From contig JAHFLL010000001.1 of NCBI GenBank assembly GCA_023244895.1, forward strand, positions 404,741-468,740: 64,000 bases of DNA, read 5' to 3'. The stretch comes from Candidatus Liptonbacteria bacterium. GTDB lineage: Bacteria > Patescibacteriota > Minisyncoccia > UBA6257 > 2-01-FULL-56-20. The translations under genes and the position numbers were made by a program. Of the stretch, positions 1 to 64,000 are shown in pieces (positions within the stretch are counted from its first letter, which is position 1; every line of letters starts with the position of its first letter). The notes under the pieces were generated by a model. It was not told the DNA's origin. It saw nothing but the letters and a program-made list of their open reading frames with translations, and did not search any database.

Positions 1-39
1 GGTCTCCGGCGGGTTTGTTTTTTGAGATAAGGTTAAACA

Positions 40-606
40 TTAAAATCCTATTTTGTCCGATATATTTTGAAGCGCGGAAATTACCGTTTTAAAATGCTCT
101 TCTTCCGAAATACCCAGCTCCATTGTCCCCCGCGCAATCTCCTCCCGACTAACTTTTTCCGCGAACTTTTTCTTCTTCAAATATTTAGTCACTGTTTCCG
201 GCGTGATTCCAGATAACTTATCCGGACGCATATAAGCAATAGCTACCAAGAAACCACAAAGCTCATCCACCGCGAAGAGACACTTGGCCATTTGCGTTTC
301 ACGCGATACTCCAGAATAAGTGGCATGCCCCAGAACCGCCTCAACCATTTCTTCCGGATAGCCTTGTTCTCGTAGAACTTTTACGGCCTCAAAAGGGTGC
401 CCCGTCTTCATAATCGGATCCGGGTTGGGATATTTTTCATAATCCAGATCGTGTAGCAGGCCGGTTATGCCCCATAAATCTTCATCTCCCTGATATTTTA
501 AGGCGTAGGCACGCATAGCCGCTTCCACGCACAACATATGTTTGCGCAAACTAGGTGACTCCACCCAATCCGTCAGCAATTGCCAAGCATCTTCTCTTTG
601 AGGCAT
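40..606 (-). CDS. HD-domain metal-dependent phosphohydrolase
   Basis: 188-aa ORF with an HD motif (LLHDLDY) and the helical HD-superfamily pattern. Confidence 0.6.
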   Translation of the reverse strand: MPQREDAWQLLTDWVESPSLRKHMLCVEAAMRAYALKYQGDEDLWGITGLLHDLDYEKYPNPDPIMKTGHPFEAVKVLREQGYPEEMVEAVLGHATYSGVSRETQMAKCLFAVDELCGFLVAIAYMRPDKLSGITPETVTKYLKKKKFAEKVSREEIARGTMELGISEEEHFKTVISALQNISDKIGF

Positions 607-718
607 GAGTCAAAGGTACCAAAAAGGATAGCCTTAATCAATTTTTTATATATAGAGAAGCGCCCGCCGGTTTATTACCAGCGAGCGCTCTTCCCTCCTT
701 TCCTTCTCGTGCCACATC

Positions 719-1111
719 CTACCCGTGCGGGAGAGCCTTGCCGGCTATCACGAGCTCCGCTCTTGCCAAGACGTCGACCGTTGCGACCAGCACGCTCTGA
801 GGTATCGCAACTTTCGCGTGATTGGCAGCATCAATTAACTTCCTGACGCGACGGACAGTCTCGTTCACCATCCTGATGGAGATGGGATGGGAACCCAGCA
901 GATGGCGGAGGTGCTGCAGGTCCATGTTGATCGCATGGGCTACGACATCTCCAACCTTGTGGTCGGTCGGATCTGTCCCGAACCATTCCTTGAAACGATT
1001 TGAGTTAGCCTTCCTAAGGGCTTCCGCCGCAGCGTGACTATGCCTCATCACTCCTCCAGGGTTTTGTTCAGACTTATTTTTAAAACAAAAATCAACTATT
1101 GGCAAGTGCAA
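719..1111 (-). CDS. Hypothetical protein in a small GC-rich islet (possible HEPN-like Rx5H motif)
   Basis: 130-aa ORF in a patch visibly GC-richer than its flanks, with antisense ORFs also present. RHLLGSH resembles an Rx4-6H motif. The true start is likely an internal Met (MRHSH). Confidence 0.3.
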   Translation of the reverse strand: MHLPIVDFCFKNKSEQNPGGVMRHSHAAAEALRKANSNRFKEWFGTDPTDHKVGDVVAHAINMDLQHLRHLLGSHPISIRMVNETVRRVRKLIDAANHAKVAIPQSVLVATVDVLARAELVIAGKALPHG

Positions 1112-1127
1112 AAAAGCATCTCAACCG

Positions 1128-2807
1128 TCAATCCTCCAACGCAATATGTTGCTTATGTAGAAGCTTCAAATCATGCTCCTTCAAACTGTGCAAAATTGAC
1201 ATATCCGGATCTATTGCGATTGTTTTGCCCAAATATTGCCCGGCGGTAAAGTGCGGGAGAAGAACATAATCCGCGCCATGGGCATAAAGAAGTTCTGCGT
1301 CCTTTTCTGTCTCCGCCCTTACAATAATTTTGGGTCGCTCCAACAGGTCTTTCAACTCCGAAATGAGCATTAAATTATCCTCCAAGTCCGGGCTGGTAGA
1401 AATAACCAATTTAGCTTCATCAAAATTAGCCTTCTCAAATATCTCTTGGTCCGCTAAATCTCCAAAAAGATAATCCACCTTCCTTCTTTGAAGCTGGGGC
1501 AATATCTCCGGATTAAAATCTATCGCTAGAACGTCTTTCGGATTCAAATTGTCCAGTATGCTTTGGCCCGTACGGTGCGCGCCAATCAAAATGATAGGTT
1601 TATGGAATTCTTCGTTAAACATCTTGTCGTCTTTAGCTTTGCGCTTTTCAAACAAAGATAAGGCCTTCGCGAAGAATCTAAAAAGAAGTTCGCTATGCTG
1701 CAAAAGATAACTGGAAAGTACGAATGTCGTTAACCCGACCGCGGCTATTAGAGAAACTACGCCGTTATCCAAGTGTCCTATTTTTGCTCCCAGCGCCACC
1801 AACACCAAGCTAAACTCCGATATTTGCGCTATAGCCATTCCGGTCATAAAACTGGTCCGTTTACGATAGCCCATCAAGCCCATTGCTATTAGGACGATGA
1901 GCGGATTGCCGATTAGGACAAAAAGAGAAAGGATGAAAACGGAGACCATGGACTCGCCCACGTTTGAAAAAGTGATAGATGAACCCAGCGCCACAAAGAA
2001 TATTAAGATAAAAAAGTCTCTTAACGGCCTGACCCGCGCGGATATCTGGAAATGCTCCGCCGAGTTAGCCAAAGAAAGTCCAGCCAGAAAACCAGCTATT
2101 TCGACCGAAAAACCTATCATCTTAGCGAAGGTGGCGACCAGAAAGACCCAGGCCAAGGACATCACAAACAAAAGTTCGTGAGAACGGGCCACCCGATCCA
2201 GTACGGAGGGCAAAACCTTTCGGCCCAGATAAAGCATTATCCCAAAAAGGACTACCGCTTTGCCGACCACTGCGAGTATCGGCAAATACTCTATTCCCTC
2301 CCCACCCCGCACTCCCGAAAGAATCACCAGGAGTATCACGGCGACCAAATCTTGAATGAGTAATATGCCTACGGCAATACGTCCATACAAGCTATGCATA
2401 TCCCTCTTTTCCGTTAGAACCTTGACCGCGATGATGGTTGAGGAAAAGGTAAGAGCAATACCTATATAAGAAGCCGAAACTATTCCGAAATGAAGCAACG
2501 TGGCTATCCAAAATCCCGCCCCGAAAGTTACAACCACCTGCGTTAAGCCTATTATTAAAGCCGGCTTACTGACTGCCTTAAACGATTCGTAATTTATTTC
2601 TAGTCCCACCAAAAACAAAAGAAACATTATGCCCATGTCTGCGAAAATGCGCAGACTGTCCTCCATGCCTGCGGGATAGAAATAATGGAGTAGTAAACCG
2701 GTCAACAGGTATGCCAAAATAAGCGGCTGGCGCAAAAGTTTGGCTAAATATCCCAAAATAGAGGCAACCGAAAGTACAACTGCTAGCTGAACTATTTCGC
2801 TGGCCAT
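1128..2807 (-). CDS. Cation:proton antiporter (CPA2/KefB-like) with C-terminal RCK/TrkA-N domain
   Basis: 559 aa with many TM helices and the Na_H exchanger pattern. The C-terminal Rossmann motif (IILIGAHRTGQSI) is typical of TrkA-N. Confidence 0.75.
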   Translation of the reverse strand: MASEIVQLAVVLSVASILGYLAKLLRQPLILAYLLTGLLLHYFYPAGMEDSLRIFADMGIMFLLFLVGLEINYESFKAVSKPALIIGLTQVVVTFGAGFWIATLLHFGIVSASYIGIALTFSSTIIAVKVLTEKRDMHSLYGRIAVGILLIQDLVAVILLVILSGVRGGEGIEYLPILAVVGKAVVLFGIMLYLGRKVLPSVLDRVARSHELLFVMSLAWVFLVATFAKMIGFSVEIAGFLAGLSLANSAEHFQISARVRPLRDFFILIFFVALGSSITFSNVGESMVSVFILSLFVLIGNPLIVLIAMGLMGYRKRTSFMTGMAIAQISEFSLVLVALGAKIGHLDNGVVSLIAAVGLTTFVLSSYLLQHSELLFRFFAKALSLFEKRKAKDDKMFNEEFHKPIILIGAHRTGQSILDNLNPKDVLAIDFNPEILPQLQRRKVDYLFGDLADQEIFEKANFDEAKLVISTSPDLEDNLMLISELKDLLERPKIIVRAETEKDAELLYAHGADYVLLPHFTAGQYLGKTIAIDPDMSILHSLKEHDLKLLHKQHIALED

Positions 2808-2820
2808 TGATTTTCAACTA

Positions 2821-3198
2821 TTATGATTGCGCTTTGGATATCCTTTCCGCTAAGTCTCCGATATATGGCAGTTTGTAGATTCCGCCCTGATAGCCCTTAT
2901 ACATCAAGAAAACCCACGAAATTACCCACACTAAATAAATTATATCCACCAAAAAGTAGAGAAATATAGAGAAAGACATGCCCAGCACAATGGAAAGAAT
3001 TTGTAGACCCCCAAACCAGATCAAAGACTGCGCCGCATGGAATCTTACGGTTGGCCTGTTCTTCTCTAATAATAAGAAAATTAGGCCGGTTACCCAAAAT
3101 CCCAGATAGCAGAAAAGATTAGCCGCGTTTTCGCCCATACCACTGCCCCCCTGAGGAGCCGGAGCCGGATCGGGAGATGTTTGATTATTTTGTTCCAT
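2821..3198 (-). CDS. DUF4870-like small membrane protein
   Basis: 125 aa with a Pro/Gly-rich N-terminus, then TM helices carrying an HAAQS motif. Confidence 0.5.
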   Translation of the reverse strand: MEQNNQTSPDPAPAPQGGSGMGENAANLFCYLGFWVTGLIFLLLEKNRPTVRFHAAQSLIWFGGLQILSIVLGMSFSIFLYFLVDIIYLVWVISWVFLMYKGYQGGIYKLPYIGDLAERISKAQS

Positions 3199-3251
3199 TT
3201 TGGATTCTTATCTTATTTTTGTGACTTTCCTAAATTATAACATATTGAATT

Positions 3252-4115
3252 CTACTTCTCATCAAATAGCTTTTGCAGAATATCAATATTTCTCCTATCC
3301 GGACCCGCGCCCTCAAATCCCGGCACCTCTAGCAGCCAAGGCAGGCTCTTAAATTCCTTTATGCGCGCCAGATTTATAAAACCAGCCAAACCTATCTCGC
3401 CCTGTCCAATATTCTCGTGCCTATCATGGTGCGAGCCGACCGAGGTCTTACTATCGTTCACATGTAGACAAGAAATCTTGCTCCACCCTATCAACCGACC
3501 CAGTTCTTCTTTTAATATGTTCAGATTGGCCGAGTCGTACTTCTCCATGACTCCCGCCTCCAATGCGTGTGCGGTATCAAAACAAACCCCCACTCGTTCG
3601 TTTTTATCTATTAGTTTCAAAATCTTAGATAAGTCCGCAAGAGACGAACCTAATTTATCGCCTCCACCCGCGCTGTTTTCTAAAATCAATTTACTTTCGC
3701 CCGGCACCTCTTTTAATATGTTTAAAACTATTCGTGCCAAATGCTCGCGCGCTTCTTGCGGGTTTCCGCCCTTGCTTGACCCTAGATGAAATATGACTCC
3801 CTCGCCCCCTATCGCTTCACTAATTTTGAGACTGTTTCTAAGGAGATTCTCGGACTTTTGCCTTAGGTCAACATTCGGACTGGCCAGATTTATGAGATAT
3901 GGCGCGTGTAAAAAAACTGGCCAAACATCCATCTCTCGCGAAAGTGCTCGAAATTCTTTCGCGGACTTCTCGTCCGGTAGGGCCGCGTTCCACTGGCGTG
4001 GAGAAGAGCCGAATATCTGAATCGTGTTAGCACCTATCTCCCTGGCCCTCAAAAGAGCCTGCGTTAAGCCCCCTCCCGCAGAAACGTGTCCTCCAATACG
4101 AACTTTTGTGCTCAT
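3252..4115 (-). CDS. nfo: Endonuclease IV (AP endonuclease family 2)
   Basis: 287 aa with a TIM-barrel AP-endonuclease pattern (GGHVSAGGG, HAPYLINLASP, metal-binding His/Asp/Glu). Confidence 0.8.
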   Translation of the reverse strand: MSTKVRIGGHVSAGGGLTQALLRAREIGANTIQIFGSSPRQWNAALPDEKSAKEFRALSREMDVWPVFLHAPYLINLASPNVDLRQKSENLLRNSLKISEAIGGEGVIFHLGSSKGGNPQEAREHLARIVLNILKEVPGESKLILENSAGGGDKLGSSLADLSKILKLIDKNERVGVCFDTAHALEAGVMEKYDSANLNILKEELGRLIGWSKISCLHVNDSKTSVGSHHDRHENIGQGEIGLAGFINLARIKEFKSLPWLLEVPGFEGAGPDRRNIDILQKLFDEK

Positions 4116-4375
4116 TGGGAACTATTATAACCTAATACCCGCCAAACCCAACCCGGCTGCCCGCCACCCTCCCAGCCCTTGATTTTTTGACCGGGATATG
4201 CTAGGATGTAGAAGTAAATAAGAGATGCCCTAAGGGGCGTTTTTTGTTTGTAAAATAAGGGTTTAAAGCCGTTTCTGATACCCAACACGGGTTTCTACGG
4301 TTCAGGCCTAAAAGTCTTCGTAAAAGCAAATTTGGGGCCATAGCAAGGCCTTAAATAGCGGAAAACAAGCATAAA

Positions 4376-4828
4376 ATGTCTAAAAACGCGGCGTTGGGAG
4401 CGATACTCGTTTTGAGCATCTTTTACCCCACCCAAGGAGAGGTAATCCACGCGGATTTCGAACTGGATATACCTACCCATACTCAGACCACTGTCTCAAC
4501 CACCCTGGCTTCCGTACCGACGATTAAAGCTGTCTCGGCTAGAACCAGGACGGTTAAAGTCACCGCCTACACCAGCAGCCCGGAAGAAACGGATGATACT
4601 CCATTCATAACCGCTTCCGGTAAAACCGTGCGGGATGGCATAGTCGCCAGCAACTTTCTCCCCCTGGGAACCAGGGTCAAAATTCCTACCCTATTCGGCG
4701 ACAAAATCTTTGTGGTAGAAGACCGCATGCACCCCAGGATGAAAAACGTGGTGGATATTTGGATGGAAAAGAAAGAAGATGCCCTCAAATTCGGATTCAA
4801 AAATGCCGAGATAGCAATCTTGGACTAG
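4376..4828 (+). CDS. 3D-domain (MltA-like double-psi beta-barrel) protein with signal peptide
   Basis: 150 aa with an N-terminal hydrophobic leader and the C-terminal 3D-domain pattern (VAYTSS, TASG, VASN, LPLGT, DRM). Confidence 0.6.
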   Translation: MSKNAALGAILVLSIFYPTQGEVIHADFELDIPTHTQTTVSTTLASVPTIKAVSARTRTVKVTAYTSSPEETDDTPFITASGKTVRDGIVASNFLPLGTRVKIPTLFGDKIFVVEDRMHPRMKNVVDIWMEKKEDALKFGFKNAEIAILD

Positions 4829-4876
4829 AAAATAGAATTTAGTAGTTAGAAGTTAGTAGATAATGCGCGCAATAAC

Positions 4877-4906
4877 CAAAACCCCCGGAACTCCGGGGGT
4901 TTTGGT
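4877..4906. terminator. Bidirectional intrinsic terminator hairpin
   Basis: AAAACCCCCGGAACTCCGGGGGTTTTGG: a perfect GC stem flanked by A-runs and T-runs. Confidence 0.55.
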
Positions 4907-4984
4907 TGTCGGGCTGGTTGCCTGTAAATTATTTATACACGAAAGCCGGTTCCGATGCCCGTCTGGGACTTACTCGAAACCGGC

Positions 4985-5206
4985 TCACTCTCGCGAGGCC
5001 TTGTCGGTCTCGGCTGCTTGGTCCGCTTGGACTTGCTCTGCAATCTGTCTGTCCAGCCGGCGCTTACTTCGGGCATACTTTATGGCCCAGGGAGAGAGAA
5101 TCGCCCCAGCCACGAGAAATCCGACCCCGTAGATAAAGCACCTAGACCAGCTTACGGTCTCTTTCTCCAACCCCTTGATCGTGTCCGCGATCGTCTTTGC
5201 GGTCAT
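4985..5206 (-). CDS. Small single-TM membrane protein
   Basis: 73 aa with a strong SD (AGGAGGTG) 4 nt upstream of the ATG, one TM helix, a charged C-terminus, and its own hairpin terminator downstream. It sits in a GC-richer patch. Confidence 0.45.
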   Translation of the reverse strand: MTAKTIADTIKGLEKETVSWSRCFIYGVGFLVAGAILSPWAIKYARSKRRLDRQIAEQVQADQAAETDKASRE

Positions 5207-5254
5207 GGACCACCTCCTAGCTCCCTTATACTCCTATTTTATAACCTATTCAAA

Positions 5255-5893
5255 TTAGAAATCCTGCCCGTCCCCCTCTTTCATGGGACGAAAATCTATG
5301 CCCTCCGAAACCAAAAAAGTTTCTGGCACCAGATGCGCGGCTCCAAACTGCTTTACCCCACCATCGTGCACTGGAAAAGCGAACTTGGGCCTCACCTCTA
5401 AAGCATACTTCATCGCCTCGGATATCTTCATCCAAGGTCCGGCCACCGGCAAGGCCAATATTTCCGGCCTGGTTTTGGGAATATAAAAAGCGTCTCCGGG
5501 ATAGAACAATCTTCCGCCGAAGAAAAAGCCCGTATTCTGAACTTGACCAAAGTTTTGATATATCTCCGCGTGCTTATTACCCATTGCTTCCAGTTTTAAA
5601 CCCGAGACGTCTCCGGTCACGCCATCCTCCATCAATTCAAAGGATATTCCCTCTTTGGTCAAAATAACTCCTACCCCGGAATTAGTTATAACTCTTACGC
5701 CCGGGTTTTCTTTGAGCAGGATTCTTAATGAGTCCATGTGCAAGTGATCGGCATGCTCGTGCGTAATCACTATCGCATTCAGATTCCGCGCCTCAACTTG
5801 AGACAAGGAATAGCTACCGGGATCGGTCAATATTCGTACTCCGCTTTCTTCAATCAGTAACGCGCAATGTCCGTATTTAGTTACTTTCATCAA
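5255..5893 (-). CDS. MBL-fold metal-dependent hydrolase
   Basis: 212 aa with HEHADH and the other beta-lactamase-fold metal ligands. Confidence 0.7.
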   Translation of the reverse strand: MMKVTKYGHCALLIEESGVRILTDPGSYSLSQVEARNLNAIVITHEHADHLHMDSLRILLKENPGVRVITNSGVGVILTKEGISFELMEDGVTGDVSGLKLEAMGNKHAEIYQNFGQVQNTGFFFGGRLFYPGDAFYIPKTRPEILALPVAGPWMKISEAMKYALEVRPKFAFPVHDGGVKQFGAAHLVPETFLVSEGIDFRPMKEGDGQDF

Positions 5894-6071
5894 CGTTATT
5901 ATTATCCGTCACGTCTTCCTGCTTATTTTGAGTCTCTGTCTTGCCATGCTTGCCATCCGTGCATTCACAGGGCTCCAGGGGGTGGTCATGCTTCTCACAG
6001 GTTTGCGCCTGGCAAGTACCCGGCTTATCAGAAACTCCCGCGCAACTTCCGGAACAAAAATAATGAGTCAT
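5877..6071 (-). CDS. Small Cys-rich putative metal-binding protein
   Basis: 64 aa with six Cys (CSGSC, C-x4-C, CEC) and several His. It overlaps the MBL gene start by 17 nt, and TATAAT lies just upstream of the ATG (possibly leaderless). Confidence 0.3.
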   Translation of the reverse strand: MTHYFCSGSCAGVSDKPGTCQAQTCEKHDHPLEPCECTDGKHGKTETQNKQEDVTDNNNVDESN

Positions 6072-6085
6072 ATTTTTATTATAAT

Positions 6086-6709
6086 TTATTTATTTTCAGT
6101 TATCTTCGCAAAATCTTCCGTCACTTTATTCCAATTAACTACATTCCACCAAGCGGCGATATAGTCCGGTCGACGATTCTGATACTTAAGGTAATAGGCG
6201 TGTTCCCAGACATCCAAGCACAAAATGGGATGCAGCCCCTCCGAAACCGGGGAATCCTGATTCGCGCTGGAAACTATACTTATCTTTCCGCTTGGGTCGG
6301 CTAAGAGCCAGGCCCAGCCACTGCCAAACCTCCCTAGCGCCGCCTTACCAAAAGATTCCTTCATCGCATCCAAGCTGCCGAAAGATTCATTTATCTTTTG
6401 GAGTAAGGCGGGAGAAGCTTCCCCGCCCTGTCCGATCGGAGCCATATATTCCCAAAACAAGGAGTGATTATAATGTCCACCTCCATTGTTCCGAATAGCA
6501 ACCCTGCTCTCTTCCGGAATAGAGTCCAAGTTTTGCAGCAACTCCAGAACGCTCTTATCCTGAAACGCGGGCAAACCTGCCAGCGACTCATTTAACTTAT
6601 TCACATAAGTCTGATGATGTTTAGAATGGTGGATTTCCATTGTTTGCGCGTCAATGTAGGGCTCTAACGCTTCGTATCCGTATCCTAATTTCGGTAGTTC
6701 GTGTTGCAT
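6086..6709 (-). CDS. Fe/Mn superoxide dismutase
   Basis: 207 aa with [14 protein letters not shown] and the other SOD signature residues. Confidence 0.85.
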
Positions 6710-6716
6710 GTGTTTG

Positions 6717-7064
6717 TTATTTTTTTATATTTTTTAAAGACGGTAGCTGTTCTATTTTCGCGGCGACTATGAAATCATTTTCTGACAAACCCGAAATGGC
6801 ATGGGTCCACAAGATGATATCTACCTTGTTGTAATAGATAATTATATCCGGATGATGTCCCTCTGCCTCAGCAAGCTTCGCGACTTCGTTCACGAAATCT
6901 ATGGCTTGGACGAAATTCTCAAATATAAATCTCTTCTGTATTTTTATATCTTCCAAAATAGACCAGTCCAAAGGTAGCTGCTTCAAATAGGTGGCTGCTT
7001 CTGCGGGGCTAAACCTAGGCACTCCTCCCTCGCAAGGTAGGCACTTTTTATCGGTCAAATTCAT
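6717..7064 (-). CDS. Pterin-4a-carbinolamine dehydratase (PCD/DCoH)
   Basis: 115 aa with the EGHHPD motif. Confidence 0.75.
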
Positions 7065-7159
7065 TGGAGTTAGATTATACCAGAAAAAGGACGGGCTAGA
7101 CAGCAGAACCTAAAACCCCGCTAAGGCGGGGTTTTAGAAAAAAACTACATCAATTATCC

Positions 7160-7531
7160 CTATTTTTTGCCGTTCCGACACATCTTCTTAGAGCAACAGC
7201 AATCGCCACAGCAATTTTCCTCGCTCTTTACCCTACCCGCGCACTCTAGGCACTCCGTTTCGCCACAGTCACACTTTTTACCGAAAACAAAGATATAAAG
7301 TATCTCTAATATGCCCAAGGTATTCACTACCAGAAGCACGATAAACCAGCCCGCCGATTTATTTTGAGCGGCGCGCCATAGGGCAAATCCCTTCCAAATC
7401 AAAGACCAAATGATTATCGCGAAGACCAGAACCAATCCCAGCCAGCCCCAATGACCGAATCCCTCCCAGTTCTGGTATGGACCGACGTTCATCACGCCCC
7501 CCATGACCCTACCAAATCCTTCTCCGTACAT
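7160..7531 (-). CDS. Membrane protein with Cys-rich C-terminal tail
   Basis: 123 aa with two TM helices and a tail KKCDCGETECLECAG...CCGDCCCSKKMCRNGKK. Confidence 0.45.
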   Translation of the reverse strand: MYGEGFGRVMGGVMNVGPYQNWEGFGHWGWLGLVLVFAIIIWSLIWKGFALWRAAQNKSAGWFIVLLVVNTLGILEILYIFVFGKKCDCGETECLECAGRVKSEENCCGDCCCSKKMCRNGKK

Positions 7532-7567
7532 GTTATTTGTTTAAATATTTTAAACGACCTTTCTTCC

Positions 7568-7768
7568 CTATCTGTTGCCAAGCATCGCCTCCGCCTCCGA
7601 CCTGGTCAGTAAATCCCTCTTTTTGATTTCCTCCTCCACCAATTTGCGGACCGTGTCTTCCAGTACCTTCTTACTGTCTTGCGCCTGCTTCATTAACTGC
7701 GAAATCTGGTCCGGAGACATGCCCTTCATCATCTCGGACGCCATCTTAAATTGGTCAAACATTCCCAT
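7568..7768 (-). CDS. Small helical hypothetical protein
   Basis: 66-aa charged helical ORF with no recognisable family. Confidence 0.3.
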   Translation of the reverse strand: MGMFDQFKMASEMMKGMSPDQISQLMKQAQDSKKVLEDTVRKLVEEEIKKRDLLTRSEAEAMLGNR

Positions 7769-7796
7769 TCTATTTTTATTAATTATTTGTTAATGC

Positions 7797-8546
7797 CTAT
7801 CTTATACCGCTGTCAAATTGCAAACTCAAATCCGTCCACTTTCCATTTTCTACCACAAACTTTACGGGACTAAAGGATGGCATTCGTCGCGCGCCAAGTT
7901 CCGCTTGGGCTATCACATAAGATCCCGGAGAAAGCTGTGTCTCAAATCGACCGTCTCCATCGGAAGAAACATTGGTAGGGGTCCCGCTCTTTTGGTTTGT
8001 TATTACAAAGGAAGCAATAAATGGTTTGTCCGCACATTCTGCCGGATTAGGATCGCGCACCACCGGACAGGTTGGACCGATAGTTACCATGCCTCGCACG
8101 CCCGACTTGCTCAAGACCGGTGCGGGGGCAACGTTTTCCGTAAAGCTGTCGCCGCTAGAAGTCACACATCTTCTGGGATAAGACTCCATCACCGGATAGC
8201 CCTGAGCAACACACTCCTCAAAACTGGAAGGTTCTCCAAGGGGAGTATTGCCGTAATCTTTTGTAAACGTCCGTCCGTCTGGAGACACACACCTCTCCGG
8301 ATAAGTCATCAAAACCTTTCCGCCCTGCGCCATGGCGCACTCCTCAAAATTATTAACCTCCGAAATATTACCGCTAGACAGCTTATCAATGAAGTAATAA
8401 GCCAAAACGGCCAGAACGGCCAATATTACTGCCGCCACAATTAAAGATTCATGTCTGTCTTGAGGACGCATGTTAGTTGTATCTTTCTTTCGCGCTCGGA
8501 TTATAACATACTTCCTAGGTTTAGGAAAAATTATCATCTTCCCCAT
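7797..8546 (-). CDS. Membrane-anchored secreted protein with tandem FEEC...YP(E/R)RCV repeats
   Basis: 249 aa. The start is probably an internal Met (MRPQDRHES), before a TM anchor. A Cys-containing module is duplicated. Confidence 0.45.
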   Translation of the reverse strand: MGKMIIFPKPRKYVIIRARKKDTTNMRPQDRHESLIVAAVILAVLAVLAYYFIDKLSSGNISEVNNFEECAMAQGGKVLMTYPERCVSPDGRTFTKDYGNTPLGEPSSFEECVAQGYPVMESYPRRCVTSSGDSFTENVAPAPVLSKSGVRGMVTIGPTCPVVRDPNPAECADKPFIASFVITNQKSGTPTNVSSDGDGRFETQLSPGSYVIAQAELGARRMPSFSPVKFVVENGKWTDLSLQFDSGIR

Positions 8547-8630
8547 AAATCGCCTTTCCGAATCCAGGATTTGCGCCTTCTGCGCTTATATAATATCCTA
8601 AACCGGCAAAATTAATACACAAACACAAAT

Positions 8631-9710
8631 ATGACCAAAGAAGAACTGGGAGGGAAAATATCTAATCTAAAAATTTCACGCGGGAAAAAATCGGAAGCGC
8701 TCATAGAGGGAGAAATCACGGTAGAGACCATGCGCCCCTATGCGGAGGCGGTAGTCAAAGAAGCCGGTAAAGATTTTGAGATGCCCGGCTTCCGCAAAGG
8801 CCAGGTTCCAGAGAACATATTACGCCAGAATTTAAATATGGCGCACGTCTGGTCGGATGCCGCCCATGATGCCCTGGGCGACTTATATCCCGAGATATTG
8901 GAGCTCCATGAGTTAGCGGTCATTAGTTCTCCGCGCGTGACGTTCACCAAGCTTGCTCCGGAAAATCCGCTCGGTTTTCAAATAGAAATAGGCTTAATGC
9001 CGGAATTCAAATTGCCGGACTATAAAAAAATAGGCAAAAAAGCTGCTGAAACAAAAAAAATAGCGGAAACGACCGAGGCGGAGATAGAAGAAACCATAGC
9101 CTACATCAAGAAGTCTCGAGAGAAAAGCCAGCAAGACAAAGAATTGACGGATGAAAATATTAAAGAATTCGGAGATTTCAAAAACCTGGCGGAATTCCGT
9201 GCGCGCATTAAGGAAAATCTTTTACATGAGAAAGAGATGGATGCGAGTCGCGCGATTCGGGAACAAATAGCTAAAGACTTAGCGGAAGCTACCAAGATAG
9301 AGCTTCCGGAAATAGTTGTGGAAGAAGAACTCCAAATTATGCGCAAGGATCGCGCCGCGGAACTGGACCGTCTTAAAATGTCCACCGAAGATTATTTAAA
9401 GCAGTTGAATAAAACTGCGCAGGAGCTGGAGAAGCAGGAACTGGAATACGTGGAGCGTCAGCTCAAAACGCGCCTGATACTCGGTAAGATAGCGGAAGAA
9501 GAAAAGATAGTACCGGAAGAAAAGGAAGTGGAACAAAACTCGGAATATTTAATGAGGCGCCACCCGGAAAGCGACCCGGAACAGGTCTACCATTACGTTG
9601 TGAATATGCTGACCAACGAGCTGGTCTTGGAGCTACTGGAAGGCAAGAAAAAAGACACGCAAGCTCAAGAGAAGACGGGAAAACCGAAAGACAAGCCGGA
9701 GGAGAAATAA
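8631..9710 (+). CDS. tig: Trigger factor (short form)
   Basis: 359 aa. The N-terminal GFRKGQVP motif is diagnostic of the trigger-factor ribosome-binding domain. The C-terminus is long and helical. An extended -10 (TATATAAT) lies upstream. Confidence 0.65.
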   Translation: MTKEELGGKISNLKISRGKKSEALIEGEITVETMRPYAEAVVKEAGKDFEMPGFRKGQVPENILRQNLNMAHVWSDAAHDALGDLYPEILELHELAVISSPRVTFTKLAPENPLGFQIEIGLMPEFKLPDYKKIGKKAAETKKIAETTEAEIEETIAYIKKSREKSQQDKELTDENIKEFGDFKNLAEFRARIKENLLHEKEMDASRAIREQIAKDLAEATKIELPEIVVEEELQIMRKDRAAELDRLKMSTEDYLKQLNKTAQELEKQELEYVERQLKTRLILGKIAEEEKIVPEEKEVEQNSEYLMRRHPESDPEQVYHYVVNMLTNELVLELLEGKKKDTQAQEKTGKPKDKPEEK

Positions 9711-9726
9711 CCGGCACTACCCACAG

Positions 9727-9762
9727 CGCAAAAACACCGCCAGGAAAGCGGTGTTTTTGTTT
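9727..9762. terminator. Intrinsic terminator after tig (bidirectional)
   Basis: AAAACACCGCCAGGAAAGCGGTGTTTTTGTTTT. Confidence 0.55.
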
Positions 9763-9780
9763 TAGGTCTATAAAAGATTC

Positions 9781-10830
9781 CTATATTTTAACAATCTCCT
9801 CCCAGGGCAAACCTGCTTTACCAAAGTGCCCATAAGCCGCGGTCTGGAGATATATGGGGCGCAATAAATTCAAGCGCTCCATAATCGCGCGTGGACGGAA
9901 ATCAAATTTGGCCTTTACTAACTCCGCCAGACTCTCGCCCTTTTCATTTATCGCCTCCACCATCAAAGGCTCCGCCCGCCCGATGGCGTAGGCAACCGAA
10001 ACCAGGCACGTTTTTGCCAATCCACTCGCGACAACATTTTTGGCCGCAAAACGGGCCATGTAAGCGGCGGATCTATCCACCTTGCTGGGGTCCTTGCCGG
10101 AAAAACATCCTCCGCCATGAGGCAAGAGTCCGCAATAAGTATCCACCATTATCTTGCGTCCAGTGAGTCCTGTGTCTGCCTCAAACCCACCCTGCACAAA
10201 TCTACCCGTGGGATTAACTAATATCTCCAAACTGGAGACGTCTCCTATAATGGGTTTTATCAATTTATCCGTCAACTCTTGTTTGATAAATTCTTGTTCT
10301 GCCTCTTCCGAATGCTGTGCGCTTACTAAAACCGCGGTAATTTTTCCATTTTGGACGGTTATCTGAGTCTTACCGTCCGGTCTCATCCAAGACAGTCCGG
10401 CACGCCTCAATTTTTCCAAGCCCTCCGCGAGCGCGTGAACCTTCACTACCGCGTCTGGCAAATATTCCGGAGTCTCATCGGTGGCGTAGCCATACATAAT
10501 ACCCTGGTCCCCTGCTCCACCAGTATCTACTCCGAGCGCGATGTCTGGTGATTGGCGAACGATATTGGTTATTATTTTTAGCTCCTGTTCGTATCCGATA
10601 CCGCGATAAATTTCTTTTGCTATCTTTTCCGCGTCAAATTGGGCATTCGTGGTCACTTCTCCGCCCACGATTAAAGTTCCATGTCCGCCGAACGATTCCA
10701 CCGCCACCCTGCTTTTAACGTCTTCCCGGAGACATTCGTCTAGAATCGCATCCGAAATCTGATCACAAACCTTGTCGGGGTGACCGGAGGTCACGCTTTC
10801 TACCGTATAAGTTTTATCTATTACAAACAT
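9781..10830 (-). CDS. metK: S-adenosylmethionine synthetase
   Basis: 349 aa with N-terminal ESVTSGHPDKVCDQISDAILD and the GGGAFSGKD-like motif. Confidence 0.9.
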   Translation of the reverse strand: MFVIDKTYTVESVTSGHPDKVCDQISDAILDECLREDVKSRVAVESFGGHGTLIVGGEVTTNAQFDAEKIAKEIYRGIGYEQELKIITNIVRQSPDIALGVDTGGAGDQGIMYGYATDETPEYLPDAVVKVHALAEGLEKLRRAGLSWMRPDGKTQITVQNGKITAVLVSAQHSEEAEQEFIKQELTDKLIKPIIGDVSSLEILVNPTGRFVQGGFEADTGLTGRKIMVDTYCGLLPHGGGCFSGKDPSKVDRSAAYMARFAAKNVVASGLAKTCLVSVAYAIGRAEPLMVEAINEKGESLAELVKAKFDFRPRAIMERLNLLRPIYLQTAAYGHFGKAGLPWEEIVKI

Positions 10831-10861
10831 TTATTTTTTGACTTAGTTTATTATATTGACT

Positions 10862-11060
10862 TAAAAACAAAAAACTCTCTGCGGGAAAGAGAGCGACCTT
10901 GATTATCTTTCCCTTACGGGTCTGAATTTAGCACCTTCTTCAATTTCGCTCGGGTTAGCTTGCCCTGAGTTTATCGAAGGGTTGCTGGCGGATCTCCGGG
11001 TCAGTTCCCGCTCTCCTTGCGCAGTTTAAACACAAGAAGGATCCCCGCACTCTTGATAGT
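10862..11060 (-). promoter_or_regulatory. SAM-I (S-box) riboswitch in the metK leader, with terminator
   Basis: Reverse complement contains ACUAUCAAGAG, a GGGAACUGACCC (P3) stem, CAGCAACC, the pseudoknot element AAGGUGCUAAAUUCAG, and GAAAGAUAAU closing P1. A CUCUCU/AGAGAG hairpin plus U-run follows. Confidence 0.7.
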
Positions 11061-11120
11061 ATTCAGTTGTAGAAACAATTTTATACCATATGCGCCTCTG
11101 GTCAAGTGAGAAATGTCTAT

Positions 11121-11149
11121 TTGACGATATATATCATATATGTTATAAT
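11121..11149 (+). promoter_or_regulatory. Sigma70-like promoter (TTGACG-17-TATAAT)
   Basis: Consensus hexamers with a 17-nt spacer, read directly from the sequence. Confidence 0.45.
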
Positions 11150-11325
11150 CTAGACAGATCTTAGATAAAGGATTGCCTCTTGCGGACAGATCGTGAAGCG
11201 AAATTTGTTTTATGTTTCGTGCTCCATGCTTCATGACGTGCTCGCAGGAGGCAAGGTCAGAATCACTGGCCAGCTAGAGGTGGTCGGGCTAGCTCTAAAC
11301 AACCACCTTCTGCAACAATCCGATA

Positions 11326-11502
11326 ATGTTTCAAGCCATCGGATTAGCGGCAGTGATTGTAGTCTTGGGGATTTTTATGCCGGACGTTTTGAACGCCTTG
11401 CAGAACTTCCTCCTGACTCTCCTGCAGCGGGCCACGTTGGTATTGGATTCGATTCAAACCCCGAATCAATCCGCCGACGTGTTCCGCACCATGCAACGCT
11501 AG
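11326..11502 (+). CDS. Possible 58-aa hydrophobic small ORF (MFQAIGLAAVIVVLGIF...)
   Basis: Below the ORF-track cutoff. Hydrophobic N-terminus with a terminator directly downstream. No clear SD, and the ATG sits in a predicted hairpin loop. Confidence 0.25.
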   Translation: MFQAIGLAAVIVVLGIFMPDVLNALQNFLLTLLQRATLVLDSIQTPNQSADVFRTMQR

Positions 11503-11518
11503 ACCAAGTGTTGCGAGC

Positions 11519-11556
11519 AAAACACCATTCCTCAGGGAATGGTGTTTGTGCGTTTA
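11519..11556 (+). terminator. Intrinsic terminator
   Basis: AAAACACCATTCC-TCAG-GGAATGGTGTTTGTG hairpin plus T-rich tail. Confidence 0.45.
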
Positions 11557-11568
11557 AGCGGAATAAGA

Positions 11569-11901
11569 CTAATCTTTATTTACACTCCCCTGCACTCCCT
11601 CTGTTCTCGCTCTCTTTTGCCGTATTTTCTCCTTCAAAGATTCCAGCTCTCTTTCTAAGTCTTCTAAAAATTCCTTAGCGCCTTCACTGCGCTCTCGGAC
11701 TTCCCCGTCCGGCTCGCGTGGAGTTAGAATCCAGAAAATTATGTAAAACAAACCTCCTAGTCCATGGATTAAAAGTAAGGCCACGAATATCACTCTTACC
11801 AGGGTTGCGTCTATCTCGAAATGCTCCGCGAGTCCTCCGCAGACTCCGGCAATAATATGGTTTTTACGTGAACGATATAGGGTTTTTGGTTCCTTTGGCA
11901 T
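11569..11901 (-). CDS. PspC-domain membrane protein
   Basis: 110 aa with LYRSRKNHIIAGVCGGLAEHF (PspC domain), a TM helix and a helical acidic tail. Confidence 0.65.
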   Translation of the reverse strand: MPKEPKTLYRSRKNHIIAGVCGGLAEHFEIDATLVRVIFVALLLIHGLGGLFYIIFWILTPREPDGEVRERSEGAKEFLEDLERELESLKEKIRQKRARTEGVQGSVNKD

Positions 11902-11904
11902 AGC

Positions 11905-12939
11905 TCATACTATAATCATTCCGTCGCCGAAAGAAAAGAGGCGAAATTTGTGTTTAATGGCAAATCGGTAGATATTCATAATCTCTTTGCGGGAAGACAA
12001 AGCGGAGACCAGCATCAATAAACTGGATTTCGGTACGTGGAAATTGGTGATCAAACCATCCAGAGACTTGAACTTATAACCCGGTCGGATAAAAAGATCC
12101 GTCTCGCCCTTTTTAGGCATCAATTTCCCGGACTTTCCCGCGGCCGATTCCAATGTTCGCGCCACGGTAGTGCCAACCGCGACAATTTTTCTACCTTCCC
12201 GACGAGCCTTATTGATCTTCTCCGCCGCCGCCGCGGAAACAGAATATTCCTCCACGTGCAATCTGCCGGACCTCATATTTGCTTCGGTCACCGAAGCAAA
12301 AGTACCCAAATTTACGTGCAGAGTAGTAAGACATATCTCATGACCTTCCTCCCGCAAATCTTTTAACAATTTGCGAGTAAAATGAAGGGAAGCGGTGGGT
12401 GCCGCAACCGAGCCGGGTCTTTCCGCGAATACGGCCTGATATTCTCTGCGCAACTCTCTTTCTTTGAGCGGAGAATGTTTAATATATGGCGGAATCGGTG
12501 TCTTGCCGTACTTCCGGAGAATGCTCATAAACTTTCTTTTTGCAAAAAGGGTTTTCAGGTAATACTCTTTGCTGTTTTTGTTTTCTACTTCAAATCCGAA
12601 TTTATCCACGGTCAAGACCTCTCCCGGAATAACCTTCCTATCCATCAGAAACCTTAAGTCTCCGACAAATGTTCCCAAGTATAACCCCCTCACCCTGCCG
12701 CCGGTTTTTTTATGGAACTCCAAACGCGCCGGAACAACCTTGGTTTGATTCAAAACTAAAAGTGATTTAGGCGGGAGATACTTGGCAATATTCCTAAAAA
12801 CATCTACTGCTATCTTTTTAGTCTTTCTGTCGTAGATCAGAAGGCGCGCGCTATCTCTAGGATGCGCCGGTTTTTGAGCGATCAACTCCGCCGGAAACTC
12901 AAAATTATACTTCTCAAGCTCCGCCAAATTATTTTTCAT
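11905..12939 (-). CDS. queA: S-adenosylmethionine:tRNA ribosyltransferase-isomerase
   Basis: 344 aa with the QueA N-terminal pattern (LIAQKPAHPRDSARLLIY). Confidence 0.85.
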   Translation of the reverse strand: MKNNLAELEKYNFEFPAELIAQKPAHPRDSARLLIYDRKTKKIAVDVFRNIAKYLPPKSLLVLNQTKVVPARLEFHKKTGGRVRGLYLGTFVGDLRFLMDRKVIPGEVLTVDKFGFEVENKNSKEYYLKTLFAKRKFMSILRKYGKTPIPPYIKHSPLKERELRREYQAVFAERPGSVAAPTASLHFTRKLLKDLREEGHEICLTTLHVNLGTFASVTEANMRSGRLHVEEYSVSAAAAEKINKARREGRKIVAVGTTVARTLESAAGKSGKLMPKKGETDLFIRPGYKFKSLDGLITNFHVPKSSLLMLVSALSSRKEIMNIYRFAIKHKFRLFSFGDGMIIV

Positions 12940-13194
12940 CTAATCGTGATTCTTCTGCCACCAATCCCTTAAAAAACTTAGCGATAAGGTGGATAGTAAA
13001 TACCCCAAAACAGGCACGAAAGCTTTTAGCCAAGGATACTTCTCGCTAATTAAGACCAGCCATATCCCCGCCACTACATAGGTCGCGACAGATATAAATA
13101 TCCTTCTGGTCCAGCTGGTTTCCCAAAATTTATCCAATTCAACCCTTGCGTTCCGCTCCTTAATCAGTTGTATCTCCTTTTCTATGTCCATCAT
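12940..13194 (-). CDS. Small 2-TM membrane protein
   Basis: 84 aa, hydrophobic. Confidence 0.4.
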   Translation of the reverse strand: MMDIEKEIQLIKERNARVELDKFWETSWTRRIFISVATYVVAGIWLVLISEKYPWLKAFVPVLGYLLSTLSLSFLRDWWQKNHD

Positions 13195-13200
13195 TTTAAA

Positions 13201-13914
13201 TTAAGTGGATGCCGCAAAATAAGTAGCTATAATAGCCGCCGTTTCCGCTCGTAAGGTCAGTTTGCCCAAGCTAATCACAGGATATTTGAGCGCCTTAACC
13301 AGGGCCAATTCTTTTTCCGTCCAACCGCCTTCCGGACCGACAAATATTCCCACCCGATCGGATTTAGCCAGCTTACCCCGCAAGGTCAGCGAATCTTTAC
13401 TACCTCCTCTTTCGTCAAAAAATATATTTAAATCGTTCTCTCTGGCTAGCGTCAGGGCCCCTTCCAGACTACGGGACTCCAGAATCTCCGGAATGGATAG
13501 TCTACCGGACTGCTCCGCCGCCTCCTTGGCAATCTTACGCAATCTTTCCAAAGAAAGACCCAGCTTAACCGTCCTTTCCGAGATAACCGGAACTATTTCC
13601 GAGGCGCCCGTCTCGGTCGCTTTTTGAACAACCAATTCAAAATTGTCTTTTTTGATTACCGCCGCGAAAAGGGTTATGTATTTTTTAGGTTCGGATCCCT
13701 CGTCTACCGGTCGGATGCTTTCAAAAACAACCCCACTCGCGCCTAACTCTGCTATTCGAACTAGAACCGCCCCGCCCTTACCATTCCCCAAAACTACCTC
13801 TTCCCCGGGACCAAGCCGTAGAACGTCCCTTATCTGATGCACTAAGCCCGGCTCAGAGGCATCCAAACGGTGCTGGCTTAGATCAAAATCGCCGATGAAG
13901 CGGTGTATTTTCAT
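13201..13914 (-). CDS. rsmE: 16S rRNA (uracil1498-N3)-methyltransferase
   Basis: RsmE pattern with the start likely at internal MKIHRF. A 4-nt overlap with the upstream gene fits that start. C-terminal SPOUT fold motifs (GPEGGWT). Confidence 0.75.
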   Translation of the reverse strand: MKIHRFIGDFDLSQHRLDASEPGLVHQIRDVLRLGPGEEVVLGNGKGGAVLVRIAELGASGVVFESIRPVDEGSEPKKYITLFAAVIKKDNFELVVQKATETGASEIVPVISERTVKLGLSLERLRKIAKEAAEQSGRLSIPEILESRSLEGALTLARENDLNIFFDERGGSKDSLTLRGKLAKSDRVGIFVGPEGGWTEKELALVKALKYPVISLGKLTLRAETAAIIATYFAAST

Positions 13915-14510
13915 GCTAGAGGGTTGTCCCATTTGACTCTTTTTTTGGACGGTTCGCTCCACCACAAGAACAGATACAGTAAGAATAACGCCAGAAAGTT
14001 AAACAGCAAGAAGGCCGGGGTCCCCCAGTCTATGCCCTGCGCGAACCTCCATTCTGAGATTGGCCAGAGAACCGGAGTCGCGGAGTATTCGTAGCTATGC
14101 GAAGGCACGTCTATCAAAATATGAAGCCCCCAGCCCAACATTGCCCAGAGAGAAGAACTGCGCCGAGCCTTTCGTCCCGTGAATAACCGGTAGAATAGAA
14201 CCACAAGAAGCATGGCGACGCAGAAAACAACCAGGCTATGACTTAGGCTATAGAATATGCGTGTTATGGTATTCGTGTCTACCAAGCCCAACTGTCCGTG
14301 TTGCGGTATTTGAGAATAATTTATTTTCCCGCTTACCAAATTCCACACATACACGGCCCACACCGGAGCAAAAACCACTACGTCCGGGAAAATGCCCCAC
14401 CCCGCCGTGAGTATTGGTCTTACCCGTAGATGTTTATGCTTAACTTTAAGATGACGGTTGGCTAATTGCGCCAAACCGGCTGACCAGAGAGCATGAGAAA
14501 ATATTTCCAT
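13911..14510 (-). CDS. Membrane-bound metal-dependent hydrolase (YdjM/DUF457-like)
   Basis: 199 aa with multiple TM helices and His-rich motifs (HSL, HILIDVPSH). Confidence 0.5.
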   Translation of the reverse strand: MEIFSHALWSAGLAQLANRHLKVKHKHLRVRPILTAGWGIFPDVVVFAPVWAVYVWNLVSGKINYSQIPQHGQLGLVDTNTITRIFYSLSHSLVVFCVAMLLVVLFYRLFTGRKARRSSSLWAMLGWGLHILIDVPSHSYEYSATPVLWPISEWRFAQGIDWGTPAFLLFNFLALFLLYLFLWWSEPSKKRVKWDNPLA

Positions 14511-14933
14511 TTATTTTTTTGTTCCTAGAAAGCGATTGACCAAAACAACCAGCAGGGTTACGAAAATTACCAAGACTATCACAGAAGACAAGGAGTTGTT
14601 ATATATATCAACCTGTCCTCTGCCAAAATCAATAACATTTTCTCTTATAAACCACAGCTCGTCTAATATTAACCCGATAGCTACCGCGATAAGTGGTAGT
14701 TGCAGCCAGCTTCTCTTTCTCTCGAACAACATAAGAATCGCGGAAAAGATCAAGAGAGATACTCCGTAGTCAAAGTGGTGCAGTTCGAACCCGAACAGTT
14801 TAGGATCAAAATCGCTGATATGAATATATATGCCAATTCTCGTAACAACTATCGTCAAGCAGATAAGAGAAACGAAAACTATGATCCTGTGATGAATCTC
14901 CAGCTTCTCAAATTTATCAATAAATTTTTTCAT
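14511..14933 (-). CDS. Hypothetical membrane protein
   Basis: 140 aa with 4 TM helices. Confidence 0.4.
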   Translation of the reverse strand: MKKFIDKFEKLEIHHRIIVFVSLICLTIVVTRIGIYIHISDFDPKLFGFELHHFDYGVSLLIFSAILMLFERKRSWLQLPLIAVAIGLILDELWFIRENVIDFGRGQVDIYNNSLSSVIVLVIFVTLLVVLVNRFLGTKK

Positions 14934-14934
14934 A

Positions 14935-15627
14935 TTAAAGTTCGTAAATCACATCTTTTCTCTCTACCACGACTTGCCAATTGTTCTTTCGCGCGACGCG
15001 ATATAAAAGAGAGTTGGGATTAAAACATATCGGATGTTCCACCATTTTAAGAAACGCTACGTCTGACTCCGTATCCCCCACACCCACCGAACCCTTTAGG
15101 GTTAAATTCTCTTTCTCTATGGCACGCTCCATAATCTTAGCCTTATCCATTATTAATTCCTCGTACTCAACCTTACCGGTAAATCTTTTATTCTTGTCTA
15201 ATTCCAGGATTCTGCCGTAAACCTTATTAAAACCCAGAGCGACCGCGAAATCATGCACGATATATTTAGGCGAATGAGAGATTGCCAAAAGATAATAGTT
15301 TCTATTTTTCAACTCCCTAATCAAATCACGGGTGTATCTATAAACTTTATCTTTATTGGCTCGTAATACTGCCCCTGAAGTCTTTTTAAATTCTGCTAAC
15401 TTAACTCCTTTTATATTCTTGCCGAAGACCCGCACCACACCCATTATGTATTCTTCATATCCGCCTACTCTATTTTGCCAATCATCTTTTTTTTGCAGAT
15501 ACTCCCGCTGAGTTTTTGGCGGAAAAATACCGCGGGCGATCATCTCATCCACGAGCTCAATTAGAAGACTGGAACGAAAAATAGTTCCGTCTATATCAAA
15601 CACCGCCAACTTCATTTTTTTTTGCAT
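14935..15627 (-). CDS. HAD-superfamily hydrolase (HAD-IB/PSPase-like)
   Basis: 230 aa with DIDGTI motif I and C-terminal GVGDTESD motifs III/IV. Confidence 0.7.
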   Translation of the reverse strand: MQKKMKLAVFDIDGTIFRSSLLIELVDEMIARGIFPPKTQREYLQKKDDWQNRVGGYEEYIMGVVRVFGKNIKGVKLAEFKKTSGAVLRANKDKVYRYTRDLIRELKNRNYYLLAISHSPKYIVHDFAVALGFNKVYGRILELDKNKRFTGKVEYEELIMDKAKIMERAIEKENLTLKGSVGVGDTESDVAFLKMVEHPICFNPNSLLYRVARKNNWQVVVERKDVIYEL

Positions 15628-16101
15628 CTATTTAAACAGATTGGCGAAACCACTAAGCAACCGTTGCCAGACCTCCCCCGAAACGCTCATCATAAAAGCT
15701 CCTAAACCAACCAACGTTGCGCCAATAGCCGCCCGCCAGGTGAATGGATCTTTTAGTACCAGAACGGCAAGAATGAAAACAAACAACAGGCTTAGTCTAT
15801 CTATCGCGGCTACCGCCGGAGCGGGACCGTGTTTTAGGGCGTAAAAATAGAATATCCAAGAGAGAGCTCCTGCCGCGCCTGCCAGAACTATCCAAAGCCA
15901 TTCCCGGTCGCTTACGGAATGCCAGGTAAAATTTCTGAATTTGCCGAGCAAAATAGCCGCAAGTAAAGTAATCCCCGCCATTACTACCGCGCGCAAAGCG
16001 GTGGCGAGGGTTGAATCTAGTTTAGACAGACCTATCTTGCCGAAAATAGCTACCAATGCGGCGCAAATCGCGGAAAGTAATGCGTACCAAAACCAATTCA
16101 T
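15628..16101 (-). CDS. Small EamA/DMT-family membrane protein
   Basis: 157 aa with 4-5 TM helices in an EamA-like pattern. Confidence 0.55.
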   Translation of the reverse strand: MNWFWYALLSAICAALVAIFGKIGLSKLDSTLATALRAVVMAGITLLAAILLGKFRNFTWHSVSDREWLWIVLAGAAGALSWIFYFYALKHGPAPAVAAIDRLSLLFVFILAVLVLKDPFTWRAAIGATLVGLGAFMMSVSGEVWQRLLSGFANLFK

Positions 16102-16163
16102 AGTGGATATATTATGCCAAATTTAAACCGGATTTACCACGTCTATGGCGCAACTTAAAACGT

Positions 16164-17387
16164 TTATTTTTTAAGCTTTTCTAAAACATCTTTTTTAAAG
16201 TGCTCAAACTGATCATCCTTTATCGCCTGGCGCAAGCGCGCCATAAAATTACCGAAAAAGAAAACGTTATGCATCGTAGCTAATCGGCCAGCCTGCATAT
16301 CTTTTCTCTTGAACATCTGTTTTAACATCGCGCGCGACATATCCGGGTTGGTGCAAACCGGGCACACGCAAAGCTCGTCTAGCGGTCCTTCCGGATCCGG
16401 TAAAACGCTTTTCATAATATCTAAGTGGCCCCTCTCGGTCCAAATCCGGCCATGCCTGGCCTCGCGAGTGGGTATCACGCAGTCAAAGGTGTCTATTCCC
16501 GCTTCCACGCCCGCCAAAATATCCTCCATTTTACCGACCCCAAAAAGATGGCGAGGTTTACTCTCCGGCAAATTTTCTATAGCCCACTCCACCATTTGGG
16601 CTGTTTTGGCCTTAGTACCTCCGTAAGCATCTCCGTAGGTGCTGCCGATAGCGAATCCGTCAAACGGCATTTTGCCAATTACGCTGGCACTCTCTTTCCT
16701 CAAGTCTTCAAAGGCGCCACCCTGCACCACGCCATACATGGCCTGATCCGTAGCGTGGGCCTCAAGCGACCTCTCTGCCCATCTATGAGTCCGCTCCATA
16801 GCTTGCTTGGTATAGGCGTAGTCGTGAGCTGGGGAGGTAGGTTCGTCAAAAGCTACTATAATGTCCGCCCCCAACTGCTCTTGTATCTTCACGGATGTTT
16901 CCGCATCTAAATACATTTCTTCCTCCCCACCAACTACCTCCTCCATCCCATCTTCTCCCGGTAGTACGGGATGGAAATAAACTCCGGCTTCGGTCACGCG
17001 CACTAAACTCTTTTTTTCGGAAAGAGATTTATTTTCATCCGACTTGCTTCCCCCTCGCCGCATATTATTTTCGTAAAGAAAGCCCAGACTGAAAACTTGA
17101 AAGCCGCCGGAGTCGGTCATAATTGGTCCTTTAAAACGCATTACTTCATGCAGGCCCGGATAGTCATTCAGTCCCTCGTCACCCAGATCCCGCCAGAGAT
17201 GGTAGGTGTTTGAGATAATCATTTGGACGTTGGCCTCCTTTAGATCTTCGGGGGTTAGCGTACGCACTTCCGCGTGCGTTCCCACAATAACGTAAGCTGG
17301 AGTTTCTACTAAGCCGTGCGCGGTCTTTAAAATACCCGTGCGAGCATGAGTGTTTTTATCTTTCCGCTCAACGTCAAAGCTGAACAT
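16164..17387 (-). CDS. tgt: Queuine tRNA-ribosyltransferase
   Basis: 407 aa with the TDSGGFQ motif and a C-terminal zinc site (CVCPVC...H). Confidence 0.85.
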   Translation of the reverse strand: MFSFDVERKDKNTHARTGILKTAHGLVETPAYVIVGTHAEVRTLTPEDLKEANVQMIISNTYHLWRDLGDEGLNDYPGLHEVMRFKGPIMTDSGGFQVFSLGFLYENNMRRGGSKSDENKSLSEKKSLVRVTEAGVYFHPVLPGEDGMEEVVGGEEEMYLDAETSVKIQEQLGADIIVAFDEPTSPAHDYAYTKQAMERTHRWAERSLEAHATDQAMYGVVQGGAFEDLRKESASVIGKMPFDGFAIGSTYGDAYGGTKAKTAQMVEWAIENLPESKPRHLFGVGKMEDILAGVEAGIDTFDCVIPTREARHGRIWTERGHLDIMKSVLPDPEGPLDELCVCPVCTNPDMSRAMLKQMFKRKDMQAGRLATMHNVFFFGNFMARLRQAIKDDQFEHFKKDVLEKLKK

Positions 17388-17390
17388 GCG

Positions 17391-17831
17391 CTAATTTATA
17401 ATATCCACTAACTCTATCGTGAACTTTAAAGTGGAATTAGGAGGGATGGGACCAACCGCATTCGGACCGTATCCCATTTCCGGCGGAATAGTGAGCTCGC
17501 GCTTACCGCCGACCTTCATACCTTCAAAACCCTCATCCCAGCCCTTAATGACTTGCCCCGCTCCCAATTGGAAGCTAAAGGGCTGCCTACGTTCATAGGA
17601 ACTATCAAACTGCGTCCCGTTAAGCAGAGTACCGGCATAGTGAACAGATAAAGTGTCGCCCATCTTAGCCTCTTTGCCGTTACCCACTGTTATTTCTTTT
17701 ATAATTAATCCGTCTGCCCTAGTAATCATTGCTGTTTGTTGATTATTTTTCTGTGAGTTGATCCAGCCTTGGCTCTGACCTACGATTATTAGAACCGCGA
17801 TAAGAACCACAATTCCGCCGATTATTCTCAT
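17391..17831 (-). CDS. FKBP-type peptidyl-prolyl cis-trans isomerase (membrane-anchored)
   Basis: 146 aa with an FKBP C-terminal domain (VHYAGTLLNGTQFDSS, GWDEG). Confidence 0.8.
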   Translation of the reverse strand: MRIIGGIVVLIAVLIIVGQSQGWINSQKNNQQTAMITRADGLIIKEITVGNGKEAKMGDTLSVHYAGTLLNGTQFDSSYERRQPFSFQLGAGQVIKGWDEGFEGMKVGGKRELTIPPEMGYGPNAVGPIPPNSTLKFTIELVDIIN

Positions 17832-17847
17832 TTATATTTTTAGATTT

Positions 17848-18219
17848 TTATCTGACCCTACTGCCCGGTTCGACTTCCTTTTCCGGCATGAGTATCTTGG
17901 GTAGCCCATCGCTTCCGCTCGCGGCTAAAAGCATTCCCTCGCTTTTAAAGCCCATTAATTCTCTTGGTTCTAGGTTGGCAACTATCACTATGGTTTTCCC
18001 AATAAGCTCTTCCGGCGCGTACGCCTTGCCTATTCCAGCTACAACTTGCCTTGTCTGCGGCGCTCCATCCTCTCCCAAGTCTCCCGCCTCCAACTCCAAG
18101 CGAATCAATTTTTCCGAATCCGGCACTCTCTCCGCGCCAAGCACTTTCGCGGTTCTGAGTTCTGTCTTTAAGAAATCATCTATGTTTATTTTGTCCATTG
18201 TTTGCAGAAATAGTATCAT
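17848..18219 (-). CDS. tRNA-binding domain protein (CsaA/Myf/EMAP-like)
   Basis: 123 aa showing the OB-fold tRNA-binding domain pattern (LDLRVG-like, KTIVIVANLEPR). Confidence 0.6.
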   Translation of the reverse strand: MILFLQTMDKINIDDFLKTELRTAKVLGAERVPDSEKLIRLELEAGDLGEDGAPQTRQVVAGIGKAYAPEELIGKTIVIVANLEPRELMGFKSEGMLLAASGSDGLPKILMPEKEVEPGSRVR

Positions 18220-18240
18220 TGGGAGGTACTTTAAACAAGC

Positions 18241-18840
18241 ATGGAAACATTTTTAGGCTTACTTTTCGGAGACTTCGCTATTTATCTTCCTAAAATAGTA
18301 TTTTGGGCGAGCTGGGTTGCGGCGGCATACTTTTATTTCATACCCCGACCACGCGCTATGAGATGCCTTGCCATCTTTCTGGCGAGTTTTCGCTTGCTTT
18401 ACGTCGGTTTTCTCATCTATGGCCAACACTTTATTTGGTCCCAAAACGAATTCACTAAGTTCTTCGTGGAATATCAGAACGGAAGCTATTTTAGCGAGTA
18501 TGCCTGGGTCCACTTCGGACTGAATGCCGTCCTTTCCATAACAGGAGCGCTTCTGTTTTGGACGCTTCTGCGTTCTCTTAAATCTTATCGGGAAAGGTTT
18601 TTCTATGAAGGAGAGACGGAGCTGGGCTTGGTCTTAGCGCTTATCTGCGGCTGGCCAGGAATATTGATCTTTATCTGTTTTAGCTTAGTGATGGTTGTCC
18701 TGGTTTCTATTTTTAAGATACTCTTCACTAAGGAAAAGTACACCACGCTTGGCGTACCTCTCCTCTTGGCCTGCCCCGTTGTTCTTCTGGGCTCCGTCGC
18801 GTTGGTTGACGCCCTCAGACTCGGCGCCCTCAAAATCTAA
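18241..18840 (+). CDS. Hypothetical polytopic membrane protein
   Basis: 199 aa with 5-6 TM helices. Confidence 0.4.
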   Translation: METFLGLLFGDFAIYLPKIVFWASWVAAAYFYFIPRPRAMRCLAIFLASFRLLYVGFLIYGQHFIWSQNEFTKFFVEYQNGSYFSEYAWVHFGLNAVLSITGALLFWTLLRSLKSYRERFFYEGETELGLVLALICGWPGILIFICFSLVMVVLVSIFKILFTKEKYTTLGVPLLLACPVVLLGSVALVDALRLGALKI

Positions 18841-18880
18841 TCCAATCCTTCCTTTCGGAATTTGGTGCTTGGGATTTGTC

Positions 18881-20050
18881 CTAAAATGTTCCCTTGCGCT
18901 TTTTCATCGCGCTGGACACCTTGGCTTTAGCCAACTCTACTGCCACTTGGCGAGGGTTGCGCTTGGTCTTAATGCTCTTCGTAAGCACTTCTCTTACGGC
19001 CTTACTTATTCTCTCCTCAACCAGCTTGAACATTTTCTCCGGAGAATAGCCCATGTGCTCCGCGTAGGAAGATATGACTCCGCCCGCGTTGGCCACGAAA
19101 TCGGGCACGATGAGAATACCTTTTTTGACTAATCTTTCTTCTATCTCTTCCCGCATGGGAATATTCCCTCCCTCTACTATTATGTGGGCTTTAATCTTTT
19201 CGTAATTACCTTCATGAATCACGTCTGTGACGGAAGCCGGGATCATAATGTCTACCGGAATTGACCAAAACGCGTCCGCGGACAAGGTCTTCGCGCCCGG
19301 GTAGGTGGTGATAGATTTTCTACTGTCAACTATTTTTGCCACCTTTTTCGGGTCAAATCCTTCCGGCATGTGCACTACGCCCTGCGCGTCTGCGATTGCG
19401 ACTACCTTCGCACCCATCTCGGTTAAGAATTTGTACGCAAAGGTACCGACATTCCCAAATCCATGAATAGAAACTGTCGCGCCCTTAATAGGAGCTTTTT
19501 TCATCTCCGCCGCTATTTTAGCCGCCTGCGCAACCCCAAAACCCGTACTACCATATTCATGCGGAATACCGCACTTAAGAGTCTTACCCTTACCCACGCA
19601 ATACTTGGCGGGCTTACCGGTCGCGTCACCCCAATTACCACTTGCTTCCACGAACCACTGCATCTCGGTTTCACCGGAATTCACATCCGGCCCGGCAATG
19701 TATTTGGTAAACAGAAACGGCTTAATAGCTCGCGCGAAAGATTCTATCAACTTCTTTTTAGTAGCAAGAGAGGCGTCCATCCTACCGTTCTTGCCCATAA
19801 TCGGCCAACGTAAGCCGGACTTTGCTCCACCGAAAGGAATCCCAGCCATGGCATTTTTCCAAGTCATGGTGCTGGCTAGACGATAGACCTCTTCTTCACT
19901 CACTTTCGGCATTAAACGGATTCCGCCTTTGCCAACCCCGATAGCGGTGTTGTGTATTACCGCGAACCCTTCCATGCCGATCTTGGGGTCTTTAACGCGC
20001 ACCACATACTCCGGCCCGAAATTATCTTTACTTGTATCCATTGGAAACAA
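18881..20050 (-). CDS. Glu/Leu/Phe/Val dehydrogenase (glutamate dehydrogenase-like)
   Basis: 389 aa with GGAK and the active-site Lys region (KNAMAGIPFGGAKSG). Confidence 0.8.
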   Translation of the reverse strand: MFPMDTSKDNFGPEYVVRVKDPKIGMEGFAVIHNTAIGVGKGGIRLMPKVSEEEVYRLASTMTWKNAMAGIPFGGAKSGLRWPIMGKNGRMDASLATKKKLIESFARAIKPFLFTKYIAGPDVNSGETEMQWFVEASGNWGDATGKPAKYCVGKGKTLKCGIPHEYGSTGFGVAQAAKIAAEMKKAPIKGATVSIHGFGNVGTFAYKFLTEMGAKVVAIADAQGVVHMPEGFDPKKVAKIVDSRKSITTYPGAKTLSADAFWSIPVDIMIPASVTDVIHEGNYEKIKAHIIVEGGNIPMREEIEERLVKKGILIVPDFVANAGGVISSYAEHMGYSPEKMFKLVEERISKAVREVLTKSIKTKRNPRQVAVELAKAKVSSAMKKRKGTF

Positions 20051-20074
20051 TCTTTTTTAGTAGGCCTTTATTTT

Positions 20075-20329
20075 TTATTTAATATTGAGAAGATGGGCTA
20101 GGGTCGCCTCATCAAAACCAATCACTACCTGATCTCCAATCTCTATTACCGGCACGCCCATCTGACCAGTCTTATCAATCATTGCCTGCGCGGCTACGCG
20201 GTCAACTGCCACATTTTTTTCTTCGTAAGCAACATTGTGCGCGCTGAAATACTGCTTGGCCATCTTGCAATAAACACAGGTTGGCGTGGAATAGATTGTT
20301 ACCTTTGGCGCTGTTACTGCTTCTGCCAT
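20075..20329 (-). CDS. Glutaredoxin-like protein (NrdH/YruB type)
   Basis: 84 aa with CVYC redox motif in a thioredoxin fold. Confidence 0.7.
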   Translation of the reverse strand: MAEAVTAPKVTIYSTPTCVYCKMAKQYFSAHNVAYEEKNVAVDRVAAQAMIDKTGQMGVPVIEIGDQVVIGFDEATLAHLLNIK

Positions 20330-20345
20330 GTTGTTGTTATTATTT

Positions 20346-20678
20346 TTATTTTTTTTCGACCGATTTATTATTTTCTATCGCCTTAAGCAAAGCTTTAATT
20401 GTAGGATTGGTCTTAATGCCGTAACACATGGATTGTCCCGCCCGCACCCCTTTTATCAGCCCGGTCATCTCTAGAATCTTGAGCTGTTGGGAGGCGGCGG
20501 GCACGGATATGCCAAAAATCTTCGCGATATCCGTCACGCACAGGTCTTTGTATTCACACAGCAGGTTGAACATTTTAAACCTGCGCGCGTCTCCCAATGC
20601 GCCGAAGATTATGGGCAAACCCTCGTCTTCGGACTGAATTGCCTTCTGAATTTTCTTTATTTCGGATTCGGATATCAT
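20346..20678 (-). CDS. ArsR/SmtB-family transcriptional regulator
   Basis: 110 aa with a winged-HTH pattern (LCVTDIAKIFGISVPAASQQLKIL). Confidence 0.75.
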   Translation of the reverse strand: MISESEIKKIQKAIQSEDEGLPIIFGALGDARRFKMFNLLCEYKDLCVTDIAKIFGISVPAASQQLKILEMTGLIKGVRAGQSMCYGIKTNPTIKALLKAIENNKSVEKK

Positions 20679-20709
20679 ATTGACTTAGATTTATTTTTAT
20701 TTCCTAATA

Positions 20710-20733
20710 TTAAGCTATTAAGCAATAGCTTAA
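20710..20733. promoter_or_regulatory. Perfect 10-4-10 inverted repeat (TTAAGCTATT-AAGC-AATAGCTTAA), candidate ArsR operator
   Basis: Read directly from the sequence. It sits in the arsR promoter region and overlaps a TTGACA-containing -35/-10 zone on the minus strand. Confidence 0.4.
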
Positions 20734-20855
20734 TAATTGTAGTCGCAACTAAGAATCTGTCAAGTCTTCCCCGGGACAGCTCCTGCTTAACCAAATACAC
20801 CCAAAGCATCCAGAACTTCGGGTCAATCTAAGTTCCAACGACTAATCACTAAGTC

Positions 20856-22682
20856 CTAATTCTTGATTCCCAACTGCCTTCTCCTCTCCTCCATTTCATC
20901 TAAGACCATCTTGCGGATACGCACGCTCTTAGGAGTGACTTCCACCAGTTCGTCGTCTCCGATATATTCCAAAGAGTCTTCCAAATCCATAGTCTTGGGA
21001 GTATCAAAATGTTCCGCCGCTCCGTCGTTCTTAGAACGCATATTAGAAAGCTCTTTTTCCTTACAGACATTGACCGGTAAGTCTTTCGGACGAGAACGCT
21101 GACCCACTACTTGCCCCTTATAAACCTGTTCGCCCGGACCGATGAAAAACATGCCCTGTCCCTGTACGTTTAACATACCATAAAGGCGAGTGATTCCCGT
21201 CTCGTGCGCCACGAGCGAGCCCTGTTCCCTGTCCTTCCAGTTTCCCGGGTCGGGACGATACTCGTCAAAAACCACGTGCATGATGCCCAAACCCTTGGTA
21301 TCGGTAATAAATTCCTGCCGGTAGCCGAACATGCCCCGGGTGGGAATAGAAAAATCCAAATAGGTTATTCCGTTTTCGGTGCGCATATCGGTCAGCTCTC
21401 CTTTGCGACCACCCAATTTCTGAATAATCACGCCGGAGTATGCTTCCGGGACTTCAATAGAAACATCATCATACGGAGTACAGGTTTTGCCGTCTATGGT
21501 CTTGGTAATAACCTGCGGACGAGAAACCTGGAATTCGTATCCCTCCCGGCGCATGCGCTCAATTAAAATCGCCAAGTGCAACTCTCCCCTGCCGGAAACA
21601 ACCCAGCCGGCCTTGCCGCTTACAGTTTCCGCCACATCCTCCACTCTTAAGGCCACATCCGACTCTAATTCGTTATACAGTCTCTCTCTGATCTGGCGGG
21701 AGGTGGTAAACTGTCCCTCCTTGCCAGCTACCGGCGAATCGTTTACCAAAAAAGTCATCTTCACGGTTGGCTCTTCAATATTCAAGAGCGGTAAAGCCAC
21801 GGGGTTTACGGGGTCCGCAACAGTTTCTCCGATAGTTATGTCCGCTATGCCGGAAATTGCCACAATGTCTCCCGCGGAAACTTCCTTGGCGTCCGTGCGG
21901 GTTAAACCCTCGTAGGTCATGAGCGAAACAAGACGACACTTCTTAGTCTCTCCCAAACGGTTGATATGAACTATTTCTTGCCCCGCCTTGATAACGCCAT
22001 TATATATTCGGCCGGTCGCGACCCGTCCCTTAAAACTATCCGCGGTCAAAGTATTTATAAGCATCTGCAGGGGCTTACCCGGATCTCCTTCCGGCGCGGG
22101 AATATGCTCCAATATCGCATCAAAAATCGGAGAGATGTCCTTCATGGCATCTAGCTCCTTTTCCAGCCCGGCTTTACCGAGTTTCGCGGAAGCGTATACG
22201 ATCGGAAAATCCGCGATATGCTCTTCCGCGCCCAATTCCATAAATAGATCTAGGGTTTTATCCACTACGTAATTCGGGCGTGCGTCCGGCTTGTCTATCT
22301 TATTAATCACCACCACTACTCGTAGCTTGGATTCCAGCGCTTTTTTGAGCACGAAGCGAGTCTGAGGCATAGGACCCTCCTTGGCGTCTATTAAGAGCAG
22401 GCAACCGTCCGCCATCTTCAAAACCCGCTCCACCTCGCCTCCGAAATCAGCGTGTCCCGGCGTATCTATAATGTTTATCTTGGTGCCCTTCCAGTTTACG
22501 GACGCGTTTTTAGAAAAAATAGTAATCCCGCGCTCCCGCTCCAATTCGTTGGAGTCCATTATAAATTCCGTCGCGGCAACCTCTTTATTCATCTTAGTCA
22601 AAGATTGGCGCAACAAAGCATCCACCAAAGAGGTTTTTCCGTGATCTACGTGAGCTATTATGGCAACGTTTCGGATGTTCAT
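20856..22682 (-). CDS. typA: Translational GTPase TypA/BipA
   Basis: The start is probably MNIRNVAIIAHVDHGKT. EF-G-like GTPase with the TypA C-terminal domain. Confidence 0.9.
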   Translation of the reverse strand: MNIRNVAIIAHVDHGKTSLVDALLRQSLTKMNKEVAATEFIMDSNELERERGITIFSKNASVNWKGTKINIIDTPGHADFGGEVERVLKMADGCLLLIDAKEGPMPQTRFVLKKALESKLRVVVVINKIDKPDARPNYVVDKTLDLFMELGAEEHIADFPIVYASAKLGKAGLEKELDAMKDISPIFDAILEHIPAPEGDPGKPLQMLINTLTADSFKGRVATGRIYNGVIKAGQEIVHINRLGETKKCRLVSLMTYEGLTRTDAKEVSAGDIVAISGIADITIGETVADPVNPVALPLLNIEEPTVKMTFLVNDSPVAGKEGQFTTSRQIRERLYNELESDVALRVEDVAETVSGKAGWVVSGRGELHLAILIERMRREGYEFQVSRPQVITKTIDGKTCTPYDDVSIEVPEAYSGVIIQKLGGRKGELTDMRTENGITYLDFSIPTRGMFGYRQEFITDTKGLGIMHVVFDEYRPDPGNWKDREQGSLVAHETGITRLYGMLNVQGQGMFFIGPGEQVYKGQVVGQRSRPKDLPVNVCKEKELSNMRSKNDGAAEHFDTPKTMDLEDSLEYIGDDELVEVTPKSVRIRKMVLDEMEERRRQLGIKN

Positions 22683-22763
22683 ATGTTTAAACGGCAAACG
22701 CCCGCAAGGGCGCATTTAGTGCGTTTAATTTATACCAAAATATTTTAATTACGTCAATTAATT

Positions 22764-24032
22764 TTAGCGGGAGGGCCGATACGAAGGCCGCCTACTATGC
22801 CCACTGCCCCGCCGCGTGCCTCCGCTACCATAACCATGACTGCGCGAAGATCTAAATGGCGGTCGTCTACCATATGCGGGCCGAGCCGGAACTGAATGTA
22901 AAATCGGCTTAGGTAATGAATCCGGAAGTTCCGCTATGGGTAAAGGTTTATGCAAAAGCCTCTCTATGTCGCGCAAGTCCCCCAGCTGATCTGGGGTAGC
23001 GAACGAAATCGCATGCCCGCTCGCGCCCGCTCGCCCGGTTCGCCCGATACGATGCACGTAATCCTCCGCCTGCATGGGCAAGTCATAATTGATTACCACC
23101 TCAATGCCCTGCACATCAATACCGCGCGCCGCGATGTCTGTCGCAACTAATATGCGATACCTACCCGTGTCAAATCCATTTAAAGCATCTCTGCGCTGAT
23201 TGAGCGAGCGATTGGAGTGCAACTCCGCGGAAGTGTGCCCCAAATCACGCAACCCTTTCGCTATTCTTTTCGCGCCATGTTTAGTTCGGCTAAATACTAA
23301 GACCGAGCCCTTGTAGTCGTAGAGTAACTTTTTAAGAAGCGCGTCTTTGCTTTCTCGCCCAACCATAAACACCTCCTGGGTTAAGTTGTCCGCCATGGTC
23401 CCCGGCGGAGCTATCTCTATTTGTAACGGCAGCTTCATAAATGTTTTCGCGATTGTGCCTATCTCCGGAGGCATGGTGGCGGAAAACAACATCGTCTGCT
23501 TCTCTGTTGGAACAGATTGCAAAATGCGCTTGAGCTGGGGAGCAAAGCCCATGTCGAGCATCCGATCCGCTTCATCTAAAACCAAAATACCAACATTAGA
23601 AAGACTTAAAATACGCTGCTCTAGGTGATCAATAATGCGCCCCGGCGTGCCAATCACGATGTCCGACTTGCGCCTAATGTCCGATATCTGCCGACCCATG
23701 GGCGCGCCTCCAATCAGAAGGGCCGTCTTAATTCCCAGCCCGCGGCCTATTTTTTGTAAAGATTCCTCTACTTGAAGTGCCAACTCGCGCGTCGGCAGAA
23801 CCACCAAACCGATGCCATTCTTGCGCCGCAAAACCCCCTGAATCATAGGAATGCCAAAAGCAAGCGTCTTACCGGTGCCGGTCTGCGCGATACCGATCAG
23901 GTCCTTGCCTTCTATCGCGAGCGGGATAGACCTCTCTTGAATGGGCGTGGGAACGGTGAATTTAAGCTTGTCTAATATAGATAAAATACCGGGGGCTATA
24001 CCGAGTTTATAGAAGCCCGAAAATTCGTTCAT
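22764..24032 (-). CDS. DEAD-box ATP-dependent RNA helicase
   Basis: Q-motif, GTGKT, DEAD, SAT and HRIGRTGR motifs, plus an RG-rich C-terminal tail. Confidence 0.85.
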   Translation of the reverse strand: MNEFSGFYKLGIAPGILSILDKLKFTVPTPIQERSIPLAIEGKDLIGIAQTGTGKTLAFGIPMIQGVLRRKNGIGLVVLPTRELALQVEESLQKIGRGLGIKTALLIGGAPMGRQISDIRRKSDIVIGTPGRIIDHLEQRILSLSNVGILVLDEADRMLDMGFAPQLKRILQSVPTEKQTMLFSATMPPEIGTIAKTFMKLPLQIEIAPPGTMADNLTQEVFMVGRESKDALLKKLLYDYKGSVLVFSRTKHGAKRIAKGLRDLGHTSAELHSNRSLNQRRDALNGFDTGRYRILVATDIAARGIDVQGIEVVINYDLPMQAEDYVHRIGRTGRAGASGHAISFATPDQLGDLRDIERLLHKPLPIAELPDSLPKPILHSVPARPAYGRRPPFRSSRSHGYGSGGTRRGSGHSRRPSYRPSR

Positions 24033-24077
24033 AAAAGAACGATAACATGACTTTCTAAGAATAGATATGGCCGGAGA

Positions 24078-24557
24078 CTAAGCCATCTTGCGCAACTCAT
24101 ATCTCTCAAAACTATCACCCTCGTCCGCGAAATAGAACTCACCCTCCAATTTTTCTCCGGCAAGCACCCGTGGCAACCAGTATTTATCGTCCGGCCACAT
24201 CTCCCCAAACGGAATATCCGCATGTTTAAACCATTGCGGGCGCACTTCCTCCGTCTCTATCGGCTCACCCTCCCATTTTCGCACCAGATAAACCGGCACC
24301 TCCTGATTCCAGTCTTTTTTATGTTCTGGGAAGTAGAATCTTAAACTGGCCACGTGCTCTAGGTCATTTAATCCGAATTTCACCCCGATTTCCTCTTCCG
24401 ATTCCCGCACCGCGGACTGTTCTACCGTTTCGCCCAGCTCCGGTTTCCCGCCCACCCCATTCCACCTGCCCGCCCCAAACCTGCGCTTCTTCATCGCCAG
24501 AAGCACCTCCCCTTCCCGAATCAATAAAACCAAACTGACCTTGCGTAATTCCTCCAT
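24078..24557 (-). CDS. NUDIX hydrolase (MutT-like)
   Basis: Nudix box GGKPELGETVEQSAVRESEEEIG. The start is probably an internal Met just after the helicase stop. Confidence 0.75.
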   Translation of the reverse strand: MEELRKVSLVLLIREGEVLLAMKKRRFGAGRWNGVGGKPELGETVEQSAVRESEEEIGVKFGLNDLEHVASLRFYFPEHKKDWNQEVPVYLVRKWEGEPIETEEVRPQWFKHADIPFGEMWPDDKYWLPRVLAGEKLEGEFYFADEGDSFERYELRKMA

Positions 24558-24559
24558 CT

Positions 24560-27535
24560 TTATTTCATTATATTTCTTAGAGCACAAAATTCACAATCTT
24601 TCTCCCCGCAACTCTTGTCCCAAAATTTCAAATTTACAATCTCGTCTGCCACCTCCAAAATCTTAGCGCGCAACTCTTTTGTTTCCTCGTCGCTCACCGT
24701 GAATTCCTCCCGCTTAAACTTGCCCAACTTGTTGGGTTGCACAAAATCAATTACACCCGAAATCATTTTGTACTTATGCAAAGGATATAAATCCAAAAGC
24801 AATTTATAAAACACTAATTGTCTCTTATAGTCCCCGTCCGAATCTTCTGTTTTACCCTCCATCTTGTTCCGACTCTGCGCCTGGCCGGTCTTGTAGTCCA
24901 CCACGATTACTTCTCCTTCCTCGTCTTGTAGCTCTAACTTGTCCAACTTACCGTTTATCTTTACCCCGGGCGCGAGCTCAATATCGCGGATAGAAAATTC
25001 GCTGATAGTATTGTAATTCCAGTTCGCACTGTATTCATCATAATAATCCTTGAGTTCTTTTTTACCTCTCTTTAGCAATTCGTCTCTATCATCCTGGAGC
25101 ATGGGTTGCTTCCATATCTCCGCTTCAAACTGTTCCTGAATAAAATGGTAGTCCGCCTCCTTGCCTTCCTTGCGGGCGTCAAAAAACTTCTGAAGGGTGC
25201 CGTGCACCGCATTTCCGTACATCAAATGCCGATTTTGCGCCGCGGGCAAGCGCAAGAGGTTTTGGTAAAAATACTGCCAAGGACATTCCAAATAGTTATT
25301 AAGCGCAGTTACGGAAAGACCCTTTTCTTCAAAGACCGCGCGCACAAACTCGCGATTAGACTGGTCCGGCTGCGCCTGCTCTTTCTTGGTAAAAAGAATA
25401 TCTTTTTTGTTGCCGAACTCCTCGTCCCAGCTCTCCGCGTCAATCACCTCTTTTAGGTCCGATCTTATCTCCTCTAAAAATTGGCTGGGCACCTGCTCTC
25501 TGCCATCCTCTCCGTGATAGGCGTAGCTCAAATAAAGCTCTTTGCGCGCCCTGGTAAGACTCACGTAAAAAAGCCGGCGCTCGTCTTCGTTCTTTTCCAG
25601 CTCATCTGAATCCACATACTTTCCGGAGGGCAAGTTAAACTTGGTTAGATTGCGACGATTGCCCCAATGTCCATCCGTGAGCCTAGTTATAAATACCACG
25701 TCAAATTCTTGTCCCTTAGCGCTATGCGCGGTCATAAGACGCACCGCCTCCCGCGCGCCGCGCATCCGCGAACGGATAGCCACGCCGTGCTCTTCTAATA
25801 TTTGGAGGTGAGCCAGAAACTCTTTTAGGGAGTAATCTCCCCTATTGCCCGCCATTTTCTTTGCTTCATCAAAAAAAGCGTTAAGTTTTTCAATCCTATG
25901 CCAGCCCTTCTCACTCAAGAGATCTGCCAAATACCCGGATTCGCGCACCACCATTTCAAAAACTTCTACAAAGGGCTTGTTCTTGGCTAGACGATGCCAG
26001 CTCTCCAATTTATGATAAAGCTCTTTTAGTTTTTCCGGCTGGTTTAGCTTCACATCCTTTCTGCCCTGTCCGGAAAGCATTATGCGATGAAGGGACGCTT
26101 CGCCGTAATCTCTAGCGTAAATCAATTGATAGGCGTCCAGCGGATCAATACCCAAAAAATCTATATGGAGCGCCTCCGCCAAAGCGATATCGTTGCCGAA
26201 TTCTTCTATGGTCCTAAGTAATGCTATCAACTTGCGAATGTCGGAGTCGTGCAGAATATCTTTGTCTGACTCCAAGCTGACCGCGAGACCCTGCTTTTCC
26301 AAAAAATCCGCCAGCTTGAAGCCGTCCGCGTTGTCCCGAAAAATAACCGCTACTTCTTCCGGTCTGGTTCCGCGCTCTATCGCTTTTTTGATATTCTCCG
26401 CGACAAAATACAACTCCGTGCCCGGTAGACTAAAACCCGCCAGTTTTATCTTCTGGGCAAGATGTTGCGTCTGCGATTTAAGCTTTTGACCCAGAACCGC
26501 GCGATTATTCTCTATCAGACTCTGCGCCGAATCCAATATGTTCTGATGAGAACGATAGTTGTCCGTAAGCGAAATAAGCTTCACCTTAGGATACTTATTT
26601 TTGAAATATAGAAAGTTCTCCAAGCTCGCACCCTGAAAACGAAAGATGGCTTGTTTCTCGTCGCCTACCACGAACAAATTCGGGCTCTCATGGAAACTGG
26701 CCAAAAGCTCTAAGACAATATTCTGGGCGGTATTGGTGTCCTGGTGCTCATCTACCAACAGATACTGATATTTTTCTTGTAGTTCCAATAAAAAGTCATT
26801 CTTATCTCTGAGCGCGGAAACGGTCTCCAGTATCATATCGTCAAAATCGTAACGTCTCCGCTCGCGCAATATCTTTTCATAAGCCAGGTAAACCTGTGCC
26901 AGCTCTTGATTCTTCTCTATATCTTTAAGCTTTTTCTGGTACTCGCCCTTCATTTTGCCCTTATGCGCGCCCTTCTCGTGGTATAGGTCGGAAATTTTAT
27001 CAAACTCGGATTTTTGCTCTTTGGCCCATTTCTCAAAATCTCCCGCGCTCATGCCCTCGTTTTTAAGATGCTTAATAGCCCAAACGATATCCTTAATGTA
27101 GTGATACTTGTCGCCAAAAGGTTTTAATCGTTCCAGCTCTCCGTTGTCTAAAACCTCCCGCAAATAGCCGATTTGGTCCACTTCCGCTAAGTTCTCCGAA
27201 CCTATAATACGCGGATAGTATTCCGGATACCCCTCTATTAGACGGTTGCAAAAACCATGAAAAGTAGAAATATTCACGTAATATCCCGGTGCGCCGATAA
27301 GACCAACTAAACGCTTGCGCATATTGGCCGCGCCCGCCTCCGTAAAGGTTAGCGCCAAAATCGCGTCCGGAGGCGTGTCGGTTTGGAGCAGAATATTCGC
27401 GATACGCAAAGTGAGTATCTGGGTCTTGCCCGTGCCCGGACCCGCGATGACCATAACCGGACCCTCAATCGCGTCTACCGCCTCCTTTTGTCTGGGATTA
27501 AGTTTTTTATATGCCTCCTCAAACTCTTTCTTCAT
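24560..27535 (-). CDS. UvrD/PcrA-family helicase fused to C-terminal PD-(D/E)xK-type nuclease with Cys cluster
   Basis: 991 aa with N-terminal GPGTGKT and UvrD motifs. The C-terminus carries a 4-Cys cluster typical of AddB/Cas4-like Fe-S nucleases. Confidence 0.8.
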   Translation of the reverse strand: MKKEFEEAYKKLNPRQKEAVDAIEGPVMVIAGPGTGKTQILTLRIANILLQTDTPPDAILALTFTEAGAANMRKRLVGLIGAPGYYVNISTFHGFCNRLIEGYPEYYPRIIGSENLAEVDQIGYLREVLDNGELERLKPFGDKYHYIKDIVWAIKHLKNEGMSAGDFEKWAKEQKSEFDKISDLYHEKGAHKGKMKGEYQKKLKDIEKNQELAQVYLAYEKILRERRRYDFDDMILETVSALRDKNDFLLELQEKYQYLLVDEHQDTNTAQNIVLELLASFHESPNLFVVGDEKQAIFRFQGASLENFLYFKNKYPKVKLISLTDNYRSHQNILDSAQSLIENNRAVLGQKLKSQTQHLAQKIKLAGFSLPGTELYFVAENIKKAIERGTRPEEVAVIFRDNADGFKLADFLEKQGLAVSLESDKDILHDSDIRKLIALLRTIEEFGNDIALAEALHIDFLGIDPLDAYQLIYARDYGEASLHRIMLSGQGRKDVKLNQPEKLKELYHKLESWHRLAKNKPFVEVFEMVVRESGYLADLLSEKGWHRIEKLNAFFDEAKKMAGNRGDYSLKEFLAHLQILEEHGVAIRSRMRGAREAVRLMTAHSAKGQEFDVVFITRLTDGHWGNRRNLTKFNLPSGKYVDSDELEKNEDERRLFYVSLTRARKELYLSYAYHGEDGREQVPSQFLEEIRSDLKEVIDAESWDEEFGNKKDILFTKKEQAQPDQSNREFVRAVFEEKGLSVTALNNYLECPWQYFYQNLLRLPAAQNRHLMYGNAVHGTLQKFFDARKEGKEADYHFIQEQFEAEIWKQPMLQDDRDELLKRGKKELKDYYDEYSANWNYNTISEFSIRDIELAPGVKINGKLDKLELQDEEGEVIVVDYKTGQAQSRNKMEGKTEDSDGDYKRQLVFYKLLLDLYPLHKYKMISGVIDFVQPNKLGKFKREEFTVSDEETKELRAKILEVADEIVNLKFWDKSCGEKDCEFCALRNIMK

Positions 27536-27588
27536 AATGAACGATGGTTGAATTTTACTCCAAAGCGGTCAAATTAAGTAATCTTTTG

Positions 27589-27618
27589 TTGACACGATAT
27601 ATTTTTTATCGTATGAAT
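27589..27618 (+). promoter_or_regulatory. Sigma70-like promoter (TTGACA-17-TATGAA)
   Basis: Read directly from the sequence, at the edge of a GC-rich islet. Confidence 0.35.
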
Positions 27619-27642
27619 ATTTCTAGCACACAGGGAGGCACA

Positions 27643-28020
27643 GTGACGAGAAGGTTAGCGGACCTTATCAGGGAGTACGAGGCCAGACGGTGGACGCCCG
27701 TCCGCCGTAAACGCGAACTGCGCAAGACCATCCTCCAAAAGATGGCGCGCGCAATCGCAATCTTCTGCATAAATAACGGCAGACTGAGCGGTAGCGTCAT
27801 CATTCAGAGCGCGGGTAACGTCACCTGGGAGCCAATCAAGACGGACGCGCCCATCCTGACGGAACAAGCGTTTGTGGAGTTGTATCCGCGCGTTGTCTTC
27901 TTCGCGAGCTTCTGCAAGAAATACCGAGTCGGTAATCTCGGTATCAGGGTACCGGGCATGGGCACGGTGCACTGGGCTCCGCGAGAAGTCAGCCTAGAAA
28001 CCTCGCGCCGAAAGAGGTAA
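27643..28020 (+). CDS. Hypothetical Arg-rich protein in GC-rich islet (coding strand uncertain)
   Basis: A GGAGG precedes a GTG start, and a terminator hairpin lies downstream. An antisense 105-aa ORF (27655..27972) competes for the same DNA. No family recognised. Confidence 0.3.
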   Translation: MTRRLADLIREYEARRWTPVRRKRELRKTILQKMARAIAIFCINNGRLSGSVIIQSAGNVTWEPIKTDAPILTEQAFVELYPRVVFFASFCKKYRVGNLGIRVPGMGTVHWAPREVSLETSRRKR

Positions 28021-28032
28021 CGGCGCAGATTG

Positions 28033-28070
28033 AGCGACTAGCACCATGGGTGCTGGTCGCTTCGCTTTTA
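28033..28070 (+). terminator. Intrinsic terminator
   Basis: GCGACTAGCACC-ATGG-GTGCTGGTCGC hairpin followed by a T-rich tail. Confidence 0.4.
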
Positions 28071-28523
28071 TGGAGCCCAGGGGGCAGAAACTATTTGATA
28101 TATATATGGATGAATCCTCTCAAATAAAAATGCGCCAATAAGCCAGTAGGAACTGTGGAGTGCGCTAACGTGCCCTCTGTAATTAAAAGGCATACTAGAA
28201 TAATCCCACAAACGCACCCCAAAAAAGCGAATTACGAAAACGGAACCGGCGAGCTCAAGCAACGTTAAAAATATTATATAAATTAACAGTCTTAAAATTA
28301 GAGGTAGTGCGTAGATAGAGCTTGAGAGTAAAAGTAGTAGCAACGCGCCGAATCCATAGATAGGTAAAAGAGGGATAGGCTTTCCTAAATACTTAAACAA
28401 CCCCGGAAAGATAAATTTTTTAGCGAGAGCGGAGCGGTAGATGACCTCGATAACCCAACCCAAAAGGCTGTAAATGAAGAATATGGCTGCCAGCTCTATG
28501 GCGCTCATTAAAACGGATGTCAT
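28068..28523 (-). CDS. Hypothetical polytopic membrane protein
   Basis: 151 aa with 4 TM helices. It lies downstream of the ABC exporter and may be functionally linked to it. Confidence 0.45.
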   Translation of the reverse strand: MTSVLMSAIELAAIFFIYSLLGWVIEVIYRSALAKKFIFPGLFKYLGKPIPLLPIYGFGALLLLLLSSSIYALPLILRLLIYIIFLTLLELAGSVFVIRFFGVRLWDYSSMPFNYRGHVSALHSSYWLIGAFLFERIHPYIYQIVSAPWAP

Positions 28524-28613
28524 ATACCAAATCCTGAAATTATTTTATCGGACTGAGCCATGGGAAGTATTTTAACATCCAACCCGTGAGCGACAAAGCC
28601 TGACGCAATATTT

Positions 28614-30356
28614 TTATCCCCCGGCAACCTGCTGTTTCCAGAGAGCGGCATACAGGCCGTTTTTACTTAGAAGTTCCGCCGCGGAACCACGCTCTATCAG
28701 CTTCCCCTTTTCTAATACAAAGATGGTTTCGGAATGGACAATCGTAGAAAGACGATGAGCCACAAGTATGGTAATGAGATCCGGGCGCGTGAATTTTATA
28801 TTTTTAATGGTAAGTGTTATGTCTTCCTCTGTTAGAGAGTCCAAACTGGAGGTCGCCTCGTCAAAAATAATCAGGTCGGGTTTGCGCAAAAGCGCTCGCG
28901 CTATAGCCAATCTTTGCTTTTCTCCGCCGGAAAGCTTGAGTCCACCCTCCCCAATGCGGGTTGAAAGACCATTCTCTCCACGCTCAATAAGCACACTGGC
29001 AGAGGCTGCCCTAAGCGCCTCCTCGCAATCCTCATCGCTCGCCAGAGGATTCGCGAACAACAGATTCTCTCTGATGGTTCCGGCGAAAAGCTGGGTGTCT
29101 TGCGAAACCAGACCCATCTTTTTTCTCAGCCCCTCCTTATCTATATTCAGGTAGGGCTCTCCATTAATGGTTATCTTACCGGCGGTAGGTTCATACAGTC
29201 CTACAAGCAGCTTTATGATAGTGGACTTGCCCGAACCGGACGGACCCACAAAGGCGGCAGTCTGCCCTGGCCCTATTTCAAAATCTATTCCATTTAGAGC
29301 ATGCTCCGAGCTGGACTGATAAGAGAAAAAGACTTTATCAAATTTTATCCTGTCTATTTTCCCGATCGCGACCGGATGTTCCGGCTTCTTTTCCGCGGGT
29401 GTTCGGAAAAGCTCTTCTAGGCGACCCATGCTTGCCCGCATTTCCTGATAGCTCTTAGTCACATTGCCCAACTCACTCAAAGGATTGAAGACCGCGAAAG
29501 AGTAGAAGAGCAAACTAAAGAACTGGCCAAGGGTAATAGTACCCCTAAAGATTAAAAGCAACATTAGGAGCAGTAGTCCGGAACGCAAAACGTTGATTAG
29601 CGTGCCTTGGATAAAACTCATCTTGCGCACCAGAATCACTTTCTTGAGCTCCAATTGCAATATTTTTTCGTTCACGTCGTTTAGGCGTCCGATCTCCTGC
29701 TTTTCCAAACCCAAACTCTTCACTAATTCCACGTTACGCAAAGTCTCGGTAGTAGAGCCCGCCAGCCCCGCGGTCTGCTCAATTATGGTTTTCTGGGCGG
29801 TCTTAATCTTGCGGCTAATATAGTAGGTAGCCACGCCCAAAATAGGAATAATGGAAAAGTAAATTAGGCCAATCAGCCAGTTGACCGAAAACGCGTAAGA
29901 CAAAACAAACACCACTCCGATTAGGGACAGAAAAACAATATTAATAGCTCCCCGAATAAATTCTTCCGCGTCCGTGCGCGCTTTTTGTAACTTTTGCAAA
30001 AACTCACCGGAGCGCTGGTCCTCAAATATGGCGTAAGGCAAAGAGAAGGAATGCTCCACACTGTCCGAATAAATCTTGGTGCCAACCCTCTGGACTACAA
30101 TGCTGACGTAATAATCTTGAAAATTTTTGGCTACCCGGGAGACAAAGGCCACGCCCACCGAAGCTAAAAGCAACAAACCCACCCCGCGATAGAATTCCGG
30201 CTGGCTTAAAGCATCTGCCTTGGTGGCGTAACCGTCTATCAGATGCCGGAATATCTGCGGATCCAGCAAGGAGAATATCTGGTTTATGGTGGCGAGCAGT
30301 AGTGCTAGAAAGAGAGCTCGCCGATAGTCTTTAACGTATTTCCAGAGTAATTTCAT
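28614..30356 (-). CDS. ABC exporter, fused permease/ATPase (MsbA-like)
   Basis: 580 aa with an N-terminal 6-TM domain, then Walker A, LSGGEKQRLAIARAL and Walker B. Confidence 0.85.
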   Translation of the reverse strand: MKLLWKYVKDYRRALFLALLLATINQIFSLLDPQIFRHLIDGYATKADALSQPEFYRGVGLLLLASVGVAFVSRVAKNFQDYYVSIVVQRVGTKIYSDSVEHSFSLPYAIFEDQRSGEFLQKLQKARTDAEEFIRGAINIVFLSLIGVVFVLSYAFSVNWLIGLIYFSIIPILGVATYYISRKIKTAQKTIIEQTAGLAGSTTETLRNVELVKSLGLEKQEIGRLNDVNEKILQLELKKVILVRKMSFIQGTLINVLRSGLLLLMLLLIFRGTITLGQFFSLLFYSFAVFNPLSELGNVTKSYQEMRASMGRLEELFRTPAEKKPEHPVAIGKIDRIKFDKVFFSYQSSSEHALNGIDFEIGPGQTAAFVGPSGSGKSTIIKLLVGLYEPTAGKITINGEPYLNIDKEGLRKKMGLVSQDTQLFAGTIRENLLFANPLASDEDCEEALRAASASVLIERGENGLSTRIGEGGLKLSGGEKQRLAIARALLRKPDLIIFDEATSSLDSLTEEDITLTIKNIKFTRPDLITILVAHRLSTIVHSETIFVLEKGKLIERGSAAELLSKNGLYAALWKQQVAGG

Positions 30357-30446
30357 GGAATCCCGATTCTAGCATGATCGAGACACAAAAACACGCCTCC
30401 ACGCCCTCTCGGGGAGAGTAAAACCAACTTGGGCCTATCTACCCCT

Positions 30447-30722
30447 TTATGCTCCGTGCGAGGTGCGATGGGCCAGATTCCATAGCCAACCCAAAACATA
30501 GCCCACCACATAGCCAATGATGCCGGTTACGATGATGAGTAGAATGGCATTACCGAATCCGAATGGATCAATAGAGTACTGGACCGTCATAAAATGCAGG
30601 CCCAATATCCAATCCATAAGCGGTTTGGCAATATTGACCAGCACCATAAGCGCCCAGACCGCGTGCAGAATGGCGAACAGACCTCCCAGCGTTAGACCGA
30701 TTTTGTGAGAATTTAACTTCAT
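30447..30722 (-). CDS. Small membrane protein
   Basis: 91 aa with 3 TM helices. Confidence 0.4.
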   Translation of the reverse strand: MKLNSHKIGLTLGGLFAILHAVWALMVLVNIAKPLMDWILGLHFMTVQYSIDPFGFGNAILLIIVTGIIGYVVGYVLGWLWNLAHRTSHGA

Positions 30723-30767
30723 GTGAGATTTGATGATCTTCGACCTTTTTTATAAAAAATCTAAGAG

Positions 30768-31067
30768 CTATTCCGGAAAGAAACCATATTGGAGCGAGTA
30801 TTTAACGGTCAGGGTTTTGCCTATCGAAAGGGACTCCTTTTTGCAGACAGATTTCTTTATGGGTACAAAATACTTTTTACCCTTGGATGCGAAAAGCGAG
30901 GTTCGCCAGGTTGTTCCGCCTACCGTAACCGTGACCGGAATACTTCCCCACCCGCCCGGACGCACATTGGGGACCTTACCGTCCGGAATAGAAACATAAC
31001 TCCACGCTGCCGGACCAGGAAAGACGCACAACTTGCCCGTCACTGAATATTCTCCTGGAGGGTTCAT
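30768..31067 (-). CDS. DUF1905-domain protein
   Basis: Conserved TTWRTSL...VPIKK pattern. The start is taken at internal MNPPGEY; the longer ORF-track N-terminus is Gly/Arg junk. Confidence 0.5.
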   Translation of the reverse strand: MNPPGEYSVTGKLCVFPGPAAWSYVSIPDGKVPNVRPGGWGSIPVTVTVGGTTWRTSLFASKGKKYFVPIKKSVCKKESLSIGKTLTVKYSLQYGFFPE

Positions 31068-31093
31068 CTTCTTCGTCCTTATGTTTGTGGTCG

Positions 31094-31279
31094 CTAAGCT
31101 CCAGCTAGAAAACCAAAAAGTTGATGTACCAAGAAAGCTGGCCAGAGAACGGCCTTGAGCAATCCTAGTGCCCCCATCCCGAAAGAGGTGGCGTTGCTTA
31201 TGAAATAAACCGCCCCGCCCACCACTCCCAAACCATACACCGCCCCGGACGTACCTGCGCATTGCATTTTGTTTTGCAT
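31094..31279 (-). CDS. Small glycine-zipper membrane protein
   Basis: 61 aa with a GxxxG-rich TM segment, lying downstream of a purine-rich repeat tract. Confidence 0.3.
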   Translation of the reverse strand: MQNKMQCAGTSGAVYGLGVVGGAVYFISNATSFGMGALGLLKAVLWPAFLVHQLFGFLAGA

Positions 31280-31329
31280 GTATTAATTATCCCACTCACA
31301 TAAAAAAGCGCAAATCCTTATTCGCCCAT

Positions 31330-31425
31330 TCCCTCTTCCGCTTTCTAACTTCTACTTCCAACCTCTATCTTCTATATTCTATCTACTAACTTCTACCCTC
31401 CACTATACTTGAGTATAGTACCGGG
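31330..31425. repeat. Pyrimidine-rich (CTTCTAC-type) tract plus inverted copy of the 23-bp palindromic motif (left island edge)
   Basis: On the plus strand the tract contains almost no G. It ends with CCACTATACTTGAGTATAGTACC. This is the reverse complement of the GGTACTATACTACGGTATAGCGG motif at 39842 and 41041. Confidence 0.5.
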
Positions 31426-31575
31426 GATGAGAGAGTGGGAGTTGAGAGAATGAGAGCTGGGGGGTGGGAGTTTTGGGGGGCGGGGTGGGGGTGGGGGTGG
31501 GAGGGAGAAAACGGGTTGGAAAACGCGAGGGGGTTATTTTTGAGATGGGATAAGGGTTGGTGGGGTCAGATATTT
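31426..31575 (+). repeat. G-rich, C-poor tract (GGGGGTGGG repeats), G-quadruplex-capable
   Basis: GGGGGGTGGGAGTTTTGGGGGGCGGGGTGGGGGTGGGGGTGGGAGGGAG and nearby sequence. On the minus strand, transcribed from the upstream operon, this reads as C-rich/G-poor, which is rut-site-like. Confidence 0.5.
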
Positions 31576-31648
31576 ATGAACCAGGTTTTCGGAATGCTTG
31601 TAGGCCTCTTCGTTAATAAGGCTACTTCTCGATAAAAAGAAGTTATGA

Positions 31649-32404
31649 CTACCCAGTGGTCTTTTTGAGTTCTGGAACAGTCTCTTCGAGCAACGCCTTG
31701 ATTTGATCTGAGTCAAGTGAGGACAATGCGGAATATCCACCCCTGAGATTAAGCCTGCGCATTATCAGACGTACTTTTGCCTCCTTGCTATTCGAAAATA
31801 ATGTTGGATTTCCCACTACAAATTCAAGCACGGCGAATCGTATGGTCTCATTTCTTCCTTGGGCACCAGGCAATAGATGCGTGGTGTAGTCCAACATGGA
31901 AAATACCTCTCGGGTAAGGACGTAGGGATCTTTTGCGTCCTTCGTCTTCGTGAGAGAAACAACCCACCAGAGCCTTGCGATGTCGTTGTTCATCAACGAT
32001 GCGGGACTCATCGGATCGACAAACCAATGATCGAGAATATATTTACCTCGCTTACTTTCCTTCTGGGCGGATACATCCGTCCTCTTTTTCATATAGTCGA
32101 AAAAGTCCACGTGGGTAAGGTATGTCCAAAAGCGCTCATCCGATGCGTCTTCGGGGCTCAGCGCGCTGTACGCTTCGAAAAGTCGTATCGCGGCCTCCGC
32201 AGAATCCCTACTGCCCCCGCCCGGCGGGTTGGGAAATAATATTTTGGACATGGGAACCTTCAGAGACGACTGCACCGTATCGATATCTTCGACGGAGAAA
32301 CTTTCTCCTAAATATTTTTTTACGCCTTTCCCTGTACGCAAATCATCCTTCATTCTAACGAGGGCTGCGGTCGTAAATATCGGTCTGGTGTTTTTTTCTG
32401 GCAT
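31649..32404 (-). CDS. Hypothetical protein, 4th gene of GHKL-ATPase operon
   Basis: 251 aa. Its start lies 1 nt after the upstream stop. No recognisable family (motifs RFWTYLTHV and ILDHWF). Confidence 0.6.
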   Translation of the reverse strand: MPEKNTRPIFTTAALVRMKDDLRTGKGVKKYLGESFSVEDIDTVQSSLKVPMSKILFPNPPGGGSRDSAEAAIRLFEAYSALSPEDASDERFWTYLTHVDFFDYMKKRTDVSAQKESKRGKYILDHWFVDPMSPASLMNNDIARLWWVVSLTKTKDAKDPYVLTREVFSMLDYTTHLLPGAQGRNETIRFAVLEFVVGNPTLFSNSKEAKVRLIMRRLNLRGGYSALSSLDSDQIKALLEETVPELKKTTG

Positions 32405-32405
32405 A

Positions 32406-33257
32406 TCAGGAGAATGTTATTTTATCGACGATATTGTTGAGATCGTTCAGCGAATTGGTGAGGGGGTAGTCGAATATCGCTTGCACCAGCTCGGGGATAT
32501 TTTCCACCGAGACGCCTATGCGGCGCATTCGATCCTCTTTCATCAGGTCGGTCAGTTTCTTGTGCCACTTCCTGTGGTTGTGCGTGGCACTCCTATCTTC
32601 CGACAAAAACTCGCTCATCACCCAAAGCATAGCCGGATATACGTACAGCGATATGAATACTCGTTTCAAATCTTCGCTCTTTTTAATCTTCTTCATATTT
32701 TCGTAATCCTCTTCGGGTAACTTTATGAGGATAGGGTCCGACCCCAATTCGTACTTAACATCTTTCCCTGCATGCTTGTAGAACATGAAAAATGCGCCTT
32801 CCGATCCCGGCGTCTCCCAATCTTTGGTGACCTCGAAAGAATCGCTGCCGCTGTATCCGAGTATTTCACCCTTATGAACCGTGAAAGTTTGCCCATCGAA
32901 GAAATCTGTGGTGTAGGCATTTTTGTATCGCGGTATATCCTGTTTTGCGATAATCAAACACGTCGCCACAACCGTATCTCTGAGATATTTCGAATCTATC
33001 CTTATTTGCCCCGAACCGTCTCCAGGAAGCTCGAAGCCCATTCGATACATCGTCGAGGAACAGGATACGTCGACAAAGAAAACCGCCTTGCCGTCAGTTA
33101 TTAATTTCTCCATAGCTTCGTTATGGAGGACCTGAGAAACGGTCAAGATCGTCTCTTTGGCGATAACGAGTCCAATATGGGTCTCGAACCTACCGACGAT
33201 TTCGCCTCCGTCCTTGCGTAGTATTGGATGCGGCAACGATACAATGTCGAGTTTCAT
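32406..33257 (-). CDS. Hypothetical protein, 3rd gene of operon (possible PD-(D/E)xK-like motif GD...IDSK)
   Basis: 283 aa. ATGA overlap with the GHKL gene. The weak PD-x9-DxK pattern is speculative. Confidence 0.6.
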   Translation of the reverse strand: MKLDIVSLPHPILRKDGGEIVGRFETHIGLVIAKETILTVSQVLHNEAMEKLITDGKAVFFVDVSCSSTMYRMGFELPGDGSGQIRIDSKYLRDTVVATCLIIAKQDIPRYKNAYTTDFFDGQTFTVHKGEILGYSGSDSFEVTKDWETPGSEGAFFMFYKHAGKDVKYELGSDPILIKLPEEDYENMKKIKKSEDLKRVFISLYVYPAMLWVMSEFLSEDRSATHNHRKWHKKLTDLMKEDRMRRIGVSVENIPELVQAIFDYPLTNSLNDLNNIVDKITFS

Positions 33258-35155
33258 CGAGATTTTTTGATTAGTTCAAAAGCGTTGAGCTTCAGGGAAT
33301 ATTTTCCGGATTCCGAAAATTTTACCTTCAGTCTCCTTGCGCCCATTTTATTCAAAACAAGATCACGTATCTCGTTTGCATTGAAGCTGGGCTGATTTTT
33401 AACCGTCTTATCCGCTATGATCGTTTGCAAAACTAACCTCTCGGAAGAATCGTCGCCACCCGCAACTATTTGAACGATGTCTATTTTCTTTCCTGGCTCT
33501 CCCTTGATCTGAATCTGATGAGTCGGATTACTTTCGGAGTCGGAACCCGCAAATGAAAGGAATGCGATACCCGCTAGCGGTCGCGCGTCGTTATTCTTTG
33601 TTTTCGATTTTTTCTTTCCCTTGTTTCTCTTGTCGGCAACTGGAATATATACATCCCCACCTTCCTTCTCGGCGCGTTCTTTGATGCTCAGGATCTTCTT
33701 TTTTACTTTCAGATCCAAATTCCGCATTTCCTCGACGGTCACCTCGTCGCCGTATTCTTTTTGGGTGTATTCTTTTTCTCCGCCCTGCGCTCCAGAACCT
33801 TCGTCGGTATCCATTGCAATAAAATCCTCCAACCCCTCGATAGAAAGATATCGTTCTTCCCGAGAGGTGCTCAGTTTTTGCAACTCCCTTTTGATAAAAT
33901 TCTCCATTTCCAGATACGCCAACTTGGCCTTTTCGCGATTCTCTTGCGTTTTGGCGTTCTCCCATTTCCATTCGTTGTGTTCCTGGTTCTCCATCTCCCT
34001 GAGGAGCGCATTACCATTTTCGTTGTCGCAAATAAAAACCGCGGCATACCGATTCATCGAATTCTTCTTGATGCAGTCCACGACCATGCCGGGTTTCCGG
34101 ATCAAAGCCACCCGGTTGGGATACCCGTCAGCCAGTAAAAGATGCAAGCGAACCTTGCCGAGGTGATCCAATTCGTCCTCTATCGGAGCATCCTTACGAT
34201 AGGCGTAGTAGAGAGGTAGCGGGTTCGGCACATCCGTGTTGCCCCACTCGAAAGGAGCTTTGCTGAAATATTTATGGAGGAGGTGTTCGACGGTATTTTG
34301 ATTGATGGTTTCGTTTTCCTGCACCTTAACGGTAAGCTTGCCCGTAATGATGGGCAGCCAGAAATAGCGGAGGATCGATTGAACCAATTCTGAGGCCCAA
34401 TCGTCCTCACCGATGAAATCGGGGATTAAAAAGTCCGTGCCAGGTCTTATTCGCTTAAACACGCTCGGAAAAAGCTTGGTGAAATTAGTTGGGATGAGAT
34501 CGCGGTCGTGAATCGGCTTTTGATCACCCACGCCGTAGGTACCGTTATTTTGTTTTCGCTTCCCGTCTTCTTCGAACGTGGTAACGATGGTTTTCCCAGC
34601 GAAGGTATAAGAGTTGGCCTCGTCGATACTGGAAATGAAAAGGGAAAGAAAGCCGGACGAGACATAGTAAGCGCCTTTTCCCAGACCGAACGATCCACCG
34701 CTCCCAGACTGTTTATTGCTGAAACCGACGGATTCCGCAAACCGGAACCAGTTCTCTTTTGTCATGCCGACAGTATTGAAATCACTGATCCTGAGAACTT
34801 TGACCGTGGTATTTTTCGAGATTTTACTCGCTCCTTTCTCGAATTCGACTGCCGTATCAATCGCTCCTTTCTCCCTCAAATAAACGGCGCACGCCGAAAG
34901 TATCTTCGCGAGCCGCTCGGCTCCAGGCACGCTTTTGGCGGGCATCGTAACAACGCTGAATTCAGCTTCAACGGGCTTCCCTGAACTCGAATCGTGCGCG
35001 TCCATTATATTTTGGAGGGCCTCTCGGGCGATATAGTAGGAAGGATTACCGCGAAATTCAACCGTGGGCCCAGCATTCGGGCCATCGGCCATACCCCCCC
35101 CGAGATCCCCGAAAATCCATTCAGGCTTATTTGAATCTGTTGAAGTCTTGGGCAT
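33254..35155 (-). CDS. GHKL-superfamily ATPase (Hsp90/MORC/MutL-like Bergerat fold), 2nd gene of operon
   Basis: 633 aa with N-box EALQNIMDA, G1 box DFNTVGMTKE (Hsp90-like DxGxGMTK) and G2 GSGGSFGLGKG. It also has a Lys-rich low-complexity linker and a ~100-aa C-terminal domain. Confidence 0.7.
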   Translation of the reverse strand: MPKTSTDSNKPEWIFGDLGGGMADGPNAGPTVEFRGNPSYYIAREALQNIMDAHDSSSGKPVEAEFSVVTMPAKSVPGAERLAKILSACAVYLREKGAIDTAVEFEKGASKISKNTTVKVLRISDFNTVGMTKENWFRFAESVGFSNKQSGSGGSFGLGKGAYYVSSGFLSLFISSIDEANSYTFAGKTIVTTFEEDGKRKQNNGTYGVGDQKPIHDRDLIPTNFTKLFPSVFKRIRPGTDFLIPDFIGEDDWASELVQSILRYFWLPIITGKLTVKVQENETINQNTVEHLLHKYFSKAPFEWGNTDVPNPLPLYYAYRKDAPIEDELDHLGKVRLHLLLADGYPNRVALIRKPGMVVDCIKKNSMNRYAAVFICDNENGNALLREMENQEHNEWKWENAKTQENREKAKLAYLEMENFIKRELQKLSTSREERYLSIEGLEDFIAMDTDEGSGAQGGEKEYTQKEYGDEVTVEEMRNLDLKVKKKILSIKERAEKEGGDVYIPVADKRNKGKKKSKTKNNDARPLAGIAFLSFAGSDSESNPTHQIQIKGEPGKKIDIVQIVAGGDDSSERLVLQTIIADKTVKNQPSFNANEIRDLVLNKMGARRLKVKFSESGKYSLKLNAFELIKKSR

Positions 35156-35157
35156 TT

Positions 35158-35388
35158 TTATAGTTCAAACTCCTTCTCTTGTTTTTCTTCACCCCGAAAA
35201 CGAGCTTCCGCCTTCGCAAGCGCGTCTTTCATCGCCCCGAAAATCTTCCTTAATTGGTCTGGGGTGTAGTCGTAAAGCCCACGATTATGGAGATTGGAAA
35301 CGATCCGGATATCGTCGAGGACTTTCCTGACCCTTTTCTCCGCCAGCCGCTTGAACCGTTCCGCCTTTTGTTCGTTATTTTTTGACAT
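35158..35388 (-). CDS. Small helical basic protein, 1st gene of operon (possible DNA-binding/regulator)
   Basis: 76 aa. Its stop lies 2 nt before the GHKL ATG. A TTGACA-17-TATACT promoter sits upstream. Confidence 0.45.
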   Translation of the reverse strand: MSKNNEQKAERFKRLAEKRVRKVLDDIRIVSNLHNRGLYDYTPDQLRKIFGAMKDALAKAEARFRGEEKQEKEFEL

Positions 35389-35412
35389 AGTATTTTAGGA
35401 AGTATTTCCTGA

Positions 35413-35441
35413 AGTATATTCTATAGTATTTTCTATGTCAA
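35413..35441 (-). promoter_or_regulatory. Sigma70-like promoter for the 4-gene operon (TTGACA-17-TATACT on minus strand)
   Basis: Read directly from the sequence. It lies just downstream of a small GC hairpin that terminates vsr. Confidence 0.4.
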
Positions 35442-35446
35442 GTCTC

Positions 35447-35869
35447 TTATCTTCGGGCCTCTTCGGGGCCTAAACACCTCTTCATTTTGGTCTCTACGCG
35501 ATCCGGATGCTTCTTTATGACCGATCCCCAGAATCGGAGCACCTTATAACCGCGTTTGCGTAGTTCCCTGATCTGACGGCTGTCCCTTTTTATATTCGCA
35601 GCAATTTTTGATTTCCAAAAATCGGGAATTCGTGCGCCCCATTTTTTAAGCCCTCTTCCATGCCAAAAATCGCCATCCGCGAAGATGGCGATTTTATTTT
35701 TCACAAAGACAATGTCGGGTTTTCCCGGGAGACTGGCTACGTTTTTTCTGTAGCGTTCAATTTTCCAAAAAGGCCTGACTATTCTGCCCAATAGTTTTTC
35801 GATGTCGGTATTTTTTGTACCGACTTTCTTCATCAATACGCTACGCGCTTCTTTGGTTAATTTATCCAT
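35447..35869 (-). CDS. vsr: Very-short-patch-repair endonuclease
   Basis: Motif FADGDFWHGR (compare the FVDGCFWHGH Vsr signature) with conserved Asp/His. The start is probably internal MDKLT. Confidence 0.75.
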   Translation of the reverse strand: MDKLTKEARSVLMKKVGTKNTDIEKLLGRIVRPFWKIERYRKNVASLPGKPDIVFVKNKIAIFADGDFWHGRGLKKWGARIPDFWKSKIAANIKRDSRQIRELRKRGYKVLRFWGSVIKKHPDRVETKMKRCLGPEEARR

Positions 35870-36389
35870 GCTCCTCGACGCGTGGATAAATAATGCGTGC
35901 CTCTGCGACAAGAGCTTTAGTAACTGTTATATTCCATCCCCGCATAGTCTTGTGCCACTTCTTCAGTCTGAAAAATTGTTCCCATGTGATCTCTAAAATT
36001 TTCTTTGGCTGCAGATTCTGATCTATTAAAACAATAACGACGTACTCGAATTTCTTTTCCGAGGGATGCTCGATTTCGGGATCACCGAGTCCGTAAAAAA
36101 CACTCGTCAAACTGTTCGGCTCGGTAATTGTCTTTATGCTGTACCTGTCTCCCTTCCGACTCAATGCATCAACATTCTGGGTTCCTTCCGGAGCTGCTTG
36201 GAGCTTAGGCAACCCGGGAATTTTGTTATATGTTTCGATGGCCAAAAACTCGCCACGTTCCCCGGTGATGTTCTTGGTCCGTATTAACCCTCGCTTTTTC
36301 AAAAGAGTAATCGCAAACGCGTAGACGCTCCACACGACGTCATCACTGGCAGCCTCTATCTTCTCAAATATCTCAAATTCCTTTCCCAT
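35862..36389 (-). CDS. Hypothetical protein between dcm and vsr (R-M associated)
   Basis: 175 aa, translationally coupled to its neighbours. No recognised family. Confidence 0.45.
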   Translation of the reverse strand: MGKEFEIFEKIEAASDDVVWSVYAFAITLLKKRGLIRTKNITGERGEFLAIETYNKIPGLPKLQAAPEGTQNVDALSRKGDRYSIKTITEPNSLTSVFYGLGDPEIEHPSEKKFEYVVIVLIDQNLQPKKILEITWEQFFRLKKWHKTMRGWNITVTKALVAEARIIYPRVEEHG

Positions 36390-36397
36390 GAGTAAAT

Positions 36398-37384
36398 CTA
36401 CAGAAATTTTATTATTTCACGGCCAATTTCCCGTATCACGTTTATCGCCACGCTATTTCCGAGCTGCTTGAGCATCTGCGTATGTGTAACCGTTGTTGGA
36501 AAATCGAAATCCGCCGGAAATCCCATCATCGTTTTCATCTCACCCACAGTCAAGACATGTTTTTCCCCTCCAACAATATATGTATCCCAACTCCTCTTGT
36601 CCACAAACCATTCTCCGTTTCTTTTTTTGTATACTGGCGACCCGCGCCCACCAACTCGAATGGTTCTCCCTATCTTGTTCGGCCATTTCTTATCTTTAAA
36701 GAATTTACATAAAGTCGTGCCTCCTGGACTAGTTGGCTTTGGGAATTTAAATTCCTTGGCGCCAGGCGCTCCTTTTTTAAAGGCCACTAAATAAAATCTG
36801 GGTCGAGCGGTCGGCAGACCGAAATCGCTGGCATTCAGAAAGTTCCAGGAATCGTCTCGCTCCTCGTTTACGTAATATCCAGCCCTGTCCAGTTTTTCCA
36901 AGATAATTTGGAACGTATGCTTATTGTCGTGATTAACAATGTTCCTCACGTTCTCCAGAAAAATAACCTTCGGCTGCTTGGCCAAAATTATTCTCTCTAT
37001 GTCACCGAATAGGGTGCCTCTGTCATCATCAAATCCCCGTTTTTGTCCGATACGACTGAACGGTTGGCATGGGAAACCAGCACACAATACATCGAATTTT
37101 GGTATAACCCTTTTTATATTTTTATCCCAAATTGTTTTTGATTGCCCAGTATCAGTAAGGGTTATGTCCTTTATGCTTTTCCAAAAATAGGGTTCGCGCT
37201 TCTTGCTTTTAAACAATTCGGGGTTGGTCTTACGAAAATTATGCTCGTATGTCTTCCGTGCATTCTCGTCGAATTCATTTACGAACACGCATTCACCGCC
37301 GAGCTCCTGTAGCGCGAGATGGAATCCACCGATTCCAGCGAAAAGGTCAATAAATGTAAACTTTGGCCTCCTTTTCTTTTTCAT
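36398..37384 (-). CDS. dcm: DNA (cytosine-5)-methyltransferase
   Basis: Motif I FIDLFAGIGG, motif IV GFPCQPFS, ENV, and the C-terminal target-recognition and motif IX/X pattern. Confidence 0.85.
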   Translation of the reverse strand: MKKKRRPKFTFIDLFAGIGGFHLALQELGGECVFVNEFDENARKTYEHNFRKTNPELFKSKKREPYFWKSIKDITLTDTGQSKTIWDKNIKRVIPKFDVLCAGFPCQPFSRIGQKRGFDDDRGTLFGDIERIILAKQPKVIFLENVRNIVNHDNKHTFQIILEKLDRAGYYVNEERDDSWNFLNASDFGLPTARPRFYLVAFKKGAPGAKEFKFPKPTSPGGTTLCKFFKDKKWPNKIGRTIRVGGRGSPVYKKRNGEWFVDKRSWDTYIVGGEKHVLTVGEMKTMMGFPADFDFPTTVTHTQMLKQLGNSVAINVIREIGREIIKFL

Positions 37385-37464
37385 TATTTATACAATCAGA
37401 ATAGCATAATTTCCCTCCATTTTCACAGATTTATATACCCCAGCGATGCGCCAGAGCGAATGGT

Positions 37465-38475
37465 TTATCTTGCTTTATGGGATAGCTCAAATAACTTGTC
37501 CTTTATGCTTTCAAACTGGGCTCTAGTAATTGGATATGGTGTACCCCCGCCATGATTGAAAGAGTTTGAAAATGGCTCGCTGAATTCTCCCTGTTTCCCA
37601 AATTTCAGCTCAATATCCTTCTTGGACTTTTTCTTTATCTCAAAATCAACAAAGTGAGGCCAGTGCCGGTTATTTATTTCCAGGGTCCTTCTCTGATCTT
37701 CAAAAAATGTCCCCCTGTGGTTGTCGAGCGCCATATAATACGGTTCGACAATACTGCAAATGTAGTATCTGTAAATAGTTATCTCCGTCTTAGGGTTTTT
37801 GGGCATAGCCATACTATTCCCGGCCTTACCGAATATAAAAAGTATCTTGTCGCCTTTCTGCATATCCAGAATATGCGGCAATGCTTTTGCATGCTGTCGG
37901 AATGCCCAGAACGGCTTAGAGGGCTTACTCTTGAGCATCCTATCAAAGTTCTTCACCGCAGGGCCATTGGCTCCTCCTTTTAAGAATACGACCCAATATT
38001 GACTCTTGCTTGAAAGATTCTTGCTCTCGGCCTGATAAATTAGAGACTCCCGCGAGAGCCGAGAAATATTTTCCGCGACCCAATCGGCAAAATCATCATG
38101 GTCAATGGCTACAACGTCTATCCCCTCATATGTCTTTAAATCAGTCTCCCCAAGGACAACAACAAAACCATCTTTTTCTTTTATATATCTTTTCTGATTG
38201 TCTTTCTTAAAATCGGTTAAATGCCATTTGACCTCTACCGGTATGCCGTTCTGCCGTTTTTTAAAAAAGATCTCCAGGTCGGCTCGATAACGAGCTTCTG
38301 TCTTGGACCCTTCGGGTACAATAAGATTTATCTGATCTTTTTGGAGTCTTTCCGGAAGCAATTTTCTCCTCTGGCCAGAATCACCAAAATAATATCTTTC
38401 GAAAAGATAACGGTGGATCAGCTTTTCGTTAAAGGCATTTCGGTTGATCTTTTTGAAGATATCCAGTCCGCTCAT
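37465..38475 (-). CDS. Putative type II restriction endonuclease (N-terminal PD-(D/E)xK: RADLEIF...PVEVKW)
   Basis: 336 aa, located immediately upstream of dcm on the same strand. It has a D-x12-EVK motif. This is an inference. Confidence 0.5.
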   Translation of the reverse strand: MSGLDIFKKINRNAFNEKLIHRYLFERYYFGDSGQRRKLLPERLQKDQINLIVPEGSKTEARYRADLEIFFKKRQNGIPVEVKWHLTDFKKDNQKRYIKEKDGFVVVLGETDLKTYEGIDVVAIDHDDFADWVAENISRLSRESLIYQAESKNLSSKSQYWVVFLKGGANGPAVKNFDRMLKSKPSKPFWAFRQHAKALPHILDMQKGDKILFIFGKAGNSMAMPKNPKTEITIYRYYICSIVEPYYMALDNHRGTFFEDQRRTLEINNRHWPHFVDFEIKKKSKKDIELKFGKQGEFSEPFSNSFNHGGGTPYPITRAQFESIKDKLFELSHKAR

Positions 38476-38610
38476 TAAAATCTCTTATGTTTTTTATGAC
38501 CTACCCCTTCTTCCAATCCCTGATGGTGAATCCGCCGGGGGGAAGTTTTGGGCTCTTATTTACCTTAAATAATATGCCCCTCTTTTGGCTTTAGCAAGAA
38601 TAAAATTCAA

Positions 38611-38694
38611 GGCAGTAAGTAGATAGTAGCAAGTAGTAGGTAGAAGGCGGAGTATATAAAAAAGAACCAGCCCCGGACGCGCGTCGCGCCGGGG
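38611..38694. repeat. Composite repeat copy 1: C-depleted GTAG/TAGAAG tract + 48-bp terminator module (GCGGAGTATATAA..CCCCGGACGCGCGTCGCGCCGGGG)
   Basis: 47 of 48 bp match 39974..40021. On the minus strand this is a hairpin plus T-run terminating the PNP gene. Confidence 0.55.
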
Positions 38695-38726
38695 CCGGAA
38701 TAGAATCCGTCTGACTTCTCCGCCAC

Positions 38727-39614
38727 TTACGCCGCTTCGCTCCGGCGGTAGAGCTCGAAGAACCTGAGGAAGATCTTGGCGACACGCCGGCGGACCGGCG
38801 GGCTCTTCAAGACCCTCACGACCTCCTCGTGATTGGTCGCGTTTGTGCCATCCTTCTTGGTTGTATTGGACACGATGGAAACGGCGAGCGTGCGCAGACC
38901 GCGATTGGTCGCGACGATCACTTCGGGCGCGGTAGACATGCCCATCGCGTCCCCGCCCAGAATCCGAATCGCACGGACCTCCGCGGGGGTCTCGTAGGTC
39001 CGTCCGGTCTGGACGAAGAGCACGCCCCTGTGGACACGCCGAGACTCTCGCACGATTGCGGCCGCGCGGTGGAACATACTGCGCAGCTTCAGGTCGTACG
39101 TGCCGACCTTGGGGTACATGGGCTGGAAGTACCAGTTGCTCCCAAAGTCCAAATGCGGTCCGAGAAGCGGGTTGGGCATCGCGAGAGCGATGTGGTCCGT
39201 GACCACCATCAGATCTCCGACCTTGTAGGACATGTTCGCCGCGCCGACTGCGTTGGTCGACATGTAGATCTGGACACCGAGCTCCGCCATCACCTGGACG
39301 GCGAGGGTAACCCACCACATCGCCCGCGGGTCGGGAGCGGCGTTGTAGTAGTGCTCCCGGCCGGACAAGGCGAAAACGGGCACGCCAGCGATGGTCCCGT
39401 AGATCAGCTCGCCCTTGTGCCCCGGAGCGCTCACGCCCGGGAAACCGGGAATCAGCCGATACGGGATCACAACCTCCTTCACCATCTGCTCGGCGAGGTC
39501 GTCCATCCCCGAGCCTAGCGTGAGCGAAATCTTGGGCATGGGGCCATTCACCCTGCTCCGGATGTAGGCTGCCGCCGCCCGAACCTTGGCCACGTAGACT
39601 TTCGGCGAGATCAT
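38727..39614 (-). CDS. Purine nucleoside phosphorylase (PunA/MTAP family), GC-rich foreign cassette
   Basis: 295 aa with GSGMDDLAE, SGREHYY and MGMSTAPEVIVA...NHEEV. A strong SD (GGGAGG) lies upstream. The gene is markedly GC-richer than the genome. Confidence 0.8.
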   Translation of the reverse strand: MISPKVYVAKVRAAAAYIRSRVNGPMPKISLTLGSGMDDLAEQMVKEVVIPYRLIPGFPGVSAPGHKGELIYGTIAGVPVFALSGREHYYNAAPDPRAMWWVTLAVQVMAELGVQIYMSTNAVGAANMSYKVGDLMVVTDHIALAMPNPLLGPHLDFGSNWYFQPMYPKVGTYDLKLRSMFHRAAAIVRESRRVHRGVLFVQTGRTYETPAEVRAIRILGGDAMGMSTAPEVIVATNRGLRTLAVSIVSNTTKKDGTNATNHEEVVRVLKSPPVRRRVAKIFLRFFELYRRSEAA

Positions 39615-39837
39615 CTCTCAGTCCCTCCCTGTTATGCCTCACGGAATAATATCAAAACCGTTTCGGATAGCTCCTCGCGGCTCATCACATCATTATGCAG
39701 TCAGGTATAAAAATCAATGTAGTAAGCGAAAGTAGAGGCTAGTAGCTAGAAGGTAGTAGGTAGCGAGCAAAATGAACCTAAACGGGAAAACACTGCTCAT
39801 CTCTCACTAACCCTATCTCCCCCAACTCACACCCCCG

Positions 39838-40021
39838 TGGTGGGTACTATACTACGGTATAGCGGAGGATAGTAGGTAGAATATATAAGGTAGAAGTTGG
39901 AAGATGGGAAGTGGTAGGTAAAAAGCGAGGGGTAGAAGTTAGAAGATAGAAGTTGGAAGGTAGAAAGTAGAATGCGGAGTATATAAGAAAGAACCAGCCC
40001 CGGACGCGCGTCGCGCCGGGG
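39838..40021. repeat. Composite repeat copy 2: 23-bp palindromic motif + C-depleted purine tract + 48-bp terminator module
   Basis: GGTACTATACTACGGTATAGCGG, then about 100 nt with almost no C (GGTAGAAGTTAGAAGATAGAAG...), then the terminator module for the lipoprotein gene. Confidence 0.55.
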
Positions 40022-40041
40022 CGGTCAATCTCATCATCCTA

Positions 40042-40746
40042 CTAGTCATAGAAGCGCGTCACCGGGGAGTAGTGCTCCCGGATGAAGGCGTTGAAGCAGG
40101 GACCTTCCTTCTGGCCACAGGCAAGCCAGCCTCTATACATAGTGGCACCGACCGGGTCCAGGTTGCGGCCCGCCCTCACTAGAGCAGAGACGGTATAGCG
40201 GCAGGTCCTGTCCCATGCGGTGACCTCGGAGGCGATCAGCGCCTCCTTACCGTCCACGTTGTCACAGCCACTCGCAAGATGCTCCAGCTCGTGGAGAAGA
40301 CCGATCACGATCGAGACTTCGAAGGTCTGCGGCGTGACCTTTCCGCTTCGATAGAACTGTAGCTGGGCCGGTACGAAGATCCGGAGCACGGGATTGCCAC
40401 CCCGAGCATCGCAACCGGCCAAGACGTCTCTGGAGCGGTTATTGAAGGACGTGCTGGCCTCGATGGCGAACACCTTGCCGTAGCGCTCAGCGCTCCGCCT
40501 GGAGAGCTCCAGATAACGGTTGTTGATGTCCGAAACCGAATACCTGGCCCGGAGCACCTCCTCCATCACGGTCCGGTTGAAGTGGGAGTCCCAGAACGCG
40601 TGGAGCTCCTCGTCCGAGAACTTGCGCTCCACCCTCTCCGCCACGGTGGGGGTGGGTTCATTCTTCTTGTCTATGGGGCAACCAAGAACCAGAAGAATGG
40701 TCGTCAGAAACAGGATGCGCGCCGTTCTTCCGCGTCGCATGGACAC
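40042..40746 (-). CDS. Lipoprotein with HExxH zinc-metallopeptidase motif, GC-rich cassette
   Basis: Signal peptide with lipobox LVLGC, HELEH motif, and an SD (AGGGGAGG) before a GTG/ATG start. Confidence 0.55.
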   Translation of the reverse strand: MSMRRGRTARILFLTTILLVLGCPIDKKNEPTPTVAERVERKFSDEELHAFWDSHFNRTVMEEVLRARYSVSDINNRYLELSRRSAERYGKVFAIEASTSFNNRSRDVLAGCDARGGNPVLRIFVPAQLQFYRSGKVTPQTFEVSIVIGLLHELEHLASGCDNVDGKEALIASEVTAWDRTCRYTVSALVRAGRNLDPVGATMYRGWLACGQKEGPCFNAFIREHYSPVTRFYD

Positions 40747-40895
40747 AGGTTGCCTCCCCTATTGTTTTGCCGTCATTGCGGCGATGGTAAACGAACCGAC
40801 CATATAATACAATTTTTCATGTAAAACACAAGATAACCCTCTTTCATTAATTATCTAGCCCCTCACGTCCCCAGCTTGACTAGGACATAGCACCA

Positions 40896-41064
40896 GGTAA
40901 CAAGTAGTGGCTAGTAATTAGTATTGAATAACGGTGAGTTAGAAGACGGTGGTTGGTAGTTAGAACGTGGAAAGTGGAACGTAGAACTACTGCCACTACT
41001 ACAATCATAATTCCGCTTACTCATCCATCAACCCCCACAGTGGGCACTATACTACGGTATAGTT
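40896..41064. repeat. Third copy of purine-rich tract + 23-bp palindromic motif (GTGGGCACTATACTACGGTATAG)
   Basis: Same orientation as the copy at 39842, and upstream of the plus-strand gene 41153. Confidence 0.45.
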
Positions 41065-41152
41065 ATCCACAGATAGGCATTGACGCACAGACTGGACGGC
41101 TATAGTTTTAAATCAGCCCCCGAAACGTTAACCTCTTTCAAGGAGCAGTGTC

Positions 41153-41392
41153 ATGGGTAGCAACAACACGCCACGGTACGAGGAAGACACTCGGCAGGTC
41201 TCCTCGGCCACCAGTGCGGCGGGCATGGCAGCGGCAGTCATGATTGCCGGGCCGTTCGCAGCGCTGTTCGTCGATCCGAACGACAAGTGGGAGCACACCA
41301 TCACCGATACCCAGACTGGTAACCAGGTTGTGGGTACCGGGAGCACCCCGCAAGAAGCTCGCGACGAAGCCCTGGGCAACATGCGTCGCTAA
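41153..41392 (+). CDS. Small hypothetical protein (79 aa), GC-rich
   Basis: AAGGAG sits 7 nt upstream of the ATG. No recognised family. Confidence 0.45.
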   Translation: MGSNNTPRYEEDTRQVSSATSAAGMAAAVMIAGPFAALFVDPNDKWEHTITDTQTGNQVVGTGSTPQEARDEALGNMRR

Positions 41393-41564
41393 TCGTTTAG
41401 CGAACATCCAGCCCGGATATAAAAAGAGGTACAGACACAAAAGTAAGGCAAGAAAGGGGCAAAATAGCCCGCCGCAATTAGCGGAAAATCCACAAGGCGC
41501 ATATTACGCGCGAGCCCCGGCTATTGCTAACGCACCCGGGGTTTTTGAATATTAAAATCAACAC

Positions 41565-41612
41565 AAAAAGCGAGACCCCGGACGCAGCACGATGCTGGCC
41601 GGGGCCCGAACT
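41565..41612 (-). terminator. GC hairpin terminator related to the CCCCGG..CCGGGG module
   Basis: Minus-strand GGGCCCCGGCCAGCA..TGCTGCGTCCGGGG followed by a T-rich run, located after the zinc-ribbon gene. Confidence 0.35.
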
Positions 41613-41631
41613 CTTCTCCACGCACAGAACG

Positions 41632-41895
41632 CTATTGCGGAGGCCAGATGGACTCGTCCTCGCAGACGGGACACTCGTAGCGATCTCCTCGCCTGGCCGA
41701 CTCTGGCAACTGCTTGTCGCAATTGGGGCAGACCGGTACCAAAACAGTGTCCTCGTTGGCGGGCAGTCGGCAACATTGCGGGCAGTAGCCCGCAACCTTG
41801 CCGTTTCGATCTTCTACCCTCTCCAGCAACCCTCCGCACGCCTTGTGCGCGGACCACCACTCTGTCGGCTTCAAGGCGATCGCCAGAACGCTCAT
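41632..41895 (-). CDS. Zinc-ribbon mini-protein (CPQCC...CPNC...CPVC)
   Basis: 87 aa with a strong SD (GGGAGGAG) and three CxxC pairs. Confidence 0.5.
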   Translation of the reverse strand: MSVLAIALKPTEWWSAHKACGGLLERVEDRNGKVAGYCPQCCRLPANEDTVLVPVCPNCDKQLPESARRGDRYECPVCEDESIWPPQ

Positions 41896-41908
41896 CCGAT
41901 TCTCCTCC

Positions 41909-42118
41909 CTAGCACCTGGTGCAGGATGTCACGGTGCAGTAGGTCTTGGATTCCGGTCCGCCGCTTCTGCGAGCGCTGTCGTTGCAGCCCTCGCAGACCA
42001 GGGCGTTTCCACCCCGGACCAGACCCGCGCCATTGCAGTGCGAGCACTTCTCGCCCTTCTTCCCGCCGCTCCCTCGGCAGAAGGAGCAATTCATGACCGG
42101 GACGTCTCCGAGCGCCAT
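41909..42118 (-). CDS. DnaJ-type zinc-finger mini-protein (CxxCxGxG repeats)
   Basis: Start taken at MALGDV with the SD GGGGGA. Motifs CSFCRGSGG, CSHCNGAG and CEGCN. Confidence 0.45.
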   Translation of the reverse strand: MALGDVPVMNCSFCRGSGGKKGEKCSHCNGAGLVRGGNALVCEGCNDSARRSGGPESKTYCTVTSCTRC

Positions 42119-42200
42119 GATGTCCCCCAATCCAGACACGGGATGTGTCTGCTGGAGATAGATTTTGATACAACCAGAAACAAAGTCAACGCCCAAGCGG

Positions 42201-43688
42201 TTAAAGCTCTCCCAAATCCAAGGTCTGGTCTATTCTTATTTTTTGCACAAAGTCCGGCACGTGGCTGACTAATATCATCGCGCCCTCGTAGCGATGTAAG
42301 GCTTCCGCTATAACCGGGATGTGGCGAAAGTTGATGTGATTAGTGGGTTCGTCCAAAATCAATAAACCCGGATGCTGTAAAGTAATTGCCGCAAAAGCAA
42401 CCAGGCCCTTTTGCCCTTCGGACAGAGCTCCTATCTTAGTTTTTAAAATATTGGCGTCCAATAAAAAGCCCGCCGCGTGAGAACGCAAAGACTCTATCGT
42501 CCCGCCCCGCACCACATCTTTTAGAGCGTCGTAAACGGTCTGCTCAAAATCCAGGGTGGAAAAATCCTGACGATAATACCCAACTCGAATCCCCTCCTGT
42601 ATATGCTCTCCCTTGGCGTGACCACTCGCGAGTTTTTCCAAGAGGGTTGTCTTGCCGATACCATTCGGTCCGGCAAGCAAGAGATGCTCTTTCTTTTTGA
42701 GGTCAATCTTAACTTTCTTTACGACCGGCTTGTGGTCTCTAATAACCGAGACCGAAGAAAGGCTCAAAATAACTCCGGTAATATCTTCCTGGCAGGGAAT
42801 GAAAAATTTACGAATAGTTTTATCTTCCTGACGTCCCTCCACCATATCGCCTTCCAGCTCCACTATTTTCTCATTCATCTTACGCGCCACGTCACGCATA
42901 TGCCCTCCCTTCTGAGCGAAAAAGTTGGCCTGCTCTTTACGGTGCGCGATATCTTTTTCCAGGCGCACATTTTTCATTCTTTCTCTCTCCAGGCGCGCCT
43001 TAATTTCTTCCACCACCGCCAGATAGTTGCCGGGGTACTGCTCCACCTTGCGGGTAAAGCTGTCCAAATAAAGCACTCCATGCGTAAAAGCATTCAAAAA
43101 ATCGGCGTCGTGCGAAATAACAATACAGGTTTTTTTATAATCAATTAGAAACTGGGTTAAGTGCGCGATGCCCTGCTTGTCCAAATTGTTGGTCGGCTCG
43201 TCGAGCAACAGAATATCCGAATCCTGAATCAACGCCTGGGCCAAGAGAATTCTGGCTTGCTGGCCTCCGGAAAAGGTCTTGAGCGCGCGCGTGAGCGGAG
43301 CGGAAAGATGCACCGCTTCCAAAACCTTTTTTACCCTGGGCTCAATATCATAAATCTTTTTAGGGAAGGCGCGCTCAAAAAATTCCAAAACGGAAAGTTC
43401 CAGTTCGCTCCGCGCGATAACCTGGCGGGCGGTCGCAATGCTTAAGCCCTTTTCCACTATCACGTCTCCCTCCTCCGGGGGAAGTTCTCCGGTGATAAGC
43501 TTAAAGATGGTGCTTTTGCCCGCACCATTCTGACCCATTAAAGTAACTTTCGCGCCACGACGCACGGAAAAGCTGGCGCCCGATAGGATTGGCTTTTGAT
43601 GTCCAAACTCAAAAACCACCTCATTGAAGCGAATAATCACCTCGCCGTGGACCGGCTTGGTCTCGATTGTAGCGGAAACTGGTTTCAT
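42201..43688 (-). CDS. ABC-F family ATPase (tandem ABC domains, EttA/Uup-like)
   Basis: 495 aa with two Walker A/signature/Walker B sets and no TM domain. Confidence 0.85.
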   Translation of the reverse strand: MKPVSATIETKPVHGEVIIRFNEVVFEFGHQKPILSGASFSVRRGAKVTLMGQNGAGKSTIFKLITGELPPEEGDVIVEKGLSIATARQVIARSELELSVLEFFERAFPKKIYDIEPRVKKVLEAVHLSAPLTRALKTFSGGQQARILLAQALIQDSDILLLDEPTNNLDKQGIAHLTQFLIDYKKTCIVISHDADFLNAFTHGVLYLDSFTRKVEQYPGNYLAVVEEIKARLERERMKNVRLEKDIAHRKEQANFFAQKGGHMRDVARKMNEKIVELEGDMVEGRQEDKTIRKFFIPCQEDITGVILSLSSVSVIRDHKPVVKKVKIDLKKKEHLLLAGPNGIGKTTLLEKLASGHAKGEHIQEGIRVGYYRQDFSTLDFEQTVYDALKDVVRGGTIESLRSHAAGFLLDANILKTKIGALSEGQKGLVAFAAITLQHPGLLILDEPTNHINFRHIPVIAEALHRYEGAMILVSHVPDFVQKIRIDQTLDLGEL

Positions 43689-43785
43689 AGAAAATTAAGA
43701 CCCCCAAAATTGGGGGCGAACCACCAAAAGACAGCCTGATTATATCAGATATGAGATAAAATGCCAATGCCCGAGGACCCTAGCC

Positions 43786-44121
43786 TTATTCCCCGGGACA
43801 CCTGGCAAACTCGCAATTCGGACCAGTTCTTGCAACAGAGGATCCATCCGCGCAAAGCTTGGCCTCTTGCGTGCAAATAGACGCTCCCCCGCCTACATTT
43901 AAGGGGCCCGGAGCTACCGCTCTGGGGCATTCGGCGAATTCACAGTTAGGACCGGTTCTGCCTACCGCCGAACCATCCGGACATATTTTTGCCTCTTGTG
44001 TACATCCACGCGTGTTCCCGCCATCCGCATAATCTGATTTTCTATACGAAAGAAACAGCGCCATAACGGCCAAGACGACCACCACCGCTCCAACCATCAA
44101 AATCGTAAATCTACTATTCAT
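43786..44121 (-). CDS. Membrane-anchored secreted protein with duplicated CTQEAKxCxDGSxVxRTGPNCEFAxCP module
   Basis: Start at MNSRF (TM anchor), with two near-identical Cys modules. Confidence 0.45.
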   Translation of the reverse strand: MNSRFTILMVGAVVVVLAVMALFLSYRKSDYADGGNTRGCTQEAKICPDGSAVGRTGPNCEFAECPRAVAPGPLNVGGGASICTQEAKLCADGSSVARTGPNCEFARCPGE

Positions 44122-44122
44122 T

Positions 44123-45322
44123 TTATTTATCTTTGTCTTTATTTTTTTTATCCACGACCTTTTTCTCCGCAACCGTGCCCGAGCGGAGGACCATCTTTAG
44201 GTATTTATTACGAGATAATTTCTCTGGCAAGAAACTTTCCGCTCCGTAAGGCTTGTAGTTCTTGCCATAGCCCAACTCCTTCATAAGATCGGTGGGCGCG
44301 TTACGTACTACAAGTGGTACGGGCAAGTTTCCAAACTTCTTTACATCCGCCATGGCCATAAGGTAAGCGTCGTAAGAATTTCGGTTCTTCTGCGCAAGCG
44401 CGAGGTAAGACACGCCGTGCGCCAAGTTTATGGCCGCTTCCGGCAAACCCACCGTTTCCACCGCGCGAAAAACCGCGTTCGCGACCAGAAGCGCGGTAGG
44501 GTGCGCTAGCCCGATGTCTTCCGAAGCAAATACCACCATCCTGCGCGCGATAAACTTGGGGTCCTCGCCGGACTCCACCATGCGCGCCAGGTAATAAAGC
44601 GCCGCATCCGGCTGACTAGCGCGCATACTTTTTATAAAAGCACTAATAACGTTGTAATGCTCATCTCCCTTCTTGTCGAAACGCAAGAATTTATTCTGAA
44701 CCGTATTTTTAAGCGCCTCCAGGTCTATTTTACTATAAAGCGCGGCGGCATTTTCCAGAACGGTGATGGCCTGGCGGGCGTCGCCATTTGCCATGCGCAC
44801 CAGCCAATCCTTCGCGTCCTTGGGTAATTTGATTCCGGTTCTCTTAATTATCTCTCCGATTTCGCCGTCCGATAGTTCGTTCAGAACAAAGACTCGACAA
44901 CGGGAAAGGAGGGCGGGAATAATTTCAAAACTGGGATTCTCGGTGGTGGCCCCGATCAAAACCAAATTTCCCCGCTCCACGTGGGGCAATAAGAAATCCT
45001 GCTGGGCTTTATTGAAACGATGAATCTCGTCCAAAAACAGAATCCGGGGACCGCTCCGCAAGGAGTTATCGTTCACAATATTCTTGATATCCTCCTTACC
45101 CGCGGAAACGGCGGAAAGATCGTAAAGCTTAGCCTCCAAAGAATTGGCGTAGATACGCGCCAGGGTAGTCTTACCCACTCCGGGTGGACCCCAAAGTATA
45201 AAAGAAAAAACATGCTTATTCTTAATGGCAATATTAAGAGGCTTGCCCTCGCCTACCAGGTGCTCCTGCCCTACAAACTCTTTTAGGGTTTTGGGGCGTA
45301 TCTTTGATGCCAATGGCTCCAT
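44123..45322 (-). CDS. rarA: Replication-associated recombination protein A (AAA+ ATPase)
   Basis: 399 aa with GPPGVGKTT, the RarA/MgsA pattern and a C-terminal helical domain. Confidence 0.85.
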   Translation of the reverse strand: MEPLASKIRPKTLKEFVGQEHLVGEGKPLNIAIKNKHVFSFILWGPPGVGKTTLARIYANSLEAKLYDLSAVSAGKEDIKNIVNDNSLRSGPRILFLDEIHRFNKAQQDFLLPHVERGNLVLIGATTENPSFEIIPALLSRCRVFVLNELSDGEIGEIIKRTGIKLPKDAKDWLVRMANGDARQAITVLENAAALYSKIDLEALKNTVQNKFLRFDKKGDEHYNVISAFIKSMRASQPDAALYYLARMVESGEDPKFIARRMVVFASEDIGLAHPTALLVANAVFRAVETVGLPEAAINLAHGVSYLALAQKNRNSYDAYLMAMADVKKFGNLPVPLVVRNAPTDLMKELGYGKNYKPYGAESFLPEKLSRNKYLKMVLRSGTVAEKKVVDKKNKDKDK

Positions 45323-45404
45323 AAGAAAATACTAACACCCTCGCGCCTAAAAGGCACAAGTTTATATATGCGCGATGTATATACGGCGGACCTCCAGAAA
45401 ATTT

Positions 45405-45926
45405 CTACTTTTTCTTTTTAGAAACCTCTTTTTTAGCCACCTTGGCTTTCTTTACAACTTTAACCACGCTCTTCGCATCCTTAGGAGCAGACTTGGTGGC
45501 GGGCCAAACTATTTCCGGCGCAGCTACTTTGGGAGTAGATGACGCGCGATTCGCGGCTCCTACCACCTCAATCAGCTTATCCAATTTGGACATAAGGCTA
45601 TCCAACTGACGCTTGATATCGTCTATGCGACGATCTTCCACCTTGGGCGCAAAAGCCTGAGGAGTCGGGGCGGAAAAATCACGCCGGGGAGACCTACCTT
45701 CTGGCGCGCCACCTCTGTTCAAACCAAAACAGTCGCTACAATAAACCGGGCGGGAACCGTTCGGTTTAAACGGAACCTCACATGATTTACCACACTTATC
45801 GCAAACTGCCGGAAATAACTGAGGCCTATCAAAGCTTCTGCCTTCGGGCCTGCCAAAACTCGGTCTACGATCAAAGCCGCCTCCACCACGTTCTCTCCTA
45901 AATCCTCCTTTTTTGAAATCTTTCAC
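45405..45926 (-). CDS. Basic zinc-ribbon protein (RGG-rich N-terminus, CxxC-x17-CxxC, Lys-rich C-terminus), probable nucleic-acid binder
   Basis: 173 aa with CDKCGKSC...CSDC. Confidence 0.5.
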   Translation of the reverse strand: MKDFKKGGFRRERGGGGFDRRPSFGRPEGRSFDRPQLFPAVCDKCGKSCEVPFKPNGSRPVYCSDCFGLNRGGAPEGRSPRRDFSAPTPQAFAPKVEDRRIDDIKRQLDSLMSKLDKLIEVVGAANRASSTPKVAAPEIVWPATKSAPKDAKSVVKVVKKAKVAKKEVSKKKK

Positions 45927-46000
45927 CTTCTTTGTTTATGACCTGACAACCTATCGACTACCACACCATAGCCTTTTCTTCGCTTTTCGGCAAGCAAAAC

Positions 46001-47275
46001 CTAGGTTCCGTGCTGCCAGGAGGCAAGATATTCCTTCTGCTCCGCGGTTAAGGCATCTATTCCCAGACCCATAGTTTTGAGCTTAAGAGACGCCACGTAT
46101 AGCTCAATCTCGGAATCCACTTCATATACCTGCGGGGAAAGCGAGGCGTGATTTTTAACCATCCACTCCGCCGCCAATGCCTGGGTGGAAAAACTCATAT
46201 CCATAACAGAGGCGGGGTGCCCCTCCGCGGCGGCAAGGTTAATCAAACGCCCTTCCGCCAGAAGATAGATGCGCGCGCTGCCTTTTTCTCCCGTAATTAC
46301 GTATTCGTCCACGAAACGCCGGACATCTTTTCTAACCGAGCTCGCGAGCGCAGCCAAATCTTTAACATTCACCTCCACGTCAAAGTGACCGGAGTTGCAA
46401 ACTACCGCTCCATCTTTCATCAAACGGAAGTGATCTTTGGTCAAAACATTTATATTACCGGTTACGGTGCAAAAGATATCGCCAATCGGGGCGGCGGTCT
46501 GCATAGGCATTACCCGAAAGCCGTCCATCGCGGCCTCCAACGCTTTTATGGGATCCACCTCGGTTACTATCACCTGAGCGCTCATACCCCGCGCGCGCAA
46601 GGCAAGTCCCCGCCCGCACCAGCCATAACCGGCAATCACAAAATTCTTACCCGCGATTAAGGCGTCGGTCGCACGAATTATTCCGTCCAGGGTGGACTGG
46701 CCCGTGCCGTAACGATTATCAAAAAGATTTTTAGTCTTGGCATCATTTACCGCCACAACCGGAATGCGCAAAGCGCCGTCTTTAGCCATGGCTCGCAAAC
46801 GGATAACCCCGGTAGTTGTTTCCTCCATGCTGCCCCATAATTTCGCGAGCTCGCTCGGAAATTCATTATGAATAGTGGAAACGAGGTCAGCGCCGTCGTC
46901 CATCGTAATTTGAGGCTGGTGCGCGATAGCGGTTTTGATGTGCGAAAAGAACGTGTCACGATCCTCGCCTCGAATGGCGTATACCCGAATGCCATAATCC
47001 TGCACTAAGCTGGCCGCCACGTCATCTTGAGTGGAAAGCGGATTGGAGGCACACAAAAGAACATCCGCTCCGCCTACTTTGAGCGCCCGCGCCAAATTCG
47101 CGGTTTCCGCGGTAACGTGCAGGCAAAGCGACATCTTGGTATCCCTAAAAGGCTGCTCCTTTTCAAAGCGCGCGTAAGTTTCGGCTAAAACGGGCATGTC
47201 TCGCTCCGCCCATTCAATTCGTTTCTTACCCTGAGAGGCAAGGCTTATATCTTTTATGTCGTAGTCCATAGGCAA
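46001..47275 (-). CDS. ahcY: Adenosylhomocysteinase
   Basis: 424 aa with the SAH-hydrolase pattern, including the NAD-binding region GYGWCGRG. Confidence 0.9.
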   Translation of the reverse strand: MPMDYDIKDISLASQGKKRIEWAERDMPVLAETYARFEKEQPFRDTKMSLCLHVTAETANLARALKVGGADVLLCASNPLSTQDDVAASLVQDYGIRVYAIRGEDRDTFFSHIKTAIAHQPQITMDDGADLVSTIHNEFPSELAKLWGSMEETTTGVIRLRAMAKDGALRIPVVAVNDAKTKNLFDNRYGTGQSTLDGIIRATDALIAGKNFVIAGYGWCGRGLALRARGMSAQVIVTEVDPIKALEAAMDGFRVMPMQTAAPIGDIFCTVTGNINVLTKDHFRLMKDGAVVCNSGHFDVEVNVKDLAALASSVRKDVRRFVDEYVITGEKGSARIYLLAEGRLINLAAAEGHPASVMDMSFSTQALAAEWMVKNHASLSPQVYEVDSEIELYVASLKLKTMGLGIDALTAEQKEYLASWQHGT

Positions 47276-47308
47276 TCAGTTTAAAGGAAGATTGGCGTAA
47301 AATCCAGA

Positions 47309-48247
47309 TTAAGCGGGCAACTCCTCGCTAAAATTCTGCGCATAGCGCGCCCGCGCTTCCGCTAGAGTTAGACTATATTCCTGAGTGCCGTTTACTTCTA
47401 CCGCATAGGCAGAGATAACACTCGCAAACCGTCCTACTATTTCCAAGGGCCAAGCCATAATAAGCCCCTTAATAAATCCAGCGCGATAAGCGTCGCCTGC
47501 CCCGGTTGGATCTATTGCCGCATCTACCCGCGCGCAAGGAATATCTATTGTTTTCTCCCGGGTGCGAATGCGAGAACCTTCCTTGCCCAGAGTAGTGATA
47601 ATCATTTCCGCATATTTTAAAATATCCTCCTCGCTCCAGCCTGTTTTCTGAAGCACCAACGACAATTCATAATCATTTGAGATTAAAGCCTTGGCGCCGG
47701 TTATACCATTTTTTATCTCCTCCCCGGAAAGCGCGGCGATTTGCTGGCTGGGGTCAAAAATAAATGAAATGTTTTTCTCGCGGTACATGCCGGGCAAACG
47801 GCGCATATCTTCAATATTGCCGGGAGAAATAATTGCTAATGCTTGCGTGGGAATATCGTCCGGCGTCACCTCGCAGGAATGAGCCATCGCGCCGATAGAA
47901 AGAGCTGCAATTTGATTGTCGGCGTTATCGGTCATAATGTGAGAAACGGTAGTAGTTTTCTCGGGAACGATTTTCACGAGGCTCAGATCCACTCCCACGC
48001 GCGACAGCCAGTCGCGATAACGTTCAAAGTCCCGCCCGGCACAAGCGAGAATCAGCGGTTGTTCTTCTAAGAGAGCCAAGCCGTAAGCAATATTGCCGGC
48101 GGTTCCGCCAAAATGCTCCTCTAAATTTTCGGCTACAAAACTAAGGTTTAAGGTGTGGATTTTACCCGGCATAATATGGTCGCTGAAACAGCCGGCATAT
48201 TCCATTATCTTGTCGTAAGCGATTGAGCCAGAAACTAATACGCGCAT
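47309..48247 (-). CDS. PfkB-family carbohydrate/nucleoside kinase (possibly adenosine kinase)
   Basis: 312 aa with DPTGAGDAYRAGF, adjacent to ahcY. Confidence 0.75.
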   Translation of the reverse strand: MRVLVSGSIAYDKIMEYAGCFSDHIMPGKIHTLNLSFVAENLEEHFGGTAGNIAYGLALLEEQPLILACAGRDFERYRDWLSRVGVDLSLVKIVPEKTTTVSHIMTDNADNQIAALSIGAMAHSCEVTPDDIPTQALAIISPGNIEDMRRLPGMYREKNISFIFDPSQQIAALSGEEIKNGITGAKALISNDYELSLVLQKTGWSEEDILKYAEMIITTLGKEGSRIRTREKTIDIPCARVDAAIDPTGAGDAYRAGFIKGLIMAWPLEIVGRFASVISAYAVEVNGTQEYSLTLAEARARYAQNFSEELPA

Positions 48248-48317
48248 ATAAAGCTAATACTAAGCGCGCCCAGCTCAATTTGCAATTTCATCCACATCTT
48301 AAAATGTATTGAATGCT

Positions 48318-48410
48318 CGCTCTCCTCCCCTGGCTACCACTTTCTACTTTGCACATTCCACCTTCTGTCTTCTAACTTCTACCCGCTACTTACTACCTAC
48401 TGTCCTATCA
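48318..48410. repeat. G-depleted (CTAC/CTTCTA) tract in divergent promoter region
   Basis: Plus strand reads CCACTTTCTACTTTGCACATTCCACCTTCTGTCTTCTAACTTCTACCCGCTACTTACTACCTACTG. Same family as the other GTAG tracts. Confidence 0.4.
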
Positions 48411-48425
48411 TGTATAATGCTTTTC

Positions 48426-49193
48426 ATGCGCTTAAAGCTTATATCTCTCAATCTCTGGCAGGGCGGGAAGCTCTGGCAAGAGATCGTTGATTTCTTGGAG
48501 AGAGAAAAGCCCGATATTTTAGCCCTGCAAGAGGTCTATGAATCCAGAGAGCCCCATCCGGAACAGAGATATAGATCCATGACAAAACTACAGGAAGCCC
48601 TGCCTTATCTATCTTTCTATCAATTCGCCCCCACCCTCACGGGACTGTCCCTAGATGGTGTGCCATACAGAGAAGGCAATGCCGTCTTTAGCAAGTTCGA
48701 GCTGAAACAAAGGGGTGTTCATTTCTTTGATGTGCCTTATGGAGAATTTGATTATGCAGGCACGGCGTTTGATCCCGCCCGTGCACCCCGCAACATTCAA
48801 CACGTCGTAGCGGATATAAACGGAACCGATCTGAATATTTTTAATCTACAGGGTATTTGGGGCAAAAATGAGCTAGATAACGAGAGAAGGATGAATATGG
48901 GGAAAACCGTTGCCAAACTTGTAGCCGGCAGAGAACATGCTCTTCTCTGTGGGGACTTTAATGTGGATATTAAAACTCGAAGCATCGCCCAAATAGAGGA
49001 GGCTGGACTCGTAAACATATTTAAAGGCAAGATTGAGTCCAGCATGAATACTCTGCGCCGGCCACAAGAGATATTCGGTAAGATAACTCCAGACACGATT
49101 TTTATAAGCCCCGACCTGAAACTAATTTCCGCGGATTGCCCCAAGGTGGACATATCCGATCATTTGCCCCAGATAATTACCTTTGAAATTTAG
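48426..49193 (+). CDS. Endonuclease/exonuclease/phosphatase (EEP) family protein
   Basis: Start at MRLKLISLNLWQGG with TATAAT just upstream. EEP motifs (ILALQEV, CGDFN, SDHLP). Confidence 0.65.
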   Translation: MRLKLISLNLWQGGKLWQEIVDFLEREKPDILALQEVYESREPHPEQRYRSMTKLQEALPYLSFYQFAPTLTGLSLDGVPYREGNAVFSKFELKQRGVHFFDVPYGEFDYAGTAFDPARAPRNIQHVVADINGTDLNIFNLQGIWGKNELDNERRMNMGKTVAKLVAGREHALLCGDFNVDIKTRSIAQIEEAGLVNIFKGKIESSMNTLRRPQEIFGKITPDTIFISPDLKLISADCPKVDISDHLPQIITFEI

Positions 49194-49206
49194 ACCGGGC
49201 CTTGAA

Positions 49207-49240
49207 AACAAAACACCCCGCAAAGCGGGGTGTTTTGTTT
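49207..49240. terminator. Bidirectional intrinsic terminator
   Basis: AAAACACCCCGCAAAGCGGGGTGTTTTGTTT. Confidence 0.55.
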
Positions 49241-49253
49241 CTACCAATTTTAC

Positions 49254-49556
49254 TTAGTAGCTGGAGCCTTGACCACGACCACCGAATTCACGGCGGGGGG
49301 CACGAGCCTCCAAAGGACGGGCCTCGTTGACGGTTAAGCGGCGACCTTCGAAATCCTTACCATTCCACATTTCGATTGCCTTCGCAGCGTCAGCGTCATT
49401 GACCATCTCGACGAAACCAAACCCACGGGAGCGGTTGGTCATCTTGTCCATGATTATGGACGCGGATGCAACCTCTCCAGCCTGGGCAAAAGCCTCGCGC
49501 AAGCTGTCCTCGGTGGTGCTGTAGGGCAAACCACCAATATATAGCTTTGTAGCCAT
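49254..49556 (-). CDS. RRM-domain RNA-binding protein
   Basis: 100 aa with RNP-2 (LYIGGL) and RNP-1 (RGFGFVEM) and an RGG tail. Confidence 0.8.
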   Translation of the reverse strand: MATKLYIGGLPYSTTEDSLREAFAQAGEVASASIIMDKMTNRSRGFGFVEMVNDADAAKAIEMWNGKDFEGRRLTVNEARPLEARAPRREFGGRGQGSSY

Positions 49557-49722
49557 TTTGTGCTGTATTTTTAATCTTCGTGTAAGTCGACTTGTTTATT
49601 ACTTTCTCTCTGCTGATTCACACGAAGACCAACAAACGGCTCCGCGAACTGCTTGTGAGAAGAATTCTTACAGCTCTCGTATTATACCATTTGGCTTAAA
49701 TTAATGCAAATACCCTATTTAG

Positions 49723-51531
49723 CTATATTTTACCTAGCTTCCTAGCCAACGCCTCAGCTTCACTAAGCAGTCTTTCTATCTCATTTAAACCCTCGTGCCA
49801 GAAGTCCGCGCGAGTAATATCTACGCCCAAATCCGCGAAGATATCCTGGGGAGACTTAGAAATACCCGCAGAAAGAAACCTTTTCACGGCTTCAATCCTG
49901 GTCTTGTCTTTACGCACTTGAGCCTGCAAAGATTTTGATATCAGGAGCCCGGTCGCATAGGAATAAACATAAAAGAAGCTGCGAATATGGCTCCAGTAGA
50001 CCCACCAATTTTCGGAACCGGGAGATTGCTCCACCGCCTCGCCCATATAGTCTGCCATATGTTTCTGGAAAATCTGCCCGATCTCAATATGGGATAAATA
50101 TCCTTTTTCTCGAAAAGTTTTGTGAAGTTCTTGCTCAAAACGGTAACAGGCCGCCTGGCGGAAGATACTGGAGACATCATCATTCAACTTAGTGAGCATC
50201 ATGGCCAGGCGCAACTCCTCATCCGCTTCTTTCTCTATACGTTCCAGCACGAAGTCTTCCATAAAAGTACTAGCCACTTCCGCGCTGGCGGTAGAAGTCC
50301 CGAAATAGACTCCTTTCTGCTCCGGGCGCATCAGTTCGTTGTTAATCGCGTGCCCCATCTCATGCGCTAAGGTCATTACGTCGTTTAGGCGGTCAGTGTG
50401 ATTTAAAAGCACATATGTCGGCTGGCTGACTAGAAGATGGGAGCAAAAGGCGCCATTGTGCTTGCCCTTCCCCGGGAAAACATCTATCTGACCATTCTCT
50501 AGTAACCGTTCTAATATTTCGGGAAAGGCCGGATCCAGTCCGCTGAAGACATCTTTAACCAACCCCACCGCCTCCCCAAAAGTATATTTTTTATCCGCCT
50601 CGCCATAAGGCACGTTGCGTTCGTGGTATGCGAGCTTAGGCACACCCATTAATTTCGCCCGTAAGGCGTAATAATCACGGGAGATTTGAAAATGGTTCCG
50701 AATGGTTTCTATCGCCACATCTACCACCACGGTAGAGATGTCGTCGTGCACGTGACGCAGAGTATCCGGGCGCTCCACTCCGCGTAATTCATCATCGCTC
50801 TTCTTATTATCTAAGACCGCGTTTATCTCCGCCTCCGCCACATCCAGATGTTTTACAAAAATATTATTCAACGCCTGCGCCGCGGAGTCGCGTACCGGTT
50901 TTTCAATATTGTTCGCGAGGCTGGTTAGCTCCGAAAAATTTGCCTTCTTTCTGTTTCCCTCTTTGTCTACTAAAACCTCAGCTTCTTCTTTGGAAATCAA
51001 GCCAGACACCATCCTGACCCACTGGCCGTAAGCGGGCGAGGATTTGAAGTCCATGATTCTCTCTTCCGGTTCGGAAAGCAAATATTTGCCTTCCGCAAAC
51101 AATCTTTCCAAAAAATGCCTAAAATATGAAAGCTCCGACGCCGTGAGCATGCGCGCTTGCGCGTCCGGCTCTATCTTGGAAATCCTTAGCTCAAAAAAGC
51201 GCACCTCATCCGCGATTTTGCGCGCGAATTCTTCCGCCTGGTTTAGTTTCGCCTTAAGCTCCGAAGAATTCTGGTCCTGCTCCGCCCTTAACCAAAAATA
51301 ATAAGCTTCATCCCCGCCTTGTCCGCAAGAATTTTGCCAAGCTTCATATTCCGTAAGCGCTTGCGCTAGCGCCTTCGGGTCAGAGAGGTAGTCTTCGCGA
51401 TTTTTCCAAGCCTGCACAAATCCAGCCGTTTTGGCCTGTATCTCTTTACGCTTAGCTTCTTTCGCCGGGTCATCATCCGACACAAGGAGCGGGCTCAGGT
51501 CCCAGGTGGTTTTTATGTCTTTTTCTGTCAT
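49723..51531 (-). CDS. pepF: Oligoendopeptidase F (M3B)
   Basis: 602 aa with HEMGHAINNE (HExxH) and the downstream Glu. Confidence 0.8.
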   Translation of the reverse strand: MTEKDIKTTWDLSPLLVSDDDPAKEAKRKEIQAKTAGFVQAWKNREDYLSDPKALAQALTEYEAWQNSCGQGGDEAYYFWLRAEQDQNSSELKAKLNQAEEFARKIADEVRFFELRISKIEPDAQARMLTASELSYFRHFLERLFAEGKYLLSEPEERIMDFKSSPAYGQWVRMVSGLISKEEAEVLVDKEGNRKKANFSELTSLANNIEKPVRDSAAQALNNIFVKHLDVAEAEINAVLDNKKSDDELRGVERPDTLRHVHDDISTVVVDVAIETIRNHFQISRDYYALRAKLMGVPKLAYHERNVPYGEADKKYTFGEAVGLVKDVFSGLDPAFPEILERLLENGQIDVFPGKGKHNGAFCSHLLVSQPTYVLLNHTDRLNDVMTLAHEMGHAINNELMRPEQKGVYFGTSTASAEVASTFMEDFVLERIEKEADEELRLAMMLTKLNDDVSSIFRQAACYRFEQELHKTFREKGYLSHIEIGQIFQKHMADYMGEAVEQSPGSENWWVYWSHIRSFFYVYSYATGLLISKSLQAQVRKDKTRIEAVKRFLSAGISKSPQDIFADLGVDITRADFWHEGLNEIERLLSEAEALARKLGKI

Positions 51532-51565
51532 CTTTATTTTATATTTACCTACTACATACTACTTT

Positions 51566-51736
51566 CTACTTACTGTTCAACACTTTCTGTTCTACTCCAC
51601 ACCAGGGACAAAACCAGGCATTGCGCTTGGGCGCGTCAGCTATGGACCACCATTTATTACACTTCCCGCAACGAAAATGAGAAATCTGCTCCAATGAAAT
51701 TCTGCCCTGTAGTTTCTTCTTGTCTTCTGTTTTCAT
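51566..51736 (-). CDS. Possible small zinc-ribbon protein (CGKCNKWW...CPWCG)
   Basis: Internal Met start. The 3' end runs into the purine-rich tract upstream of pepF. Weak call. Confidence 0.25.
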   Translation of the reverse strand: MKTEDKKKLQGRISLEQISHFRCGKCNKWWSIADAPKRNAWFCPWCGVEQKVLNSK

Positions 51737-51737
51737 T

Positions 51738-52283
51738 CTATCTGACGATGTATTCAAATAAATTTCCTCTGTCCAATTTGAATCTTTTAGTGACGCCAAG
51801 AGATGGCTGGATCGCAAAGCTTTCCCCGGGTCTACGCTCCGCGTAATTAACTTCAATTACACCATCTTTGATAGATATGTTCTGAGGCGCGATTCTATCA
51901 CCCAAAAGAAGAGAGTTTGTGCCTCTCGCACCGGTATTTGTATTCAAGGCAGAAGAAACATAGAAGAAGGTTCCGCTACCACCCGAATCTTGGGTTAACA
52001 TAACCGCCGAATCCTCTTTGCCGTCGCTATCTAAATCTCCCAGGGCTGGCTCTCCAAATATGCGCGTAATTATCTTGCTCGCGGAACCCGGCGCGGCTTC
52101 TTGCTCCAAGACTCCGTTCTTCAGAGGATAAAGCAAGTTCTCTATGGTGTAGGTTGCATTTTTCGGCTCAAAAAGAGTTGCGGAGTTGTCCGGAGCTATG
52201 CTCGGCCCTGTTCCGTTCCAGTAATAGAACATCGCGGCCACAACCACCACAAAAGCGCCAACAACCATAACTTTTTTCGTCAT
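51738..52283 (-). CDS. Membrane-anchored hypothetical protein
   Basis: 181 aa with an N-terminal TM anchor. Confidence 0.4.
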   Translation of the reverse strand: MTKKVMVVGAFVVVVAAMFYYWNGTGPSIAPDNSATLFEPKNATYTIENLLYPLKNGVLEQEAAPGSASKIITRIFGEPALGDLDSDGKEDSAVMLTQDSGGSGTFFYVSSALNTNTGARGTNSLLLGDRIAPQNISIKDGVIEVNYAERRPGESFAIQPSLGVTKRFKLDRGNLFEYIVR

Positions 52284-52323
52284 GCACTAATAATAAGACC
52301 CTGCGGAGATCTGGGCAAATCAG

Positions 52324-52722
52324 CTAGTAAGACTTTCTAAAATTGGTCCATAGTCTTTGTGGCCAACTCTTACCCATGAAAAATAACGCCAAATCTATTT
52401 CTTCAATAATTCTTTTATTCCCCATCCACCCCTCTTGAGACTTTAGCCCGATGAGTATTCTTTTCGAAACTGGATAATAAGCTGAAAAATTTCTCAATTC
52501 GTATATAATAGCTATCTGTCTATCAAGTTTTATTTTTCTATCTGGCTGCAACTGCTCGTTTACCAGCTCGTCTATCAACTTATGATATATATTAAAACGT
52601 TTATCTTTTAGATAATCTCTAAATTTCCATAACGCCCAAAAGCCAGCCATTATTAAAGACAGCGCTCCTATGCCGCCAGAATGAATATCTAAAAAATTTA
52701 GGATGTCATTCACGTTAAACAT
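52324..52722 (-). CDS. Hypothetical membrane protein
   Basis: Start probably at internal MFNVND, just after the lexA stop. Confidence 0.35.
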   Translation of the reverse strand: MFNVNDILNFLDIHSGGIGALSLIMAGFWALWKFRDYLKDKRFNIYHKLIDELVNEQLQPDRKIKLDRQIAIIYELRNFSAYYPVSKRILIGLKSQEGWMGNKRIIEEIDLALFFMGKSWPQRLWTNFRKSY

Positions 52723-52723
52723 G

Positions 52724-53404
52724 CTAATTAGTTGAGTACAACGGCACCACTTCCAAGTCGCCCTTTTGGGGAGCGCGCACAATATCTATGACCTTGCCGA
52801 AAATTTGAAAGTTGCGATTTACGATTATCGGCTTATATTGCGGGTCGGAAGAAACCGGGTGCAAGATGATGGCGTTATTCGCGAACTGAATCTTCTTTAT
52901 AACCGCGAAACCGTCAATTATTGCCACCACTAAATCTTCCTCATAGATGGCCTGAGTCATCTCCACTAAGACATAGTCGTTCTCGTTTATGCCCGCGTCT
53001 TTCATAGAATCGCCCACCGCGCGAATACCAACCACATTATCTTTGCGCCGCCCTTGGAGCATTTCGCTCGCCACGCATAAAAACTCATCAAAAGAACTTT
53101 GCGCGAAGACGTTCACGTTATCGCAACCCGCGGAAGCGATAACCGGAATTTCTACTTCTTCCTTGGGCTTATCGTTTTCCAACTCCAGCACACGAATACC
53201 ACGCCGCTCGTAGCGGGAACGCTGGATTAGGCCCTTCTTTTCCAAAACCATTAGATATTGAGAAATACTGCGCGGAGAAGACAACTTCAAGGAACGCGCC
53301 ATTTCTTGAATGGTGGGCGCCTCGCCGTGCCTATCCGCATAGCTTTTTAGGACCTCGTAAAACTTTCTTTGTTTTTCCGTCAGCGTTGAGATTATTTTGT
53401 TCAT
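52724..53404 (-). CDS. lexA: LexA repressor
   Basis: 226 aa with an N-terminal wHTH, an S24 domain carrying GDSM (the Ser of the dyad) and the downstream Lys. Confidence 0.85.
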   Translation of the reverse strand: MNKIISTLTEKQRKFYEVLKSYADRHGEAPTIQEMARSLKLSSPRSISQYLMVLEKKGLIQRSRYERRGIRVLELENDKPKEEVEIPVIASAGCDNVNVFAQSSFDEFLCVASEMLQGRRKDNVVGIRAVGDSMKDAGINENDYVLVEMTQAIYEEDLVVAIIDGFAVIKKIQFANNAIILHPVSSDPQYKPIIVNRNFQIFGKVIDIVRAPQKGDLEVVPLYSTN

Positions 53405-53412
53405 GCTTAAAT

Positions 53413-53425
53413 TGTATTACATACA
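53413..53425. promoter_or_regulatory. Candidate SOS box palindrome TGTAT-TAC-ATACA upstream of lexA
   Basis: Read directly from the sequence. A second ATACATTA half-site-like element lies about 20 nt away. Confidence 0.3.
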
Positions 53426-53526
53426 TTACTCTCGTCAATATATACATTATATATATTACCCGGGCCAAAAAGCCCGTATTTCCTAGCTTATTTCTCCCCT
53501 CCTAAAAGTTATCCACAGCCTTAGAG

Positions 53527-53967
53527 CTACTGAATCTTATTGTCTTCCAAATATTTTATCGCTACCTCGGCACCCTCTATGGAAATTATTTTGTGCTTGT
53601 ACCCGAAAAATTCGGTTATGGATTTCCGAACTTCGTCCGGCAATTCCACACAGCTCTTTCTCGGATCACCAACATCAACCACTATCATCTTATCGTCTCC
53701 ATCCTCCCGACGTAGTAAGCCTATCGGCTCAACCACAACCTCTCCCCCTACGGAATATTTCTTATTAGATATTAACAAAACATCTACCTCATCTTTATCA
53801 TTAGCGTTAAATGTATTCGGTACGTAGCCATAATCGACTGGCATAATGCCATTATTCACCTGTATGACGTCTTTGATCGGACCGATATCCACAAAACCGG
53901 ATTTATCATAACCAAGATGACGCCTGCGATCGTCTCCCTTCGGCATTTCTATAATTACCTTAAACAT
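53527..53967 (-). CDS. Inorganic pyrophosphatase (family I)-like
   Basis: Motifs PVDYGYVP and DKDEVDVLLIS resemble NYGFIPQT and DGDPLDVLV. Start at MFKVII. Confidence 0.55.
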   Translation of the reverse strand: MFKVIIEMPKGDDRRRHLGYDKSGFVDIGPIKDVIQVNNGIMPVDYGYVPNTFNANDKDEVDVLLISNKKYSVGGEVVVEPIGLLRREDGDDKMIVVDVGDPRKSCVELPDEVRKSITEFFGYKHKIISIEGAEVAIKYLEDNKIQ

Positions 53968-53974
53968 GACCAGA

Positions 53975-54565
53975 CTAGTCAGTCTTTTCTCTTTTGACCA
54001 ACCCCTCAAAAGTGATGCGAATATAATCTCCCACCGTCACACCTTTCATCTTGTATATCTGATTGGTGGAAAAAATTCTTTTATCTTCCGGATTAAGACC
54101 GAGCCAGACGATTGCCTCATCAATTTTCTGCCAACTATCTGATTCAATCTCCAAATACGGCTCAAGTTCCGGATAGATGTCTATATCAAACTCCACGCCC
54201 TCCTTAGTCCAGCGGGTGCGTTTATTTTCCACATAATGCTTTTCAATAAATCCGATGCTTAAGAGCAGTTGGGCGGTCTTCTCAAAATCGTTCACGATTA
54301 TTTCCGTCTCCTCCATGCCGTCGTCATTGCCGGTACCGTCATGTTTCTCCGCGCCAAGCCGTTTTTTGAAACTTAGAGTAATTTTTTCGCCCTCATCCCG
54401 CAGACGCAACCAGGAGTGGGCTTTGTCTAGGCGCCAATCCGGATAGTCAAAAACTCGCCGGCGGTAAAAAAAATCGCCCACTTTCTCCGCGCCAACCTCC
54501 AGAAGCTTGGCCTCCAAGCTCGCGAGATTTACATTTAAGAATTTAACCTCTATTTCTTCAGCCAT
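53975..54565 (-). CDS. CYTH-domain (triphosphate tunnel metalloenzyme) protein
   Basis: N-terminal EIEVKF acidic motif. Start at MAEEIEVKF. Confidence 0.6.
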   Translation of the reverse strand: MAEEIEVKFLNVNLASLEAKLLEVGAEKVGDFFYRRRVFDYPDWRLDKAHSWLRLRDEGEKITLSFKKRLGAEKHDGTGNDDGMEETEIIVNDFEKTAQLLLSIGFIEKHYVENKRTRWTKEGVEFDIDIYPELEPYLEIESDSWQKIDEAIVWLGLNPEDKRIFSTNQIYKMKGVTVGDYIRITFEGLVKREKTD

Positions 54566-54858
54566 ATGGATGAGCCAATTATAAATCCAATTCACAAAAA
54601 ATATCCACAGACCGGGAAGTTTGACAGCTTTCTAAAACGGGCAGAATATTAACCTCGCACATTAGAAATATTTTAGGAATCTGGGGAAGCGGGTGTAAAT
54701 CCCGCACAGTGCCGCTACGGTGATCTCGATAATCTTATCGGGAAAGTCCGACTACCAGTCCTAGAACCTTTTGTGTTCCTCGAGCAAGGAACAAACTGAT
54801 TTTGTCCAATCAGGATCCCCTTGCTCTAGCGGGATTTTTTAGTTCCGCGCAGAACAAA

Positions 54859-56679
54859 ATGTTTAAAAAAATAATCGGCGTGCTTGCGGGCGGAGTAGTC
54901 GTGGCAGTCTTGGCAATTCCCTCTCTCTCGCGGGGAGATATAAATAAATCGGTCGCATATCTGGAGTCAAAATCTCTTAGCGCCTGGAGTGTTATGGCCT
55001 TAGTCTCGGCGGGCAAGAACCCAAGCACGGATTCCTTGAAGAGCATAAGCGCAACCCAAGCCATAGACTTGGAGGCACCGATACTCGCTCTCACCGCGGC
55101 AGGCAAAGATCCACGCAGCTTCTCCACCGAGAATCTGGTTACTAAATTAAAAAATTATTACGACGGGACCCAATTAGGCAGTGCATCTATTCTAAACGAC
55201 GACATATTTGGACTTCTGGCCCTCAAAAGCTCCGGCGAGAGCGATTCGGATACTACCGTTTCCGGAACCAAGGCCCTTATACTTTCCAAACAGAATTCGG
55301 ATGGCGGATGGAGCTACGCGATTGGCGGAGCGAGCGATACGAATACGACCGCGGCGGGCATTATGGCGCTTATTTCCGCCGGGCAGAACAAAGAGAGCGC
55401 TCCAATTACAAATGGTCTTAATTATCTTAAATCCGCCCAAAATATAGATGGTGGCTTCCCTTATGACCCTAAAAGCGCTTGGGGCACGGATTCGGATGCC
55501 TCTTCGGATGCCTGGGTCATAATGGCTTTACGTTCGGTGGGCATAGATCCCGCAACCATAACCAAGGACGGTAAGTCCGCCCTTACGCATCTCGCGACCC
55601 TTTCCACAGAAGAAGGATATTATCGCTATCAAGCCGGCAGTTCGGAAGATTCTTTTAGTCCAACCACTACTTCTTACGCGGTTATCGCTCTCTCCGGCAA
55701 ATATCTCCCAGTCGGAACAATCGCTCCCCCGCCCGCAAGCAAAGCTGGATTCAGCTATCGCATTGAAGGCGCAAGTGGCCAGCTTTGCGCCGGAGAGGCA
55801 GATGGATTAACCGCGCTTGACGCGGTCGTTATCGCGAGCGAGGCCTGCAACATTACCTACCATATGACTCAGATGAGCTTCGGGGATTACGTGGATGCCA
55901 TCGGCGGAGAAACCGCTTTCGGCACAAATGGCTGGATGTATCTGGTAGACAATCAAAAGCCAAGCGTGGGCGCGGGAGATTACAAGCTATCCGCGAACGA
56001 TGAGGTGCTCTGGTACTACGGAGACTATGCCTGGCAACCGCTTCGCCTATCGCTTAATTCCACCAGCACCACCGGCTCAACCCTAACCGGCAAGTTGGAA
56101 TACTTTGATGGCACAAATTGGAAATACTCCGAGGGTGCGACCATAAAAGCGAATGATAAGACTGCTACGACCGGAATAGATGGAACATTTTCTCTAACTC
56201 TATCTAATGGAGCTTACAAAGTGTTTGGCGAGAAGAATGGCTTTATCCACAGCAATCGTTCCAATTTTAACGTCGGCACCGCCAGCCAGAGCTCTTTGGA
56301 TCTAACTGTAGATCTGGGTTCTGGAGGTAATAGCAGTTCCAACCCCGACCCGACTCAGGAAATATCTTTTTCCGTCCAGACCGAAAATTCTCTTAAAAAA
56401 TTTAATTTCGGTAAGAAAAGTAACGGAGCCCTTCCTGTCCAGAAAGCGACTCTGACCAATTTAAGCGCGAGCCCAACTCACTTTGAGAGCAGTGTCTCGG
56501 GCGATGAGGTCTTCCGAAATTATTTGAATCTAGACGGCAAAACGTGGCGGATGTTCGGAGTAAATCTCGCGCCGGGCGGGGCCAAACAAACCGAGATATC
56601 TCTCAAGCTTCCTTCCGGGCATACCGGTACGGGCGTACGCAATGGGTCGCTAATATTCTGGGCCACACCCGCTCTCTAA
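54859..56679 (+). CDS. Secreted protein with prenyltransferase/terpene-cyclase-like alpha/alpha-toroid repeats and C-terminal beta-sandwich
   Basis: Signal peptide, then repeated GGW...A.G..AL units and a C-terminal domain (GIDGTFSLTLSNGAYKV) resembling the carboxypeptidase regulatory domain. Confidence 0.5.
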   Translation: MFKKIIGVLAGGVVVAVLAIPSLSRGDINKSVAYLESKSLSAWSVMALVSAGKNPSTDSLKSISATQAIDLEAPILALTAAGKDPRSFSTENLVTKLKNYYDGTQLGSASILNDDIFGLLALKSSGESDSDTTVSGTKALILSKQNSDGGWSYAIGGASDTNTTAAGIMALISAGQNKESAPITNGLNYLKSAQNIDGGFPYDPKSAWGTDSDASSDAWVIMALRSVGIDPATITKDGKSALTHLATLSTEEGYYRYQAGSSEDSFSPTTTSYAVIALSGKYLPVGTIAPPPASKAGFSYRIEGASGQLCAGEADGLTALDAVVIASEACNITYHMTQMSFGDYVDAIGGETAFGTNGWMYLVDNQKPSVGAGDYKLSANDEVLWYYGDYAWQPLRLSLNSTSTTGSTLTGKLEYFDGTNWKYSEGATIKANDKTATTGIDGTFSLTLSNGAYKVFGEKNGFIHSNRSNFNVGTASQSSLDLTVDLGSGGNSSSNPDPTQEISFSVQTENSLKKFNFGKKSNGALPVQKATLTNLSASPTHFESSVSGDEVFRNYLNLDGKTWRMFGVNLAPGGAKQTEISLKLPSGHTGTGVRNGSLIFWATPAL

Positions 56680-56680
56680 G

Positions 56681-57208
56681 ATGAAAAAAATAATTATTTT
56701 GACGGCGGCGTCGTTCTTGGTCATACTCGGCTTCCAAACTTCAAGAGCGAATGCAATAGGTATATCAGTCCGTCCGTCCGAGCTCCGCATCCAGGCCCAA
56801 ACCGGAGAGACGGCAAGCGCGCGGATAAAAGTAAAAAATCCCTCCGAGGAGGTGGCGCTTTTTGAGGTTTATCCGGAGGAATTTGAAAATAAGATAAGCG
56901 CCTCCCCTGCCAAGTTCACTTTGGAAAGCGGAGAGGAAAAAGATGTGGTTATAAAATTCAAACCCAGTGAGGATGGAATTTTTAGTACATCTCTTGCGGT
57001 GGTGGCTCGTCCACTAGACAATCCGGGGGGTATCGGGAGCGGGGCCAAAATAGCGTTCCAGGCCGAAAACAAGCCTCGCTCAATTGGCTTGGCGCTCATA
57101 TCGGATATTTTTTCCGGCCGAAGGGCGGCTGTCGCAATCATAATATTGGCCGCCCTGGCCACTCTAATGCTAATACTTAGAAAAAGAATTGCTCAAAAAC
57201 AAAACTAG
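56681..57208 (+). CDS. Secreted hypothetical protein with C-terminal TM anchor
   Basis: 175 aa with a signal peptide, a beta-rich middle, and a C-terminal TM plus basic tail. Confidence 0.4.
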   Translation: MKKIIILTAASFLVILGFQTSRANAIGISVRPSELRIQAQTGETASARIKVKNPSEEVALFEVYPEEFENKISASPAKFTLESGEEKDVVIKFKPSEDGIFSTSLAVVARPLDNPGGIGSGAKIAFQAENKPRSIGLALISDIFSGRRAAVAIIILAALATLMLILRKRIAQKQN

Positions 57209-57600
57209 ACCTTGCGACGGTGCTCCTTTTTGATGCGCCAGTATTCCGAATCCCCGCCTGCCCCAGGTTCCTTGCCTCGGCTTTTCTTCATTAGTTTGGC
57301 GGGATATTTTTGGGCAATATGCGCCAATTTTTCGCGGATTATTTTTTCGGTGTCTAATCCCAAAAGAACGGATAAGTCCAACGCATAAATCAAAACATCC
57401 GCCAGCTCCTTTTTGATATGCTCCAATTTCTCCTTATCTTTCTTTATTTCTTCCAACGGCAAATTTTCCCACTGAAAAAGCTCTAGAAGCTCCGCGCCCT
57501 CTATCATAACCGACTTGGCCAGATCCGCCGGACGCAATTTATGCCAACCACGCTCTTTAAGATATTTATATATGTCTTTTTCCAGCTCCCTCATAATCAA
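57205..57600 (-). CDS. MazG-like nucleotide pyrophosphohydrolase
   Basis: Motifs EGAELLE and ELADVLIYALDLS. Confidence 0.7.
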   Translation of the reverse strand: MIMRELEKDIYKYLKERGWHKLRPADLAKSVMIEGAELLELFQWENLPLEEIKKDKEKLEHIKKELADVLIYALDLSVLLGLDTEKIIREKLAHIAQKYPAKLMKKSRGKEPGAGGDSEYWRIKKEHRRKV

Positions 57601-57809
57601 TCTCCGATGTATTTGAATCTGGGACCTTTGTAGCCGTCCCGCTCTATTTCTTCTGTAAACATGATGGCCGGTCTAACCCACAACTGCTCCTCTCCGCAGA
57701 CGTGGTATATAACCATCTCTTCCATGGTCTCGCTATGTTTTGCGAAACCGACAACCTCGTAGTCTTTGCCCTTAAAGTGCCTATATTTGCCCAACTTAAT
57801 TTCACTCAT
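57597..57809 (-). CDS. DUF1653-family small protein
   Basis: 70 aa with the YRHFKGKDY pattern. Confidence 0.6.
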   Translation of the reverse strand: MSEIKLGKYRHFKGKDYEVVGFAKHSETMEEMVIYHVCGEEQLWVRPAIMFTEEIERDGYKGPRFKYIGD

Positions 57810-58171
57810 CTCACTATTATATGTTTAAAATACTTTTCCTGAAAATGAACTTTCTCCTCTATCTCCACATCAGTTAAAGTTTTCCCCTTAGACACAACCA
57901 CTAGCTTGTCGTCGTCATCTTCCAGGCGATGGATTATTGCGATAACCACACCGCTCACCTTATCCAGAGGTTCGCTTGAGCTAAGATGGTATGCGTCCAG
58001 CTCCTTCCCATCCGGAGCTATAATCCCGGGAATGTAGCCTGCATTAATTTCGTATATCTCATCCGGATATTTGGGATGCCGGCTGCCCAATGGCCGGTCA
58101 ATCACCATCTCCACCTCTTTACCAAGAAATGGCTCTGCTAGCCTAAACGAAATTGATTTATCCTTGTCCAT
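57806..58171 (-). CDS. Divergent inorganic-pyrophosphatase-like protein
   Basis: DRPLGSRHPKY...NAGYIPGIIAPDGKELDAYHL parallels family I PPase motifs. Confidence 0.5.
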   Translation of the reverse strand: MDKDKSISFRLAEPFLGKEVEMVIDRPLGSRHPKYPDEIYEINAGYIPGIIAPDGKELDAYHLSSSEPLDKVSGVVIAIIHRLEDDDDKLVVVSKGKTLTDVEIEEKVHFQEKYFKHIIVR

Positions 58172-58697
58172 GCTCTTTTTTATACAACATTGTGTCGTAT
58201 CCTTCAAAAACTCTATCTTCCGGTTTCACGCCGAGGCTGACTAGAAAATCCATCAGCTCGGCTTGCACTTTCTTGCCATCCTCCTCGCTCATTTTTTCTA
58301 CTTCAATGAAAGAACCCAAACCCTCCACCTCGTCCAGACAGATTTCTAACTCTTCCACTTTGCCCTTACGCCTGTTCTTGTTTACGAAAACAGTATGGGT
58401 AAATCCTAATAGTTCCAACATCTTACGAGCTCCTACCGAATCGCTCACCTCCACTTCTTGCTCAAAACAATCCAATTCTCCGCTGCGGTCTTTTTTGGCG
58501 GTTAGTAAATATCTACCACCACTACTACGTATGCGCATAACCGTGCTGTCGCCTAAATTGCTTGGGGTGGCCCCGGGGATATTAAATATCTCGTCTTCCT
58601 GGCGGACGGGGTCGGAAAGTTTACAACCCAAACTCCCCAGTTTTTCTATTATGGTTTTTGCATCCGATATTTTTGCCTTAACTTCTATTTCAAACAC
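58158..58697 (-). CDS. CYTH-domain protein (second copy)
   Basis: N-terminal EIEVKAKI and C-terminal FIEVEKM motifs. Confidence 0.6.
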   Translation of the reverse strand: MFEIEVKAKISDAKTIIEKLGSLGCKLSDPVRQEDEIFNIPGATPSNLGDSTVMRIRSSGGRYLLTAKKDRSGELDCFEQEVEVSDSVGARKMLELLGFTHTVFVNKNRRKGKVEELEICLDEVEGLGSFIEVEKMSEEDGKKVQAELMDFLVSLGVKPEDRVFEGYDTMLYKKEHGQG

Positions 58698-58780
58698 TTA
58701 GCGCTTTTTTATCTTAGCGACAGATACGCGTAAAATACGCCACGCCTCCTTCGCGGCAAAGAGACCAACTTCGTACAAGT

Positions 58781-61336
58781 TTATGAACCGTGACATTTCT
58801 TATATTTCTTCCCGCTTCCACAGGGGCAGGGGTCGTTGCGACCAGCCTCCTTACCATCCGCGCCGCGCATACCCTTGTTGGATATGTGGATTACCTGAGT
58901 TTCCTTGCTGGTATTACTTTCGCTTTTCTCGGGCTTAAATATATTACCCAATACCCAGGAATTGAAGTTATCCCAAAAAGTGGCATATAGACGATGCGCC
59001 TCCTGGCGATATTCTACCAGAGGGTCTTTCTGGCCATAGGCGCGCAAACCGACCGACTCGCTTAACGCCTCCAAATCTTCCAGATTATTCATCCAAAGCA
59101 TATCTAAAATGCTCAAAAGCTTGGCATAAGCATTCGGCTGCAAAGCCACCTCCACGCTTCGTTTAGTAATAATCTCGCGCAGCTTCGTCAAATCCATACC
59201 AGGCCAGGGATGATCCTTATCCACAATGCCCGATTCCTCACAGGCCTGCTTGAGCGAAGCCTCTCCTTCCGGCTCCTGCTCCATCCCTATAAATGTTTTT
59301 TCCATCCCGGCGGCAGCAGCATCAAAGATCAACTGGGGCAGAATAGCCTTGCCCTGGCTCTCTAATATCTCCTGGCGCCTCTTATAGACCGCGGAGCGTT
59401 GCTTGTTTAAAACGTCATCGTATTCCAATAGATGTTTGCGCATATCAAAGTTCGCGCCCTCCACCTTACTTTGGGCTTGCGCAACTGCTTTAGAAATAAA
59501 TCCGACCTGAATCGGCTCATCTTCCGGTAAATCAAAACGCTCAATCATGCTCCTGATACGGTCGCCTCCGAAGATTCGCAAGAGATCGTCGTCCAAAGCC
59601 AAATAGAATTGAGAAGAACCACGGTCGCCCTGCCGGCCTGCGCGCCCGCGCAGCTGATTATCTATGCGCCTGGCTTCATGACGCTCCGTACCTATTACAT
59701 GTAGACCTCCCAGCTCTTTTACCTTCTCTGCCTCCTCTTTGGTGGGCGGATTGCCACCCAGGATTATGTCCACACCACGGCCAGCCATGTTGGTCGCAAC
59801 TGTTACCCCCTTCAACCTGCCTGCCTGCGCGATAATGGAGCCTTCTCGTTCGTTATTCTTGGCGTTTAAAACTTCATGCGGGATACCGTCCTGGCTTAAA
59901 AGCGCGGAAAGGTGCTCGTTCTTTTCAATAGAAGTAGTTCCCAAAAGCACCGGCTGGCCTTTTTCATAACAGGTTCGCACATCCCGTACCACTGCCCGCC
60001 ATTTTGCCTCTTGGTCTTTGTAAATTACATCCGACCGGTCTTCTCTCGCCAAAGGCCGATTAGATGGAATAGAGAAAACGTCCAGATTGTATACCTTGTA
60101 GAATTCTTCCGCGGAAGTTTGCGCCGTGCCGGTCATGCCGGAAATGTGTTTATACATACGGAAGTAGTTCTGAATAGAAATCTTGGCATAAGTCTTGGAT
60201 TCTTCTTTTACCAACACGCCTTCCTTGGCCTCAATAGCCTGATGCAAGCCGCCGTTATAACGCCGACCCTGAAGCATGCGCCCGGTAAACTCATCTACAA
60301 TTATTATCTGTCCATCTTTCACCACGTAATCCTTGTCTTTGCGATAAAGCGCGTGCGCGCGTAAGCTCTCTTCCAAGTAATGCACTAGGCGTAAACTTTC
60401 AGGCGCGTAAAGGTTCGGGACGCCCAAGGCTTTTTCCATTTTCTCTATGCCCGCCGATATGATGCTGACCGAACGCTTCTTCTCGTCCACGGTGTAGTCG
60501 TTGTCCACCTCCAGATTCTTTACCAAGCGAGCGAAAACTTTATAGTACTCGCTGGACTGTGCATCCGGCGCGGAAATAATAAGCGGAGTGCGGGCCTCAT
60601 CTATCAAAATACTATCCACCTCGTCTATCACCGCGAAAAAGGGCTTGCGCTGAGCCTGTTCTAGGGGATTATAGGTCAGGTTGTCGCGCAGATAGTCAAA
60701 ACCGAACTCATGATTGGTACCGTAAGTTATGTCCGCGAGATATGCCTCCCGGCGAGTAATTGGCCTTAGGAAATCCTGTTGGATTAAAAAACTGCCGGTT
60801 GTGTCTTCTTTTTCGTCCAAAGCCTTAACCTGAGCCGCCGGAACCTTCCATTCCGGATCATATAGATATGCCGCGTTCGGCACCAAGCAACTTACCGAGA
60901 GACCCAGCGCGCGATAAATCTGCCCCATCCAAACCGCGTCGCGACGGGCGAGGTATTCGTTTACGGTTACCACGTGTGAACCCCTACCCTCCAGGGCGCG
61001 CGCGTAAACCGGAGCAACCGCGGCCAACGTCTTTCCTTCTCCCGTCATCATCTCCGCCACTCCCCCGCGATAAAGAACTACGCCACCCATCAACTGCACA
61101 TCATATGGCCGTTGATGCAGGGTACGTCGAGCCGCTTCCCGCGCGAGCGCAAAAGCATATTTAAAATCCGGCTCTGCGTCTTTGCTGAAAGATTCTTTTA
61201 GCTCCAAGCTTTTTTCTTTAAGTTCCGCGTCGCTCAACTTTTCCACCTCCGGTTCTAATTTATTTATCTCGGAAACCAAATTACGCAGTTCATCCAACTG
61301 CTTCCCACCGAAAAAGTTTTTAAGCGCGCCGAACAT
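58781..61336 (-). CDS. secA: Preprotein translocase ATPase SecA
   Basis: 851 aa with DEAD-like motor motifs and a C-terminal zinc tail CPCGSGKKYKKCHG. Confidence 0.9.
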   Translation of the reverse strand: MFGALKNFFGGKQLDELRNLVSEINKLEPEVEKLSDAELKEKSLELKESFSKDAEPDFKYAFALAREAARRTLHQRPYDVQLMGGVVLYRGGVAEMMTGEGKTLAAVAPVYARALEGRGSHVVTVNEYLARRDAVWMGQIYRALGLSVSCLVPNAAYLYDPEWKVPAAQVKALDEKEDTTGSFLIQQDFLRPITRREAYLADITYGTNHEFGFDYLRDNLTYNPLEQAQRKPFFAVIDEVDSILIDEARTPLIISAPDAQSSEYYKVFARLVKNLEVDNDYTVDEKKRSVSIISAGIEKMEKALGVPNLYAPESLRLVHYLEESLRAHALYRKDKDYVVKDGQIIIVDEFTGRMLQGRRYNGGLHQAIEAKEGVLVKEESKTYAKISIQNYFRMYKHISGMTGTAQTSAEEFYKVYNLDVFSIPSNRPLAREDRSDVIYKDQEAKWRAVVRDVRTCYEKGQPVLLGTTSIEKNEHLSALLSQDGIPHEVLNAKNNEREGSIIAQAGRLKGVTVATNMAGRGVDIILGGNPPTKEEAEKVKELGGLHVIGTERHEARRIDNQLRGRAGRQGDRGSSQFYLALDDDLLRIFGGDRIRSMIERFDLPEDEPIQVGFISKAVAQAQSKVEGANFDMRKHLLEYDDVLNKQRSAVYKRRQEILESQGKAILPQLIFDAAAAGMEKTFIGMEQEPEGEASLKQACEESGIVDKDHPWPGMDLTKLREIITKRSVEVALQPNAYAKLLSILDMLWMNNLEDLEALSESVGLRAYGQKDPLVEYRQEAHRLYATFWDNFNSWVLGNIFKPEKSESNTSKETQVIHISNKGMRGADGKEAGRNDPCPCGSGKKYKKCHGS

Positions 61337-61363
61337 AGCGTGGTAGTATTTTATGCCTATTGA

Positions 61364-61720
61364 TTATTTTCCTGATTTTTGCCTGGCGCTTACCTTGCGC
61401 ACTCGGTCAACTTTCTGAGTTTTATATTTCTCAATTTCCAGACGCAACTTAGACTGCACCTCATCCACTGCCGCTCGGACATCATCGGATTCTTGTTTGG
61501 CCCTCAAAACTTTGTTCGGTAAACGCAGAGTCGCCTCCGCCATAAAAACCTCTCCGCGATGGTGGTGGCGGGTGGTACGGGCTACCTCCAGCCAAAGCTC
61601 GGGTTGACCGGATGCGTCAAAACGCTTAAGCAAACGCTCGATAACCGCCATTTTGCGCCCTATGTAAACCTTCAAGGCCGGAGTCAAGACCAACTCTGTC
61701 GCTTTGATGTTCGTTTGCAT
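61364..61720 (-). CDS. hpf: Ribosome hibernation promoting factor (HPF/RaiA)
   Basis: 118-aa sigma54-modulation/S30EA pattern, in the classic position upstream of secA. Confidence 0.8.
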   Translation of the reverse strand: MQTNIKATELVLTPALKVYIGRKMAVIERLLKRFDASGQPELWLEVARTTRHHHRGEVFMAEATLRLPNKVLRAKQESDDVRAAVDEVQSKLRLEIEKYKTQKVDRVRKVSARQKSGK

Positions 61721-61804
61721 ATATCTATGGTATCAATTGAGTCGCCGCTTGTCTATTCTATATATTACAAGCTCCTTCTAGTATTTTTCGTGGCGTTCGC
61801 TATA

Positions 61805-61836
61805 AAAAACTCACCCCCGCGTTGCGGGGGTGAGTG
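61805..61836. terminator. Bidirectional intrinsic terminator
   Basis: AAAAACTCACCCCCGCGTTGCGGGGGTGAGTG. Confidence 0.5.
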
Positions 61837-62316
61837 AAGGGCTAGATTCTCTTCTTCTTCGCTACCTTCTTTGTTGCCTTCTTCTTCTTAGCTGGCATGG
61901 CAATTATTTACTTTTATTTGGTTGGGTTGCCGACTGCCCCAACTTTTTTTTGAAAAGACCATGAGAAAGTTTCCCCTCTCACGACGCATTTATTATAGCA
62001 AATTGATTTTGCTATTTTTCGCAAACCTGTGGATAACTCCGCTCCGGGGTTTATTTCGTGGCAACCATTATAGTTTTTCCAGACCAGAAAAACTTAATTG
62101 CATCTCGGCAAAAACAATACAAGTTAACCAAGGTGGTTTTTGCCTGCGATAGCTTGCCACGAAACAAACTCCTACGCTCGACTGGATAGATCCGAGAGCT
62201 TCTCGCGAAAAAATCTTACGCTTTATGAAAAGAAATAAATAACCTTAACAGCTTCCATAAAAACACGAACTTACGCTTAACTAAAACATTAGAAGGTTTC
62301 TTTAAGAACTAAACAT

Positions 62317-63225
62317 CTATGGCTCCAGGGATAATTCTTTTTCCGGATTTTTGGAGGTGAGCAGTATTAAGCCGAAGAAGAGCGGCACAAAAGAAGACAG
62401 CTGCCAAACGGTCGGGATGTTGCCCAAGAGAAAGTAGGCAAAAACCAAAGTAAAGAGCGGGCTCACGCTGCTTAGCGCTATTGCCTTAGTTATAGAAAGG
62501 CGGTGTATACCCTCTATCCAGAATATCTTGCTTAGCCCCAACAGAACTACTCCGTTTAATAAAAGCGTCGGCAAGGAATTTTTTATGTCTGTCCACGCGA
62601 GAACTTCTCCGAACAGATTCGCAGTCAGAAATATGGCCGGAACAGAGACTATGCACCTCAAAAGCAGGATTGTTTCGGTGCTAACTTTTTTCCTTGCTCT
62701 TTTTTGAAAATAATTTCCGGCCGGTCCAGTAGCGGCTGCGGCCAATATCAGCAAATCTCCCGCGTACCATCCGCTGGATTTCGGTAAAAGGATTATCACC
62801 GCACCCAACAGCATCAACAGCGAACCCCAGAGGTATTTGACCGAGAAATATTCTTTCTGCCAAACCTGAAAATATAAGTAGCTGAAAAATATTTCCATCA
62901 AAGCTACTAAGCTAACATTACCGCTGGTGCTATATTTCAATCCGATAAAATAAAGTATGTAGTACAGCGCGCCATTAATCAGGGCTACCAAGAAGATATC
63001 TTTTAAGGCTTCCCCATCCTTCAATTCCGGCCATCTTTTATTCCAAATAAACAGAAAAAGGAAAACCAGGGAAGAAAAAAGCGTAGCAAAGCCTAAAGAC
63101 ACCAGAGGGGGCAGGGAAAGATAGGTCATTGCGGTTATGACCGGGAATAATCCCCACAGCCAGCCCTCCGACAGAATAATTATCTCCCCTTTCCTCTCGG
63201 TAGACAGAGAGTTGAAGCTTTTCAT
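62317..63225 (-). CDS. EamA/DMT-family transporter (10 TM)
   Basis: 302 aa with two EamA-like halves. Confidence 0.7.
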   Translation of the reverse strand: MKSFNSLSTERKGEIIILSEGWLWGLFPVITAMTYLSLPPLVSLGFATLFSSLVFLFLFIWNKRWPELKDGEALKDIFLVALINGALYYILYFIGLKYSTSGNVSLVALMEIFFSYLYFQVWQKEYFSVKYLWGSLLMLLGAVIILLPKSSGWYAGDLLILAAAATGPAGNYFQKRARKKVSTETILLLRCIVSVPAIFLTANLFGEVLAWTDIKNSLPTLLLNGVVLLGLSKIFWIEGIHRLSITKAIALSSVSPLFTLVFAYFLLGNIPTVWQLSSFVPLFFGLILLTSKNPEKELSLEP

Positions 63226-63227
63226 AT

Positions 63228-64000
63228 CTAGATCCTGATGATTTCTTCTTCTATCCGGATTTTGAACTTATCCCAAACGGATTTCTTGACCAACCCTATT
63301 AAGACTTCTACGTCTTTAGCCTTAGCCCGGCCCATGTTGACTATAAAGTTAGGATGCTTGGGCGAAACCATCGCGCCGCCGGATTTCTTACCCATCACGT
63401 CCGCCTTGGAAATGATATAAGCGACCGGCACGACCGGAAAGGGATCGTTTTTTACGACTTCACGATACAAGGCCTGCTGTTTTTTGGTTAGACTCGCCAA
63501 GGGAATATTCTTGAAGGTGCTGCCTATACTGGGATGCTCCATCGGGTGCCTGCTCCAGCGATAATTTATTTTGTCTTCTATGGATTTTTTTATATCCTTT
63601 GCGATGCCCGGCTTCAGCTTGAAAATAGCCGAAGCAATAATTTCTTCCCCGTCTCTCTGCTTAAAAATACTGTCGCGATAACCAAACGCGCACTGCTTAT
63701 TGTTCCTCTCGATTATCTTTCCATCTTTGACCCGAACGCTTTTTACGCTCACAACCGAATCCTTTGTCTCCCCGCCGAAACAACCCGCATTCCCCCGAAT
63801 TGCCCCGCCCACGCTTCCCGGCAATCCTCCCGCCCACTCCATACCGCTCATTTCTTTCTGGACCGTAAATTTCAAAAAATTCTTAACCGACGCGCCTGCG
63901 CCGACTTCCACAAAATTACGCTTAACAATTTTAAAAAAATCTAAAACCGGACGAATAACGATTCCCTTGAAACCGTCGTCGCTTATTAAAAGATTCGTGC
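63228..64000 (-). CDS. murB: UDP-N-acetylenolpyruvoylglucosamine reductase (C-terminal part; 5' end beyond window)
   Basis: MurB C-terminal domain pattern. The ORF is open to the window edge. Confidence 0.65.
   Translation of the reverse strand, partial: TNLLISDDGFKGIVIRPVLDFFKIVKRNFVEVGAGASVKNFLKFTVQKEMSGMEWAGGLPGSVGGAIRGNAGCFGGETKDSVVSVKSVRVKDGKIIERNNKQCAFGYRDSIFKQRDGEEIIASAIFKLKPGIAKDIKKSIEDKINYRWSRHPMEHPSIGSTFKNIPLASLTKKQQALYREVVKNDPFPVVPVAYIISKADVMGKKSGGAMVSPKHPNFIVNMGRAKAKDVEVLIGLVKKSVWDKFKIRIEEEIIRI

Follow-up and report, generated by a model that had tools for sequence, protein, structure and literature searches.

Operon layout and flanking genes

The window is a stretch of 64,000 nt from a Candidatus Liptonbacteria bacterium (GCA_023244895.1 JAHFLL010000001.1:404741-468740). 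Four genes on its minus strand form a cassette, in the order S, A, B, and C. S (35158..35388) encodes a small basic protein of 76 aa, A (33254..35155) a GHKL ATPase of 633 aa, B (32406..33257) an adaptor-like protein of 283 aa, and C (31649..32404) a DUF6339 protein of 251 aa. Read from the sequence, S and A are 2 nt apart (TAA-aa-ATG), A and B overlap by the 4 nt ATGA (cgATGAaa), and B and C are 1 nt apart (TGA-t-ATG). The open reading frames and the three junctions are exactly as an earlier note on this DNA had claimed for four translationally coupled genes. The same four-gene order was seen again in dozens of unrelated genomes, which is beyond chance.

The cassette promoter and leader lie at 35382..35441 on the minus strand. 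The operon has its own promoter, as the same note had claimed: TTGACA-17-TATACT at 35441..35413 is near-consensus (11/12 matches) and is the top-scoring site within 31-39 kb, a region in which the count of promoter-like sites is no higher than the shuffled expectation. The leader contains AGTAT repeats with a 12-nt period, and a perfect 9-nt inverted repeat links the -35 box with the start codon of S. These elements may have a regulatory role. The gap between the methylase or Vsr gene and S in related loci is 59-496 nt (median 90), with overlap in none, and terminator-like hairpins were found 5′ of S in loci L020 and L038. The C-rich tract said to follow the operon is present 3′ of C at about 31459..31507 (C-rich on the mRNA strand, minus; G-rich on the plus strand), and it is possibly a rut site or a G-quadruplex.

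Three further minus-strand genes lie upstream of S. The first encodes a Vsr-family endonuclease (35447..35911; 154-aa ORF; Pfam Vsr, 3e-21; TIGR00632, 101.7 bits with a cutoff of 97.85), which the public gene call shortens to 140 aa (35447..35869). Next come a 175-aa protein (35862..36389; PADLOC mREase_II, E 1e-60) related to "methyl-directed type II" restriction enzymes and a Dcm-type C5 cytosine DNA methyltransferase (36398..37384; Pfam DNA_methylase, 2e-73; TIGR00675). Locus L001 has a counterpart of the 175-aa gene at the same position; the gene is missing from most loci and is thus not a conserved part of the unit. A 336-aa upstream gene of the window has a weak EVE (PUA-like) match. By this match and the mREase_II-like gene, the island does hold modification readers. 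The GC content is 0.56–0.57 at 39-42 kb and approximately 0.47 elsewhere, in agreement with the foreign-GC cargo of a mosaic island described before.

Sequence and predicted structure of the proteins

The translation of A holds REALQNIMDA, SDFNTVGMTKE, and GSGGSFGLGKG, so the N-box, G1 box, and G2 box attributed to this protein were all found, and they are conserved in its family. E45, N49, D52, D125, G130, G154, G157, G159, and K160 are (near-)invariant among 30 to 84 homologues, as are G239-T240 of motif IV and R353. GHKL motifs I-IV (ExxxNxxD; DxGxG-like; GxxGxG lid; GT) are all present in order, and motif II (D-[FY]-N-T-x-G) exceeds that of Hsp90 by one residue. The protein comprises an Hsp90-like N-domain, a middle region with R353 and the invariant E389 and H393 (ENQEH in the window; family consensus MENxxHxEW), a charged linker, and a C-terminal domain. 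The public gene call starts A 21 codons downstream and yields 612 aa. W13 and F15, located 5′ of that start, are conserved in the family, which supports the 633-aa start.

Plain HMM and PDB searches with A gave no significant match to GHKL proteins. When the N-domain profile was aligned with E. coli HtpG by hhalign, the score was 36.4 (P 2e-4) over 95 columns from the N-box to the G2 box; 300 control proteins had a mean of 15.0, a standard deviation of 3.0, and a maximum of 25.1. The motifs and this alignment identify A as an Hsp90-like GHKL ATPase at the sequence level, as had been proposed. The further description "MORC-like" was not borne out by the sequence. HATPase_c_3 matched one of 30 family members, at E 0.16 only, and none of five HATPase_c_3 proteins scored above the hhalign controls. 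Visual inspection of the sequence around the RKPGM segment conserved in A did not reveal the MORC S5 signature (GhXhhpXXRhl). No MutL family match was obtained, and the hhalign score with MutL was no better than that of the top controls. Membership of A in the Hsp90/HtpG family itself was considered and rejected, as there was no Pfam HSP90 match and the HtpG alignment ends after the G2 box.

The proteins of 283 and 251 aa had been described as lacking a recognisable family, and both have one. B matches PADLOC PDC-M33B near full-length (E 1e-44). C matches PDC-M33C near full-length (E 8e-36) and Pfam DUF6339 (PF19866; E 3e-45, 154.6 bits with a cutoff of 23.2), a domain found in 47/47 C homologues. 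The predicted structure of B has two Ig/FN3-like beta-sandwiches followed by a C-terminal helical bundle, and its N-terminus carries a conserved PHPxL peptide. C is predicted to be all-alpha, with no PDB match to the predicted fold. Searches of B and C revealed no nuclease or other effector fold and no modified-base reader fold (SRA, EVE, PUA, DUF262, McrB-N). In locus L008, C is fused to a zinc ribbon, which supports the proposed proximity of C to DNA.

The 76-aa protein S is basic, as stated before, with a pI of 9.7 (family median 9.8), and it may be helical. Its family conserves RF..A..R...LGNC.NR..Y.Y...F and a C-terminal FK(F/L); VSNLHNR replaces the LGNC.NR of the family in the window. 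There were no matches to S in Pfam, NCBIfam, PADLOC, PHROGs, or PDB. An S homologue is located directly upstream of A in 58/80 genome loci, 7/11 viral loci, and 2 plasmids.

Distribution and methyltransferase linkage

A, B, and C are consecutive genes that match PDC-M33A (E 1e-90, full length), PDC-M33B, and PDC-M33C of PADLOC-DB v2.0.0 in the same order. By these matches the operon belongs to the PADLOC phage-defence candidate PDC-M33, a computational candidate, so a gene combination presented in the earlier note as no named system had already been catalogued. S differs in having no PADLOC model. At E <= 0.1, the four proteins matched no PADLOC models other than those of PDC-M33.

We compared 80 related loci. 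They span at least eight phyla (Patescibacteria, Bacteroidota, Proteobacteria, Bacillota, Planctomycetota, Elusimicrobiota, Chloroflexota, and Deinococcota), and many are from Patescibacteria. A-B-C is colinear in essentially all 80, wherever the contig permits, which together with the frequency of S bears out the claim of a conserved unit. The similarities of A and B correlate with a rho of 0.87, and those of A and C with 0.68. Relatives occur in 274 of 185,579 species genomes (0.15%), on proviral contigs, and on plasmids, including those of Lactococcus, Ligilactobacillus, and Priestia. The flanking genes comprise recombinases and many kinds of defence genes (type II REases, pAgo, SIR2, AriA, GajA, RT, MADS genes, SoFic, and Schlafen/AlbA_2), which agrees with the proposed defence-island setting. 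The gene set is thus conserved and enriched near defence genes, and its partner proteins did not turn out to be housekeeping co-chaperone or metabolic families.

A Dcm gene lies within three genes of the cassette in 61/80 loci, and in 36/41 when only loci with 3 kb or more on each side are counted. Only Vsr or nothing stands between Dcm and the cassette in 53 loci. Dcm accounts for 66/391 neighbour genes within three positions and for 4/566 farther away in the same loci, a 24-fold fall. In two viral contigs (L088 and L098), S and A are split by an intervening Dcm gene, and a Deinococcus plasmid (D. actinosclerus CP029775) has the order Dcm-Vsr-x-S-A-B-C. The same linkage is found across phyla with different Dcm length classes. 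Because the methylase recurs beside the cassette, and inside it in two viral contigs, the neighbouring Dcm/Vsr genes belong to the unit and are not there by coincidence. The adjacency to a Dcm/REase/Vsr cluster reported earlier therefore stands, but the idea of a separate, merely co-localised system does not, as about three quarters of loci have Dcm as partner. Since the cassette is regularly accompanied by a Dcm-type methylase, and often by Vsr too, the functional unit extends beyond 31649..35441.

Vsr is found within three genes in 41/80 loci and is missing nearby in about one third of the loci linked to Dcm. The similarity of A is followed more closely by that of Vsr (rho 0.58) than by that of Dcm (rho 0.31). 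The correlation of Vsr with Dcm is weaker (rho 0.35; 0.23 for distant pairs) than that of Vsr with A, which is 0.46 for distant pairs. Dcm and cassette similarity correlate with a rho of 0.38 overall and of 0.06–0.11 among distant pairs, indicating no co-evolution; these low values argue against a tight type I/III-like complex of methylase and cassette. Approximately 10% of loci have no nearby methylase, mostly from a clade of Bacteroidales that lacks S (e.g., L077, L078, and L080). Where both Dcm and Vsr are missing, some cassettes lie within defence islands or adjoin genes for type I or N6-adenine methylases. HsdS-HsdM is directly upstream of the cassette on a Ligilactobacillus megaplasmid (L085), with no HsdR annotated within the stretch examined.

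A methyltransferase is therefore encoded with the module as in R-M systems (the Dcm-linked loci, L085, L088, and L098), and no identifiable endonuclease was found in the modelled proteins of the restriction component, B being Ig-like plus helices and C a novel all-alpha protein. A recognisable REase stands beside the methylase in a minority of loci only: among 74 flanking proteins from 46 loci, the best single REase model matched at most five. A Priestia plasmid (P. aryabhattai pG5MAi6_1), where the cassette adjoins a Sau3AI-family REase and dcm, is one such case, and in some loci, this window included, an REase-like gene is already beside Dcm.

Proposed function of the cassette

We propose, with about an even chance of being right, that the cassette is the restriction-like arm, gated by the methylase and driven by ATP, of a defence unit that tells self from non-self by DNA methylation. 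The other arm would be the adjacent Dcm-type m5C methyltransferase, usually with Vsr. The methylase would mark host DNA, and Vsr would correct the T:G mismatches that arise from m5C deamination. The cassette would be transcribed from its own promoter, apart from the methylase unit, which fits an R-M arrangement because modification must precede restriction. Translational coupling would provide S, A, B, and C in fixed ratios for a complex. The motor of the complex would be A, which has the transducer arginine R353 and intact motifs for ATP binding and hydrolysis; this GHKL ATPase would dimerise and close as an ATP-driven clamp like MutL, MORC, GyrB, and Hsp90. B may be the adaptor, with its two Ig-like domains, helical bundle, and N-terminal docking peptide; C the subunit nearest DNA; and S a small basic co-factor or regulator. 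The complex would engage DNA without the host methyl mark and then block replication or recruit a nuclease (Vsr, an REase encoded nearby, or a host enzyme). Toxicity of the cassette would be expected if the methylase were missing. The conserved unit, the methylase linkage, the few REases, the own promoter, the GHKL identity of A, the zinc-ribbon fusion of C, the island context, the mobility, and the AbiR and MORC/paraMORC precedents all point to this reading. The lack of an effector fold in B and C, the missing co-evolution of Dcm and cassette, the methylase-less loci, the REase-like gene already beside Dcm, and the closer correlation of Vsr with A than with Dcm count against it. Apart from a possible effector in the middle or C-terminal part of A, cleavage could come only from Vsr, present in about half of the loci, or from an occasional neighbouring REase.

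Known systems offer partial parallels. AbiR of Lactococcus lactis pKR223 needs the LlaKR2I m5C methylase and is toxic without it (PMC13064643). It is also a multi-gene module, lies next to a type II R-M system, and depends on the methylase of that system, the same logic as proposed here; this logic would cover loci with a conventional REase as well, among them this window and the plasmid from Priestia. The AbiR proteins (sigma-70-like, ParB-like, and Snf2 helicase-nuclease; PMC13064643) have different folds and are not homologous to the cassette. In BREX and DISARM, a methylase marks self and a multi-protein ATPase module blocks unmodified DNA, as may be the case for the cassette; DISARM class 2 uses a Dcm-type methylase, and the window Dcm matches DrmMII at 5e-49. 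BREX is likewise not known to have an obvious nuclease. Unlike these systems, the cassette has a GHKL motor instead of a P-loop/helicase ATPase and is far smaller, and no homologues of BrxC, PglZ, BrxL, DrmA, DrmB, or DrmC were found with PADLOC models. Iyer, Abhiman, and Aravind (2008, PMC2292703) predicted MORC/paraMORC GHKL ATPases in laterally mobile R-M operons that also encode cytosine methylases and Vsr, and the cassette likewise combines a GHKL ATPase with a cytosine methylase and Vsr and is mobile. Most of those operons also encode an SF2 helicase and a nuclease of the RE fold (PMC2292703). The cassette has neither of these and has S, B, and C as partners, and A scores no better than controls with MORC-like GHKL proteins. 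ParaMORC2 has a conserved ExxxH late in the S5 domain and is common in Gram-positives (PMC2292703); compared by description only, it resembles A in the invariant E389-x-x-x-H393 and in the relatives on plasmids of Gram-positive genera (Lactococcus, Ligilactobacillus, and Priestia).

The main rival, which we regard as unlikely, is a repair or damage-control module for m5C methylases that travels with mobile Dcm so that new hosts tolerate it, which would matter most in reduced genomes such as those of the well-represented Patescibacteria. A would then either activate the nicking endonuclease Vsr during very-short-patch repair, as MutL does, or remodel stalled methylase on DNA in the manner of Hsp90, with B, C, and S as adaptors. 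A GHKL ATPase does stand beside Vsr and Dcm here as in MutL-Vsr repair, and E. coli MutL stimulates Vsr (cited in PMC2292703). The partners are mainly C5 methylases, the source of deamination, B and C have no nuclease, and a repair role would also explain why Vsr, found near half of the cassettes, tracks A better than Dcm. However, the Dcm-linked loci without Vsr, the cassettes with neither gene, the sporadic spread over plasmids, proviral contigs, and few species genomes, the PADLOC listing as a defence-island candidate, and the control-level MutL score speak against it; only the ATP-binding motifs of A align with HtpG.

A distinctly improbable alternative is defence or abortive infection independent of methylation, with Dcm brought nearby by shared mobile islands or by R-M genes acting as integration anchors. 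The free swapping of Dcm families relative to the cassette, the Dcm-less loci, and the varied defence genes and recombinases nearby would suit it, but shared islands do not explain the immediate adjacency in 53/80 loci, and the sharp drop in Dcm beyond three positions, the insertion of Dcm between S and A, and the recurrence of the linkage across phyla are left unexplained. It is very unlikely that the cassette makes a type IV-like, modification-dependent attack on foreign modified DNA beside a Dcm of non-overlapping specificity: the methyl-directed REase-like gene and the EVE match of the window would fit, but B and C have none of the reader folds sought, and a regular methylase partner is the signature of modification-protected systems. 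A housekeeping chaperone operon of an Hsp90 paralogue with co-chaperones is close to refuted, for although HtpG is the closest to the A N-domain among the GHKL proteins tested, only ATP-binding motifs align, there is no Pfam HSP90 match, and the rare family occurs on proviral contigs and plasmids and always has R-M or defence genes next to it.

Neither PDC-M33 nor DUF6339 was mentioned in the literature searched. PDC-M33 was known before as a catalogued, uncharacterised candidate, and its linkage to Dcm and Vsr was derived here from the related loci. On the best reading, the cassette would be a variant of methylation-based defence that is catalogued yet uncharacterised.

Organization of the S-A-B-C cassette and its database identity

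The four minus-strand genes proposed in the earlier note were present, namely S (35158..35388, 76 aa), A (33254..35155, 633 aa), B (32406..33257, 283 aa) and C (31649..32404, 251 aa). The sequence also bore out the tight junctions described there: S and A are separated by 2 nt (TAA-aa-ATG), A and B share a 4-nt ATGA overlap (cgATGAaa), and B and C are 1 nt apart (TGA-t-ATG). A public gene call starts A 21 codons downstream, giving a protein of 612 aa. Since W13 and F15, which lie upstream of this alternative start, are conserved across the family, the 633-aa start is supported.

The suggested promoter TTGACA-17-TATACT was found at 35441..35413 with 11 of 12 matches, and it was the top promoter-like site in 31–39 kb; the count of such sites in this interval was no higher than chance. 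The cassette leader (35382..35441) contains AGTAT-type direct repeats, in three overlapping 22-nt copies with a 12-nt period. Also in the leader, the two arms of an inverted repeat, 9 nt long and perfect (TTGACATAG / CTATGTCAA), pair the −35 hexamer with the start codon of S. The leader repeats may serve as an operator. The expected C-rich tract was located at about 31459..31507, directly after gene C, with long C-runs on the mRNA strand (G-runs on the plus strand). This tract could be a Rho utilisation site or could form a G-quadruplex, and a spurious G/W-rich plus-strand ORF (31435..31635) arises from it. Just outside the island, the block at 39000..42000 has a GC content of 0.56–0.57 against about 0.47 in the rest of the window, and holds a 295-aa ORF (38727..39614) and further high-GC ORFs.

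The gene combination had been regarded as unlike any named system, which did not hold. A, B and C corresponded nearly end to end to PDC-M33A (E = 1e-90), PDC-M33B (E = 1e-44) and PDC-M33C (E = 8e-36), a computational phage-defence candidate in PADLOC-DB, and C was also annotated as Pfam DUF6339 (E = 3e-45). A and B retrieved nothing from Pfam, NCBIfam or PHROGs, and S had no match in Pfam, NCBIfam, PADLOC or PHROGs. PDB sequence searches, run both with individual sequences and with family profiles for A, B, C and S, yielded nothing significant. VcSduA/Shedu-GHKL and other published GHKL defence proteins were rejected as the same system, their architectures being unrelated. A full-text literature search for "PDC-M33" and "DUF6339" returned zero papers within the library searched. 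The PDC-M33 family is thus a catalogued computational candidate, uncharacterised as far as the searched literature shows.

Features of the four proteins

A has the four GHKL motifs in invariant or nearly invariant form (E45/N49/D52; D125...G130; G154/G157/G159/K160; G239-T240), and R353 and E389-x-x-x-H393 are conserved to the same degree. One of the families in the 2008 prediction discussed below, paraMORC2, has as its defining feature an ExxxH motif towards the end of the S5 domain (PMC2292703). Pfam recognised HATPase_c_3 in only one of 30 members, at E = 0.16. When all locus ORFs were searched by hmmsearch with the N-domain of A, a spurious radical-SAM protein ranked first and HtpG second (E = 2); therefore, hhalign with empirical controls was adopted. 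The N-domain profile comprised 152 sequences, and 300 unrelated proteins from the same loci were used as controls (maximum score 25.1, mean 15.0, sd 3.0). The alignment with E. coli HtpG scored 36.4 (P = 2e-4); its 95 columns run from the N-box through the G2 box. The alignment with E. coli MutL covered only the N-box and scored at control level. The profile of five MORC-like HATPase_c_3 proteins from the same loci also scored at control level. A had been described as an Hsp90/MORC-like GHKL ATPase; because HtpG lies far above the controls and the HATPase_c_3 proteins lie among them, "Hsp90-like" is supported and "MORC-like" is not.

The AlphaFold2 model of B, built on a 147-sequence alignment of representative-library matches, had a pLDDT of 92.7 and showed a pair of beta-sandwich domains and, at residues 182–283, a helical bundle. 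A conserved N-terminal segment (consensus S.PHPVLG) was neither helix nor strand in the model. The model of C was all-alpha (pLDDT 87, pTM 0.85). A PD-(D/E)xK site in C (D172...E208xK210), suggested by the alignment, was ruled out by this all-helical model, and no nuclease fold was found in the predicted structures of B or C. In locus L008 (2855..4396), the DUF6339 protein is 514 aa long and is extended by two topoisomerase-I-type C4 zinc ribbons, a fusion which hints that C may work on DNA. Other extended C proteins (L080, 349 aa; L092, 355 aa) had no recognisable extra domain.

The S family consists of basic proteins of about 71–77 aa, and the pI of 9.7 for S in the window agrees with the basic protein described earlier. 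Its conserved motifs are RF..A..R, LGNC.NR..Y.Y and a C-terminal FK(F/L). The idea that S is an HTH controller of the classical type was rejected: it matched no HTH family, and the alignment implies two helices only.

Conservation of the cassette and its linkage to Dcm and Vsr

Homologues of A formed 84 clusters in a collection of 5.8 billion proteins, and relatives occurred in 274 of 185,579 species-representative genomes. Eighty loci were fetched, from Patescibacteria, Bacteroidota, Gamma- and Alphaproteobacteria, Bacillota, Planctomycetota, Elusimicrobiota and Chloroflexota, and their ORFs were searched with iterated profiles. The conservation check proposed in the earlier note showed A followed by B in 78 of the 80 loci and B followed by C in 75; loci without the full A-B-C order were contig ends or frameshifts. 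In most loci the start of B overlaps the end of A. The gene immediately preceding A is S in 58/80 loci; S is absent chiefly from a Bacteroidales-rich subset. Pairwise similarity of A correlated with that of B (rho 0.87) and of C (rho 0.68). B alone matched 2022 representative clusters at E ≤ 1e-3 in a library of 1.84 billion proteins, nearly all about 280 aa and standalone.

Clustering of all neighbour ORFs showed that the commonest families were the Dcm-type C5 methyltransferase (65/80 loci; in the window, 36398..37384 on the minus strand) and the endonuclease Vsr (46/80). Of the 80 loci, 61 have Dcm no more than three genes from the cassette; among the 41 whose flanks both extend 3 kb or more, 36 do. 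Only Vsr or nothing stands between Dcm and the cassette in 53 of the 80. In the same loci, Dcm made up 66 of 391 genes within three positions and 4 of 566 beyond. The neighbouring methylase is part of the cassette's unit. The recurrent arrangements were Dcm-Vsr-S-A-B-C, Dcm-S-A-B-C, Vsr-Dcm-S-A-B-C, divergent (Dcm, Vsr) facing (S, A, B, C), and S-A-B-C followed by Dcm/Vsr. On the IMG/VR viral contigs L088 (6695..11921) and L098 (6658..8242), the order is S-Dcm-A-B-C(-Vsr), and the end of the embedded Dcm overlaps the start of A.

The unit, of 5–6 genes, is spread widely among uncultured Patescibacteria and Bacteroidota. Plasmids from cultivable members of Deinococcus, Priestia, Ligilactobacillus and Lactococcus carry it as well, which makes it directly testable. 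The Deinococcus actinosclerus plasmid (CP029775) has the order Dcm-Vsr-x-S-A-B-C. In the Deinococcus plasmid locus L084, the gene between Vsr and S (4151..5296) has a NOV_C domain (E = 1e-9), a domain fused elsewhere to GHKL ATPases. On the Priestia aryabhattai plasmid (NZ_CP118719) the cassette adjoins a Sau3AI-family REase and dcm. On the Ligilactobacillus salivarius megaplasmid, HsdS-HsdM (N6-adenine) lies directly upstream of A-B-C, the S position is filled by a non-homologous small gene, and no HsdR was annotated within the stretch examined. Loci without a nearby methylase (L077, L078, L080) or beside type I/type IIG genes (L059, L076) amount to about 10% and mostly lack S too; the presence of S was associated with Dcm adjacency (Fisher p = 0.02).

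A recognisable conventional REase (HpaII, EcoRII-C, HNH, Bse634I) stands beside the methylase in a minority of loci only, and no REase model matched more than 5 of 74 flanking proteins (46 loci). Other flanking genes are of the defence-island type (pAgo, SIR2, AriA, GajA, RT, MADS genes, SoFic, Schlafen/AlbA_2) and also include recombinases and a second HATPase_c_3 GHKL. This second MORC-like GHKL gene lies on the far side of Dcm in L010, L030, L053, L066 and L049, so that one methylase is flanked by two different GHKL modules. Some of these genes come with Hypoth_Ymh or a second HATPase_c, and in L010 and L053 there is a 468-aa partner without a Pfam match. The second GHKL gene may be the paraMORC/two-component-like element described in PMC8011034. 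Serine recombinases formed the third neighbour family: ten loci, mostly Patescibacteria (L048, L032, L006, L074, L054, L058, L070, L057, L022, L020), have a gene of this type (Resolvase/Recombinase/Zn_ribbon_recom) no further than 10 kb from the Dcm-cassette unit, which suggests that the unit is carried on a small mobile island.

Two further genes accompany Dcm in the window. The 175-aa gene between Dcm and Vsr (35862..36389, minus strand) matched PADLOC mREase_II, a type II methyl-directed restriction enzyme (E = 1e-60); its sole PDB sequence match was weak (Eco15I, E = 0.38), and the close relative L001 has such a gene at the same place. A methyl-directed enzyme is an odd neighbour for Dcm. 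Upstream of Dcm, the 336-aa protein at 37465..38475 (minus strand), for which the PDB sequence search returned nothing, has a weak C-terminal match to EVE, a PUA-like modified-base reader (E = 0.03), and is a possible type IV restriction enzyme.

Dcm similarity followed A similarity only loosely (rho 0.38 overall; 0.06–0.11 for distant pairs), and Dcm length classes vary among loci (roughly 300–399, 400–449 and 500–549 aa); therefore, the methylase is freely exchanged. Vsr followed A (rho 0.58; 0.46 for distant pairs) more closely than it followed Dcm (rho 0.35; 0.23). By eye, the window Vsr (35447..35911; FADGDFWHGRGL) and some other locus Vsr proteins are without the cysteines of the E. coli Vsr zinc site, and others, such as that of L067 (FVDGCFWHGCVYC), retain them.

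S is separated from a same-strand upstream methylase or Vsr gene by 59–496 nt (median 90), and overlap was never seen. The gap between Vsr and S in the window holds the near-consensus promoter, the AGTAT repeats and the 9-nt inverted repeat. Terminator-like hairpins precede S in L020 and L038, and TGTAAAT/ATTTACA palindromes precede it in several Paceibacteria loci, including L020, L024 and L032. A separately regulated two-unit layout is usual for R-M systems, and the methylase/Vsr genes and the cassette form such an R-M-like layout.

Proposed function and alternatives

The most economical reading, to which we give an even chance, is a methylation-based self/non-self system with S-A-B-C as its restriction-like arm. 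The modification arm would be a Dcm-type methylase that can be exchanged, or in some cases a different methylase, and Vsr would keep down the mutations that m5C brings. For A we propose a dimeric clamp driven by ATP, for B an adaptor, for C the DNA-proximal subunit, and for S a cofactor or regulator. GHKL ATPases (MORC/paraMORC) were predicted in 2008 to act in R-M operons with cytosine methylases and Vsr (PMC2292703). AbiR, a three-gene module that depends on the methylase of the LlaKR2I system next to it and is toxic when this methylase is missing (PMC13064643), is an experimental precedent for methylase gating, although non-homologous to the cassette. Both fit the restriction-like arm. AbiR was rejected as the same system: the folds differ, and in PADLOC the cassette proteins match only the PDC-M33 models. 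No experimental test of the 2008 prediction was found for this cassette family. The weak points of the restriction-like arm are the missing effector, the existence of Dcm-less loci and the absence of methylase-cassette co-evolution, which leaves the reading of the methyl mark without explanation.

The main rival, in which the cassette assists Vsr repair in the manner of MutL or serves C5 methylases as a damage-control module, would account for the co-inheritance of Vsr with the cassette; given the loci without Vsr and the mobile, defence-island distribution, we consider it rather unlikely. A methylation-independent defence system that only hitch-hikes beside Dcm would leave both the immediate adjacency of Dcm and its embedding inside the cassette unexplained, and is improbable. 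We are equally doubtful that the cassette is a nuclease-free epigenetic reader-clamp, in which the GHKL complex would silence or block DNA without the host m5C mark by compacting it or entrapping it topologically. If true, this would be a prokaryotic counterpart of eukaryotic MORC-type methylation-linked silencing, made of two folds without solved relatives (the B architecture and the all-alpha DUF6339 fold of C) and a small fourth subunit outside the PADLOC models. A type IV-like system (very unlikely) and a housekeeping chaperone (extremely improbable) have little support.

Since the three-gene PADLOC candidate is already known and the idea of GHKL proteins in R-M operons is old, no previously unknown system has been discovered. 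What the present analysis adds are the conserved fourth gene S, the quantified methylase/Vsr linkage that redefines the unit, the predicted folds of B and C, and the lack of a recognisable nuclease in these two models. For annotation, PDC-M33 should be looked for along with the small upstream gene and the Dcm/Vsr pair. If the methylase-gated reading is true, methylation-based immunity would gain a new motor class and two new folds, and the question would arise of how a cassette with freely swapped methylases reads the mark. In that case the cassette may also bear on the origin of methylation-linked MORC silencing.

Follow-up and report, generated by a model that had tools for sequence, protein, structure and literature searches.

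The four genes at positions 35447–38475 of a 64,000-nucleotide stretch of Candidatus Liptonbacteria DNA (the window) are best explained, at somewhat better than even confidence, as a C5-cytosine methylase (Dcm) and a Vsr endonuclease accompanied by two predicted modification-dependent nucleases in an MspJI-like layout, and not as a classical type II restriction–modification (R-M) pair. The two nucleases are proteins of 336 aa (p336) and 175 aa (p175), and neither family acts as the cognate restriction endonuclease (REase) of the window Dcm in other genomes. By the usual marks of a classical type II R-M system, a methyltransferase with intact catalytic motifs is present, and co-occurrence of a cognate REase family is not observed. 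All four genes lie on the minus strand, and the ORF listing of the window returns exactly the lengths given in an earlier note (336, 328 and 175 aa, together with vsr). The note had all four overlapping; the sequence has a sole overlap of 8 nt between the p175 stop and vsr (ATGGATAA), and gaps of 80 nt from p336 to dcm and 8 nt from dcm to p175. The longest ORF of vsr (35447–35911) starts at a TTG and would encode 154 aa, whereas in public gene calls, made on an identical contig, the gene begins with the ATG at 35869 and encodes 140 aa. The block was found identical on two Logan contigs and is therefore not an assembly artefact of the window. It is the upstream half of a defence island of about 7 kb (31649–38475, minus strand) amid housekeeping genes; the earlier note stopped before the rest of the island, which holds p76 and PDC-M33ABC (31649–35388). 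No convincing direct or inverted repeats were found flanking the island, and no other conventional REase was detected within it by Pfam, NCBIfam or PADLOC model searches. PADLOC matches to mad3 and mad8 (MADS-like) on a 580-aa protein at 28614–30356 were rejected, as the protein is an ABC transporter.

The most upstream gene, p336 (37465–38475, minus strand), encodes an N-terminal PD-(D/E)xK nuclease (aa ~10–150; E55, D66 and E81-V-K83) and, according to its predicted structure, a C-terminal EVE/YTH-like reader of the PUA superfamily (aa ~155–336). The RADLEIF...PVEVKW motif from which the earlier note had called a nuclease is found at aa 64–84, all 36 homologues keep residues D66, E81 and K83, and structure prediction does return a PD-(D/E)xK fold (AF2 pLDDT 87.4), so that a nuclease domain with conserved catalytic residues appears fused to the reader. 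Structure matches include THYN1 with 5mC DNA, VcaM4I and McrB-N with m5C DNA. The EVE assignment is a predicted one, made from structure alone: the Pfam EVE model reaches an E-value of 0.032, below threshold, only 1 of the 36 homologues matches it, and a single-sequence search of the PDB gave no match. Matches to YTH (m6A reader) and EVE structures are about equally strong, and the fold does not tell 5mC, 5hmC and 6mA apart. In its genomic context the p336 family stands alone, with a C5 methylase next to none of 64 other loci, the window being the exception; no DNA methylase recurs among 113 family neighbours, two of which are N6/N4 methylases. This agrees with nucleases carrying PUA-superfamily readers in general, fewer than 6% of which are found near a methylase (PMC6765204). 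Because of the reader fusion and of a family without recurrent methylase neighbours, p336 is taken to be a solitary modification-dependent enzyme rather than a cognate REase, that is, a predicted type IV-like endonuclease. Were p336 to read 5mC, its place just upstream of a Dcm that seems active would carry a risk of self-restriction, and such a place is atypical for the family.

The dcm gene (36398–37384, minus strand) encodes a 328-aa C5-cytosine methyltransferase (PF00145, 2e-73; TIGR00675, 5e-71; PADLOC MTase_II, 3e-85). Motif alignment recovers the canonical motifs I (FAGIGG), IV (PCQ) and VI (ENV) named in the earlier note, as well as IX and X; motif VIII reads TARPR rather than QxRxR, and TARPR is conserved in the clade. 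Comparison of the target recognition domain (TRD), by which that note had hoped to predict specificity, suggests the kind of target and stops short of a firm site: the TRD matches methylases (L008/L119) by BLAST at 1e-12, and the neighbours of these methylases are R.HpaII-type enzymes (PF09561, RE_HpaII), a likeness that suggests a CCGG-like target for Dcm. The closest orthologues of Dcm, in loci L003, L004, L118 and L120, are 60–77% identical to it and share its TRD. The last gene, vsr (35447–35869, minus strand), encodes a very-short-patch T:G mismatch endonuclease, as the earlier note had it, scoring 101.7 bits against the TIGR00632 cut-off of 97.85 (PF03852, 3.4e-21), and its catalytic DGxFWHG segment reads FADGDFWHG.

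Between dcm and vsr lies p175 (35862–36389, minus strand), which the earlier note had listed as an unknown protein and which profile and structure comparisons place as a distant homologue of the BisI-family endonucleases. Over its full length it matches the PADLOC model PDLC03205 mREase_II, a methyl-directed REase model derived from PADLOC/REBASE, at 1.1e-60. A family profile run against the PDB finds Eco15I (8q5m) at 7e-4, in an alignment that pairs the catalytic E, D and K, and the AF2 model (pLDDT 90.4) is matched by Foldseek to NhoI (4e-10) and Eco15I (3.6e-8), TM 0.57–0.66, ahead of DpnI and PvuII. The identity to NhoI and Eco15I is only 18–20%, Pfam and NCBIfam give no match, and a single-sequence PDB search finds Eco15I at an E-value of only 0.38, so that the profile and the predicted structure were needed. 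Residues E47, D74 and K86 of p175 are invariant in the family and aligned to Eco15I residues (E115 completes the set recorded for p175). The catalytic QxK of the BisI family corresponds to S84-I-K86, with Ser (S84) instead of Gln in 90% or more of the family; some other REases, Cfr10I for example, have SxK as well. Reading the HMM alignment against the published Eco15I numbering (PMC11347163), at low confidence in loops, the (H/R)(V/I/T/M) methyl-contact motif appears absent, an invariant T148-M149 standing opposite Eco15I H139-V140, and the proximal Arg appears not to be kept, G102 standing opposite R98. In the p175 family the T-M pair falls within a conserved W-H-x-T-M-R-x-W-N segment.

The p175 subfamily comprises more than 590 sequences, mainly from Patescibacteria/CPR. 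Longer proteins containing the domain (255–397 aa) match only DUF6998 and, once, NERD, and in none of them is the domain joined to Vsr, a methylase or a reader. No homologue was found in a phage collection, and signature peptides of p175 have no match in the supplements of the BisI papers, that is, no tested close relative was found there. The context of p175 was counted within 3 kb in 33 species-level loci, with p336 loci from similar genomes as the comparison set. A C5 methylase is present in 19 of the 33 p175 loci (58%) vs 0 of 64 for p336, and Vsr in 11 of 33 vs 1 of 64; the link of p175 to 5mC systems is thus non-random. Vsr follows p175 directly on the same strand in eight of the 33 loci, and a dcm-x-vsr-p175-like operon with an overlap of vsr and the p175-like gene is also found on Rhizobium and Sinorhizobium plasmids. 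Throughout these loci p175 is about 60% identical, whereas the adjacent C5 methylases are just 22–74% identical and have unrelated TRDs. These methylases bring REases of their own, of the HpaII, HinP1I, LlaMI, Eco47II and possibly EcoRII-C types, and the methylases found with p175 represent at least four or five specificities; the nearest relatives of p175 (73–86% identity) have different partners or none. A methylase is missing from 13 or 14 of the 33 loci, and about 40% have neither methylase nor Vsr. In the window, p175 forms an optional cassette that separates dcm from vsr; by homology and gene context it is a predicted modification-dependent (type IIM-like) nuclease. Its nesting between REase or methylase and vsr is tighter than ordinary defence-island clustering, and might mean that p175 takes part directly in 5mC repair, or in the R-M system itself.

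Downstream of vsr, the genes at 31649–35155 match PADLOC models A, B and C of PDC-M33 over their full length and are co-directional on the minus strand. The M33A homologue (33254–35155) is a 633-aa ORF, or 612 aa in public gene calls (PDLC04582, 9.9e-91), M33B (32406–33257) has 283 aa (PDLC04583, 1.2e-44), and M33C (31649–32404) is a 251-aa DUF6339 protein (PDLC04586, 8.4e-36; PF19866 in public gene calls). GHKL-ATPase-like motifs can be read by eye at the M33A N-terminus; a PDB sequence search with M33A, B and C gave no meaningful match. Directly upstream of M33A lies the 76-aa ORF p76 (35158–35388, minus strand), with homologues in L003, L004 and L017, and a gene of 72–80 aa holds the same position in nearly every related plasmid and metagenome locus; p76 is thus a probable fourth component of the cassette. 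In 12 of 14 distinct M33 loci, which span CPR, Bacteroidota, Elusimicrobiota, Deinococcota, Actinomycetota and Bacillota, a C5 methylase lies no more than about 4 kb away, in most cases as the same-strand gene immediately upstream. This cassette is also the neighbour most consistently beside the window Dcm lineage: the dcm-(p175)-vsr-p76-M33ABC block is kept in L003 and L004, while L118 and L120 have C5MT-Vsr-p72-M33ABC with neither REase nor p175, and the methylases there share the TRD of Dcm and are 75% and 60% identical to it. Dcm is an orphan or else pairs with the cassette next to it, and it may be functionally part of the PDC-M33ABC system. Between vsr and p76 there is a promoter-like site (35413–35441, minus strand; TTGACA-17-TATACT, 11/12), a consensus match in a region where such sites are not more numerous than expected from shuffled sequence, which suggests that p76 and M33 may form a separate transcription unit. 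Neither the ~76-aa gene before M33A nor the C5 methylase before the cassette was found in the searchable literature, and searches for DUF6998, DUF6339 and PDC-M33 returned nothing.

In the reading of the earlier note, p336 acts as the cognate REase of Dcm, a conventional type II enzyme, with Vsr as a repair add-on and p175 as a passenger. The co-directional position of p336 80 nt upstream of dcm, its intact PD-(D/E)xK core and the lack of another conventional REase in the island speak for such a pair, but we consider it very unlikely: half of p336 has a modified-base reader fold, none of 64 other loci of its family has a C5 methylase, N6/N4 methylases are scarce among its neighbours, and the four closest Dcm orthologues do entirely without it. 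CCGG is not avoided either (O/E 1.07), at a window size of 64 kb that makes motif avoidance uninformative and at which several unrelated palindromes are depleted at least as much as GCNGC (0.75). Nor does p175 supply the missing enzyme. That it might be a BisI-fold protein switched to cutting the unmethylated Dcm site is a slightly weaker candidate still, to which its place immediately downstream of dcm, here and in L003 and L004 with no other REase, the absence of the methyl-pocket residues, and the cutting of unmodified DNA by the BisI homologues Bce1273I and Bth171I (PMC4926085) lend some colour. Against this, the Dcm orthologues of L118 and L120 lack p175, and p175 is not a cognate REase because its relatives, at 60–86% identity, adjoin methylases of unrelated specificity with their own HpaII-, HinP1I-, LlaMI- or Eco47II-type REases, or stand alone; in the loci without a methylase, a nuclease cutting unmodified DNA could not survive.

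A repair role for p175 is also improbable, though less so. As an accessory of Dcm and Vsr, p175 would read 5-methylpyrimidines in duplex DNA, either 5mC or T, and help Vsr to process deamination damage, in keeping with the overlap of p175 and vsr here and on the rhizobial plasmids, with the same-strand Vsr that directly follows p175 in eight of the 33 loci, with the independence of p175 from methylase sequence specificity, and with the tolerance of BisI-family enzymes for 5mC-to-T changes, including T:G mispairs (PMC11347163). However, Vsr is missing from the surrounding 3 kb in eight of the 19 loci linked to a methylase, the roughly 40% of loci with neither partner fit poorly, the family shows the patchiness of a defence gene, and the PADLOC/REBASE-derived model groups it with methyl-directed REases. 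In E. coli, Vsr works without a p175-like partner. Less doubtful, and yet a minority reading, is that Dcm (with Vsr) serves as the self-marking arm of p76 and PDC-M33ABC, the true restriction or effector arm, with p175 and p336 as independent add-ons; it is compatible with the best explanation for p175 and p336. The conserved blocks in L003 and L004, the REase-free arrangement of L118 and L120, and the methylase in 12 of 14 M33 loci favour it. Many M33 loci, however, also have a classical REase (HpaII, AlwI or MutH/Sau3AI) to whose R-M system the methylase may belong, methylase TRDs vary between loci with no matching specificity subunit evident in M33, one locus type has an N6 methylase instead of C5, the promoter-like site separates vsr from p76, and no nuclease or reader domain can be recognised in the M33 proteins. 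A bolder proposal, which we hold at nearly the same low probability, is that C5 methylase operons recruit specificity-independent accessory modules, so that p175 and p76 with PDC-M33ABC would be functionally coupled to 5mC systems and not just co-located. In its strongest form, Dcm, Vsr, p76 and M33ABC would be a new R-M-like defence system with a GHKL-type ATPase complex as effector and no conventional REase (L118, L120 and the window), and p175 a backstop destroying evading, heavily cytosine-methylated DNA.

Under the preferred explanation, Dcm with Vsr and two modification-dependent nucleases, Dcm would methylate a short host motif, probably CCGG-like, and Vsr would repair the T:G mismatches arising from 5-methylcytosine deamination. 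As a BisI-like type IIM enzyme, p175 would read methyl groups in duplex DNA, whereas the type IV-like p336 would read a flipped modified base in its EVE pocket; the modification dependence of both is proposed because of homology and gene context. Together they would cut incoming DNA with cytosine modification patterns or densities that the host Dcm never makes, for instance phage genomes that carry 5mC or 5hmC throughout, or DNA on which promiscuous phage methylases have acted. DNA modified in this way would escape methylation-sensitive restriction.

The building blocks (Dcm, Vsr, a BisI-family nuclease and an EVE–nuclease fusion) are known and so is the MspJI-like layout, and the locus is no new kind of system. 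It does bring out a large, highly conserved BisI-fold subfamily nested in 5mC R-M and Vsr operons whatever their specificity, which sharpens a question raised for MspJI, namely why modification-dependent nucleases are found in the company of C5 methylases and vsr. The changed methyl-pocket residues make the p175 subfamily a candidate for a new specificity. The predicted reversed PD-(D/E)xK–EVE architecture of p336 was missed by sequence models, and the C5 methylase almost always ahead of the uncharacterised PDC-M33 gives a concrete hypothesis for that candidate system.

In E. coli, dcm-vsr is an orphan C5 methylase with an overlapping very-short-patch repair gene. The window likewise has a C5 methylase with a dedicated Vsr and no cognate conventional REase in the locus, but here dcm and vsr are separated by a nuclease gene, and the module is part of a defence island. 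Among PADLOC phage-defence candidates, PDC-M33 (genes A, B and C) is matched in full, and beyond its three-gene model the loci add the ~76-aa gene before M33A and a C5 methylase almost always ahead, with or without Vsr and REase. The BisI family (BisI, NhoI and Eco15I; PDB 8q5n, 8rpx, 8q5m and 8q5o) shares with p175 its size (150–190 aa) and PD-(D/E)xK fold, and NhoI and Eco15I are its best structural matches with aligned catalytic Glu, Asp and Lys (PMC4926085, PMC11347163). The subfamily departs from it in its low sequence identity, in SxK for QxK, in T-M for the methyl-contact motif, in the proximal Arg, and in being found mainly in Patescibacteria/CPR. The BisI gene itself adjoins a C5 methylase gene, and most BisI homologues have no companion methylase (PMC4926085), in contrast to the 58% of p175 loci that have one. 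The closest parallels of p336 are modification-dependent nucleases with PUA-superfamily (EVE/SRA/YTH) domains, such as VcaM4I and TspA15I (EVE-HNH) and YenY4I (EVE-DUF3427-PD-(D/E)xK) (PMC6765204, PMC7897488). In p336 the order is reversed, with the nuclease N-terminal and the reader C-terminal, the nuclease is PD-(D/E)xK rather than HNH and lacks DUF3427, and the putative EVE domain escapes Pfam at its curated thresholds; both groups normally lack a methylase, and the abutting dcm of the window is exceptional. The nearest layout overall is the MspJI locus of Mycobacterium sp. JLS (M.MspJIP, V.MspJIP and MspJI), which likewise looks like an R-M system, with a C5 methylase, vsr and an endonuclease, in the order C5 MTase-Vsr-MspJI, and whose endonuclease was found to be modification-dependent (PMC2938202). 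About half of MspJI homologues adjoin 5mC methylases and the rest are solitary, an association judged non-incidental (PMC2938202), and p175 shows a similar pattern, with C5 methylases at 19 and Vsr at 11 of its 33 loci. The two differ in that MspJI is an Mrr-like protein of 456 aa that has an SRA-like reader and cleaves at a distance, whereas p175 is predicted to be a single-domain BisI fold, in that p175 is often nested in R-M operons with their own intact conventional REase, and in that the window carries a second predicted reader–nuclease, p336.

The island contains four minus-strand genes: p336 (37465-38475, encoding 336 aa), dcm (36398-37384), p175 (35862-36389, encoding 175 aa) and vsr (35447-35911 if a TTG start is used). 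In public gene calls (two identical Logan contigs), vsr starts at an ATG at 35869 and encodes 140 aa. The identical contig occurs in SRR14366796 and SRR14366791. All four genes are present as ORFs of the lengths claimed in the earlier note, and their common direction stands, but the description of them as overlapping holds solely for p175 and vsr, which share 8 nt (ATGGATAA); as read from the sequence, 8 nt separate dcm from p175 and 80 nt separate p336 from dcm. The remainder of the window encodes housekeeping functions (SecA, TGT, QueA, SAM synthetase, AdoHcy hydrolase, BipA and others), and the nearest relatives are Peregrinibacteria/CPR MAGs. Around 38476-38730 and 39000-42000, the GC content climbs from 42-46% in the island to 56-57% in the adjoining 3 kb, where a purine-nucleoside phosphorylase gene is located together with its neighbours. 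A GC hairpin and T-run resembling a terminator lie 3' of that gene, just upstream of p336. Neither flanking repeats nor an integrase were found for the island. In the closest Peregrinibacteria relative (locus L004), a 160-aa GIY-YIG/DUF7695 protein (606-1088, plus strand) replaces p336 upstream of dcm, and in the related locus L003 a TraG-D_C-like fragment occupies this place; what precedes this dcm therefore varies.

The earlier identification of Dcm is borne out by matches to PF00145 (2e-73) and TIGR00675 (5e-71) and by a motif alignment in which motifs I, IV (PCQ), VI (ENV), IX and X are all present, and Vsr was likewise named correctly, scoring above the curated TIGR00632 cut-off. Motif VIII of Dcm (aa ~190-200) reads T-A-R-P-R rather than the usual Q-x-R-x-R, a variant common to the closest orthologues, including those of L003 and L004. 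Two insertions further mark this clade, the first after motif II and the second before motif VIII. When the methylases of the comparison loci were searched by BLAST, the target-recognition domain (TRD) region of Dcm (aa 201-295) resembled two groups only: orthologues in L003, L004, L118 and L120 (56-77% identity) and the methylases of L008, L009 and L119 (36-41% identity, E 1e-9 to 1e-12), which lie beside an R.HpaII-family enzyme. Based on this second likeness, a CCGG-like target for Dcm may be proposed as a lead, not a result. CCGG depletion was sought in the 64-kb window and none was found (O/E 1.07). The lowest palindromes there are the tetranucleotides TCGA (O/E 0.56), GATC (0.60), and TGCA and CTAG (0.68), with GCNGC (0.75) and GGNCC (0.71) mildly low; other restriction pressures acting on this lineage could lie behind these values.

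The product of p175, unknown to the earlier note, can be placed by homology. Its full length is covered by the PADLOC model PDLC03205 ('type II methyl-directed restriction enzyme'; 1.1e-60), and three sister models also match. It has more than 590 homologues at ~60% identity, mainly in Patescibacteria; clustering at the 50% level gives 469 representatives. The remote homology search led to the BisI family: a 30-sequence profile matches Eco15I (8q5m) end to end (7e-4), and the AF2 model (pLDDT 90.4) retrieves NhoI (4e-10) and Eco15I (3.6e-8) first and DpnI and PvuII next in Foldseek. Residues E47, D74 and K86 are invariant in the family and align with the catalytic residues of Eco15I, which are essential in that enzyme (PMC11347163), while S84 replaces the glutamine of QxK in the profile alignment. 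The invariant T148-M149 aligns opposite the (H/R)(V/I/T/M) methyl-contact motif of the BisI family, and a glycine stands opposite the family's proximal arginine. By its fold, p175 thus belongs to the BisI family; its own methyl-pocket residues are not conserved, and methyl dependence is not readable from its sequence.

The earlier note regarded p336 as a nuclease and proposed structure prediction as the test; the claim survives, as the N-terminal half of the AF2 model (pLDDT 87.4) matches the PD-(D/E)xK nucleases SfsA (6.8), Bax1 (6.7), NgoMIV (6.4) and NucS (6.1). The ~115 homologues are all annotated 'hypothetical', and E55, D66, E81 and K83 are invariant. For the C-terminal half, Foldseek returns PH1033 (5.6e-5) and THYN1 bound to 5mC DNA (6e-5), and the model predicts an EVE/YTH-like reader domain of the PUA superfamily. 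The EVE assignment is a structural one: Pfam EVE is sub-threshold on p336, and a family scan matches 1 of 36 members. This domain combination, as predicted, matches that of a modification-dependent enzyme.

This predicted architecture argues against p336 being the cognate restriction enzyme (REase) of Dcm, as does its gene context: a C5 methylase was found at none of 64 other p336 loci, and the loci of the closest Dcm orthologues (L003, L004, L118 and L120) lack p336. Such a pairing is very unlikely. No DNA methylase recurs among 113 p336 neighbours, and the family is solitary in Photobacterium, in a complete Patescibacteria chromosome and in Archangium, in agreement with the published finding that genes for PUA-nuclease enzymes seldom lie close to methylases (PMC6765204). 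Among 33 species-level genomic loci of p175, a C5 methylase lies within 3 kb in 19 and Vsr in 11; in 8, Vsr follows p175 immediately and in the same orientation. The link of p175 to 5mC systems is real, given the background at p336 loci from similar genomes (C5 methylase 0/64, Vsr 1/64) and the CopG-dcm-x-vsr-p175-like operons on Rhizobium/Sinorhizobium plasmids, in which the p175 homologue is 37-41% identical. The order in these operons (L109, NC_019846; L112, NC_007766; L113; L111) is CopG, C5 methylase, a 192-aa protein, Vsr and the p175-like gene, placed after vsr with a 4-nt overlap.

It is nevertheless extremely unlikely that p175 is the cognate REase of Dcm. The C5 methylases at its loci share only 22-74% identity with this Dcm, carry unrelated TRDs and come with REases of their own, matching RE_HpaII (4e-115), R-HINP1I (5e-86), RE_LlaMI (2e-59), RE_Eco47II (8e-58) and, weakly, EcoRII-C. 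The partners of the closest p175 relatives (73-86% identity) differ or are absent, and ~40% of the loci have no methylase and are set in housekeeping genes, often near dnaX. Thus, p175 can stand alone, and its sequence stays constant although the methylases beside it differ in specificity, unlike a conventional cognate REase, and from its gene context it must spare unmodified host DNA. In many Paceibacteria-type genomes p175 lies 1-3 genes downstream of dnaX, which encodes DNA polymerase III gamma/tau (L016, L021, L022, L024, L025, L027, L034 and L035, around 5000-8500), which points to a conserved hot spot in the chromosome or to vertical descent of the solitary form. A role for p175 as an accessory of the Vsr pathway would fit its overlap with vsr and the reported tolerance of T:G mispairs in the BisI family, but Vsr is missing from many p175 loci, and we consider this role improbable.

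Directly downstream of vsr are, in this order, a strong promoter-like site, a 76-aa gene (p76, 35158-35388) and full-length matches to the PADLOC candidate defence genes PDC-M33 A, B and C (31649-35155). L003 and L004 share the whole block dcm-p175-vsr-p76-M33ABC. L118 and L120 carry C5 methylase-Vsr-p72-M33ABC and lack both p175 and an REase; their methylases share 75% and 60% identity, respectively, with this Dcm. Elsewhere, in a further five metagenomic or genomic loci and in six plasmid contexts that come from five other phyla, a C5 methylase almost always precedes the small gene and M33ABC, accompanied by Vsr and/or HpaII-, AlwI- or MutH/Sau3AI-type REases; in one lineage an N6 methylase replaces it. 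Overall, of the 14 distinct loci, which span six phyla (window 31649-35388, minus strand; L003, L004, L101-L107 and L118-L122), 12 have a C5 methylase within ~4 kb of M33, usually directly upstream on the same strand. This adjacency suggests a functional link between PDC-M33 and 5mC methylation. That Dcm serves as the marking arm of PDC-M33 is possible though doubtful, and would be compatible with the main scheme inferred below. Nearly all PDC-M33 loci examined have a gene of ~72-80 aa immediately before M33A; it lies outside the three-gene PADLOC definition and probably forms a fourth component. Pfam and PDB sequence searches detected no known domains in the M33 proteins; by eye only, the N-terminal ~200 aa of M33A (33254-35155, minus strand) show GHKL (Bergerat-fold) ATPase-like motifs (REALQNIMDA, SDFNTVGMT and GSFGLGKGA). 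In Elusimicrobiales, L121 (1-15944) is a dense defence island with a SLFN-type helicase, HNH_2, C5 methylase, HNH, M33ABC, a second C5 methylase, GmrSD and a DUF3427 helicase.

Beside the observed folds, conserved catalytic residues and gene-context statistics, the best-supported scheme that we infer for the four proteins is as follows. Dcm would mark a short host motif, and Vsr would mend deamination of the 5mC that Dcm makes. The BisI-like p175 would sense methyl groups in the double helix, p336 would read a flipped base in its EVE pocket, and both would attack DNA whose cytosines are modified in patterns foreign to the host. Phages use multispecific and hyper-methylation to escape 5mC-sensitive REases. 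A nuclease that cuts densely methylated DNA would close this route, which would explain why p175 accompanies 5mC restriction-modification (R-M) systems of any specificity. The same logic of attacking foreign modification patterns has been put forward for BisI enzymes (PMC11347163).

Three features appear new, none having been found in the searchable literature: a divergent BisI subfamily, rich in CPR members and bearing SxK and T-M motifs, that sits inside complete 5mC R-M operons; the predicted reversed PD-(D/E)xK-EVE architecture of p336; and the strong C5 methylase linkage of PDC-M33. The samples behind the context comparisons are modest (33 loci for p175, 64 for p336 and 14 for M33). The earlier reading as a type II R-M module is only partly supported: it holds for dcm, vsr and the nuclease fold but not for a pairing of p336 with Dcm as its cognate REase. 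Since the parts are homologous to members of known families and a precedent for their arrangement has been published, the locus is a variant rather than a new system. About half of the MspJI family adjoins 5mC methylases (PMC2938202), and the MspJI locus, with a C5 methylase, Vsr and a modification-dependent nuclease, has exactly the layout found here, where the modification dependence of the nucleases is predicted.

Follow-up and report, generated by a model that had tools for sequence, protein, structure and literature searches.

Genomes of CPR bacteria (Patescibacteria) are tiny and contain few recognizable mobile elements, and the gain and shuffling of accessory genes in these organisms are therefore poorly understood. 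The locus described here raises this question on a small scale: how did nearly the same 48-bp sequence come to stand at the 3' ends of two different genes? We analyzed a 64-kb stretch of the genome of a Paceibacteria (Patescibacteria/CPR) bacterium, referred to as the window, together with three related lineages, L173/L174, L175 and L177. The related group comes from groundwater. Positions of the features are collected in Table 1.

The two copies of the repeat, GCGGAGTATATAA(A/G)AAAGAACCAGCCCCGGACGCGCGTCGCGCCGGGG, had been reported in an earlier note on this DNA, and a sequence search confirmed them. They lie 1,327 bp apart in the window and match at 47 of 48 positions, the A/G position being the sole difference. 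No third copy is present in the 64 kb, and 100 dinucleotide-preserving shuffles yielded no chance match with three mismatches allowed. Weaker similarity (83%) continues leftwards from the 48-mers into period-7 arrays, giving a total of 87 nt (38609-38695 versus 39936-40022) that ends exactly at the 3' edge of a hairpin.

On the minus strand, both copies form a 10-bp interrupted stem with a foot extension. Folding energies are -28.9 kcal/mol (z = -5.4) for copy 1 and -26.8 kcal/mol (z = -4.5) for copy 2, and none of 200 shuffles folded as well as either copy. The U-tracts UUCUUUUUU and UUCUUUCUU stand directly 3' of the extended stem in the two copies, and UUCUUU(U/C)UUAUAU directly follows each hairpin. 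The hairpins start 31 nt after the stop codon of a purine-nucleoside-phosphorylase-family (PNP) gene and 19 nt after that of a lipoprotein-like gene, each co-oriented with its gene, and so the proposal of a GC hairpin and T-run directly after these two genes is borne out by folding. A stable GC-rich stem-loop, a U-rich tract 3' of the stem and a short distance past the stop codon on the sense strand match intrinsic terminators in both stability and layout, suggesting that the two 48-mers are Rho-independent transcription terminators that probably act as such in vivo. They differ from ordinary intrinsic terminators in that one sequence family stands behind several unrelated genes across genomes and in that two copies within one genome are near-identical. 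The TATATAA stretch of the 48-mer was also considered as a promoter for the plus strand, but neither a promoter scan nor inspection gave an acceptable -35/-10 pair.

Table 1. Features of the variable island and its flanks, in window coordinates.
Feature	Position	Strand	Remarks
Promoter/leader, conserved right flank	38502..38611	-	TTGAAT...TTGCTA-17-TATTAT...GGAAGAAGGGG
Period-7 array adjoining copy 1	38607..38655	+	Left part of the 87-nt similarity
48-mer copy 1	38647..38694	-	Type A intrinsic terminator (predicted from fold and U-tract) of PNP gene; hairpin core 38670-38695; U-tract 38656-38669; then TATACTCCGC, the start of the period-7 array
PNP gene, 295 aa	38727..39614	-	GC3 0.85; Pfam PNP_UDP_1, 2e-33
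Native-type spacer between two cassettes	39724..39974	+	TAG-rich period-7 arrays (39724-39774, 39867-39904, 39929-39974), palindrome ACTATACTACGGTATAG (39846-39862), pyrimidine-rich arm
48-mer copy 2	39974..40021	-	Type A intrinsic terminator (predicted from fold and U-tract) of lipoprotein-like gene; hairpin core 39997-40022; U-tract 39983-39996
Lipoprotein-like gene, 234 aa	40042..40746	-	GC3 0.78; HELEH motif
Period-7 array and second copy of 32-nt palindrome repeat	40895..41062	+	Array 40895-40987; palindrome 41031-41062
79-aa ORF, opposite strand	41153..41392	+	GC3 0.74; gene call present in three independent assemblies
Hairpin with CCCCGG/CCGGGG outer stem, then TTTTTG	41515..41541	+	Likely terminator of 79-aa ORF; read from sequence
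Type B hairpin, then U-run	41576..41604	-	CCCCGG-C-CAGCA-TCG-TGCTG-CGT-CCGGGG; after CxxC/Zn-ribbon gene pair; dG -25.7
Zn-ribbon protein gene, 87 aa	41632..41895	-	GC3 0.75; Zn-ribbon matches are weak and fall short of Pfam cut-offs
Small CxxC-rich protein gene, ORF 95 aa	41909..42196	-	GC3 0.75; likely ATG near 42122
ABC-F ATPase gene, native left flank	42201..43688	-	97% and 91% aa identity in the two nearest relatives

The arrangement of the repeats is not an assembly artefact. An independent ENA contig (k=141) runs through the lipoprotein gene, repeat, PNP gene, repeat and restriction-modification gene with 100% identity to the window. Logan contigs (k=31) break inside an identical 35-mer shared by the two copies, as expected of a true repeat, and the PNP unit appears among them as a separate 1,352-bp contig. 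These breaks could also be read as high-GC fragments of another organism joined at a short repeat in the metagenome, but the probability of this is negligible since the k=141 contig crosses both repeats, low-GC native-type spacers and high-GC genes occur on the same short contigs, and relatives show a like mosaic at the same locus. A caution for similar data is that the 35-nt core fragments short-k assemblies and makes a chromosomal cassette resemble a small circular element.

The genes of the island are compositionally unlike their surroundings. GC3 is 0.74-0.85 in the five island genes and 0.52±0.05 in native genes, which supports the earlier view of them as foreign cargo. The island begins with the CxxC-rich gene right after the ABC-F stop codon. 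One of its four transcription units, the 79-aa ORF, is inverted, as are two genes in L173. Conserved promoter-like sequences, TTGTGT-16-(TG)TATTAT and TGATATTAT, lie upstream of the lipoprotein and PNP genes and may act as promoters. Searching 5.8 billion proteins returned only two homologues of the lipoprotein-like protein, and none was found outside the lineage. In a donor search for the PNP gene, the nearest homologues from beyond the lineage (51-52% aa) proved to be encoded by low-GC genes that lie on low-GC contigs and have unrelated terminators. PHROGs and PADLOC gave no matches for the five island proteins, and blastn gave no match for the island in phage and plasmid collections.

The 48-mer hairpins belong to a small, lineage-specific family that ends compositionally foreign transcription units. 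Its hallmark is a common CCCCGG/CCGGGG outer stem; the inner stem varies, with CGCG/CGCG for Type A and CAGCA/TGCUG for Type B, and the fold is preserved despite the change of sequence. Folding energies of the nine members range from -24 to -30 kcal/mol (z from -2.9 to -5.4), and every member is followed by a U-rich tract and sits 3' of the stop codon of a co-oriented gene. Type A was found after the lipoprotein gene in the window and L175, after the PNP gene in the window, and after a DUF2103 gene in L173/L174. The genes that precede Type B encode the Zn-ribbon protein, a 191-aa protein, a 96-aa protein and, in a relative, PNP. A related hairpin had been placed after the Zn-ribbon gene at about 41575-41600; it is real, and hairpins of this Type B form also follow the 191-aa gene of L173 and the homologous gene of L175. 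The PNP gene of L173 and the unrelated 96-aa gene of L175 both end in a Type B variant that has a common leader of ~30 nt. The suggestion that one 3' module serves unrelated genes thus extends to the relatives, as the DUF2103 case illustrates. It had also been suggested to be a portable terminator/promoter module, of which the terminator part is supported and the promoter part finds no support: the Type A module common to the genomes is ~37 nt of hairpin and U-tract only, with homology from the stem foot to the end of the T-tract.

The family is bound to genes of high GC3. In L173 and L175, genes before Type A or B hairpins have values of 0.67-0.86, compared with 0.43-0.60 for neighbours that have no such hairpin. 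We also considered that the 48-mer might be a common terminator of native genes, a possibility that fails since Type A or B copies follow 0 of ~65 native genes in the window, where native terminators all differ from each other. No copies were found in the ~60 kb of native window sequence or in 10 kb of native flank of L177/L178. Type A/B hairpins were absent from 80 other Paceibacteria ABC-F loci (1.35 Mb), in which just four hairpins of a simple CCCCGG kind and hardly any TAG-rich period-7 arrays occurred.

The island occupies a slot with the ABC-F gene on one side and a conserved promoter/leader on the other. This slot is hypervariable in four related genomes; the flanks are conserved and the gene sets differ in all four. 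In the window, L173 and L177 it is bounded on the left by ABC-F, and the L175 sequence ends before this gene. The promoter/leader is 92% identical to L175 3650-3756, is partially matched in L173 and L177, and has different genes downstream in different genomes. A defence island adjoins the slot, with restriction-modification genes nearby. Alternative gene content at one syntenic site, with no self-mobility genes inside the variable region, is the pattern of a flexible island.

Comparison of orthologous units in the slot is informative. The lipoprotein gene and its terminator are conserved in L175, with homology over 40833..39985 (84%). The PNP cassette, 39717..38723, matches the L173 unit at 88% nt identity past the stop codon and some way into the 3' UTR; the two diverge inside the hairpin and align again at CCTTGAATTT. 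Type A ends the PNP gene in the window and the Type B variant ends it in L173, and the presence of different family members on orthologues indicates that the terminator module was exchanged and that genes and terminators were reassorted. The window lipoprotein terminator is identical to the window PNP terminator over 35 nt and differs from its own L175 orthologue at several positions. This greater likeness within the window points to a recent copy within the locus.

Taken together, we consider it likely, with a probability of roughly 70%, that these intrinsic terminators form a family peculiar to the lineage, that recombination reassorts them within a flexible island with no dedicated integrase taking part, and that the pair in the window is a recent local copy. 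Terminators with CCCCGG/CCGGGG stems would end the foreign units in the slot beside the defence island, and genes and terminators would be reassorted by recombination between short common non-coding modules. Such recombination, rather than a mobile-element enzyme, probably moves the terminators; it could be homologous, short-homology or gene conversion, possibly after DNA uptake. RecA-dependent recombination has a minimum of ~25-30 nt, established in E. coli, which the 35-nt identical core exceeds. Natural competence and homologous recombination have been shown in Patescibacteria, in Saccharibacteria, which are another class (PMC10633639). The near-identity of the two copies would reflect a recent event, most likely one in which the Type A hairpin, U-tract and first period-7 bases behind the neighbouring lipoprotein gene replaced the terminator region of the PNP gene in this lineage. 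We infer this direction by parsimony from the sequences of two relatives. A bolder version, which we regard as speculative and unlikely, is that the CCCCGG-stem terminators are working joints of an integrase-free CPR cassette array. Stems, U-tracts and the promoter/leader would then be portable homology or template-switch anchors. By means of them, a dedicated hotspot next to the defence island would be the place where self-contained units of promoter, gene and terminator are taken in, cut out as circles and recombined.

A simpler explanation is plain local duplication, in which a terminator and array segment doubled in tandem and the PNP gene landed between the copies, hairpins elsewhere being due to common descent of neighbours. 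There are just two copies in the window, they are more alike than orthologous copies, and the similarity reaches into the adjoining array over 87 nt. Part of this idea survives as the recent local copy within this genome. As a full account it is improbable: Type A after DUF2103 in L173/L174 is left unexplained, as is the Type B variant with its leader after two different genes.

Enzymatic movement of the hairpins could take two forms. An integron-like or other site-specific system, with hairpins serving as attC-like or dif-like (Xer) sites for a recombinase outside the window that moves single-gene cassettes, is very unlikely. Several features recall integron cassettes: single-gene units are stacked at one locus, each closed by a conserved imperfect palindrome, their content varies between relatives, and the PNP unit lies between direct repeats as a Campbell-type insertion would leave it. 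The absence of an integrase from the window, claimed before, was however confirmed by Pfam scans of ORFs of at least 90 aa, and neither the window nor the L173, L175 and L177 loci yielded an IntI or any other recombinase of the tyrosine, serine or a further type. No RYYYAAC...GTTRRRY pair spaced 40-160 nt apart occurs on either strand of 38476-42200, where GTTRRRY occurs once overall. Integron cassettes are promoterless, co-oriented and share a common Pc promoter; here, there is no such promoter, the units point in both directions, and the lipoprotein and PNP genes each have a promoter-like sequence upstream. The layout of dif sites (11-bp arms around a 6-8-bp centre, as in 11-6-11) also differs from a Type A centre of 3 nt and from inner arms that vary in sequence and length between types. 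Finally, the common module coincides exactly with the predicted terminator, palindrome followed by U-tract. The integron-like reading of the earlier note is thus not upheld.

The other form, a REP/REPIN-like or MITE-like mobile hairpin inserted 3' of genes by a RAYT or IS200/IS605-type enzyme encoded elsewhere, appears quite improbable. As with REP, BIME and REPIN sequences, these are short GC-rich extragenic palindromes at gene 3' ends, able to stabilize or terminate transcripts. Two Type B copies have GTAG on their 5' side (GAGTAGAG), and other repeat families, the period-7 arrays and the palindrome, are abundant in the same genome. But the hairpins are not dispersed through the native part of the window or the L177/L178 flank and are associated with one compositional class of genes. 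GTAG is not a conserved foot, being absent from the other copies, and both cases follow homologous genes (60% aa over the common part). Pfam scans of all ORFs of at least 90 aa and precomputed Pfam annotation revealed no integrase, transposase or RAYT in the window, and no Y1_Tnp domain was found. The copies show neither inverted repeats at their ends other than the stem itself nor target-site duplications.

The preferred reading, recombination in a flexible island, has a precedent in the minimal mobile elements of Neisseria and in additive or replacement flexible islands, which likewise hold alternative gene sets in one syntenic slot with conserved flanks, lack mobility genes and have restriction-modification and defence genes nearby. 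Their exchange is thought to run by transformation and homologous recombination (PMC1797815). The present locus differs in having a CPR host and in that internal single-gene junctions carry common non-coding modules, namely terminators and the promoter/leader, which suggests reassortment inside the slot and not only via the flanking genes. Foreign single-gene units with one terminator family appear to be swapped at a fixed slot beside defence genes, with breakpoints at short common modules rather than recombinase sites. If this pattern is general, terminators and promoter leaders would be the homology that keeps accessory genes exchangeable.

A scan for AGAACCAGCCCCGG-N4-24-CCGGGGC returned 84 JGI metagenome stretches and one IMG/VR contig, using a pattern too specific on the AGAACCAG side since relatives have AACGAAC there. 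These matches were rejected: all lack the ACGCGCGTCGCG loop as well as the TATATAA flank, and they are coding sequence or generic terminators on unrelated GC-rich contigs. Rfam gave nothing relevant at gathering or permissive thresholds, and a literature search on repeated terminators or intergenic repeats in Patescibacteria found nothing specific.

The sequences between the cassettes are of native type. The spacer separating the PNP and lipoprotein units is homologous to native intergenic elements at 31339-31422 and 48342-48409; neither strand of the 281-nt spacer between the cassettes folds better than shuffles (z -0.75 and +0.97), giving no indication of a structured RNA. The period-7 unit is TAGAAGN, and both these arrays and the palindrome repeat form abundant families in this genome. 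STRR repeats are lineage-specific tandem heptamers in cyanobacterial intergenic regions, and the TAGAAGN arrays are likewise lineage-specific tandem heptamers between genes. They differ from STRR repeats, which are mentioned in PMC4748335, in having another unit in another phylum and a linked palindrome and pyrimidine-rich arm.

A lineage-specific family of predicted intrinsic terminators closes foreign single-gene units in a hypervariable slot of a CPR chromosome, moving with the units and being reassorted among them. Intrinsic terminators, flexible islands and minimal mobile elements are kinds already known, and the locus is a variant of these. The DNA comes from the chromosome of a Paceibacteria (Patescibacteria/CPR) bacterium and carries housekeeping genes including SecA, TypA/BipA, TGT, QueA, MetK and trigger factor; among species-representative genomes the top match of its ABC-F protein is 77% identical. 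GC3 is 0.74-0.85 in five genes at 38.7-42.2 kb and 0.52±0.05 (maximum 0.64) in 65 other ORFs, and the spacers between the five have a native-like GC of 0.44-0.52. One of the five, a 79-aa ORF, lies on the opposite strand; the other four encode a PNP-family enzyme, a lipoprotein-like protein, a Zn-ribbon protein and a CxxC-rich protein. Judging by a signal peptide that ends in LVLGC and by a HELEH (HExxH) motif, the lipoprotein-like protein may be a zinc metallopeptidase that is secreted or lipid-anchored. It has two homologues among 5.8 billion proteins searched, both from this lineage.

Homology searches, together with exact-protein look-ups, brought up three related lineages: contigs L173/L174 from groundwater metagenomes (ABC-F 97% identical in amino acids and 86% in nucleotides, PNP 88% in nucleotides), contig L175 (lipoprotein-like gene, 84% in nucleotides) and contigs L177-L179 (ABC-F 91% in amino acids). 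A variable gene set follows ABC-F in the window, L173 and L177, and slot contents differ in each of the four genomes. They read, in order, CxxC, Zn-ribbon, 79 aa (-), lipoprotein and PNP in the window; 269 aa (-), 62 aa, DUF2103, FA desaturase (-), 95 aa, DUF3160, Memo, 191 aa, PNP, 296 aa and 146 aa in L173; 435 aa (-), 62 aa, lipoprotein and 96 aa at the end of the L175 series; and 137 aa and 96 aa (-) in L177. At its other end the slot is bounded by a promoter/leader of ~110 nt with about 90% conservation between genomes, 92% identical to the window in L175 and partially conserved in L173 and L177. The gene after it differs per genome (a 336-aa gene, RadC, T5orf172 or another gene), making this a second case of a common non-coding module with exchangeable genes. 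A defence island directly adjoins the cassettes on the left.

The 48-mer described in the earlier note is indeed present in two copies matching at 47 of 48 positions, with a single A/G difference; the 64-kb window holds no third copy, and the shuffled window gave zero matches even with three mismatches permitted. Similarity between the copies extends left at 83% into period-7 arrays (87 nt in total) and breaks off sharply at the hairpin's 3' edge. Read on the minus strand, both copies have a stop codon, an unrelated stretch of 3' UTR (19-31 nt), the hairpin and then UUCUUU(U/C)UUAUAUACUCCGC. The hairpin, GCCCCGG-CGCG-ACG-CGCG-U-CCGGGGC plus a few additional foot pairs, folds at -28.9 and -26.8 kcal/mol in the two copies, far better than shuffles; layout and folds bear out the proposed GC hairpin and T-run after the PNP and lipoprotein genes. 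An assembly artefact is rejected, since a k=141 ENA contig runs across both copies and equals the window sequence. Logan k=31 contigs end within an identical 35-mer, so that the chromosomal PNP unit turns up as a 1,352-bp contig that carries the same sequence at both ends (L002; also L004, L171), which circle-calling pipelines using end overlaps could misread as a small circular element.

High-GC3 slot genes in the window and related loci have 3' hairpins with a common CCCCGG/CCGGGG outer stem. Type A (inner stem CGCG-ACG-CGCG) follows the lipoprotein gene in the window and its L175 orthologue, DUF2103 in L173/L174 and the window PNP gene, in agreement with the claim that one 3' module is reused on unrelated genes. 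Type B (CAGCA-loop-UGCUG) follows the window Zn-ribbon gene, where a related hairpin had been suspected and the same outer stem is found, as well as the 191-aa gene of L173 and its L175 homologue. Two genes unrelated to each other, PNP in L173/L174 and a 96-aa gene in L175, are followed by a Type B variant (CCAGCAUCGUAGCUGC) that has a common leader of ~30 nt. A fourth window hairpin, with the same outer stem and TTTTTG, lies at the 3' end of the plus-strand 79-aa ORF. Folding energies of the family hairpins all lie between -24 and -30 kcal/mol, and a U-rich tract comes after each. Inner stems vary in sequence between types and keep their pairing, as expected if structure is what is maintained. 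Genes with a family hairpin at the 3' end have GC3 of 0.67-0.86, and adjacent slot genes lacking one 0.43-0.60. What unrelated genes across genomes have in common in Type A is only the hairpin and YUSGUUCUUUU, ~37 nt, which by its sequence would be exactly a terminator. We found zero Type A or B copies in 1.35 Mb from 80 other Paceibacteria, none in the phage and plasmid collections searched, and none in JGI metagenomes or IMG/VR using a narrow search pattern.

Exchange of a terminator is seen when the PNP unit of the window is compared with that of L173. Their homology begins at window 39717, ~100 nt before the start codon, and runs past the stop codon into part of the 3' UTR. Both have GGCCCCGG, then diverge into Type A (window) and the Type B variant (L173), and align again at CCTTGAATTT. 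The latter lies directly 3' of the hairpin in L173 and L175; in the window it is pushed away by the Type A interior, a U-tract, TATACTCCGC and ~35 nt of period-7 repeats. The window lipoprotein and PNP terminators are identical over 35 nt, whereas the lipoprotein terminator differs from its L175 orthologue by CCGGGG versus C-GGGG, CUGG versus UUCG and one loop change. The simplest reading of these alignments would be that gene conversion or unequal recombination recently copied sequence inside the locus, probably from the 3' region of the lipoprotein gene onto that of the PNP gene; the left crossover would lie in or beside the common outer stem. Such a recent local copy would account for the 47/48 identity.

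The earlier note had allowed that the 48-mer might be the genome's usual terminator. In the 3' flanks of about 70 window ORFs, about 25 hairpin-plus-T-run candidates follow native genes, every one different in sequence (e.g. AACCCCCGGAACUCCGGGGGUU, AAACACCCCGCAAAGCGGGGUGUUU) and none resembling the 48-mer, which speaks against this; the three minus-strand island hairpins rank among the strongest in the scan. The reuse of the module had also been read as integron-like. This reading is not supported: a recombinase and attC core sites are missing from the sequence searched, the cassettes are of mixed orientation, and the lipoprotein and PNP units have conserved promoter-like sequences upstream. 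Pfam results for window ORFs, including precomputed ones, contain no integrase, transposase or RAYT, as the note had said of integrases. A REP/RAYT origin fails on dispersal within the window, the conserved GTAG foot and the enzyme, and a dif-like layout has the wrong geometry. Site-specific and mobile-hairpin readings together, including a hairpin-specific enzyme encoded elsewhere, are improbable.

The modules would act as intrinsic terminators insulating separately transcribed foreign genes, and recombination among short common non-coding sequences in a flexible island best accounts for their presence on unrelated genes. RecA-dependent exchange in E. coli needs roughly 25-30 nt. The 35-nt identical core of the two copies exceeds this, so that occasional loop-out of the 1,327-bp PNP unit is predicted. 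The proposed exchange is similar to that of Neisseria minimal mobile elements (PMC1797815). Natural competence, demonstrated experimentally in another Patescibacteria class (PMC10633639), plausibly helps the exchange of slot modules.

Features of the slot, its surroundings and related contigs (window positions unless a contig is named)
Feature	Position	Strand
48-mer copies	38647-38694; 39974-40021	
Hairpin after Zn-ribbon gene	41576-41604	
Fourth hairpin	41515-41541	
Lipoprotein-like gene	40042-40746	-
Logan contig L002	38666-40017	
Promoter/leader	38502-38611	-
Promoter/leader, related contigs	L175 3650-3756; L173 12879-12916; L177 about 12600	
Defence island	31649-38475	
PDC-M33 candidate system	C 31649-32404; B 32406-33257; A 33254-35155	
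Vsr	35447-35869	
mREase_II-like gene	35862-36389	
Dcm methylase	36398-37384	
Unannotated 336-aa gene	37465-38475	
Period-7 arrays, island	38607-38655; 39724-39774; 39867-39974; 40895-40987	+
Period-7 arrays, elsewhere	4819-4869	+
Period-7 arrays, elsewhere	31340-31409; 48361-48406; 51534-51583	-
Period-7 arrays, L173	8817-8984; 12050-12183	
Palindrome copies	39831-39862; 41031-41062; 31402-31419; L173 about 8986	
85-nt element	39843-39927	
Native homologue of 85-nt element	31339-31422	opposite
G-rich repeats	31427-31501	
AdoCbl riboswitch	54658-54801	+

In its left third, the 87-nt similarity is part of another repeat system, likewise specific to the lineage, of TAG-rich tandem heptamers (TAGAAGN), reminiscent of cyanobacterial STRR repeats. 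Five such arrays lie in the island; others occupy many intergenic regions in the lineage, in either orientation relative to genes, and only four, in three loci, were found in the 80 other Paceibacteria loci (1.35 Mb). Often a palindrome (ACTATAC-N3/4-GTATAG) and an arm rich in pyrimidines are attached to the arrays, with GGTACTATAC-N3/4-GTATAG placed between that arm (CTCTCAN-like) and a purine-rich heptamer arm. An 85-nt element of the island is homologous to a native intergenic element, and neither strand of the repeat-bearing spacer folds beyond shuffles. At the defence island's left edge, G-rich short tandem repeats (TGGGGG x4.7; GAGAGTG-like 15-mers) border a palindrome element, and Logan contig L172 breaks there. 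Elsewhere in the window, a 625-aa gene with DUF4430 and prenyltransferase/cyclase-like repeats is immediately preceded by an AdoCbl (B12) riboswitch (Rfam RF01482, 51.2 bits).
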